Source of the DNA: an uncultured Ignavibacteriota bacterium
GTDB lineage: Bacteria > Bacteroidota > Ignavibacteria > UBA10030 > UBA8401
Direction: 5' to 3'
DNA length: 34,714 bases
NCBI GenBank assembly: GCA_903907305.1
Contig: CAIVNT010000636.1
Span: forward strand, 1 to 34,714
Under the pieces are notes generated by a model. It did not search any database. It saw only the letters and a list, made by a program, of their open reading frames with translations, and was not told where the DNA came from. Below, one piece after another: positions 1 through 34,714 of this stretch (the first letter of the stretch is position 1; every line of letters begins with the position of its first letter). The translations under genes and the position numbers were made by a program.

Positions 1-465
1 CGTCAGTTCAGAGACGCGCATTCCGGTCGCATAGAGCGTCTCGAGAATTGCACGGTCGCGCCAGACGAACTTCGATGCAGTCTCGGCAGCAGGATTTGCT
101 TCATCGAGGATCTTGTTGATCTCCTCAAGACTCAGCACATCGGGCAGATGTTTTCCTTTTTTGGGAAGTTCGATATTCTGCGTGGGATCGTAGGACGTTT
201 TTTTTTCGCCGATCAAAAATTTATGAAGTCCTTTTACCGCAGATATGTTCCGCGCGATACTTTTGGGCGAGAGTCCCAATTCGCGAAGCAGGCGAATGAA
301 CTTGGAAATGTGTTCCTCTTCCACCGAATCGAATTTTTTAATGCTCAGTGTTTCAAGAAAAATAACGTAGCGGTTGATATCGCGTTCGTATGCTTCAATG
401 GAATTGCCGGCGAGACTTTTTTCGAGCTGGATGAAACGGAAATAGGATTGTTTTTCGAATTTCAT
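1..465 (-). CDS. xerD: Tyrosine site-specific recombinase, XerD/XerC-like (N-terminal ~155 aa; gene runs off the left window edge)
   Basis: Absent from the ORF track because it has no in-window stop. Manual minus-strand translation from ATG 465..463 gives MKFEKQSYFRFIQLEKSLAGNSIEAYERDINRYVIFLETLSIKKFDSVEEEHISKFIRLLRELGLSPKSIARNISAVKGLHKFL...RDRAILETLYATGMRVSELT. This is the SAM-like core-binding domain plus the ETLYATGxRxSEL start of the catalytic domain, as in XerD. The ATG overlaps the upstream stop codon (ATGA). Confidence 0.75.
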   Translation of the reverse strand, partial: MKFEKQSYFRFIQLEKSLAGNSIEAYERDINRYVIFLETLSIKKFDSVEEEHISKFIRLLRELGLSPKSIARNISAVKGLHKFLIGEKKTSYDPTQNIELPKKGKHLPDVLSLEEINKILDEANPAAETASKFVWRDRAILETLYATGMRVSELT

Positions 466-2786
466 TTTAGATCAATATTATCGATGGTGCGTTGAAGGCG
501 TTTTTCCGTCGATTCTTTCAGTGCGGGGGACCGTTTTGAGACAGTTGTTCCCCCGGTATTCACAGCGTTCACAGCCGTCCCGGCTTGATCAGGATATTGA
601 AGGCGTGAATGGTGAACCCCCACCAGTATCTTCATAAAACTCTCTTTGATCTTGTTCAGATCGCGGAGGTTGAGATTACTGTCATCCAGTTGACCGTCCA
701 GCAGGCGCGTTTTCATCAATGATTCAACATTCGCTTCGATCTTCTCGATGGTCGGCTCGACGATGGCGCGCGTCGAGGCTTCGATTCCGTCCGCCAGCAG
801 CACAATTGCCGTCTCTTTTGTGTTCGGTCTCGGTCCGGGATACCGGAAATCATTCTCGTTCACTTCCCCCTTCAATCGTTTCTGGCGCAATGCTTTCTCG
901 TAGAAGAATCCAACATGCATTGTTCCGTGATGCATCGGGATAAAGTCGATCACCGACTGCGGAAGTTTGTACTGCTTTGCAAGATGGAGTCCGTCCTCGA
1001 TATGCGCCGCTATCACCCGCACGCTTTTGCGGGGACTCATGGTCTTATGTTTATTCTCCGTGCCCAATTGATTCTCAACGAACGATTCCGGATTCAACAT
1101 CTTGCCGATATCGTGATAGAGTCCGCCGACACGAGCCAGCGTGGTATTCGCTCCGATCGCTTCCGCTGCGGATTCCGCCATCGTGGCGACGCTGACGCAA
1201 TGATGGAATGAACCGGGAGCTTTATGGGAAAGCTCTTTCAACAACGGATGATTCAGATCGGCAAGATCGACAAGGGTCAATTCCGTGGAAACGCCGAAGA
1301 TCTTTTCAAAGAATATCAAGATGCCGTACGTCAGCACCGGCGACAGAATGGAATTGAACGCCGCCACGAGTAATTGATCCCCGAGAACGGCGATGGACTC
1401 ATACCGTTCCAATCCCAGAGCGATGATCGTGATGGCGTATCCCAGGAAAACATAAATGATGGAACGGAAGATCTGCGTCCGCTTTTTGATATCGCGCACG
1501 GTGTAGATGGCGAAGGCACCGGCGACGAGGGACGACAGTGCGATGGAATAATCATTTCCGCGGATACCGGCCACGAGCAGCGAGAGCACCACCGTGCTGT
1601 AGAATGCGATCCTCGAATCGAAGATGATCGTAAGGATCATTGACACTGCTGGTATGATAATAAGATACCGAAGCGGCAGTTCGGCGGTATTCTGCACCGT
1701 AAGGTATGCGATGAACGAAACAACAAAGAAGAGCAGAGACATGATGAGCAATTTCTTGTTATCATGATAGATCTTCTTGCGGAACAGATACACGTACATC
1801 ACCAGCATCCAGATAATAGAGAAGACGCGCAGCGATTTTCCCGCAAAGGTCACATAGACATTGATTCCGGCTCCCCGTTCTTCTTTTGCTCTCCGCATAG
1901 AATCGATCTTCAGTTTGATCTCTTCGTTCACCCGGTCGCGTTTGGCGATGATCCGTTCTCCTTCGCTCACAGCGCCGGTTGTTCTGGGGACCAGATCGAC
2001 GGCGAACCGCACTTCCCGTTCCGTCTGTTCGCGTTGGTAGATCACGTTCGGTTCCAGGAATGTCAAAGCGATCTTCACCGCGATCGAAACCGTGTCATTC
2101 TCCCCTTTGAATCCTGCAATGAATGTCTGCTGTACTGCTTTCCCCAATTCGAATTTATCCAGCAGACGATTGAGGGGGATAATCTGTTCGGCGGTCTTCT
2201 TCCGTTTTGCGATCAGTTCACCATCACGAAATTGCGATTTCCGAACGTCGACGATTCCCTGCAGATACAATCCGTTCACGACCAGAATTACATCGCGCCG
2301 CAGCTTATCGAAGGAGTATTTCGACAGCTTTCCGGAAGTCTGTCCCTCCACATTTCGGAGAAACCACAGTGTCTTCCACTCGCTGGCATGGAACTGTACA
2401 GGAAAATCGGCAAGTGCGTTTTTGATCTCGGCTTCATCCGTTTTTCTACGGTCGATCACCCTCTGAAGAGTGATAAAGAAATGCTGAAGGGAATCGAGAT
2501 ATTGACCGGAAATATCCGGGTTTTCCTCGAAAACTTTGTAGACCTTTTCAGATGCAAGCTGACGTTCACGCTGATATTCGCGGTCTTCTTTATAGATGGG
2601 GTAGGCGAAAGGCGCATAGAGGTCGTTCTCCGTCCAGACCATTCCGACAGGATAATCCGACTCTACGGCAAGCCCCTGCGGGAACATCAGCGCAGTCAGC
2701 AGAACGATCACGCCAAAGATGGTCCACTTTGCTGCAAGACTGTCCGGTTGACCGAGGGAACGTATGAATTGTGAGATATAGCGCAT
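462..2786 (-). CDS. pgpH: 7TM-HD (HDIG) membrane phosphohydrolase, PgpH/YqfF family (possible cyclic-di-AMP phosphodiesterase)
   Basis: ORF 462..2795. It has a large N-terminal extracytoplasmic region, about 7 hydrophobic helices in the middle, and a C-terminal HD domain (HHCVSVATMAESAA...GGLYHDIGK...IPMHHGT). The track start at 2795 is TTG; the first ATG is 2786..2784 (MRYISQFIRSLG). The family call is solid. The specific substrate is inferred. Confidence 0.8.
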   Translation of the reverse strand: MRYISQFIRSLGQPDSLAAKWTIFGVIVLLTALMFPQGLAVESDYPVGMVWTENDLYAPFAYPIYKEDREYQRERQLASEKVYKVFEENPDISGQYLDSLQHFFITLQRVIDRRKTDEAEIKNALADFPVQFHASEWKTLWFLRNVEGQTSGKLSKYSFDKLRRDVILVVNGLYLQGIVDVRKSQFRDGELIAKRKKTAEQIIPLNRLLDKFELGKAVQQTFIAGFKGENDTVSIAVKIALTFLEPNVIYQREQTEREVRFAVDLVPRTTGAVSEGERIIAKRDRVNEEIKLKIDSMRRAKEERGAGINVYVTFAGKSLRVFSIIWMLVMYVYLFRKKIYHDNKKLLIMSLLFFVVSFIAYLTVQNTAELPLRYLIIIPAVSMILTIIFDSRIAFYSTVVLSLLVAGIRGNDYSIALSSLVAGAFAIYTVRDIKKRTQIFRSIIYVFLGYAITIIALGLERYESIAVLGDQLLVAAFNSILSPVLTYGILIFFEKIFGVSTELTLVDLADLNHPLLKELSHKAPGSFHHCVSVATMAESAAEAIGANTTLARVGGLYHDIGKMLNPESFVENQLGTENKHKTMSPRKSVRVIAAHIEDGLHLAKQYKLPQSVIDFIPMHHGTMHVGFFYEKALRQKRLKGEVNENDFRYPGPRPNTKETAIVLLADGIEASTRAIVEPTIEKIEANVESLMKTRLLDGQLDDSNLNLRDLNKIKESFMKILVGVHHSRLQYPDQAGTAVNAVNTGGTTVSKRSPALKESTEKRLQRTIDNIDLK

Positions 2787-2809
2787 GAAGTTCAAACAAT
2801 AAAAGTATT

Positions 2810-2857
2810 AATCTTGTAATCTAGCAATATTACAAGATTGCAATATTGCTAGATCAA
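2810..2857. promoter_or_regulatory. Two interleaved inverted repeats overlapping a sigma70-like promoter candidate for the pgpH-like gene
   Basis: AATCTTGTAAT (2810-2820) pairs with ATTACAAGATT (2829-2839), 11 bp. ATCTAGCAATATT (2819-2831) pairs with AATATTGCTAGAT (2842-2854), 13 bp. The two stems share 2819-2831, so they exclude each other. GCAATATTGC (2840-2849) is itself palindromic. On the minus strand, TTGATC (2857..2852), a 17-nt spacer and TGTAAT (2834..2829) resemble -35/-10 boxes about 45 nt upstream of ATG 2786. Confidence 0.4.
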
Positions 2858-2939
2858 TTTATCGCTGTTTTATTGTATTACGTCAATATCAAAAGAAAAA
2901 GGAAGAGAGGCAAGAAACGCAGATGAGACCGATTGTTCG

Positions 2940-2968
2940 TTGAAAACCGTCCAGTCATTCGTTATATT
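2940..2968 (+). promoter_or_regulatory. Candidate sigma70-type promoter for rsmA-mgtE
   Basis: TTGAAA (2940-2945), an exactly 17-nt spacer, then TATATT (2963-2968), about 48 nt upstream of the rsmA ATG at 3016. This is a sequence match only. The promoter consensus for this lineage is not known to me. Confidence 0.35.
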
Positions 2969-3015
2969 CATACACTCTGTTTATTTCTCTGTTCCTTCTG
3001 TTCATTGGAAAACCT

Positions 3016-3840
3016 ATGATGCATCGTGCTAAAAGATCCCTCGGCCAAAATTTCCTTCAAGACCCCAATGTGGCACAAAAGATCGTGCGCGTTTTCGACG
3101 CGAAGCCGGACGAAGCCGTGGTGGAGATCGGACCGGGGAAAGGCGCGTTGACAGCATTGTTACTTCAATCCATCCCCCATTGCACTGTGATCGAACTGGA
3201 CAATGAACTCGCACCGTTCCTGCAGGAGCAGTTCGGCGAAAAGATCACCGTCATCCATAACGATATCCTCAGCGTTTCACTGACAGAATTACGAGAACAA
3301 CTCGGCAAACCGATCCGCTTGCTTGGGAACATTCCTTACAATATTACGACACCGATCCTGTTCCACGTCGTCGATTCCCTGCCGGCGGTGAAGGATTTTA
3401 TGGTGATGATGCAGACCGAAGTGGCACAGCGTATCGTAGCAAAACCGCGCACAAAAGAATACGGGATCCTCTCTATATTACTCCAGTATTTCAGCACGCC
3501 AAAGATGCAGTTCCAAGTCTCCAAAAATTCATTCTTCCCCATTCCCAATGTCTCATCGGCTATAGTCCATTTGGATTTTGAGAAACCGTTCCCAAACAGA
3601 GCACAGAATGAAGCACTCTTCCGCAAGATCGTCCGCGGAACATTCGGCAAACGGCGTAAAACACTCCGGAACGGACTGAAGGGATTGGACGTGCCCGTAA
3701 CGGAATTCGAGAAATTATCCGTGGATCTGGAACTGCGTCCAGAAGAACTTTCGGTCGCGGATTTCGTCCAACTCAGCAATGAATTGATCCATTGCGCACC
3801 GCAAATCCTCAACACGGCAACGGAGGAAGTTGATGGCTGA
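3016..3840 (+). CDS. rsmA: 16S rRNA (adenine1518/1519-N6)-dimethyltransferase RsmA/KsgA
   Basis: 274 aa. The N-terminus KRSLGQNFLQDPNVAQKIV and the SAM-binding VVEIGPGKGALT, followed by GNIPYNITTPIL, are the classic KsgA/Erm-family motifs. Confidence 0.93.
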   Translation: MMHRAKRSLGQNFLQDPNVAQKIVRVFDAKPDEAVVEIGPGKGALTALLLQSIPHCTVIELDNELAPFLQEQFGEKITVIHNDILSVSLTELREQLGKPIRLLGNIPYNITTPILFHVVDSLPAVKDFMVMMQTEVAQRIVAKPRTKEYGILSILLQYFSTPKMQFQVSKNSFFPIPNVSSAIVHLDFEKPFPNRAQNEALFRKIVRGTFGKRRKTLRNGLKGLDVPVTEFEKLSVDLELRPEELSVADFVQLSNELIHCAPQILNTATEEVDG

Positions 3841-5221
3841 AATCAATTACACATCTCAGGAACTGATCGAAGTGGATGACGAACTGCTGGAGGATCTCCG
3901 CGATCTCATCCGTTCCAAGTCAGACCTTCTGATCAGGAACATCATCAACGATCTCTACCCGAATGATATTGCGCATATCATCAACCGGCTGGAGTTCGAA
4001 GAGGGTGATTATCTCTTCACGATCCTCACTACTGAGGATCAGGGAAAGGTGATCGTTGAAGTGGACGAGGATCACCGCGAACATTTCCTGCAGACACTGC
4101 AGAGCGCGCAGATCTCCGACATTGTTGAAGAATTGCCGTCCGACGAAGCGACCGATATCGTCTCCGAACTTTCCGAAGAGAAAGCGGAAGAAGTGCTGGA
4201 TGATCTGAGCGCCGAAGATTCACAGGATCTGAAAGAACTTCTGCAATATGATGAGAATACCGCCGGCGGTATCATGCAGAAGGAGATCATCACCGTGCGT
4301 CATAAGGACACGGTGAAGAAAGCGATCCAATCCGTCCGCCGCGCCGCAAAAGAAGAGGGACATCAGCAGTTCTATCACGTCTATTGTGTGGACGACGATG
4401 ATAAACTCGTCGGTTCGCTTTCCATTTCCAACCTGATCCTTCTCTCTCCTGCGCGCCGTATCTACAAAGTGATGGAGACGGATATCATCAGTGTGAAAAC
4501 GGATGTAGACCAGGAGGAAGTAGCGAACATCTTCAAAAAATACAACCTTGTCGCCGCGCCGGTGATCGATTTCTCCGGACGCGTTGTCGGACGCATCACC
4601 ATTGACGACGTTGTGGACGTCATCACCGAAGAGGCATCCGAGGATATTCTGCGTTTAGGCGGCGTCGGTGAAGATGAACATATCTCCACCCCACCGTTTA
4701 TTGCTTTAAGAAGAAGACTTCCGTGGCTGTATGTGAATCTGCTCACCGCATTCCTTGCCGCATCCGTCGTTGGACTATTCCAGCACACCATTGAAAAAGT
4801 GGTGATCCTCGCCGCGCTCATGCCGATCGTTGCCGGTATGGGAGGGAATGCCGCGACACAGACCATCACGGTGCTGGTCCGCGGAATTGCGCTTGGAGAA
4901 GTGAACTCTTCCAATCAGATGCGCGTGCTGCGGAAGGAATTACAGATCGGACTGATGAACGGATTCGCAAACGGCTTGCTCACCGGAACAGTGATCGCCA
5001 TTTTCAGCGGAATACCAATGCTCGGTGTGGTGATCTGTCTTGCTATGATCACAAACATGTTCGTTGCGGGGGGCGCCGGAACGATCATCCCGCTCACATT
5101 GAAATGGATCAAGGTCGATCCGGCGCTCGCTTCGGCGGTGCTGGTAACGACATTCACCGATGTGTTCGGATTCGCTTCGTTCCTTGGTCTTGCCACATTA
5201 TTCATCTCACTGCTGATGTAA
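3833..5221 (+). CDS. mgtE: Magnesium transporter MgtE
   Basis: Acidic N-terminal MgtE_N-like region, tandem CBS-like region, and a C-terminal 5-TM domain (PIVAGMGGNAATQT...FTDVFGFASFLGLA). The track start at 3830 is TTG. ATG 3833 is preceded by GGAGGA (3822-3827). It overlaps the rsmA stop by 8 nt. Confidence 0.9.
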   Translation: MAEINYTSQELIEVDDELLEDLRDLIRSKSDLLIRNIINDLYPNDIAHIINRLEFEEGDYLFTILTTEDQGKVIVEVDEDHREHFLQTLQSAQISDIVEELPSDEATDIVSELSEEKAEEVLDDLSAEDSQDLKELLQYDENTAGGIMQKEIITVRHKDTVKKAIQSVRRAAKEEGHQQFYHVYCVDDDDKLVGSLSISNLILLSPARRIYKVMETDIISVKTDVDQEEVANIFKKYNLVAAPVIDFSGRVVGRITIDDVVDVITEEASEDILRLGGVGEDEHISTPPFIALRRRLPWLYVNLLTAFLAASVVGLFQHTIEKVVILAALMPIVAGMGGNAATQTITVLVRGIALGEVNSSNQMRVLRKELQIGLMNGFANGLLTGTVIAIFSGIPMLGVVICLAMITNMFVAGGAGTIIPLTLKWIKVDPALASAVLVTTFTDVFGFASFLGLATLFISLLM

Positions 5222-5225
5222 GCAC

Positions 5226-6149
5226 ATGAAACGATTCGCCTTCCTCCGCTCAGCCGACGTTGTTACACTCGCATTCGTTTCCGCACTCATTGTTGTGGAG
5301 ATGATCTATTATCCGGTGATCGAGCGGGCGAACAGTTTTATCCTCATGAATGCCGTGTTCTGCACCGCGATCTTCTTCAGTGCGCGGTACACTGCCCGCG
5401 CGAAGAACGGCAACTATGCGGTCATCTTCTTCCGGGACTGGTATCTCTACGGGGGGATTCTCTTTATCTACATGCAGGCGTCAACCATCGCGTATCCGAT
5501 CCACGGACGGGATTTCGATGAGACACTGATCATGTTCGACAGGATGATCTTCGGTGGAGACCCGACACACTGGATCCACCGGTTCGCGCATCCTGTCATC
5601 ACGGAGATCCTGCAGATCGCGTATTCTTCATATTATCTTTACTACATCGCATTGTTCACCGAATTGTACCGGCGCGGTGACAGGACAGAATTCCAATCCG
5701 GCGGCATGCTAGTGGTCTACGCTTTCTATTTATCCTACATCGGCTACCTGCTCGTCCCCGCGATCGGTCCCAGATTTACGCTCCATGATTTTTCAATGAC
5801 GGATGTGGAACTCCCCGGACTCTTCCTAACGAAATATCTGCGGATGTTCATCAACTCCGGCGGCGGTGTTCCTGAGAACGGATTGAATCCGGTCTTGTAT
5901 GTGAATCGCGACACGTTCCCGAGCGGTCATACCGAATTGACACTGATGGCGATGTATCTTGCGTTCACGCTGAAGGCAAAGATCCGCTGGTTCCTGCTGA
6001 TGGTCGGTACATTGCTGATCATTTCGACCGTTTATATGCGGTATCATTACCTAGTGGATGTGATGGCGGGAATGCTGATGTTCCTCTTTGCAGTCTGGAG
6101 CGGGAAAAAGATCGAACGGTGGTGGAATGAAGGAATTAAGAATGTTTAA
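5226..6149 (+). CDS. PAP2-superfamily integral membrane protein (phosphatase / phosphotransferase-like)
   Basis: 307 aa and polytopic. It has the PAP2 C2/C3-like motifs FPSGHT and MRYHYLVDVMAG. It starts 4 nt after the mgtE stop. The substrate is unknown. Confidence 0.6.
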   Translation: MKRFAFLRSADVVTLAFVSALIVVEMIYYPVIERANSFILMNAVFCTAIFFSARYTARAKNGNYAVIFFRDWYLYGGILFIYMQASTIAYPIHGRDFDETLIMFDRMIFGGDPTHWIHRFAHPVITEILQIAYSSYYLYYIALFTELYRRGDRTEFQSGGMLVVYAFYLSYIGYLLVPAIGPRFTLHDFSMTDVELPGLFLTKYLRMFINSGGGVPENGLNPVLYVNRDTFPSGHTELTLMAMYLAFTLKAKIRWFLLMVGTLLIISTVYMRYHYLVDVMAGMLMFLFAVWSGKKIERWWNEGIKNV

Positions 6150-6202
6150 TGAAAACATCTTGCCAGACCGCCATTTTTTTTTTATATTTGTATGCTAAAT
6201 AA

Positions 6203-6232
6203 GCCATCCTGATAATTTCGGATGGTTTTTTG
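6203..6232 (+). terminator. Putative intrinsic terminator after the PAP2 gene
   Basis: CCATCC (6204-6209) pairs with GGATGG (6220-6225), with a 10-nt loop, followed by TTTTTT (6226-6231). The stem is short, so this is moderate evidence only. Confidence 0.45.
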
Positions 6233-6265
6233 TTCTATATCAAGGCGTTTTTGTTCTTTTTTTAT

Positions 6266-6343
6266 GGTGTCCATAGTTCAGTCGGTTAGAACGCCAGGAT
6301 GTGGCCCTGGAGGTCGTGGGTTCAAATCCCACTGGTCACCCCA
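6266..6343 (+). tRNA. tRNA-His (anticodon GTG), with encoded G-1 and 3' CCA
   Basis: GGTGTCCATAGTTCAGTCGGTTAGAACGCCAGGATGTGGCCCTGGAGGTCGTGGGTTCAAATCCCACTGGTCACCCCA folds as a cloverleaf. Anticodon stem CCAGG/CCTGG, loop ATGTGGC, T-arm GTGGG-TTCAAAT-CCCAC. The extra 5' G opposite discriminator C is typical of tRNA-His. There is one T-T mismatch in the acceptor stem. Confidence 0.9.
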
Positions 6344-6379
6344 AAGAAATTGTGGAATTGAAAAATTTTACAATTAACT

Positions 6380-6451
6380 GCTCCCATCGTCTAGGGGTTA
6401 GGACACGAGCTTTTCAAGCTTGCGACACGGGTTCGATTCCCGTTGGGAGTA
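6380..6451 (+). tRNA. tRNA-Glu (anticodon TTC), no encoded CCA
   Basis: GCTCCCATCGTCTAGGGGTTAGGACACGAGCTTTTCAAGCTTGCGACACGGGTTCGATTCCCGTTGGGAGTA. D-arm GTCTAGGGGTTAGGAC as in bacterial tRNA-Glu, anticodon stem CGAGC/GCTTG, loop TTTTCAA, T-arm ACGGG-TTCGATT-CCCGT. Confidence 0.9.
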
Positions 6452-6458
6452 CAACAAC

Positions 6459-6493
6459 AAAATCCTGTTCGAAAGAGCGGGATTTGCTGTTTT
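6459..6493 (+). terminator. Intrinsic terminator of the tRNA-His/tRNA-Glu unit
   Basis: AAATCCTGTTC-GAAA-GAGCGGGATTT forms an ~11-bp stem (with G-U pairs) capped by a GAAA tetraloop, followed by GCTGTTTT. Confidence 0.7.
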
Positions 6494-6523
6494 AAACCAA
6501 TAGTTTTTCACGTATACATAATT

Positions 6524-6737
6524 GCATCGAGCTTTTCAATTCCCGAAGGTCCGAAAGACTTTTCGAGGATCCCGTTGGGACTTGCGACACGTCCCGCTAC
6601 GAGATAATCAATTTGCGGGATTTCGTAATTTGAAAAAAATCCACGGCTTAAGGTTCCCCACCTGCCCTAAAAAGATTTGTAATGGCGGGCAGGGATTCCC
6701 GTGGCGAAGACATATCCTCGGCATCGGGAGTACAAAA
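6524..6737 (+). pseudogene. Degenerate tRNA-Glu-derived segment (3'-half fragments with insertions); possibly a structured RNA
   Basis: Exact matches to tRNA-Glu pieces: CGAGCTTTTCAA (6528-6539 = 6406-6417), CCCGTTGGGA (6571-6580 = 6439-6448), CTTGCGACACG (6581-6591 = 6419-6429), GATTCCCGT (6694-6702 = 6435-6443), GGGAGTACA (6726-6734 = 6445-6453). No acceptor 5' strand or D-arm is present. There are nested helices: 6564-6570/6714-6720, 6641-6646/6699-6704 and 6661-6667/6687-6693. Confidence 0.4.
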
Positions 6738-6770
6738 AAAATCCTGCTGAATGGCAGGATTTGTTGTTTT
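6733..6770. terminator. Bidirectional intrinsic terminator (ends the tRNA-derived segment on + and the HIT gene / long operon on -)
   Basis: AAATCCTGC (6739-6747) pairs with GCAGGATTT (6754-6762), with a 6-nt loop. It is flanked by an A-run (6733-6741) and GTTGTTTT (6763-6770), so a U-tract follows the hairpin on both strands. It is about 80 percent identical to the terminator at 6459-6493. Confidence 0.7.
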
Positions 6771-6835
6771 AAATCACTTGGTCTTTTCACCATTTGGTGC
6801 AAACACTATAGGACCTTAATATTTGCCCGAAAAGA

Positions 6836-7270
6836 TCAGTCCTGCAGTTGTAAGCGTATCGCTTCGATCACTTCTGTATACTTTTCATCTGTAAGGTAAT
6901 TCCTGGTCTCTGGCATCATATCGAACGTGCTTCCCCATTTCGGAGCGGACTCGTACTTCGGCACGATATGGAAATGCACATGCGGCATCTTGTCTCCGTA
7001 CGCACCATAATTTATTTTTTGGGGAGAGAACGCAGTGTGGACCGCTGAGGCGACACGCGAAACATCGCGGATAAATGCATTCCTTTCTTCGTCGGAAAGT
7101 TCAAACAATTCGTTCCTGTGTCCTCTGTTGAAAGCAACAACACATCGGCCGTGATACGTCTGTTCTTTGAACAAATATACTTTGGACATCTCCAATTCAC
7201 ATATCGGGATCATCAGGTCGGTCAATCGGTTGTCGTTGGAACAATACATGCAGGGGTTTGCGGAATTCAT
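6836..7270 (-). CDS. HIT (histidine triad) family protein
   Basis: The histidine triad HVHFHIVP and an N-terminal CMYC motif are typical of HIT proteins. The track ORF starts at TTG 7312. ATG 7270 (MNSANPCMYCS...) is preceded by GGAAGGA and is the more likely start (144 aa). Confidence 0.75.
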   Translation of the reverse strand: MNSANPCMYCSNDNRLTDLMIPICELEMSKVYLFKEQTYHGRCVVAFNRGHRNELFELSDEERNAFIRDVSRVASAVHTAFSPQKINYGAYGDKMPHVHFHIVPKYESAPKWGSTFDMMPETRNYLTDEKYTEVIEAIRLQLQD

Positions 7271-7462
7271 TGTGGTCCTTCCATACATTAATTGAAACTT
7301 CTGATACACCAAAAATTGATCGCTTGCAAAGCCTCAAAGGGGCGGGTCGCTAAGACGCAAAACATATTAAAGATTTATACATTAGCACTCTGCGACTTTG
7401 CGAGCCGTTTTTCCGATGATTCTGATGCTTATTAACCTTGTCCTTTCAATGAATGGTGCTAT

Positions 7463-8176
7463 TTATCTCCATTCATTCAGGAGTATCGGTTTGATGATCT
7501 TGGTAAACTCACGATAGGTGTCATCCTTGAAGTGGAGTTTATCGTCAAGATACAGTTCCATCCTCGCTGATCCTGTGGAATCGAACAGGATGGGATTCAC
7601 ATCGATGAATCTTCTTGTCTTCACGAGCGAGCAATAGTTCTTCACAAACGCATTCACAGAATCGATCGCACTCCACTTCGCTTGTCGAGACGGTGCTTTG
7701 TTCACTGAAACAAAAAAGATCTTCACTCCCGGCAGTTTCCGTTCCGCTTTCTCGAAGAACGCCTTGATGTTCCCCGTAATACTGTCCACCGGTACCGAAC
7801 CGCCGGCATCGTTGCTGCCGCAATAATAGACGATGATCTTCGGTTTATACGGCAGAACGATCTTATCCATATAGTATAACACTTCATGCGTGCGGGATCC
7901 GCCGAAGGCGCGATTGTACACCGGCAGCGGCGCCATATGTTCCTTTAATTGTTCCCACTTTCTAAAGATGCTGCTCCCGATAAATTCGATGGAGTGCATC
8001 GGCGGCGGTTGGACGGAATCTTCCTTGAGAAATGCATCAATAGCGGATTGGAACCGCAGTTTCCCTTTCACAGATGTGGAATCCTTCGCGGGAAGGAACT
8101 GCAGCGAAAGAACGATCATCGTACAAACGGTGAGCCACCGTAAGACATATATTGTATTTGTGTTCATCGAAATCAT
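7463..8176 (-). CDS. SGNH/GDSL-type hydrolase (probable carbohydrate O-acetylesterase), secreted
   Basis: SGNH blocks are present: IEFIGSSI (block I Ser), FGGSRT (block II), YCGSNDA (block III GxND) and DDKLHF (block V DxxH). The 5' part of the track ORF (to 8320) overlaps the SDR gene. ATG 8176 (MISMNTNTIYVLRWLTVCTMIVLSL, signal-like) lies 4 nt after the SDR stop. Confidence 0.7.
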   Translation of the reverse strand: MISMNTNTIYVLRWLTVCTMIVLSLQFLPAKDSTSVKGKLRFQSAIDAFLKEDSVQPPPMHSIEFIGSSIFRKWEQLKEHMAPLPVYNRAFGGSRTHEVLYYMDKIVLPYKPKIIVYYCGSNDAGGSVPVDSITGNIKAFFEKAERKLPGVKIFFVSVNKAPSRQAKWSAIDSVNAFVKNYCSLVKTRRFIDVNPILFDSTGSARMELYLDDKLHFKDDTYREFTKIIKPILLNEWR

Positions 8177-8180
8177 ATCA

Positions 8181-9029
8181 TCAGACTCCGGAATAGGCGT
8201 TGAACCCGCCGTCCACCGGGATGATGATGCCTGTAACGAATTTTGAGATATCGGAAAGCAGATACAATGCCGCTCCCTGCAGATCATCCGGTTCGCCGAA
8301 TTTTCCCATCGGTGTTCCATTGAGGATCTTATGTCCCCGCGCGGTCAGTTCGCCGGTCTTTTCATCCGTGAGAAGGAAACGGTTCTGATTGGTGAGGAAG
8401 AAACCGGGAGCAATGGCATTCACGCGGATATTCGTTTTTGCCAGATGCACCGCCAGCCATTCCGTAAAATTATTGATGGAAGCTTTTGCAGCGGAGTATG
8501 CGGGAATCTTCGTCAACGGCCGGAAGCCGTTCATCGACGATATATTCAGGACAGAACCACCACCTTTTTCGACCATATCCGTGGTGAAGACCATCGTCGG
8601 CAGAATGGTACCAAGGAAATTCAGATCGAACACTTTCCGGAATCCTTCAATGTCCAATCCGTAAAAGGATTGTTCGAGATTACTTCCGTCCTTATTGACG
8701 AACTCATCTTTTGTGGTCGCTTTGGCATTATTCCCTCCTGCGCAATTGATCAGGATGTCGATCTTTCCGAGTGCGGTGTTGATCTCCTGCTTTGCTTTCG
8801 TCAGAGACTCTTTGTCGAGAACGTTCCCTTCCACGCCGATGGAGCGGATGTTGTATTCCTTGTGAAGTTCAGCAGCAAGTGAATCCGCTGCGGATTTGAC
8901 CAGATCGATCACCGCGATATTCACACCGGCTGACGCGAGTCCAACGCAGAGTGATCTGCCGATAATTCCGCCGCCGCCGGTGATAACGCAGACCTTTCCG
9001 TTCAGATCATCGAATGATAATTTTTTCAT
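8181..9029 (-). CDS. uxuB: Short-chain dehydrogenase/reductase, probable SDR-type D-mannonate oxidoreductase (fructuronate reductase)
   Basis: Rossmann motif VITGGGGIIGRSL, catalytic YSAAK, NCAGG. It lies immediately downstream of uxuA (12-nt gap). This is the arrangement known for SDR-type UxuB (for example Bacillus YjmF and Bacteroidota). The SDR fold is certain. Substrate assignment is by context. Confidence 0.6.
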   Translation of the reverse strand: MKKLSFDDLNGKVCVITGGGGIIGRSLCVGLASAGVNIAVIDLVKSAADSLAAELHKEYNIRSIGVEGNVLDKESLTKAKQEINTALGKIDILINCAGGNNAKATTKDEFVNKDGSNLEQSFYGLDIEGFRKVFDLNFLGTILPTMVFTTDMVEKGGGSVLNISSMNGFRPLTKIPAYSAAKASINNFTEWLAVHLAKTNIRVNAIAPGFFLTNQNRFLLTDEKTGELTARGHKILNGTPMGKFGEPDDLQGAALYLLSDISKFVTGIIIPVDGGFNAYSGV

Positions 9030-9041
9030 ATTCTTTTCCTT

Positions 9042-10253
9042 TTATGTATTGAGTGAACGGATGATACCGAGTTCCAAACCGCGCAATTCTGCCAGACCAC
9101 GCAGTCGGCCAATGCCGGAGTAGCCGGGATTCGTCTTCTTTTTCAGATCATCCAGCATCTGGTGGCCGTGATCGGGACGCATCGGGATAGAGAGCTTACG
9201 ATGCTGCATCATCGTCACCAGTTGAGTCATCACCGCGAACATGTCCACGTCACCTTCAAGATGGTTATCCTCGTAGAAGTCCCCGTTCGCATTCCGCGTT
9301 GTGTTCCGCAAATGGATGAAGTGGATCCTCTCCGCGAATTGTTTCACCATGGCAGGAAGATCGTTGTCCGCGCGGACACCGAATGAACCGGTACAGAAAC
9401 ACAATCCATTACTGACCGAAGGAACGGCGACAACCAATTTCCGGAAATCATCTGCCGTGCTTACCACTCGCGGTAATCCGAGGATATTGTATGGAGGATC
9501 ATCGGGATGGATGGACATCACTGCACCGGCTGCCTCAGCCAATGAAACAACTTCTTTCAGGAAATGGATCAGATTCTGCCGAAGCCGGTCTGCATCGATA
9601 TTCTTGTATTTATCCAGCGCCAATTGGAATTGCTGAAGGGTGAACGATTCTTCGCTTCCGGGAAGTCCGGCGATGATGTTCCGTTCGAGCAGCTTCCGTT
9701 CATCGACGGTCATTGCTGAAAGGCATTGCTGCGCGCGTTCGATCTCTTCGCGTGAATACTCCTTCTCCGCACCGGGACGCTTCAGCAATAATGCATCGAA
9801 GGCAATGAATGCGGCGCGTTCAAACCGGAGCGCTTTACTTCCGTCCGCCACGGTGTAGGCAAGGTTCGTGCGCGTCCAGTCCAGCACCGGCATAAAATTA
9901 TATGTGATATTGGTGACGCCGCACTGTGCGAGATTTCTGACGGACTGTTTATAATTCTCGATGTATGTTTCGAATCCGGTGCTCTGCGTTTTGATATCTT
10001 CGTGGACCGGTACACTTTCCACAACACTCCAGACCATTCCCGCCTGTTCGATCTCATTCTTCCGTTTCAGGATCTCTTCAATTGTCCAGACTGTGCCATT
10101 AGGAACATGATGCAGTGCCGTAACGATGCCTGTGCATCCTGCCTGGCGTATATCCGCAAGACTGACCGGATCGTTCGGTCCGAACCAGCGCATCGTCTGT
10201 TCAAGACAGAATGTTTCTCGCGGCGCGTATTTCTGTGTGATCTTTAGTGCCAT
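9042..10253 (-). CDS. uxuA: Mannonate dehydratase UxuA
   Basis: [40 protein letters not shown] closely parallels the E. coli UxuA N-terminus ([33 protein letters not shown]). The length fits. The track start at 10271 is TTG. ATG 10253 follows AAGGAG by 5 nt. Confidence 0.9.
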
Positions 10254-10296
10254 TGCATCTCCTTCTTTCAAAAAGATAATAATTACTCAGCGACTT

Positions 10297-10325
10297 CAAA
10301 TATACCATCAATGTTAGATAGCAAA
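10297..10325 (-). promoter_or_regulatory. Candidate internal promoter for uxuA-uxuB
   Basis: The minus strand reads TTTG-N17-TATATTTG, with TGGTATATT acting as an extended -10. This matches both the Bacteroidota-type -33 TTTG / -7 TAnnTTTG pattern and a TGn-extended -10. It sits about 45 nt upstream of ATG 10253 and just downstream of the terminator at 10352-10388. Confidence 0.3.
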
Positions 10326-10351
10326 TCGCCACTCCCAAGGGATGCCTTTGG

Positions 10352-10388
10352 CAAAAGACACTAAAACCCGCCAAACAACACGGCGGGT
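10352..10388 (-). terminator. Intrinsic terminator inside the operon, between the exuT-like gene and uxuA
   Basis: The minus strand reads CCCGCC-GTGTTGTTT-GGCGGG (10387..10367; one flanking A-T pair extends the stem to 10388..10366), followed by TTTTAGTGTCTTTTG. Confidence 0.6.
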
Positions 10389-10538
10389 CCCGAAGGGACA
10401 CCTTAGGTGCAGGCACAAAATTCCACAAAGGAGAAACGATAAATTTGTGGAAGGTATTTCTACCACCAATTTGGTGACTTAGTGTCTTTGTGGCAGTGAG
10501 CAAAAACGTTGTGCACACTGAGTATTTACAAAAATATG

Positions 10539-11810
10539 TTACAAGACAATCGGTTTTGCTTTCCCAGTCAGAAGAGTCATTATCCCGAGCGCCACCAGAT
10601 AGGCGGAGCCGGAAATAATGAACAGCGGCAGGTAACTTCCTGTCAACTCGAGGATATATCCTGTCGCCGGCGCAAAGAGCATTCCACCCACAGCGCCGGC
10701 CATACCGCCGAGGCCGACCACCGAGCCGACCGCTTTCTTGGGGAAAATATCCGACGCGGTCGTAAAGATATTAGCGGACCAACCTTGATGAGCTGCTGCC
10801 GCAAGTCCGATCAGCAGCACAGCGATCCACAGTTCGGTAACCTGTGATGCAAAAACGATCGGTGTTACGAACAGAGCGCAGATGAGCATCACCATTTTCC
10901 TGCTTCTATTCACCGCCATTCCCCTTTTGATCAGGAACGAGGAGAGCCATCCGCCGCCGATGCTGCCGAAACTCGTCATAGTATAGATAGCGATCAGCGG
11001 TAATCCAAGCGTTGTGATAGTCAGTCCATATTCTTTATTCAAAAATTTCGGCAGCCAGTACAGATAGAACCACCAGATGGGATCAGTGAGAAATTTCCCC
11101 GCAATGAACGCCCACGTCTGGCGGTATTTCAACAGACCGAGCCACGGGGTCCTTTCTGTGGAAAGTTCGGGAGGATCCTGCTGGATGTAGCGCAGTTCTG
11201 CGGGATACAGTCTCTTCGTATTCTCCGGCCGCTCATAGAAGAACATCCACAGGATGATCCAAAAGAATCCGAGCGCGCCGGTGACGATGAATGCTTCCTG
11301 CCAACCGTACGTAATGGTGAGCCAGGGAACAACTGCGGGTGCAAGGACTGCACCGATATTTGCTCCCGAATTGAAGATGCCTGTTGCAAGAGCCCGTTCT
11401 TTTTTGGGAAACCATTCTGCAACTGTCTTAATGGCCGCCGGAAAATTTCCCGATTCACTCAGTCCGAGTCCGGCGCGCGCGGCGCCGAAACCGAACGGGG
11501 TCGTCACCAACGCATGGAGCATCGCCGCAACGCTCCACCAGGCGACCGAAACAGTGTATCCGATCTTCGTGCCGAAACGGTCGATGAACCAGCCGAAGAA
11601 GAGAAGACCGAGCGCATACGAACCCTGGAACGCGGTGACGATGTATCCGTATTCCATTTCCGACCAGCCGATCTCCTTCTGCAAAACGGGAGCCAACAGT
11701 CCAAGGATCTGACGGTCAATATAATTGATTGTGGTGGCAAAGAACAAGAGTGCGCAGATGAACCATCGATACCGGCCCCCCTGTGGAAGTGATTCATTCA
11801 TTGTCATCAT
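10539..11810 (-). CDS. exuT: MFS transporter, hexuronate transporter ExuT-like (ACS family)
   Basis: 423 aa and about 12 TM. GTKIGY, EWFPKKERALATGIFNSGANIGA and GWQEAFIVTGALGFFWIILWMFFYERPE parallel E. coli ExuT (GTKIGY, EWFPAKERS, SWQMAFIISGALSFIW...FYKHP). It starts 7 nt after the uxaC stop. Confidence 0.8.
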   Translation of the reverse strand: MMTMNESLPQGGRYRWFICALLFFATTINYIDRQILGLLAPVLQKEIGWSEMEYGYIVTAFQGSYALGLLFFGWFIDRFGTKIGYTVSVAWWSVAAMLHALVTTPFGFGAARAGLGLSESGNFPAAIKTVAEWFPKKERALATGIFNSGANIGAVLAPAVVPWLTITYGWQEAFIVTGALGFFWIILWMFFYERPENTKRLYPAELRYIQQDPPELSTERTPWLGLLKYRQTWAFIAGKFLTDPIWWFYLYWLPKFLNKEYGLTITTLGLPLIAIYTMTSFGSIGGGWLSSFLIKRGMAVNRSRKMVMLICALFVTPIVFASQVTELWIAVLLIGLAAAAHQGWSANIFTTASDIFPKKAVGSVVGLGGMAGAVGGMLFAPATGYILELTGSYLPLFIISGSAYLVALGIMTLLTGKAKPIVL

Positions 11811-11817
11811 CCTTCAT

Positions 11818-13242
11818 TTAAAGTTTATACGCTTTTTTAACCAGACCGTTCGTCATCTGAACGACCATCTCGGCAGCATCTTCCATCCGGATGATACTGC
11901 GTGCAACCAATCCTGCGGCATAATTACAATCCATCCTTCTGGAAAGATCGTGACGGGCGGGAATGGAGAGGAACGCTCTCGTGTCGTCATTGAATCCAGC
12001 TGTATTGTATAATCCTGCTGTTTCCATCACCGTCTGACGATAGCGTGTCATCCCTTCGATACTGTCGTGGAACCACCATGCCGGTCCGAGTTTCATGGAG
12101 GGGTAATGTCCCGCCAGCGGAGCAAGTTCGCGCGCATATGTGGATTCATCCAGCGTGAAGACAATGAATGTAAAGTTCTTCTCAGAGCCGTATTTATTCA
12201 GCAGCGGACTGAGATTGTTCGTGTATTCCATCCGGTGCGGTATGTCGGAACCTTTGTCCGGTCCAAATCGGTCAAACAATCGTTGATCGTGATTGCGGAA
12301 TGAACCGGCGTGAAGCTGCATCACCATTCCGTCGTCAACGCTCATTCGTGCCATTTCCATCAGCATGTGAGCGGAGAAGAGCTTTGCATCTTCCGGCGTC
12401 GCCGTCCCTTTTCTTGCACGCTGGAAGATCTCTTCGATCTGTGATCCGGTCAGTTCAAGTGTCAACGGAGAATGGGCACCGTGATCCGTTGCGGCTGCGC
12501 CGAAGGAACGGAAATAGGTCCGGCGCTCCTCCAGTGCTGTGATAAAATGTGTGAAGGTGGTGATCTCATTCTTCAGCCACACTTCGAGTAGTTCAAGATG
12601 CTGTTTCCAATTTTTGTTTGTAAGATCCGTCACCGAATCCGGTCTGAACGTTGGGATGACGCGTCCGTTCCATCCCGAATCGCGGATGGACTGATGCGCT
12701 TCAAGCGGATCGTTCACGGCGTCGGTGGTGGCCAGCACTTCGATCTTAAATCGTTCGAAGAGAGCGCGCGGCCGGAATTGCGGCTGGCTTAATTTCTCGG
12801 AGATGTTGTCATAGATACGTTTAGCAGATCTCGCGTCCAACCGCTCTTTAATACCGAGAACTTCAGAGAGTTCATATTCGAACCAGACCCCGCTCGGCGT
12901 CCCGCGGAAAAGATGGATATTCTCCGCGAACAGCTCCCATATCCTGCGCGGATCCTTTTCATACGCAGTCCCGTTCAACGAATGAATTCCCAGCGATTCA
13001 AGCGGAATTCCCTGTGAATGCAGCATACGGAATACATAGTGGTCCGGAATAATGAAGAGCTCTGCAGGATTCGGGAATGGAGCATTTTCGGCAAACAATG
13101 CCGGGTCGACATGTCCGTGCGGACTGATAATGGGAAGATCCTTTACCATTGAATATAATTCCTGTGCGATCTTCTTCACAGCAGGATTGGGATCAAAGAA
13201 ACGGTCATTACTCAATTCATAGTTCATACAAAACTCAATCAT
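11818..13242 (-). CDS. uxaC: Glucuronate (uronate) isomerase UxaC
   Basis: 474 aa. The N-terminal PIISPHGHVDP metal-binding motif and the overall length match UxaC. It is adjacent to exuT/uxuA/uxuB. The start could instead be ATG 13227. Confidence 0.88.
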   Translation of the reverse strand: MIEFCMNYELSNDRFFDPNPAVKKIAQELYSMVKDLPIISPHGHVDPALFAENAPFPNPAELFIIPDHYVFRMLHSQGIPLESLGIHSLNGTAYEKDPRRIWELFAENIHLFRGTPSGVWFEYELSEVLGIKERLDARSAKRIYDNISEKLSQPQFRPRALFERFKIEVLATTDAVNDPLEAHQSIRDSGWNGRVIPTFRPDSVTDLTNKNWKQHLELLEVWLKNEITTFTHFITALEERRTYFRSFGAAATDHGAHSPLTLELTGSQIEEIFQRARKGTATPEDAKLFSAHMLMEMARMSVDDGMVMQLHAGSFRNHDQRLFDRFGPDKGSDIPHRMEYTNNLSPLLNKYGSEKNFTFIVFTLDESTYARELAPLAGHYPSMKLGPAWWFHDSIEGMTRYRQTVMETAGLYNTAGFNDDTRAFLSIPARHDLSRRMDCNYAAGLVARSIIRMEDAAEMVVQMTNGLVKKAYKL

Positions 13243-13361
13243 TCAAACATTGTACCGATGAGAAAAACAGTGTCGTCTTTTGAAGCAGTGTTACGATGGA
13301 TGGAATCGTTCGCCGAGTGAAGACTATCCGAAATCGAATTGAAGAATATCTGTAACTGCCC

Positions 13362-15197
13362 TTACTTTAGCAGCACCATCCGTTTTGTTCCGTGAAATTC
13401 ACCGGCGGCCAAACGGTAGAAATATACTCCCGATGGATATCGTGCCGCATTGAACGGGATCGAATAAGTTCCTGCGGGGCGGTATCCGTTCACGAGCGTT
13501 TCGGTAAGGACCCCCAATGCATTGTACACTTCAAGAAGGACCATCTGTGATAATGGAATGGAAAATGAAATGACCGATGACGGATTGAACGGATTCGGGT
13601 AATTCTGATGGAGTGCAAATTCCGACGGCTGCTGCAGTTCATTTTTTTTTATACCCAAAGAACCCTGATACTCAAACGCTCCTCTATCCACCCCGCCTAA
13701 AGAAGGGACGGGATTACCGAGGATATCCTTTGCCGGATGATTCGGGAAAAGGACGCCGGAGTTGATCACAGGAGAAGAAACCTGCAGCGCATATCCTGAT
13801 ATCGTGCCGATGCCGGTCGAAGCAGATCCCGCCGAAACGAATTTCGGATCACTCACAAGTTTGTTGGAATCTTCCGGTTCGCCTGACGGATGGAATCCAT
13901 AGAACGTGTTGTAATTGAACTCTCTCGTATATCCGCTCGTTCTGAAATCGTACGATGCATTCGAACTGAGATTATAGATAACATTATTCCGGAATGTATA
14001 ATTGCGCGTTCCGGTATTCACATTCCGTTCGGAGATGATGGTCGGAGAAAGTCCTTGTCCGATAAAAACGGTATTGTTATAGATCTGAACTGATGTAACG
14101 GGATAATTCACGCAGAAGATGATTCCTTTGTCGTTCTGACTGACGTTGTAGCGGCAGATGATATTGGAATCGGGCTGAGAATTACACGTCCAGAAGAGAC
14201 CATGACTGTTGTCGTGACTGTAACTGTACTGGAAAATGATATTCGAACTTTTCAGATCGGCATCGTACATGCTCCCGTCTCCAAAATCTCCTCCCTGCAG
14301 AGATGCTCTGTTGAAATATCCTTCGTTGTATTGGAACACTGTTCCGCTGCAGCTGGAAGTGAACATCGTATTGCCGGTCGTTTTCAGCGCTGTCTCATAG
14401 CAGACGTTCTTCTCGATCAGTCCGCCATCGAAGAGACGGATGATCATCGCGTTCTTGGCGATATGATGAATGGTATTATTTCGAATCACGACATTGGTGA
14501 ACCGGCGCTTGATCCAATCCGCACCACCCGGCGTATTCCGGAAGATAAGATTATCCGTATAGATCCCTGTATTGTCGATATTATAGATGCTGCAGTTTTC
14601 GATCACGATATCATCGAACCGTGTTGCCGCGCCGCGGTCCGTCGTTGTTTCGATCCCGATACCGGCTGTCCGTTTTGATGCATCATCATTCCCGACGGTC
14701 CCCTTCACATCGTGGATATCGAGATTGCGCAGAATGATATGTTCTACCAGACCGAAATCGGAGGCACTTATAAGCACACCGCGTCTGTCCCCGGCAACAT
14801 CGGCGGAGTTCGTGATCTCAAGATCACTGATCTCCCAGAACTTTCCGTTGTTCAAATGCAGCGTAGCGGAGCCGACGATGCCGTTCCCGTCGATCCTCGG
14901 TTTCTGCGAACCGCCATACTTGGTGACAACGATCGGAAGTTCCTTTATGCCGGAACCATGCGGAAGCAATTGACCGCTCCACACCGAACCGGCTTTCAAA
15001 TAGACAGTATCTCCCGGCTGGAACGTTGCTGCATTGACCTTCGCGAGACTCTTCCACGCAGCAGCGGCGGATTTCCCGTCATTCAGATCATTCCCGTTCA
15101 CTGCATCCGCAAAATACGCGGTGGATTGTCCGCTTCCGCATTGCGCGAGGACAAGGAACAAAACTGCGATCAGCCGTGATGCTGTCATGATTTCCAT
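13362..15197 (-). CDS. Secreted right-handed parallel beta-helix protein with T9SS C-terminal sorting domain (candidate polysaccharide lyase/hydrolase, family unknown)
   Basis: It has repeated PbH1-like turns (RNLDIHDVKG, IENCSIYNIDNTGIY, RNNTIHHIAKNAMII, NNVIYN) and a signal peptide (MTASRLIAVLFLVLAQCGSG). The C-terminus NYPNPFNPSSVISFSIP...GVYFYRL...KRMVLLK is a T9SS type-A CTD. The track start at 15227 is TTG. The first ATGs are 15197 and 15188. Confidence 0.6.
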   Translation of the reverse strand: MEIMTASRLIAVLFLVLAQCGSGQSTAYFADAVNGNDLNDGKSAAAAWKSLAKVNAATFQPGDTVYLKAGSVWSGQLLPHGSGIKELPIVVTKYGGSQKPRIDGNGIVGSATLHLNNGKFWEISDLEITNSADVAGDRRGVLISASDFGLVEHIILRNLDIHDVKGTVGNDDASKRTAGIGIETTTDRGAATRFDDIVIENCSIYNIDNTGIYTDNLIFRNTPGGADWIKRRFTNVVIRNNTIHHIAKNAMIIRLFDGGLIEKNVCYETALKTTGNTMFTSSCSGTVFQYNEGYFNRASLQGGDFGDGSMYDADLKSSNIIFQYSYSHDNSHGLFWTCNSQPDSNIICRYNVSQNDKGIIFCVNYPVTSVQIYNNTVFIGQGLSPTIISERNVNTGTRNYTFRNNVIYNLSSNASYDFRTSGYTREFNYNTFYGFHPSGEPEDSNKLVSDPKFVSAGSASTGIGTISGYALQVSSPVINSGVLFPNHPAKDILGNPVPSLGGVDRGAFEYQGSLGIKKNELQQPSEFALHQNYPNPFNPSSVISFSIPLSQMVLLEVYNALGVLTETLVNGYRPAGTYSIPFNAARYPSGVYFYRLAAGEFHGTKRMVLLK

Positions 15198-15227
15198 TTC
15201 TGTTGATGAGATCGGTGTCGTATGCAA

Positions 15228-15252
15228 GGACCGTCACACACCGTGACGGTCC
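15228..15252 (-). other. Perfect GC-rich intercistronic stem-loop without U-tract
   Basis: GGACCGTCAC (15228-15237) pairs with GTGACGGTCC (15243-15252), with a 5-nt loop. It lies 19 nt downstream of the esterase stop (15271) and about 30 nt upstream of the next ATG. No T-run follows it on either strand. Confidence 0.5.
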
Positions 15253-15270
15253 CTGTAAGGTACCGAACAA

Positions 15271-18200
15271 TTATTTTAAAAGAAGCATCTTCTTTGTCTG
15301 AACAACTCCGCCCGCTTTCAGACGATACAAATACAACCCCGATGAAAGATGTGCCGCATCGAATGTCACGGAATAATTCCCGGCATCCTTCACTTCATTC
15401 ACCAGAGTCATAATTTCCTGACCGAGGATATTGTAGACACCAATCTTCACATTCATCATTGCCGGCAGTTGGTACCGGATGGTGGTGGACGGGTTGAACG
15501 GATTCGGATAATTATTTGCCAAACCCACTTCTGTCGGGACCACCATCGGTGTTTCAACTGAAGCGATGGTGCTTGCCTTCAATAAGGTATACAACCACGC
15601 GACAGAAGCCTTATATGCTTCGTCCTGTTTTGCCGCATCATTATCGAGCGTGTGTCCGGTATTCGCAAATGTCTTCAGTCCGCTGGTGATACCGCGTGCC
15701 TGTGCCGTTGCGTAGATATATTTACTGGAATACTTGAACGGACCATCTGCGGGGATAAGATCATAGAACACCGTCGAATCGGTCAGTCCATGCACACAAT
15801 AGACCGGTACTTTACTGTTCTTCATCCATGCCGTATCACCGATGGCACCCCAGTTTGATATCACACCTGAAACACGGGTTGAAATTCCTGGTGTCCCGCG
15901 TTCCGGACCATCGAATGTTCCGCCGATGTTAGCCCAGTTGACAGAGTTGGGTGTTACTTCCGCTGAATCCAAATACGCAATATGCAGCGCGGTGATGGAA
16001 CCAGCGGAGCTTCCGGAAAGGAAAATTTGTGATGTATCAATTCCATATCCGACTCCATTTTTTCTCAGGAAACGGATCGCCGCTTTCACATCCTGCTGTG
16101 CTTTCATCATGATCTCGAACGATGCAGAATCGGTCGGTTGGTTCGATGTGGTGCGATAGTAGTTGATGTTCGCTACAACGTAACCGCGTTTTGCCAGACC
16201 GCCGGCAAAGATGTTACTGAATCCGCCGGGTGCATTCACCGCTTTGAATCCTCCGCCGGGAATGAAGAGCACCAGCGGGCGTTCCACTTTTGTATCGCCG
16301 GCACCTGTGTACAGATCCAATGTCTGTTTCACATCGGTACCGTATTGAATGGCGGACTGGATCTGATATGACGCGAATACTTCACTGTCGTACCGTTTCC
16401 CTGTACCCGGTGTCTGCGGCGTACCGACACCGATCGCGAACTGTCCGAATTTATCGACACCCGCCTGAGTTACTGTATCCGCTGCGAATGCCGGAATGGT
16501 GCCGACTGTATCCCACGCGGTTGAATTGTTCGCGCGATAGATAATCCTGCGTGTTGCCGGATCGGCGAATCCATTCGGTGCTACGATATCCAAACGGAAT
16601 GTCGGATTGCTGCTGCTGTCACTCGCGATCCCCCAATATCCGCCTTTATAACGGTAAAAGATATTGGACGGGAAACCGACCGAACCGGTATCACCGGCGA
16701 TGAAGCGGAATCCGATATTCCGAACGGCTGTCGGGGTGAGTTCGAACGTGAACACACCCGGTCTGTACTCTGTTAGTGATCCGACCGGCATAGTCTTCTT
16801 TCCGGTGTTCACAACGGTTCTGGTCAGCATTCCCGTTCCGTCCGTAATTACATAGGACGTATCGGAGTGGCCGCTGGGATTCGAGAAGACAAGATTGAAA
16901 TTCCCCAGTTTATATTTTCCCGATGTCATCGTCAGATTTCCTGTAACAACGAGAGACTTTGAAAGACTTGTTGTGACATTGCGGTTTCCGTTCGCCGAAG
17001 TGATATTGGAAACCGTATCAGGAATGGCATTTCCAGTGACCTGATTCGTCGGGCAGGAGTAGATATAATTTCCGTACCGTGAGAAACTCCGGGTTGTTGT
17101 CTGAATATCTCCGGCAGCACCAGTGGTGACGATGCCATCCGGCGAATATATCGCCAATGTTCCGGCAGAATCCAGCACGAAAGTTCCGTTACCGGTGACC
17201 TTGAAATTATTGCAGCGGAATCTTCCCTTTACTGTAAGTTTGTTCGAGCCAACGTTCAGATTCCCGCTCGCGAGGACATAATATCCTGAGCCCGAAGGAA
17301 GAACAACATCTTGTGTCAGCGTGATGCCGGCAGGATTGTCGAAATTGATCGTTCCGCCGTTCGTGCCGAAGACCGGAAGGAAATCAGCATTCGTGATATT
17401 CAATACTCCACCTGAAGCGACATCAACGACCGCAGAAAGAACGCCGCCGGTGCCGATGGTCAGTGTCGTACCGCCGGCTACGATCACTTTTGATTCGGTT
17501 CCGGAAACGACCCAAGGGGCGGTCAATGTTGTTGAAGCGGTATTGGTCAACAGATACAACTGATTGTCCAATCCGAAATCTGCAGGATGATTTCCCGTAC
17601 CGTTCGTATTGTCACCCCAGCTGGCCACATCGTCCACTGCACCGGTTCCATTGTAATAGAAGGGAGGAGGAGGCATCACTGCCGACCATACTGTTCCGAC
17701 ACGAATACCGTCAAGCACGAACACTGCACCCGTTCCCAAACTATCCCTGCCTTGAATGGAGAGACTCGCACCGGCAACGTTTGCACCAAGATCACTTCCG
17801 GCGTCTGTATTCGGACCGATGTTGGCGGTCGGTTCTACTTTTCCGGGAAGCGGATTCACGATCAATGAATATGTATCGTTCGTCGTCCCCGCTACGATAG
17901 CGTATTTCAAAACGACCAGATACGTTGTCTTGAACGTGTAGTTCGCAGCATCGTAGGTAACGGTCGCCGAAGCACTCTTGCCGCTGAGACCGAATTTCAG
18001 ATTTCCTGCGCCGTCATTCTTGATCCAAAACCGGCCGCGGGCTGCGTTATTGGAATAGAAGCAGACCACATATCCGCCGCCGGTGGTTGCGGTATCAACA
18101 CGGAGCATAAATGCTGCATATAAGTTGCCTGTCGCCGGTACGGTGATGGATTTGGAATACCGCTCCGTATAATCCGTCAGAAGCGCAGCATTGCCGACAC

Positions 18201-18408
18201 CCGAACCGATGTACCCCTGATAATTGAGTCCCGGTGATGTAACCGTGATCGAATTCCATACCAGCGCCGCTTTCGTCCAGCCGTTCGCTGAAAGATCGGT
18301 GCCAGCTGTATAATTAAAATCGTCCTGGATCATTATCTGTCCCTGCAGCTGCGGAACCGATAGGACCAGCGTGAGAAAGAAAAGAATGCCTAGTAAAGAC
18401 CTCTTCAT
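15271..18408 (-). CDS. Multidomain secreted alpha/beta-hydrolase esterase with T9SS C-terminal sorting domain
   Basis: 1045 aa. It has a signal peptide and an N-terminal ~220-aa module shared with the GH79-like protein. The middle region is beta-rich and Gly/Thr/Asn-rich. The esterase domain has the oxyanion motif LFIPGGGF, the nucleophile elbow LSGSSAGS and FANTGHTLD. The C-terminus is NYPNPFNPSTTIRYQLP...GLYLYRL...KKMLLLK. A strong SD (AAGGAGG) precedes ATG 18408. Confidence 0.7.
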   Translation of the reverse strand: MKRSLLGILFFLTLVLSVPQLQGQIMIQDDFNYTAGTDLSANGWTKAALVWNSITVTSPGLNYQGYIGSGVGNAALLTDYTERYSKSITVPATGNLYAAFMLRVDTATTGGGYVVCFYSNNAARGRFWIKNDGAGNLKFGLSGKSASATVTYDAANYTFKTTYLVVLKYAIVAGTTNDTYSLIVNPLPGKVEPTANIGPNTDAGSDLGANVAGASLSIQGRDSLGTGAVFVLDGIRVGTVWSAVMPPPPFYYNGTGAVDDVASWGDNTNGTGNHPADFGLDNQLYLLTNTASTTLTAPWVVSGTESKVIVAGGTTLTIGTGGVLSAVVDVASGGVLNITNADFLPVFGTNGGTINFDNPAGITLTQDVVLPSGSGYYVLASGNLNVGSNKLTVKGRFRCNNFKVTGNGTFVLDSAGTLAIYSPDGIVTTGAAGDIQTTTRSFSRYGNYIYSCPTNQVTGNAIPDTVSNITSANGNRNVTTSLSKSLVVTGNLTMTSGKYKLGNFNLVFSNPSGHSDTSYVITDGTGMLTRTVVNTGKKTMPVGSLTEYRPGVFTFELTPTAVRNIGFRFIAGDTGSVGFPSNIFYRYKGGYWGIASDSSSNPTFRLDIVAPNGFADPATRRIIYRANNSTAWDTVGTIPAFAADTVTQAGVDKFGQFAIGVGTPQTPGTGKRYDSEVFASYQIQSAIQYGTDVKQTLDLYTGAGDTKVERPLVLFIPGGGFKAVNAPGGFSNIFAGGLAKRGYVVANINYYRTTSNQPTDSASFEIMMKAQQDVKAAIRFLRKNGVGYGIDTSQIFLSGSSAGSITALHIAYLDSAEVTPNSVNWANIGGTFDGPERGTPGISTRVSGVISNWGAIGDTAWMKNSKVPVYCVHGLTDSTVFYDLIPADGPFKYSSKYIYATAQARGITSGLKTFANTGHTLDNDAAKQDEAYKASVAWLYTLLKASTIASVETPMVVPTEVGLANNYPNPFNPSTTIRYQLPAMMNVKIGVYNILGQEIMTLVNEVKDAGNYSVTFDAAHLSSGLYLYRLKAGGVVQTKKMLLLK

Positions 18409-18450
18409 GATTGCCTCCTTAATGAGTAGATGTGTAGTACGTTTCTTAAA

Positions 18451-19527
18451 TTAAAAACCAAATCCGAACGTGAGCATGTTCACATAATTGAACCGCCCGA
18501 CATTTGCGTAAGCATAATCCATTTTCAATTTCAGATCATCATCGATGGAATATTCCGCTCCGAATCCGAATGTATAACTCTCTTCATCATAATTGAACCG
18601 GTAACCGCCGCGAAGATAGATGTTCGAGAAAAAGAAATATTCCAGTCCGGCGTTCACTTTCTCCGGTCCATCATTCGGTTTCACATATTCAACGGCAACG
18701 GTCAGCCGCTGCTGATCTGTATTTGACGGCTGCAGAATGTCGTATGCGGCGCCGAGAATGAACATCATCGGCATCTTGATCTTTGCCGGTGCCTGGGCGA
18801 TCCGTCCTTCGTAGGAGAGGAACTCTCCGTCCGGACCGAAATTCTTTCCGAGCATGGAGATGCGAAGACTTCCGATCCCCGTCCAGTACATCGTGCCGAT
18901 ATCGAGCGCCCAGCTTCCCATTTTCGCGTCATCAATCTGCTGTTCTGTATACCGAAGATTTCCGCCGACCTGAAGGAAATCCGTGATCCGTCTGGAATAG
19001 AGCACGCCTATCGCAAGGTCATGTGCTGTGAACGTTCCCAGACCATCAGTGATCGGTACGATCCCAAGATCATTCCCTGCTGCGTCGAATCCCTGCGCAA
19101 CTTTTGTGCGGATCATATCTCCGTAATTAAGATAGATGCAGTTCACGCCGACGGTCCCCCATGCATCCAGATTCTTCACGAGAGAAAGACTGTTGTATTG
19201 GATGTCGGCGACCCAGTTCATTGTTGAAAGCTGAATATCTGCGCCGGGAATATCCGACACAGATGCAGGATTGTTGAATGCCGAATTCGCGTTGCCGTAT
19301 CCGAGCGAGGATTTCACACCGCCGAGAGCGGAGCTTCGTGCATCGGTCGGAAGTTTCAGGAATTGCCATCCTGCTGCTCCGACACGGCTGATCTCCATCG
19401 GATCCACTCCCCAGCCGACCTGATTGCTTCCAACCTGGGACTGCGAAAGGACCGGCATCAGCAGCAACAGAAGGATCGATGATTGATACATTTTCATAAT
19501 TGACCGCATAAATTTTCGTGAGCTCAT
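18451..19527 (-). CDS. Outer-membrane beta-barrel, PorV/PorQ-like family
   Basis: 358 aa with a signal peptide. The N-terminal motif GAAGWQFLKLPTDARSSALGG...SAFNNPAS resembles the PorV-family signature as I recall it (FL.i...aR..alGga ... NPA). It has alternating beta-strand character and the terminal FGFGF typical of OMPs. The ATG is 1 nt after the upstream stop. Confidence 0.6.
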   Translation of the reverse strand: MSSRKFMRSIMKMYQSSILLLLLMPVLSQSQVGSNQVGWGVDPMEISRVGAAGWQFLKLPTDARSSALGGVKSSLGYGNANSAFNNPASVSDIPGADIQLSTMNWVADIQYNSLSLVKNLDAWGTVGVNCIYLNYGDMIRTKVAQGFDAAGNDLGIVPITDGLGTFTAHDLAIGVLYSRRITDFLQVGGNLRYTEQQIDDAKMGSWALDIGTMYWTGIGSLRISMLGKNFGPDGEFLSYEGRIAQAPAKIKMPMMFILGAAYDILQPSNTDQQRLTVAVEYVKPNDGPEKVNAGLEYFFFSNIYLRGGYRFNYDEESYTFGFGAEYSIDDDLKLKMDYAYANVGRFNYVNMLTFGFGF

Positions 19528-19528
19528 G

Positions 19529-21574
19529 TTATTTGATGATCGCTATCTTCCCGACGGATTTTTCACCTTCGTGTCCTGCAACATGCGATTCCACGTGAAA
19601 GATGTAGATGCCGGGCTGAACATTCTGAGCAAAATCGGACAACATGTAATCCTTGCCGGATTGTGAACCCCAGGTTTCAATCCCCCCTCCGCTCGTGTGT
19701 TCGAGTGTTTTTACAAGATCCAGCGACAGAGTATAGATCCTGATGGTGCACAGTGCGGGGATGTTGACGAACGCGATCCGTTTGTATTCGGCGCTTTCTG
19801 CAAATCCGCTCACTTGACGGAACGGATTGGGAACGACGAGGATCTGTTTCTGTTCATTGGTGGGCGGCGGTTCTGCTGAAACGGGATAGAAACAGTAACC
19901 GGTCATTCCGCTTTCGTTCCCCAGTTTATCGATGCTGGTGACACAATAGCGGTAGGGAACATTCGGCTCGGACTGAATAAAATACTGAACGTTGGGTACG
20001 GTATCCGTTCCCGCTACAAGGAAACTATCCGCTTTCGTGTAATAGATCGAGTCGATCATCTTCCACGGTCCTTCGATAGAATTGCTGGACTGATAGATCT
20101 TGTAGGCAGCAAAATCCGCCTGCTTTGTCTGCGGATCCTTGTAATTCCTGTGAACAGCTTTCCAGGTGACCTGAACCCCCTGGATGCGTTGCCCATTCGA
20201 ATTCACGGCCGAAGGAACAACTTTCAGTTCGTTCGTATTTCCGACGCGCGGCGCATCGGCCGGTGTCGGAGGAGGAATGCTGCCGAACGGCAGTGCGAAT
20301 TTTCCTTTGATCAGATTCTTTGCCGCTGCAAAATTCTCCTTCAGATTGGCGATCCCTTCCGCTTTGAATCTCCGTGTTGCTTCATATCCTCCCTTAAGGG
20401 AAACATTCCTGTCCATTTGTCCTGCTGTGAAGATCTCGTACCAATGGATCGATTCCCCTTTTTTGATATCGAACGGTCCGATGGCATAAAGATATCGTGG
20501 ATTCCGTTCCCACTTACTTCCGGCTCCTGTGATACCGGAGTCCGCAGCATTTTTCCAGCTTGTTCTCGGCTGCTCATTAGTCGTGATGAAATTCACCAGA
20601 GTGGCATACTGCCCAAGTCCGTCATCATACCGCGGCGGCATCAATTCCAACGCTTCCGCTCTGCTGTCTGTCGATACGATCTTTCTCCAGATCTTTTTCT
20701 GTCCGAATTTATTCTTCGGAAGAGAGTCGAGGAAAAATGTGTATGCATAGACGTACGGAGAGTACAGTTTGTAATTGCGCGATCCCTGAATGCCGATATT
20801 CCCCGGATCACCGGCATTCCCTGTTGAATCACCGGGAGCGATGGAATAGACAGGCGCCGTTGTGGTCGGCGGAAGAGAAGTGCCGTCGTAAAAAATGAAT
20901 CCAAGAGAGTCACCGGAAACCTGATCCCACTCATATTCCTTATCCCAACCGACGGAGACTGAAGCGGGACGATATGGACCGTTCGGAGTGACCAGGCGCG
21001 CGTAATAAAAATCATTGAACGTCGTATCATCCGTATTGGTAAGCGTACATTCCATGATGACGAAATCGTCGTACTTCGGCTGGCTCCACACACGCACCGT
21101 TCCCGTGAGAGTGTATTTCATGTGCCGTTTCCCGGCTGCATCAAATTGATAGGAACCGATGTCGCCGGTGAGATATTCTTCGGCGCGCAGAGGATTCACA
21201 AGATTATAGTTCTGAGTGACGGCAGTCTGACCAAGTGCATACACATTCGGACTATTATAGATGACACTTCGATAGTACCAGCCCACAGGCTGTCCCGCAA
21301 CCATCGCGCCGTTATAGATGACATTCGCATCCCAGCCGCCGGCGGATTCACCTTGTGCATTATAATCGCCGGGATAGAGAGAAAGCCATTGATTGTTCCC
21401 GATGGTCGTTTCGCGGTCGAGTGCACCGTTCGGCGCGGTCTTCACCCAATACTTCGACCGGGTCAACCGTTCGGGATTGACGCTTTGCGCATACACAGCG
21501 GAACACATCACCGCGGCAAAAAGCACCGCACCGGTTACCGCACGCAAATTCCATTGATCCAATTTGATGTTCAC
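19529..21574 (-). CDS. Secreted 681-aa protein of unknown family with FlgD-Ig/T9SS-like C-terminal domain, encoded directly after the TonB-dependent receptor
   Basis: The track ORF (to 21745) has an Arg-rich 57-aa extension overlapping the receptor gene. GTG 21574 follows AGGAAG and yields MNIKLDQWNLRAVTGAVLFAAVMCSAVYA-QS (SPI-type signal, no lipobox). The C-terminus VVPNPFRQ...CTIRIYTLSLDLVKTLE...GIYIFHV...GKIAIIK resembles the CTDs of the neighbouring T9SS cargo proteins. I recognised no catalytic motif. Confidence 0.55.
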   Translation of the reverse strand: MNIKLDQWNLRAVTGAVLFAAVMCSAVYAQSVNPERLTRSKYWVKTAPNGALDRETTIGNNQWLSLYPGDYNAQGESAGGWDANVIYNGAMVAGQPVGWYYRSVIYNSPNVYALGQTAVTQNYNLVNPLRAEEYLTGDIGSYQFDAAGKRHMKYTLTGTVRVWSQPKYDDFVIMECTLTNTDDTTFNDFYYARLVTPNGPYRPASVSVGWDKEYEWDQVSGDSLGFIFYDGTSLPPTTTAPVYSIAPGDSTGNAGDPGNIGIQGSRNYKLYSPYVYAYTFFLDSLPKNKFGQKKIWRKIVSTDSRAEALELMPPRYDDGLGQYATLVNFITTNEQPRTSWKNAADSGITGAGSKWERNPRYLYAIGPFDIKKGESIHWYEIFTAGQMDRNVSLKGGYEATRRFKAEGIANLKENFAAAKNLIKGKFALPFGSIPPPTPADAPRVGNTNELKVVPSAVNSNGQRIQGVQVTWKAVHRNYKDPQTKQADFAAYKIYQSSNSIEGPWKMIDSIYYTKADSFLVAGTDTVPNVQYFIQSEPNVPYRYCVTSIDKLGNESGMTGYCFYPVSAEPPPTNEQKQILVVPNPFRQVSGFAESAEYKRIAFVNIPALCTIRIYTLSLDLVKTLEHTSGGGIETWGSQSGKDYMLSDFAQNVQPGIYIFHVESHVAGHEGEKSVGKIAIIK

Positions 21575-21593
21575 TTCACTTCCTTTGAAAAGA

Positions 21594-24500
21594 TTAAAAT
21601 TCCACCGTCGTGCCGAAATAGATCTGCCGCGGATTATTCGTATACCAATTCCATTCCGTCGGCTCCTTGGTGGTCGCCTGAAACGGCAGGATACCGCTCG
21701 CCATATAGTTATTGAGATTTGTCGAACCTTCGCTGAATTGAACAAGATGTTTCTGATTGAAGAGATTGGTGATCTGGATGAAATATTTCATTGTAATACC
21801 ATCAGAAAGATGGATGCTCTTATTGATATTCATGTTCGTGCTCCAGCGGTCCTCCCAACGTCTGTTGTTCGGAAGCTTGACCCCCTGATAATCGGTGGGA
21901 TACCAAGTGAATTCATTCCCGCGCGCCCACCTTGTGGAGGAACTGAGTACCCAACTGCCCAGCGGATTGAAGCCATAGACATCGGGACCAAAATCTTCAG
22001 GACTCACCATCGTCAGCTTGAACAGGCCGGAGTTGCTCGGATTCCACAGCATGTCGTTCACACCGATGCCGCCGCCGTCCGTATTGTTCGCACCTGCGAA
22101 AACATTGTCCGCAAGCGGAACTCCGGTCGCATCCGAGGTCTTGAACAGTTTGCTGTCGTGATACCTTCCGGTTGCCAGGTACGAGAGCGTATAGCCAAGT
22201 TCAAAATTCACAGCATGGAACTGGGATTTCAGCTTCAATTCCAAACCGCGGACATCCGCCCACGCACCGTTCACCGTCGTGGTGAAATTGCCGATATATT
22301 TTCCCGGATCACGGTTGTCTGCCTGGAACGGATCGCCGTACAGACGCACATCAACATTGCCGCCGGATTGTTTGATCTCTCCTGTTGCAGGTCCCTGGTC
22401 TATCCCGAGCGACGTGAGATCTTTGCCTTCTTTATAATACATCGTTGCTTCCAGCATTAGGAGATCGTCGATATTCTGAACGATACCAACCTCATACTGT
22501 GTCATCTTCTCCCATGTCAGCGCGGGGTTGCCGACCTTCGCGCCGAGATAGCGATACGTGACGAGCAGACTTTCAGGAAGATCGAGATTTGAATTGAGTC
22601 CGTTCGCTTTAATGATGTCATCCAAATTGCCGGTCGATCTGTTGTCGGTCCACACAACAGGATTGGAAAGGATCTTCACCCATGAAGGGCGCTGATTGAA
22701 GATGCCGAACATAAAATGAAGCACCGTTGTTTCAGTGATCGGGTGCGAGATGCCGATGCGGGGTGAGAACGCCGTTCTTGTCGGAGTACGGACATATGCC
22801 GAGCCGCTTCCGTCCGGTCTATAACCGATCAGTCCTGTCTTTCCGGAATTCCCGTCTGTGTATTGCGAGATCATAAGCGGGTCATAAAAATCTTTGGACA
22901 CATTTTTGTTCGCATTGAAGAAATCGAAACGGATGCCGGCATTGAGCACCATTCCTCCCACTTCTATCTTGTCCTGCACATAGGCCGAGCCTTCATACGG
23001 ATGATCGATGATCGGAATGATATCATTCACCTGCACATACGGGGATGACAGCACGTTCCCTTCGTGGATCAGTGTCTGCACTTCCTGCAGAGAGAAGATC
23101 AATCCTGTCTTCACAAGATTAGATTTATTCACCTGACTCGTCAGGTCGGCCTTCACGCTGTAGTTCTTCGTCTTCGATTCGCTCCTCCAGATATCACCGG
23201 CATATCCCCAGCGCTGCGTGTCGAACAGATTCGATGTCGGCGGTTTCCCGAACGAAGGGAGCCACACTCCATAGGAGAGGACCGAATCGGTCGGCGAAGG
23301 AAGTCCGTACGACACGAACTGCGCGGTCTGAGCGATCTCGGTGAAATCAAGATGGTATTCCATTTGACTGTGCTGGAATGCCAGATTCAGGAAAGTTTCA
23401 GGACTGAACACCTGTGTCAGTTTTGCCTGAAGATTCAGAAGCTGTGCCCGTTCGGGAGCGCGGACAGTACTGCCGTCGCCGAAACTTCCGCCGTTATTCG
23501 CCGGACCATAGAGCCAATATTTGAATTTATTGTAGGGATCATCGATGAACGGCAAAGACTGCGATGCATTGTCGGCAACGATCGTTTCGGATGACTGATA
23601 GCTTGTCCGCGGTGCACCGGAGTTCTTGAACTTGGTGAACATTCCGTTCACACTGACAACGGTCGTGCTGGCCGGTGTCCAATCAAGTGAACCTTGAAAA
23701 GTCATATCCGGGTTGTATTTCATAGAAGAGGGATAGATTCCCACTCCTTCCTTATAGCGGCCGGAGAGCAAAAAACTTAATTCGGGAATGATCGGTCCAT
23801 AGATCGTCACTTCTTTTTCCCATTCCGCTCTGTCGGTATAATCGAATTGCGGGAACCGCTTACTGTCATTGATGAACGCTTTCCACCAGTCCGCTTTCTG
23901 CTGCGGGGTCATCTTTGCGAATTTGCCGTCACCGAGATTTCCTTTTTGTGATTCACCCGGCGCCATCCATTGTGTTCTCCATGTCCTGGACGTGTCCCAG
24001 AAATCTGGTGTTGTCATCACGGTGTGGAACACATCATTCTTATCAAAGATGTTCCTTCCCCAATGATATTTATCCGCCGGACGGTTCTTGTAGGTCGCCA
24101 CAGCATGGATCTGATCCGTCGCTTTCCGAGAGACAATATTGACGATCGCTCCGTTCGCCTGTCCGTATTCCGCATTCCATCCGCCGGTGAGCACTTCGAT
24201 CGCCTGAACGGTGGAAAGGTTTACCGAGGCAAAATTCGTATTCGAACCGACATCGCGAAGATCGAGACCATCCACGCGGTATGACACATCGCCGCCGAAA
24301 CTTCCCCTGATGCCACCGTTGATATTTGTGGAGTTTTGGTCCGCGATCACATCCTTCACTTCCTTGACCCATCCGTTCGAGATCTCTTCCCTGGAGACGG
24401 TCTGTTTACTTGCGGTCAGATCGAGTTCCACTTTCGGTTTTTCAGCAACGATCGTCACTCCCTCGGCTTCGATCGCTTCCTCGGTCAATTGGAAGTTGAT

Positions 24501-24800
24501 GATCGTCGTCTGATCGATCCTCACTTGAACTGAGGTCTGCGTCACTTTCTGATACCCGATGATGGATGCGGTAACTGTGTGTGAACCGGCCGGAACATTG
24601 ATGATGTAATAATCGCCGGACAGATCGGTGAGAGCACCCAGCTTCGTCCCCTTCACAACAACAGTGACACCCACCAGCGCTTCGCCGGTCGTCTTATCTT
24701 TGATCCTGCCGGAGATCTTTCCCGTATTATCCGCGTAGAGAATTCCGCAGACGAGATTCGTCAGCGCGGCGATTAAGAGCACAGTTCTTTTAATTCCCAT
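21594..24800 (-). CDS. TonB-dependent outer-membrane receptor, SusC-like architecture (CarboxypepD_reg-like N-domain + plug + barrel)
   Basis: GKISGRIKDKTTGEALVGVTVVVKGTKLGALTDLSGDYYIINVPAGSHTVTASIIGYQ is the carboxypeptidase-regulatory-like domain. It is followed by a plug (VEVLTGGWNAEYGQANGAIVNIVS) and a long barrel ending TTVEF. The likely start is ATG 24800 (MGIKRTVLLIAALTNLVCGILYA). The track ORF extends to 24860. Confidence 0.88.
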   Translation of the reverse strand: MGIKRTVLLIAALTNLVCGILYADNTGKISGRIKDKTTGEALVGVTVVVKGTKLGALTDLSGDYYIINVPAGSHTVTASIIGYQKVTQTSVQVRIDQTTIINFQLTEEAIEAEGVTIVAEKPKVELDLTASKQTVSREEISNGWVKEVKDVIADQNSTNINGGIRGSFGGDVSYRVDGLDLRDVGSNTNFASVNLSTVQAIEVLTGGWNAEYGQANGAIVNIVSRKATDQIHAVATYKNRPADKYHWGRNIFDKNDVFHTVMTTPDFWDTSRTWRTQWMAPGESQKGNLGDGKFAKMTPQQKADWWKAFINDSKRFPQFDYTDRAEWEKEVTIYGPIIPELSFLLSGRYKEGVGIYPSSMKYNPDMTFQGSLDWTPASTTVVSVNGMFTKFKNSGAPRTSYQSSETIVADNASQSLPFIDDPYNKFKYWLYGPANNGGSFGDGSTVRAPERAQLLNLQAKLTQVFSPETFLNLAFQHSQMEYHLDFTEIAQTAQFVSYGLPSPTDSVLSYGVWLPSFGKPPTSNLFDTQRWGYAGDIWRSESKTKNYSVKADLTSQVNKSNLVKTGLIFSLQEVQTLIHEGNVLSSPYVQVNDIIPIIDHPYEGSAYVQDKIEVGGMVLNAGIRFDFFNANKNVSKDFYDPLMISQYTDGNSGKTGLIGYRPDGSGSAYVRTPTRTAFSPRIGISHPITETTVLHFMFGIFNQRPSWVKILSNPVVWTDNRSTGNLDDIIKANGLNSNLDLPESLLVTYRYLGAKVGNPALTWEKMTQYEVGIVQNIDDLLMLEATMYYKEGKDLTSLGIDQGPATGEIKQSGGNVDVRLYGDPFQADNRDPGKYIGNFTTTVNGAWADVRGLELKLKSQFHAVNFELGYTLSYLATGRYHDSKLFKTSDATGVPLADNVFAGANNTDGGGIGVNDMLWNPSNSGLFKLTMVSPEDFGPDVYGFNPLGSWVLSSSTRWARGNEFTWYPTDYQGVKLPNNRRWEDRWSTNMNINKSIHLSDGITMKYFIQITNLFNQKHLVQFSEGSTNLNNYMASGILPFQATTKEPTEWNWYTNNPRQIYFGTTVEF

Positions 24801-24856
24801 GATATTTTTCCACATAACTGATTTCATTACATACTCTATGATCGGTATCGATTGCT

Positions 24857-27235
24857 TCAATGCATGCTCAGATTCGCTGTCAGACGGATATCCGCAGACG
24901 AACTTCCGATCATGACCGTAAAGAGACCCGGCTCAACGACGAATCTGTTGTTCCGGTCAAGCAGAGACAGATCGGATGAAGTGATGGTGAACCGGACATG
25001 TTCCTTCTTCCCCTTGGGGATGCTGATCCGTTTGAACCCGCGAAGATTCTTCACGTATGTGGTGACACTGCTTGTGACATCGTGCAGATACAGCTGCACC
25101 ACTTCGTCGCCATCCATCATCCCCGTATTCTCAACATCGAACGAAACTTCCACATCGCGGCCGATCGATTGATCTGACGGTGTAACGGACAAATTGGAAT
25201 ATTTGAATTCGGCATAACTCAAACCGAAACCGAATGGATAGAGCACATCACACACCGACGTGGGATCACCGATCTCCGATCCCGGTTTATAGGGGAAATT
25301 CAATGGTATCTGTCCGACGGTCTTCGGAAATGTGACCGGAAGTTTTCCTCCCGGATTATAATCTCCGAACAGAACATCGGCGACAGCCTCGCCTCCCCAT
25401 TTTCCGGGGAACCATGTTTCGATGATCCCGGGGACATTCTTGTCGATCCAATTAATGGTGACGGGACGGCCGTTCACGAGAATGACGACCGTCGGTGTTC
25501 CGGTTTCAACAATCGCCTTTACAAGATCGAGTTGATATCCGGGGAGGTCAAGACTTGTGCGAGACTTGGATTCTCCCACGATACGTTCATCATCACCGAG
25601 CACAACAACGGCCACATCCGATGTGCGGGCCATTGCTTTCGCTTTTTCGATCTCAGTTAGTTCCGCTGCATTCATCGGTGAAGGAAGGATCTCGCTCTCC
25701 GGCCAATTTGAATCGAGCAGTTCGCATCCTTTCGTGTATTTGATCTCGATGGATGTTCCGGCTTTCTTTTTCAAACCTTCCAGGATCGAAGTGACATCGA
25801 TCCTGTTTGGTCCATAACGGCTCACCGATGATTTTTTTGCATCTGCATTCGGACCGGTTACGAAGATGGAACGGATATTCTTCTTCAGCGGAAGGATGTT
25901 CCCTTTGTTCTTCAGAAGAACGATAGATTTTCTCGAGGCTTCCAATGACACGTTCTGATGTTCGCGCGATGCGACCACACTATCCGCCTGCAGAGGTTGC
26001 GGAACATACGGCTGATCGAACAGTCCGAGCCGGAATTTTACCCGAAGGACATCCGCGACACGTTCATCGAGCATTGTCAACGGGATCGTCCCTTCCTTCA
26101 CCAACTCTCTCAGCGGCAGAATGAAATCATCCGAAGGTGTGAACTCCGTCCGAACATTCAATCCCCCTTCGACTGACTGACGCACGGCATCTTTGGCATC
26201 ATTCGCCACATGATGTTTGGTGAAAATATATTCTACCGCTTTACTGTCCGACACGACATATCCTTTGAATCCCCATTCCTTCCGGAGTTTCTTGATGAGA
26301 AAATCGCTGTTTCCTGTGATCGGAACACCGTCATAATCATTATAAGAACTCATCACTCCCAGTACATTCGCTTCAACGACCGCTGCTTTGAACGGGGCGA
26401 GATACATCATTTCGACTTCACGCGGCGCTATATGCGGATCGGTCCGTGCTTCACCGTCACGGCCCCCCTTCGGCGCGCTGTAGACAGCAAAATGTTTAAC
26501 GGTGGCAGCAACGTTACCGGATTGAATTCCCTTGATCTGCGCGACACCGAGTTGTGAAACGAGGAACGGATCCTCGCCGTAACACTCCACAACCCTTCCC
26601 CACCGCGGATCGCGGGCAAGATCAAGGATGGGTGAATACACATTCGAGAAGCCGAGCACTTTCGCTTCGCTTCCCGTGATCGCACCGATACGTGAGACCA
26701 GATCGATATCCCATGTTGCTCCAACACCGAGCTGTGATGGAAATGACGTTGCGCCGTGCTGACAGAGTCCACGGTTCCCTTCATTGGAGAAGTCCACCGG
26801 AATCCCAAGTCGTGTCTCCTCAACGAAAAACCGCTGTACCTGATTGATCGCCGATGCGTGCTTGGACGGAGGCCATGAATATTCTGTTGTGGTATTCGTG
26901 CGGTCGAGACCGTTCAAATGCTCGTCGATGTTCGCGATCCCGTCCTTCCAGATCTCATTCTTCCAGAGCGGAGTAGGAAGTTCATCTTTCAGCACTCTTC
27001 CAAATCCGTAGAGTGTTGCCATCTGATTCGTCTTTTCATTCACCGTCATCAAGCTGAGAAGATTCTTCACCCGTTTATCAATATCGATTTTCGGATCCTC
27101 ATACGGGTCCTTCGCACCATTCTTGTTCAGATCGATCCAGTCGGAACGGTACATCGCATCTTTCGCCGTCCCGCTTTTTTGAGCGGAAGCAGTGACAAAC
27201 AGCAGAACTGCAAAACCAAAGAAATATATTTTCAT
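24857..27235 (-). CDS. bglX: Glycoside hydrolase family 3 beta-glucosidase (BglX-like), periplasmic/secreted
   Basis: 792 aa with a signal peptide. It has the GH3 nucleophile motif GFKGYVVSDSKAV, KHFAVYSAPKGG, and a C-terminal Fn3-like domain. No T9SS CTD is present. Confidence 0.88.
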   Translation of the reverse strand: MKIYFFGFAVLLFVTASAQKSGTAKDAMYRSDWIDLNKNGAKDPYEDPKIDIDKRVKNLLSLMTVNEKTNQMATLYGFGRVLKDELPTPLWKNEIWKDGIANIDEHLNGLDRTNTTTEYSWPPSKHASAINQVQRFFVEETRLGIPVDFSNEGNRGLCQHGATSFPSQLGVGATWDIDLVSRIGAITGSEAKVLGFSNVYSPILDLARDPRWGRVVECYGEDPFLVSQLGVAQIKGIQSGNVAATVKHFAVYSAPKGGRDGEARTDPHIAPREVEMMYLAPFKAAVVEANVLGVMSSYNDYDGVPITGNSDFLIKKLRKEWGFKGYVVSDSKAVEYIFTKHHVANDAKDAVRQSVEGGLNVRTEFTPSDDFILPLRELVKEGTIPLTMLDERVADVLRVKFRLGLFDQPYVPQPLQADSVVASREHQNVSLEASRKSIVLLKNKGNILPLKKNIRSIFVTGPNADAKKSSVSRYGPNRIDVTSILEGLKKKAGTSIEIKYTKGCELLDSNWPESEILPSPMNAAELTEIEKAKAMARTSDVAVVVLGDDERIVGESKSRTSLDLPGYQLDLVKAIVETGTPTVVILVNGRPVTINWIDKNVPGIIETWFPGKWGGEAVADVLFGDYNPGGKLPVTFPKTVGQIPLNFPYKPGSEIGDPTSVCDVLYPFGFGLSYAEFKYSNLSVTPSDQSIGRDVEVSFDVENTGMMDGDEVVQLYLHDVTSSVTTYVKNLRGFKRISIPKGKKEHVRFTITSSDLSLLDRNNRFVVEPGLFTVMIGSSSADIRLTANLSMH

Positions 27236-27244
27236 CGTCAGATA

Positions 27245-28666
27245 TTATTGAGTTTTTTTAGCATCGAAATAATCGATGATACCGTACACATTTGTGTTGA
27301 CCTCTTTCATCTCTTCCAGCAGCGGATAATACGGCGTGAAGTTATTATCCACGATCCCCTTGTTCGCATCGGCATTCGAGGGATCAGCTTTTTTATCCGT
27401 CGGATCGTTATCCTGATATTTGAACCAATGCCATCCTACAACGACCTTCGATTCGAGCAGAGCCAGCGTGAAATTTTGATAGAAATATCCGCGGTCTTTT
27501 TGGGTGGGAACGATCCAGCCTGCACCTGTTTGATTCTTCAGTCCTGAATCCTCTGCCTTCGTGTACCATTCCGTGATGAGGATGGGCTTACCGGACCATT
27601 CGGACCACTTCACCAAACGATCATTTTCCGGTGTCCAAACATCATAATAATTCACCGAAACAGCATCCATAAATTTGCCCGCACTTTCGAAGACCGGTCT
27701 TTTTTTGATGATATCTCCATGGAACCTGCAGCCGAGATACAGATGATTAGGGTCGTATTTCTTGATCGCTTTGGAAACAATAGAGAAATATCGTCCGGAC
27801 ATATACGCAAGGAATGCGCTTTTATCCTTATCGGTAATAGCGGAGACGGCTATCCGTTTTTCGCTCAGCCATTCTGTGGCCGCACGGTTACCGGGATCCT
27901 TCTCGCTGAGCCGCAAATATCTCTCCAGCGCATCATCCGGAAACGGCATTTCATTATCGGAGAAGTAACCGAGAAGATTCTTCTCGTCCTTATACTGTAG
28001 AGCTTCAGCAGCTTCCGTGTCGCAGTATTGTTCAAATTCCGGATCGAAGACGAAGATGAGATCGCTCGGATATCCGGTATGGCCCGGCTGCTGATATGTT
28101 CCGCCGCGTTTCTTCCCATACCCTGCCATGAAATTGAATCCGCGTGTATAGATCAGATGGGTCGGTGATTCCTTAATGAGGTCCGCATCGGACCAGTTGC
28201 CTGTTCCGTTGAATCCGATCTTCGACAACAACTGAGCTGTTGAATCGAGCCATATCTTTTTTGTTCCGAATTTCCGGCAGAGTGTGGAATTCTGATTCTC
28301 CGATGTTCCCGGTTTCACGGTGACGATGGCTTTATGGATGAACAAATATCCATCCGGATCGACAAGCCACCAGCGGTCGCGGATCTTTTTGGGATAGAAA
28401 AATCCTGTCGCTGTCACCTTGGTATCGATCCTGCCGCCATACTGTGAATAGGCTGGTTCTCTCCGCGGGGAGAATCCCGAAAGATTCTGCAAGAGCTGTG
28501 TCGGATATTCATTCCACTCTCCATAGGTACGCGTTCCATCCTCGTGATAGATCTTCTTCTTTGCCTTCACCGTGATCTCATCCTGCGCCTGTGTCATGAA
28601 CGATCCTGAGAACAAGACGGCGAATATTATGAGAGCGATCTTAACTGATATTGTGTTCAAAGTCAT
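27245..28666 (-). CDS. Putative (beta/alpha)8 clan-GH-A-like glycoside hydrolase, family unassigned
   Basis: Signal peptide from ATG 28666 (MTLNTISVKIALIIFAVLFSGSFMTQA). Candidate acid/base YFSDNEMPF and candidate nucleophile PILITEWYT are spaced about 130 aa apart, as in clan GH-A. WWLVDPDGYLF is a motif I associate with GH50/GH42-like proteins. The family was not determined. Confidence 0.45.
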   Translation of the reverse strand: MTLNTISVKIALIIFAVLFSGSFMTQAQDEITVKAKKKIYHEDGTRTYGEWNEYPTQLLQNLSGFSPRREPAYSQYGGRIDTKVTATGFFYPKKIRDRWWLVDPDGYLFIHKAIVTVKPGTSENQNSTLCRKFGTKKIWLDSTAQLLSKIGFNGTGNWSDADLIKESPTHLIYTRGFNFMAGYGKKRGGTYQQPGHTGYPSDLIFVFDPEFEQYCDTEAAEALQYKDEKNLLGYFSDNEMPFPDDALERYLRLSEKDPGNRAATEWLSEKRIAVSAITDKDKSAFLAYMSGRYFSIVSKAIKKYDPNHLYLGCRFHGDIIKKRPVFESAGKFMDAVSVNYYDVWTPENDRLVKWSEWSGKPILITEWYTKAEDSGLKNQTGAGWIVPTQKDRGYFYQNFTLALLESKVVVGWHWFKYQDNDPTDKKADPSNADANKGIVDNNFTPYYPLLEEMKEVNTNVYGIIDYFDAKKTQ

Positions 28667-28750
28667 ACATCCCTTCTGGTTCGATCTTTTCTGTTTCTGC
28701 GGCACTGATACATTCACCGCCGGTACTGCACACTTCGGAATCGATCTCCG

Positions 28751-31624
28751 CTATTTCATCAGGCACATTTTCCGGACCAGCGTCCTTCTGTTCCACTCAA
28801 GAACGGAGAAGTAGATTCCGCTCGCGAATTGACGCGCATCCCAGGATACGGTGAAAGAATTTCCCGCTTCGACCTTCCCGTGAAATAGTTCTGCAATCTT
28901 CTGTCCCAGAACATTTTGAATAGATATTGCCGCCGTTCCCGCAGACGGGATCGTGACTTCAACGGTTGTGACCGGATTGAACGGATTCGGATAGTTCCGC
29001 ATCGAAGCAAATGAACCGAAAGATTCCACGATTGATTCAACGACCGATGAATATGAATATCCTCCGTCACGATCCACTTGCTTCAATCGGTATTCATAGG
29101 ATCCCGGAGAAGTGTTCCTGTCAATAAACGAATATTGTTTCGGTGCACTGCTGTTTCCAGATCCTTCAACAAACCCGAGCACTGTCCACGGATCGTGCTG
29201 GCCATGCAAAGGACGGCGCTCGATCTCAAAACCAACATTTGCAACCTCCATCGCCGTCGCCCATCGAAGATGAATCTGCGAACGGATATTCTCTGCGGTG
29301 AACGAGGTCATCTCCACCGGAAGTATCGATGATGTCGTTTCAAGGATCACTGCGGAAGCGGCATGAACGGCAAAGACAAATGCTGTCGTGTCATTACTGT
29401 ATGTGCGTGAGACAGCAGGCGATGAAACAGTCCCCGCAAATTCTCCGGCCGTGCCGCCCGATTGTGAGACCGATTGTCCGTTCAGCAATATTCCGCTCAT
29501 TGCTGCGATTCCTCCGGATACAGGTGTAAGTTCAAACATATTCGCGCCTGAGACCGATGAAGGAATATTGAGCGTCACCGTGCAGGTGGTATCATCATTC
29601 AGCGATGTCCCTTTGTTGATGATCATGACCCGAATTATTCCCTGATCATCCTTTGTGGACCATACTTTCAGATGAGGACCTCCTGTTGTGACAAACGAAT
29701 TTGAACAGAACCGCGCATTGTTCCGGACCGCTTTGGCGAACATTACCATACCATAATATAGAGGCCGCACCAGGACGATACCGCTGCCGACCTGTGCGGA
29801 ACTGAACGTCCACGGAGAATAGACCGCGGTGGAACTTCCTTCGATGGCGAAATTGATACCGTCGCCTCCGGCCTTGGACAGTTCATACATAAAATCCAAC
29901 GCCCACAGCGCTGCTCCGAATGAATTGCTGGCGGAATCCTTCCCGCCGGCACAGATCGAATTGGTCTCTGCCATTCGGAATTGCACTCCGTTCGATTTGG
30001 CGATGGTAATGGACGGCTGCAGATCCTCCGACACTTCAAGCCGTGTATATTTTTCTGCATACCGGCTTGAGTTCGAATCTTTTGTAAAGAATTTTTCCAG
30101 GAAGACAGACGCGATCCCGTCCGCTGCACACCCGAGCGGATAGTCGTGATACGTTACTGTCTTCAATTTTCCGGCTCCCACATTCGTTGTGACCGACGTG
30201 ATGAAGTTCTGAACATTGCCGGCAAATTCCTGAGTGTACGTCGGTTTGGCCAGTGTGGGCCCCGCAATATCGCCGTAGGCTTTCACAGAGTTCGCGATCA
30301 GATTGAATTCCTGCTGAAAATGTGAATAGCCGTACCCTGATAAACGTCTGCTGTTGCTGACATATGCATCCGGTTCATTGCCGATCTCGAACTGCAGATC
30401 GAGGAAAGGCCGCTGTGAATTCTTCAATGTGGAATTGATCTTCGATGCGAAGTCGGCCGATCTTCCATCGTCGATCACCGCAAGATTGAGCCCGAACAGG
30501 ATCGATGGAGTGTAGGTCAATCCATCCAGCAATCCTTCAATGTCATTCAGATCGGTCTGATCGATGGTCGTTGTGATGGAGGGGGTGGTTGCAGGGATGT
30601 ATGGAAAACTGACAGCACTGTTGTTCCATTGTATCGGCATGGACGAATATGCGGAGCCTGAGCGGAGCCAGCCGGAGTTGTTCGCGCCGATGATACGTAT
30701 CCCCGGTTTTTGATACGGGACAAAATTATTGAACAGTTTCGCGGAGACCGTTCGGCTGTTATTTCCGTTGTAACTTGTGCTGAAGAATTGCGACGAGTAT
30801 GCAGGATTGAAGGAGAAGCCGACGAACGATTCCGGGATTGCATCCCCCGATACTGCAGGATCCACTCTGATCACAGCGGATCGGACCGGTGTCGAGGCCG
30901 GCAGCAGCGTATTCCAATCCTCGGCGATCCTGATACCGTCAATGGTGAAGGTGCCGCTGTTTGCCCGCCCCTGCACTGCGATCACATTGGATGCAACATC
31001 GGTTCCGGCATCTGTCAGCGGACCGATGGATGCACTCCCCGGTTCCCCGCTCTGGAGTGCCGGATCGATGAACAGACTCACTTTGTCATCCGTTGTGGAT
31101 CCTGAAACGAATTCGTATTTCACCGCGAGAAGATGGGTCGTATTGAAATTGTATGGAGTTCCCGTAGTGTAGGTAACAGTGCCGGTGGTAGTTTTAACAA
31201 GTCCGAATTGAAACCCTGCACCGTCCGCTTTAATATAGACCCTTCCGCGAAATGCATTACCGGAAAAGAACCCGATGAAGTAATCACCTGTTCCAGCAGA
31301 AGAGACAGACAGGAGGAATGAATAATAATAGGGTCCGCTCAATATCCCGGAAAAGGTACGCTGAAGTCGATCCGTTGTCGGTACACAGACGGCGCCGTTT
31401 CCCAATCCGGAATTCGGATATCCGGAATATGTCAGACTTCCATTCGAAAGAACGATATTATTGGTTGAAGCGCTCCCAAGCGTCCAGCTGTTTTGTCCGT
31501 CAAGATCGGTCCCTGCTGTAAGAGAAAAATCCTCCTGCAGCAGGATCGATTGACTGAACATAATGTGAGAACACATGAGGACCATCAATACACCAAACCA
31601 TCGACGTGTTGCACCAACTCGCAA
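28751..31624 (-). CDS. Multidomain GH79-like glycoside hydrolase (putative beta-glucuronidase) with T9SS C-terminal sorting domain
   Basis: 957 aa. It has a TTG start after GGAG and a signal peptide. The N-terminal module is shared with the esterase. The catalytic region carries IPESFVGFSF, IRIIGANNS, FEIGNEPD (Glu417, codon 30376..30374), TYHDYP, MAETNSICAGG (Glu553, codon 29968..29966) and FGAALWALDFMYELSKAGGDGINF. These match the GH79 pattern (heparanase GETSSAYGGG; bacterial GlcA79). It then has an Ig-like module and the CTD NYPNPFNPVTTVEV...GIYFSVL...RKMCLMK. Confidence 0.7.
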   Translation of the reverse strand: MRVGATRRWFGVLMVLMCSHIMFSQSILLQEDFSLTAGTDLDGQNSWTLGSASTNNIVLSNGSLTYSGYPNSGLGNGAVCVPTTDRLQRTFSGILSGPYYYSFLLSVSSAGTGDYFIGFFSGNAFRGRVYIKADGAGFQFGLVKTTTGTVTYTTGTPYNFNTTHLLAVKYEFVSGSTTDDKVSLFIDPALQSGEPGSASIGPLTDAGTDVASNVIAVQGRANSGTFTIDGIRIAEDWNTLLPASTPVRSAVIRVDPAVSGDAIPESFVGFSFNPAYSSQFFSTSYNGNNSRTVSAKLFNNFVPYQKPGIRIIGANNSGWLRSGSAYSSMPIQWNNSAVSFPYIPATTPSITTTIDQTDLNDIEGLLDGLTYTPSILFGLNLAVIDDGRSADFASKINSTLKNSQRPFLDLQFEIGNEPDAYVSNSRRLSGYGYSHFQQEFNLIANSVKAYGDIAGPTLAKPTYTQEFAGNVQNFITSVTTNVGAGKLKTVTYHDYPLGCAADGIASVFLEKFFTKDSNSSRYAEKYTRLEVSEDLQPSITIAKSNGVQFRMAETNSICAGGKDSASNSFGAALWALDFMYELSKAGGDGINFAIEGSSTAVYSPWTFSSAQVGSGIVLVRPLYYGMVMFAKAVRNNARFCSNSFVTTGGPHLKVWSTKDDQGIIRVMIINKGTSLNDDTTCTVTLNIPSSVSGANMFELTPVSGGIAAMSGILLNGQSVSQSGGTAGEFAGTVSSPAVSRTYSNDTTAFVFAVHAASAVILETTSSILPVEMTSFTAENIRSQIHLRWATAMEVANVGFEIERRPLHGQHDPWTVLGFVEGSGNSSAPKQYSFIDRNTSPGSYEYRLKQVDRDGGYSYSSVVESIVESFGSFASMRNYPNPFNPVTTVEVTIPSAGTAAISIQNVLGQKIAELFHGKVEAGNSFTVSWDARQFASGIYFSVLEWNRRTLVRKMCLMK

Positions 31625-31686
31625 AAGAACTCCAGGGTGACAATTTGAAATGATATCTGAACCATTGATACGTACAGTTGTTATGA

Positions 31687-34600
31687 TTACTTCGTTAAGA
31701 CCATTCGGTTGGTAACTCTCTTTCCACCGAAATCAAGCACGGAAAGATAAACTCCGCTCGACAATCGCGTGCCATCGAAGGTAACGCGATACGCACGTCC
31801 TGCCAAAACGCCGTCATTGAACAATTCCGCCGCTAACTGACCGAGCATATTATATACTTTCAGCGAAGCTCTGCCGTCGTTCGGAACAGTAAACTCTATT
31901 GTCGTTGACGGGTTGAAAGGATTCGGATAACAATCTGAAAGTGATAGTATTTTTGGAACAGATCGAATGACGTCCACCTCTACTGCTCCAGAATATTTGA
32001 ACTGACCATTCCTGTCGATCTGTTTCAACCGGTAGGAATATTTTCCCGGAAGCATTTCGGGATCGGCGAAGGAGTATTCTTTCGGGGTGTTGGAAGTTCC
32101 CTGTCCTTCAACAAAACCTATTTTCTTCCAATTTCCATCAATACTTTTTTGGACCTCGAATCCGTAATTATTCATCTCCGATGCCGTGTTCCACTGAATT
32201 GCAACAGATATCCGTTGAACTTCTGCGCGGAACATCGTTAATTCTACCGGCATTGCACTTTGCTCGCCGGCGGTGATATCAGAGAACGATGTCATTCCGG
32301 ATGCCGTAAAACTGTTTGCAGCTTCATTCACTGCCGAAAGCAGCGTCCAAGCCGATCCGTTATATTTCCCTCCCCAAAGCTGTGATTCAGTCCCATTGAT
32401 ATCTCCGTCAGCGTACGTAAACACTGCAGAGTAATTTGGATTGGTGATTCCGGATCCAGTCAACGTCCAGTAACGGGAAAGAAAATTCGTTGAACTGGAA
32501 TTATTCGAATGCTTCGCATTGGTGACCGATGCCGAAACATACGCCGATGTGAATGCATCTGCGGAATTCATTGTCAGCGCCACGGGTGAATATTCCGCCG
32601 TGCCGGTATTGTCACCGATCGGGAATGTGAACGAACCAGAGGAGGACATTTCCTTGCGGATTTCTCCGCCGGCTGAAGCAACAACCATTGATGCTGCCGA
32701 AGGTGTTCCGGCAAGCACAGCAGTCGGACCGAGTGTGAGAACGTTCGTTCCGATATTCACTATTCCGCTGTTCAGCGTCAGGGTACCGGTAACTGTTTTC
32801 GATGTCGCCACCGTTACTCCCAACGCATTGTTGATCGTCAGATTTGTGATGGAAGATCCCAGTTCCGCGCCTGTCGTTTGGGAGATCGTTGCGGCATAGT
32901 CCACACCGGTGTATCCTGTAATGTTACTAAGATTAGTATAGACATTGTTCCCTCCCAGTGTCAGCATGCCGGTGATGGCGATAGCATTTGAGACTGTGAT
33001 TCCTGCCGAATTTTCCAATGAAAAATTCGGCGGTATCGAGGTCAATTCAATATTCGATGTTGCTACTGTTTGAGCAGCAGTCCCTATATATGCAAGTGTT
33101 GCCGCCGAACCGTAGGTCAACGTCCCTCCGGAAGTGATGGAAAACGGCATACCGATACCGAGGTATCCGTTCACAACATGCCCTGCATTGGGAAGCACAC
33201 ATCCTGCTGCATTCGTATTCAGGAGTCTTAATTTTGCACCGGCATTTATTGTTACCGTTCCATTGACCACGATCTGACCTGCTGAATTTAGTGTGAACGT
33301 ACCCTGCTGAACAGTAAGATTATTCACCGTCCACGGGTTGCTTCCAGCAGGCGATGCCGCACCAGCGGAATTATTGAAGACAAAATCAGCATACGTTCTA
33401 TTCGATAATGACATTGCGCCCCCTTCATTACTGTAGATGCTGCCGGAATTGAATGTGATCTTGGATCCCGGTGCAGAGATGCCAAAAGGATTCGAACCGT
33501 CCTTATGAACGAATTTCGATCCGGAGTTGAACACGGCAACATTTGCAGGGCTCGTAGCAGATCCGAAGATATTCCCGGCAACGCTGGTTCCCTGGGTGAA
33601 GATCGATCCATTCTCGAATACTAAGGCGCCCGTTGTTGCAATCGAGACCTGATGTGCTGCGCCTTGAGTCGTAAAATTTCCATTGATCGAACCTGTCGCG
33701 GCACTATTCAATGTGAACGTGATCGCGTTGGACCCTCCCAGGATCAATGACGAACCGCTTGAGACAGATACATCAGTACCGGTTCCCCCAAGGATCGTGA
33801 ATGATACAGCACCCGATGACTGCAGCATGACAGATGAATTGTTAGAGACCGAAATCTGTCCCACGGAAGTATTCGGCACGCTGACAATCGTTTTGGTCGT
33901 TCCATCGTTGAAATGCAAGATATCATTTGTTGACGAAGTCCGAACCGGATTCCAATTTGATCCCACCGTAAAATCTGCACCATCGGCACCGGTCCAGGAA
34001 TACGTATTGAATATTGTCCCGCTGCACGATGCCGTGGATGCAGAACCCTCTGCAATTCCACCGCCGTATATTTTTACCGATTCATTATTTTTATCACCTG
34101 AAGTAATTCCATTCTTCATCCGAACATAAATGGTCGACGGCGTCAGGGAACTCCCTGATCCGGAATACGCTACCGTCACATTATCCGAATAGTTCGTCCC
34201 ACCATCGGATGAAACCTCAAATGAGGATGTTCCTGCAACCGTAAGGTTACCTGTTGCGGGAGTCAAATTGTTAGCGGTGAGAGAAAAAGAGGAAGCACTG
34301 GAAGGACCAGATCCTGATTCATAAATGAATCCGGAAAGAGATGCCGGATTTGCGACGATGGTCGGTGCTCCCGCTACTGACGCCGTACCGGTAATGCTGA
34401 CAGAAGTTGTTCCTCCGATCTTTGCTCCGCTTGTCAAGGTAGAAACACCTGCGCCGTTGTTACGCCACACAATATACCGGACAGATAATTTGTCGCCGGC
34501 ATTCAACGAGACAGGTGTCGTCCAAATAATATTACCTGTAACAATTGTAACACCGGAAGCGCTGTTCAGAATATATTGAGGTGTATTCCACACATCGTTG

Positions 34601-34714
34601 ATAGCGTACGCACATGCTTGTTGGATCGATGCCGTTCCGACTCGGGTTATGGGGACGGTGATATTGCTGATGTTCACGGCATATCCGGCGGCTACAGTAA
34701 TCGAAAAATCAACA
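31687..34714 (-). CDS. Giant S/T/G/N-rich surface protein (beta-helix/adhesin-like) with T9SS C-terminal sorting domain; N-terminus lies beyond the right window edge
   Basis: The reading frame stays open upstream of the track's GTG start at 34677 to the window end (..VDFSITVAAGYAV-NISNITVP). It has long degenerate repeats such as GxxTxNSG, LTLNSG and TVNNLTVQQGTFTLNSAG. The C-terminus has an Ig-like module (VELTMFRAE...WNTASEMNNYGFEVQKS...YSYRLKQIDRNGQFKYS) and the CTD CYPNPFNPSTTIEF...GVYLSVL...NRMVLTK. No catalytic motif was recognised. Confidence 0.6.
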   Translation of the reverse strand, partial: VDFSITVAAGYAVNISNITVPITRVGTASIQQACAYAINDVWNTPQYILNSASGVTIVTGNIIWTTPVSLNAGDKLSVRYIVWRNNGAGVSTLTSGAKIGGTTSVSITGTASVAGAPTIVANPASLSGFIYESGSGPSSASSFSLTANNLTPATGNLTVAGTSSFEVSSDGGTNYSDNVTVAYSGSGSSLTPSTIYVRMKNGITSGDKNNESVKIYGGGIAEGSASTASCSGTIFNTYSWTGADGADFTVGSNWNPVRTSSTNDILHFNDGTTKTIVSVPNTSVGQISVSNNSSVMLQSSGAVSFTILGGTGTDVSVSSGSSLILGGSNAITFTLNSAATGSINGNFTTQGAAHQVSIATTGALVFENGSIFTQGTSVAGNIFGSATSPANVAVFNSGSKFVHKDGSNPFGISAPGSKITFNSGSIYSNEGGAMSLSNRTYADFVFNNSAGAASPAGSNPWTVNNLTVQQGTFTLNSAGQIVVNGTVTINAGAKLRLLNTNAAGCVLPNAGHVVNGYLGIGMPFSITSGGTLTYGSAATLAYIGTAAQTVATSNIELTSIPPNFSLENSAGITVSNAIAITGMLTLGGNNVYTNLSNITGYTGVDYAATISQTTGAELGSSITNLTINNALGVTVATSKTVTGTLTLNSGIVNIGTNVLTLGPTAVLAGTPSAASMVVASAGGEIRKEMSSSGSFTFPIGDNTGTAEYSPVALTMNSADAFTSAYVSASVTNAKHSNNSSSTNFLSRYWTLTGSGITNPNYSAVFTYADGDINGTESQLWGGKYNGSAWTLLSAVNEAANSFTASGMTSFSDITAGEQSAMPVELTMFRAEVQRISVAIQWNTASEMNNYGFEVQKSIDGNWKKIGFVEGQGTSNTPKEYSFADPEMLPGKYSYRLKQIDRNGQFKYSGAVEVDVIRSVPKILSLSDCYPNPFNPSTTIEFTVPNDGRASLKVYNMLGQLAAELFNDGVLAGRAYRVTFDGTRLSSGVYLSVLDFGGKRVTNRMVLTK

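Follow-up and report, generated by a model that had tools for sequence, protein, structure and literature searches.

The analysed window, 34,714 nucleotides of a contig of an uncultured Ignavibacteriota bacterium (CAIVNT010000636.1), contains three consecutive genes, which encode a TonB-dependent receptor, a protein of 681 amino acids and an outer-membrane barrel of the PorV/PorQ family. An ORF check of the window placed all three on the minus strand, at the following coordinates and with the following features.

21594..24860, minus strand: TonB-dependent receptor, 1088 aa from the TTG at 24860 (1068 aa if started at the ATG at 24800)
24453..24716, minus strand: CarboxypepD_reg-like (NTE) domain of the receptor, aa 49-136 (PF13715, E 1.6e-19; PF13620, E 1.4e-17)
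24441..24461, minus strand: putative TonB-box-like GVTIVAE in the NTE-plug interval, by resemblance to the TonB-box consensus
24153..24422, minus strand: plug domain, aa 147-236 (PF07715, E 3.8e-6)
21575..21593, minus strand: spacer of 19 nt with the ribosome-binding-site-like motif AAGGAAG
19529..21574, minus strand: 681-aa partner protein, GTG start, unannotated family
21488..21574, minus strand: type I signal peptide of the partner, aa 1-29, ending AVYA/QS (helix 6-25 in the model; no lipobox)
20285..21487, minus strand: predicted head, aa 30-430, a beta-supersandwich with a long helix at its end (domain-only model, pLDDT 91.4, pTM 0.92)
20225..20284, minus strand: Pro-rich linker PPPTPADAP (PPPTPAD conserved in alignment A1)
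19859..20224, minus strand: Fn3-like beta-sandwich, aa 451-572 (model strands 451-549; tandem Fn3/Ig Foldseek matches)
19532..19858, minus strand: tail, a long variant of the T9SS type A sorting domain by profile-profile comparison, aa 573-681, ending VGKIAIIK
19784..19822, minus strand: first tail insertion (FRQVSGFAESAEY), a candidate partner-binding loop
18451..19527, minus strand: 358-aa PorV/PorQ-family outer-membrane barrel, beginning 1 nt past the partner stop

The receptor gene ends with TAA, and the GTG of the partner at 21574 follows 19 nt later with AAGGAAG ahead of it. The partner gene also ends with TAA, and a single nucleotide separates this stop from the ATG of the barrel gene. 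This spacing had been given in a first-pass annotation of the window and was confirmed from the sequence. The receptor reading frame contains further possible ATG starts at 24827, 24815 and 24800, and the last of these had been taken as the start before. The C-terminal residue of the receptor is phenylalanine.

The receptor had also been called SusC-like. This holds for the N-terminus with its CarboxypepD_reg-like and plug domains, but not for the family. Membership in SusC/RagA was rejected at 53 bits on TIGR04056 versus a cut-off of 368, and the solved SusC barrels did not match a profile built from 15 triad receptors. Judged by these searches, the receptor is SusC-like in its N-terminal architecture only and lies outside the SusC/RagA family.

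The partner, its tail and the barrel

The 681-aa protein matched nothing in Pfam or NCBIfam, and searches of Pfam, NCBIfam and the PDB sequences yielded neither an enzyme nor a SusD family for it. All of its 93 homologues are named hypothetical. Strands predominate in the AlphaFold model (pLDDT 88, pTM 0.85); as modelled, the protein is beta-rich, a SusD-like helical or TPR fold is absent, and the C-terminus forms a sorting-domain-like sandwich. A lipobox is absent, and the single cysteine (position 24) lies outside any such motif and is unconserved among 42 homologues. The first-pass annotation, which had described a beta-rich, non-TPR protein devoid of a lipobox, was thus correct on these points.

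In Foldseek, the head came closest to galactose mutarotase and to the supersandwich domains that form the N-terminus of GH149, GH94, GH116 and GH65 enzymes. The head is predicted to be a supersandwich of the galactose mutarotase type, non-enzyme-like and without a catalytic domain. Because the structural matches are weak (TM 0.33-0.42, rmsd 8-13 A), they do no more than suggest carbohydrate binding by the head.

When hhalign compared the tail with 37 canonical sorting domains encoded at the triad loci, the two aligned end to end with a probability of 97% and an E value of 9e-11. This agrees with the T9SS-type tail ending in GKIAIIK that had been proposed, although PF18962 and TIGR04183 miss it, also when the 107 residues were searched alone with a threshold of E<10. 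Since both models miss it, the T9SS dependence of the partner rests on remote homology. The type B models TIGR04131 and PF13585 did not match the tail, and in NCBIfam the PorU tail came out best, although weakly (E 0.0035). No other domain of the protein is as conserved: the mean pairwise identity of the tail is 62%, versus 41-44% for the other domains (41% for the head). It contains three family-specific insertions. The first of these is absent from the canonical sorting domains in the hhalign comparison; its residues Q587 and S589 are invariant in the alignment, G590 is at least 90% conserved, and residues 586-595 have a pLDDT below 50 in the monomer model. By profile similarity, the tail is a distinct, unusually conserved and divergent subtype homologous to type A sorting domains.

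The barrel scored 158.8 bits on NF033709 (cut-off 90), in line with its earlier description as PorV-like, and it remained below the equivalog cut-offs for PorQ (111.6 versus 220 bits) and PorV (34.8 versus 250 bits). The same is true for the triad barrels tested, all of which pass NF033709 and none of which reaches the PorV or PorQ equivalog cut-off. A profile of the triad barrels matched the solved PorV of F. johnsoniae (6h3i_F, E 1.2e-11) and also TodX (E about 1e-3). One genome can hold several triads, and in conjunction with the scores below the equivalog cut-offs this means that the barrels are not the housekeeping PorV or PorQ. Each locus contains one barrel only, and 36 canonical sorting-domain proteins at these loci as well as four in the window are without a barrel of their own. 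Most plausibly, the third gene encodes a dedicated anchor of the tail.

Conservation and genomic context of the triad

The barrel gene lies downstream of the partner gene, with order and strand kept, in 84 of 84 related loci, and a homologous receptor gene lies upstream in all 81 loci in which upstream DNA is present. The loci belong to Ignavibacteriota, Rhodothermales, Latescibacterota, Calditrichota, KSB1 and Marinimicrobia (Neomarinimicrobiota); the triad is thus strictly syntenic over at least six FCB lineages. Most intergenic gaps measure 0-81 nt and -4 to 53 nt, and synteny persists across phyla down to about 25-35% protein identity. The identical triad was retrieved when barrel homologues with 46-49% identity were used as the starting point. 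The trio of TonB-dependent receptor, beta-rich surface protein bearing a secretion tail and PorV-like barrel is genuine and conserved in several phyla, and it is a single selected unit with a linkage beyond chance. The first-pass annotation knew of no characterised example, and no description of the triad was found in the searchable literature.

At E<1e-3 the family profile matched 4787 representative proteins, of which 1982 remained at E<1e-10. In most cases the similarity is confined to the Fn3 domain plus tail, or even to the tail, and the N-termini differ. A CarboxypepD_reg receptor is encoded upstream of all four relatives that were sampled (621, 768, 1146 and 1262 aa), and a PorV/PorQ-family barrel gene comes next in three of them, while the contig of the 1262-aa protein ends earlier. 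Therefore, tail, barrel and receptor are the constant parts, and the head is variable. As far as profile matches can tell, the module reaches thousands of proteins with differing heads.

In the window, the triad is flanked by the following genes.

24857..27235, minus strand: GH3 glycosidase, immediately upstream (PF00933, PF01915, PF14310)
27245..31624, minus strand: GH50-like protein (490 aa) and 957-aa protein (PDB 5t3b at E 3e-60; GH79 beta-glucuronidases at E 5e-21)
11818..18408, minus strand: downstream genes for two sorting-domain proteins (a BD-FAE esterase and a beta-helix protein) and for the glucuronate isomerase UxaC

The 957-aa protein combines a GH79-like domain with a canonical T9SS sorting domain (Por_Secre_tail). 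An MFS transporter, UxuA and an SDR are encoded past the UxaC region. The window represents a PUL-like array of roughly 27 kb. Canonical cargo proteins at the same loci are the only pointer to a T9SS in the genome of the window. In general, T9SS cargo, esterases, CBM96, sulfatases and glycosidases are overrepresented next to the triads; in some lineages, flanking PhyH, SDR, ADH, TPP enzymes and DUF6785 have no obvious link to glycans. The substrate class may differ between triads. For the triad of the window, the substrates are probably oligosaccharides of a glucuronate-containing polysaccharide, which are freed by the adjacent T9SS-secreted enzymes.

Proposed mechanism and alternative explanations

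We lean, with reservations, towards a model in which a T9SS-exported partner is tethered to the barrel via its uncleaved tail and captures substrate for the receptor. The three genes together would encode a single outer-membrane nutrient-uptake module. The 681-aa protein would cross the inner membrane via Sec, using its type I signal peptide, and the outer membrane via the type IX secretion system, which would recognize the C-terminal sorting domain. The long conserved tail would be retained, whereas the sorting domain of ordinary T9SS cargo is lost. The barrel would bind the tail and thereby keep the partner at the cell surface with no need for a lipid anchor, in analogy to PorQ holding PorZ, PorV holding PorU, and PorP/SprF barrels holding type B cargo. 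Cognate PorV-like barrels keep and anchor sorting-domain proteins (review, PMC10202324). The tethered partner would set its supersandwich head beside or over the receptor, and the head would capture substrate and pass it on for TonB-powered import. The partner would then be a functional analogue of SusD or of a surface glycan-binding protein, a role as the receptor's substrate-capture mate that we infer from gene linkage, domain anatomy and analogy. Among 62 triads, the head and the barrel region of the receptor had the closest co-divergence of any pair of parts (partial correlation 0.75), a value that is confounded by common phylogeny and comparable rates of evolution. Tail and barrel distances gave no specific co-divergence (partial correlation about 0) in a test of low power, because the tail varies little.

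Alternatively, the 681-aa protein could be an enzyme, secreted or displayed at the surface, from a family not yet described (for example a new glycoside hydrolase, lyase or esterase), with the barrel dedicated to it as secretion shuttle or anchor and the receptor importing the products. Many residues of the head are invariant, including acidic and aromatic ones (E132, D230, D256, E356, R357, several Trp and Tyr), structurally it lies nearest to domains from glycoside phosphorylases and hydrolases, the head-type fold also occurs in a true enzyme, galactose mutarotase, and the adjacent genes encode enzymes with sorting domains. However, the matching supersandwich in GH94, GH149, GH116 and GH65 is an N-terminal domain without catalytic function, and the 681-aa protein lacks an equivalent of their catalytic (alpha/alpha)6 domain. 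The searches for enzyme families in Pfam, NCBIfam and PDB sequences were equally negative for ten distant heads, none of which contains an enzyme Pfam domain. In addition, one head family adjoins differing enzyme sets (sulfatases and GH116, esterases and CBM96, PhyH and SDR), which is easier to reconcile with a generic partner of the receptor than with a single specific enzyme. We therefore regard an enzymatic partner as unlikely.

It is quite improbable that the triad serves export or surface assembly, either with an Oar-like receptor that releases the 681-aa protein or with the triad building an adhesin or another surface structure. The Oar protein of Myxococcus, a TonB-dependent transporter, is reportedly required for secretion of the protease PopC, and the receptor, outside SusC/RagA as it is, combines CarboxypepD_reg with a large barrel in a layout that would match that of Oar-type receptors. 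The domain string of head, Fn3 and tail also resembles an adhesin architecture. However, a second export route is unnecessary because the partner has its own T9SS-type signal and a PorV-family barrel. Moreover, the surroundings of the triads, with catabolic enzymes, sugar kinases and inner-membrane transporters, are like those of uptake loci, and several paralogous triads with differing enzyme neighbours are possible per genome.

Very improbable, in our view, is a FadL/TodX-type channel for hydrophobic compounds beside the receptor, with an incidental link to the partner tail. PorV/PorQ proteins fall within the FadL superfamily, the barrel profile also matched TodX, and the neighbourhood often includes PhyH dioxygenases as well as esterases and lipase-like genes (BD-FAE, COesterase, GDSL). 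Yet the PorV/PorQ models (155-197 bits for the triad barrels) and the solved PorV far outscore FadL/TodX, the barrel always follows directly after a protein with the special tail, whichever head it carries, and the top conservation of the tail would be left unexplained. That the three genes are co-transcribed neighbours only, with no physical or functional complex, is hardly credible in view of the order, strand and tight spacing kept in every locus and in relatives with unrelated heads.

Comparison with known surface systems

The model of a barrel-tethered capture protein can be compared with several known systems. Like the triad, SusC/SusD (RagA/RagB) comprises a large TonB-dependent receptor with an N-terminal CarboxypepD_reg-like domain and plug, followed by the gene for a surface accessory protein, and it occurs as several paralogues in one genome, surrounded by genes for glycan degradation and sugar catabolism. 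In contrast, the triad receptor fails the SusC/RagA model, the partner consists of supersandwich, Fn3-like and sorting domains and is neither a lipoprotein nor TPR-like helical, a PorV-like barrel is obligatory as third gene, and the predicted anchoring is protein-protein via a T9SS tail instead of lipid.

In PorQ-PorZ and PorV-PorU, a FadL-like barrel of the PorV/PorQ family grips a surface protein by an uncleaved type A-like C-terminal domain, as is predicted for the triad. The best model of the window barrel after the general family is the PorQ equivalog, and the tail has its weak match to PorU. However, the triad barrels are non-orthologous to PorQ and PorV, a genome carries several of them, and their constant companion is a TonB-dependent receptor in catabolic loci and not T9SS machinery. 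The triad tail is also longer, a subtype marked by three insertions.

Type B cargo with PorP/SprF (SprB-SprF, PG1035-PorP) shares with the triad the arrangement of a T9SS substrate gene immediately followed by its own PorV-like barrel gene. Type B cargo depends on the cognate barrel for being secreted and anchored, and its tail probably escapes cleavage (PMC10202324). In contrast, the triad has a type A-like tail, a barrel of the PorV/PorQ family and a TonB-dependent receptor, in a context of nutrient uptake rather than gliding adhesins.

Two further systems offer parallels. The 14-stranded FadL-like barrel BamG docks on another barrel, BamA, and its extracellular loops hold the surface protein BamH (PMC12578637). 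A non-SusD surface protein, BtuG, caps the TonB-dependent transporter BtuB (PMC10404256). Unlike the triad, these are other proteins with other functions, BamH and BtuG are lipoproteins, and a T9SS-type tail is absent. The triad is probably an alternative to the SusC/SusD pair in nutrient capture, one that dispenses with a lipoprotein.

Organization and spread of the three-gene unit

The TonB-dependent receptor, its 681-aa partner and the barrel are encoded by three consecutive genes on the minus strand, and a reading of ORFs and sequence confirmed the coordinates, spacings and sizes of the first-pass annotation:

21594-24860, minus strand, receptor gene; its TTG start overlaps the stop codon of the upstream GH3 gene by 4 nt (24857-24860)
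19529-21574, minus strand, gene of the 681-aa partner; GTG start at 21574, preceded by AAGGAAG and located 19 nt after the receptor TAA
18451-19527, minus strand, gene of the 358-aa barrel; ATG start 1 nt after the TAA of the partner gene

The receptor ORF contains four in-frame alternative starts within 80 nt (24782-24860), including ATG codons at 24827, 24815 and 24800, and initiation at ATG 24800 would result in the signal peptide MGIKRTVLLIAALTNLVCGILYA. Given these alternatives, the true receptor start is ambiguous, which leaves the finding unaffected.

The partner has 93 close homologues with identities of 31-97%, all of them 650-730 aa long and named hypothetical, and none of the 93 contains a Pfam domain above threshold. 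In a scan of 185,579 genomes, one per species, 187 loci encoding this family were found, and the 80 loci that were retrieved are spread over Ignavibacteriota, Rhodothermales, Latescibacterota, Calditrichota, KSB1, Neomarinimicrobiota and a small number of MAGs with other labels. The carriers observed are MAGs throughout, with no cultured host among them. A tblastn comparison of the three window proteins with 84 loci revealed the barrel directly downstream in 84 of 84 cases and the receptor directly upstream in each of the 81 loci in which upstream DNA exists, with the genes on one strand throughout. The gaps are mostly 0-81 nt between receptor and partner and -4 to 53 nt between partner and barrel, and two homologues retrieved by a search from the barrel side (46-49% identity) also lie within triads. 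The triad is a set of co-linear, tightly spaced genes that is inherited as a unit, and the synteny that the first-pass annotation had proposed as a check was found in related genomes.

Several genomes contain two to four triads, and two such triads can be arranged in tandem. The loci L027 and L021 are complete tandem triads on contig CAZYYD010000001.1 (166179-180218 and 180833-192615), and at least four triads (L011, L019, L021, L027) are present in the respective MAG, reminiscent of how SusC/SusD pairs expand into paralogues. The proteins of locus L005 (CALROS020000076.1), from a MAG labelled Chitinophaga pinensis, are 95-97% identical to those of the window triad; its species label looks wrong, because the other close relatives of this triad are labelled Ignavibacteriae MAGs. 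At L028 and L059 (MAG MFD02979.bin.3.125) frameshifts split the triad genes into 3-6 tblastn pieces, which may reflect long-read assembly errors or decaying copies.

A profile search of 1.84 billion representative proteins yielded 4787 matches with E<1e-3, 1982 with E<1e-10, and 125 with E<1e-30. Among the 150 matches listed, about 30 span the full length; in most, the shared part is the Fn3-like domain plus the tail, or only the tail, preceded by an unrelated N-terminal region of 300-1100 residues. Four distant relatives of 621, 768, 1146 and 1262 aa were sampled, and each of them has a CarboxypepD_reg TonB-dependent receptor upstream and, wherever the contig continues, a barrel of 312-324 aa as the next gene, which passes the PorV/PorQ family model NF033709 with 155-197 bits. 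No enzyme Pfam domain was found in ten distant heads, and the ten distant relatives that were examined are free of any Pfam domain above threshold. Since relatives with unrelated heads retain the receptor, the tail and the barrel, these three are the constants of the system and the head is exchangeable. A dedicated barrel is lacking for the 36 canonical sorting-domain proteins in these loci and for the four in the window.

The partner, its tail, the barrel and the receptor

The partner is a secreted, non-lipidated and beta-rich protein, and a divergent T9SS-type tail is its most constrained part. It starts with a type I signal peptide that ends with AVYA|QS; the single Cys lies outside of any lipobox, and no Cys is conserved in 43 aligned sequences. 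A Cys in the signal peptide as the mark of a lipoprotein can therefore be discarded, in line with the first-pass annotation, which saw no lipobox. The predicted mature N-termini of the partner (AVYA|QS, window 21485-21490; alignment of the 681-aa family, A1) and of the barrel (consensus ..AQ, about 19435-19445; profile of triad barrels, A7) both begin with Gln. As read from sequence, they match the 'Q-rule' that is described for signal peptidase I substrates of Bacteroidetes (PMC5837995), here in an Ignavibacteria-like genome.

The whole chain has no match in Pfam or NCBIfam, including the SusD families (E<0.01). When the head, the Fn3-like domain and the tail were compared separately with Pfam (E<10), only noise was obtained (Nakanori, E 0.22) and no SusD family, and the same three pieces yielded only two weak matches in NCBIfam (E<10), both to the tail piece, namely the PorU tail and the tail of an M6-like cargo protein. 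A family profile retrieved nothing meaningful from the PDB sequences. The AlphaFold2 model, based on 43 homologues, is mainly beta (pLDDT 88, pTM 0.85) and consists of a signal helix, a beta-rich head (about residues 30 to 430) with a long helix at its end, a linker with the sequence PPPTPAD, and two sandwiches, one Fn3-like (451-549) and one C-terminal (579-679). A whole-chain Foldseek search was swamped by multi-domain artefacts (TM up to 0.26), and therefore the head was modelled again on its own (pLDDT 91, pTM 0.92). Both searches retrieved supersandwich, Fn3 and Ig matches only. At weak TM values of 0.33-0.42, the isolated head is structurally closest to the beta-supersandwich domains at the N-terminus of GH149, GH94, GH116 and GH65 enzymes, which are non-catalytic, and to galactose mutarotase. 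The model and the Foldseek matches reveal neither the TPR-like all-alpha fold of SusD nor a catalytic domain, and thus the initial view of a beta-rich protein without TPR-like character withstood these comparisons; the family scans matched no SusD or enzyme family. The head has invariant acidic and aromatic residues, and its fold is related to enzyme-associated domains, so that it might be argued to be an undescribed enzyme. We regard this as unlikely, because no catalytic domain is present in the head, and heads of this one family are found next to very different sets of enzymes.

Neither the whole protein nor the isolated 107-aa tail (E<10) matches the type A sorting domain models PF18962 and TIGR04183. 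An hhalign comparison of the tail alignment with a profile built from 37 canonical sorting domains of the window and of related loci resulted in a probability of 97% and an E-value of 9e-11, over 77 columns that are aligned end to end, beginning at PNPF and closing with the terminal K. Both share the PNPF start, a G-x-Y strand and a K-x-x-x-K end at the extreme C-terminus, and in the model the tail folds as an Ig-like beta-sandwich with seven strands between residues 579 and 679. PorZ (5m11, E 9.6e-5) is among the whole-chain Foldseek matches. The remote homology is clear, and by it the tail is a divergent type A sorting domain on which the standard models fail; the T9SS-type domain named in the first-pass annotation stands on homology and fold, but not on a match to these models. 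The tail differs from the canonical domains by three insertions:

Insertion 1 (window 19784-19822, minus strand), about 9 residues after PNPF, RQxSGFxDxxE
Insertion 2, about 9 residues, G.G..TWGS
Insertion 3, 5 residues, GHEGE

Cleavable T9SS signals are usually poorly conserved, in contrast to the tail of this family, which with a mean pairwise identity of 62% is the best conserved part of the protein; the head and the Fn3-like domain reach 41% and 44%, respectively. Within insertion 1, Q587 and S589 are invariant, and yet it is the only internal stretch with a pLDDT below 50 in the monomer model. A conserved but poorly modelled loop is a pattern typical of ordering upon a binding partner, and on the basis of the model the RQxSGF insertion (19784-19822) is a candidate docking loop. 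The isolated tail has its best NCBIfam match, albeit a weak one (E 0.0035), in the C-terminus of PorU. Two T9SS proteins are known to retain their tail and to stay bound to a PorV-type barrel, and PorU is one of them (PMC10202324).

The 358-aa barrel scores 158.8 bits with NF033709 (cut-off 90), and it therefore belongs to the PorV/PorQ family, as the initial assignment had it, but it stays below the equivalog cut-offs for PorQ (NF033711, 111.6 versus 220 bits) and PorV (NF033710, 34.8 versus 250 bits). Eight other triad barrels behave alike, with 155-197 bits for NF033709 and values below both equivalog cut-offs. A PDB search with the single sequence had no match; the profile of 27 triad barrels (A7) retrieved the solved PorV of F. 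johnsoniae (6h3i_F, E 1.2e-11) and, as the next match, the FadL-family protein TodX (E about 1e-3). A role as housekeeping PorV or PorQ was rejected, based on the equivalog scores and the presence of several copies per genome. Models for type B sorting domains or PorP/SprF were absent from the Pfam and NCBIfam matches of the window proteins, the tail and the triad barrels.

The receptor was first annotated as SusC-like. This is true for its N-terminal architecture, which consists of a carboxypeptidase-regulatory-like domain (PF13715 and PF13620, aa 49-136), a TonB-box-like GVTIVAE and the plug (PF07715, aa 147-236); the C-terminal residue is Phe. It is not true for membership in the SusC/RagA family, because the respective model TIGR04056 reaches only 53.1 bits (cut-off 368) and covers only model positions 2-200. 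Fifteen triad receptors from different phyla also have only weak matches to TIGR04056 (best E 3.5e-22), and a profile of triad receptors matched solved structures via the N-terminal domain and the plug only, without a SusC barrel. Therefore, the receptor has a SusC-like front end without being a SusC/RagA protein.

Genomic neighborhoods

The triad is part of a one-strand array of about 27 kb (window 7463-34677, minus strand), which contains in order:

Upstream of the triad: a 996-aa protein and a GH79-like beta-glucuronidase-domain protein (both with sorting domains), a GH50-like protein, a GH3 glycosidase
Downstream of the triad: a BD-FAE esterase and a beta-helix/LnbX-like protein (both with sorting domains), UxaC, an MFS transporter, UxuA, an SDR, a GDSL esterase

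Nothing was matched in the 996-aa protein beyond its sorting domain. The array has the appearance of a locus devoted to a polysaccharide that contains glucuronate. Of the features by which PULDB defines such loci, co-localised carbohydrate-active enzymes and sugar catabolism genes are present on one strand, and the tandem susC-like/susD-like pair is absent, since the scan of 19 window proteins yielded no homologue of SusD. The longest ORFs of the GDSL esterase (7463-8320) and the SDR (8181-9029), both on the minus strand, overlap by about 140 nt, and the downstream ORF has probably been extended too far at its start. A scan for promoters and terminators, with models that do not cover Bacteroidota-type promoters, revealed promoter-like sites in lower number than shuffled sequence did, and its matches to terminators lay only within coding sequence.

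A census of 88 same-strand ORFs flanking 36 non-redundant loci showed that Por_Secre_tail (18), BD-FAE (9), FlgD_ig (7), CBM96 (6), sulfatase (5) and carboxylesterase (4) are the most common domains, and GH127 and PfkB kinases are also found. The Latescibacterota-type triads have PhyH, SDR, ADH, TPP enzymes and DUF6785 proteins as neighbors instead. The substrate class probably varies between triads. A protein of 656-675 aa with DUF6785 and DUF6784 recurs one to two genes downstream of the Latescibacterota-type triads, and it may be an inner-membrane partner of the uptake route:

L001, 14808-16790
L085, 4938-6965
L090, 9756-11732
L091, 12077-14047

Proposed mechanism and its implications

That the three genes form one functional module can be regarded as nearly certain. 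A mechanism that would connect them has three steps. Based on its signals in the sequence, the partner would be exported by the T9SS, the core genes of which lie outside of the window. Its tail would stay uncleaved and be caught by the dedicated barrel, and thereby the protein would be anchored at the surface, by analogy to PorQ-PorZ, PorV-PorU and PorP/SprF with type B cargo, which are precedents for such anchoring (PMC10202324); the conservation of the tail would support its capture indirectly. The anchored head might then help the receptor to capture substrate, in the way in which SusC is served by SusD or surface glycan-binding proteins. A FadL-like barrel that is docked on another barrel and holds a surface protein has been described for BamG-BamH on BamA of Bacteroidota (PMC12578637). 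A mirror-tree analysis of 62 triads showed that the divergence of the head follows that of the barrel region of the receptor more closely than in any other pair of parts (r 0.98, partial r 0.75), a hint at coupling the weight of which is limited by the shared phylogeny and by similar evolutionary rates. The tail and the barrel gave no specific signal (partial r about 0), and this is not counted against the mechanism, because the tail is almost invariant. Taken as a whole, we slightly favor this mechanism of export, barrel-anchored tail and substrate capture.

Other roles of the three proteins were considered. The module could export or assemble something in an Oar-like manner, and this seems quite improbable, since the partner has a T9SS-type signal of its own, which makes such a role unnecessary, and since it would fit poorly to the catabolic context. 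A role of the barrel as a FadL-type channel through which hydrophobic substrates pass is hardly probable, too: the esterase-rich flanks would be compatible with such a channel, but the PorV/PorQ scores of the barrel are far better, and neither the conservation of the tail nor the strict adjacency of the genes would be explained. Mere co-transcription of three genes is contradicted by the synteny and can practically be dismissed.

The anchored capture device that we favor would be related to several known systems. It would be like SusCD in function, but the receptor stays below the SusC/RagA cut-off, and the partner has no SusD fold and no lipobox. It would share the anchoring logic of PorQ-PorZ and SprF-SprB, but it is a member of neither, and the type B sorting domain and the PorP/SprF barrel of the PorP/SprF systems are absent. 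As in T9SS substrates with a cognate barrel, the partner gene is directly followed by a PorV-like barrel gene of its own, in all 84 loci and in the distant relatives. In the literature searchable as full text, with subscription-only articles outside of this scope, no linked unit of a TonB-dependent receptor, a sorting-domain protein and a PorV-like barrel is described, and the triad is not mentioned in the genome papers on Melioribacter and Caldithrix, in a 2026 review on glycoside transporters, or in T9SS reviews. The first-pass statement that no characterised example is known agrees with these searches, and the triad is an undescribed, widespread architecture built from known parts and principles.

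More tentatively, much of the FCB group outside of the classical Bacteroidia and Flavobacteriia may possess an undescribed tripartite complex, in which a PorV/PorQ-like barrel, docked next to a TonB-dependent transporter that is not SusC, keeps an exchangeable head for substrate capture positioned above this transporter. The barrel would do so by means of a new class of T9SS sorting domain that is retained permanently. If true, this complex would be a lipoprotein-independent counterpart of SusCD with thousands of variants, and it would be a direct link between type IX secretion and the import of nutrients.

SusC/SusD pairs serve as the defining marker by which glycan-uptake loci are found. Ignavibacteria, Rhodothermia, Latescibacterota, Calditrichota, KSB1 and Marinimicrobia have many TonB-dependent receptors and T9SS-secreted enzymes, and because of the use of this marker these six lineages are scored as poor in glycan-uptake loci. 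If the triad is a capture device, it would be a new genomic marker of nutrient-uptake loci in abundant, mostly uncultured bacteria of sediments, soils and marine habitats, and many proteins now named hypothetical (about 2000 representative clusters at E<1e-10) would gain a role. It would also be a third route to fix proteins at the surface of these bacteria, besides lipid anchors and A-LPS attachment, and the principle of the cognate PorV-like barrel would reach beyond the T9SS machinery and gliding adhesins to nutrient import.
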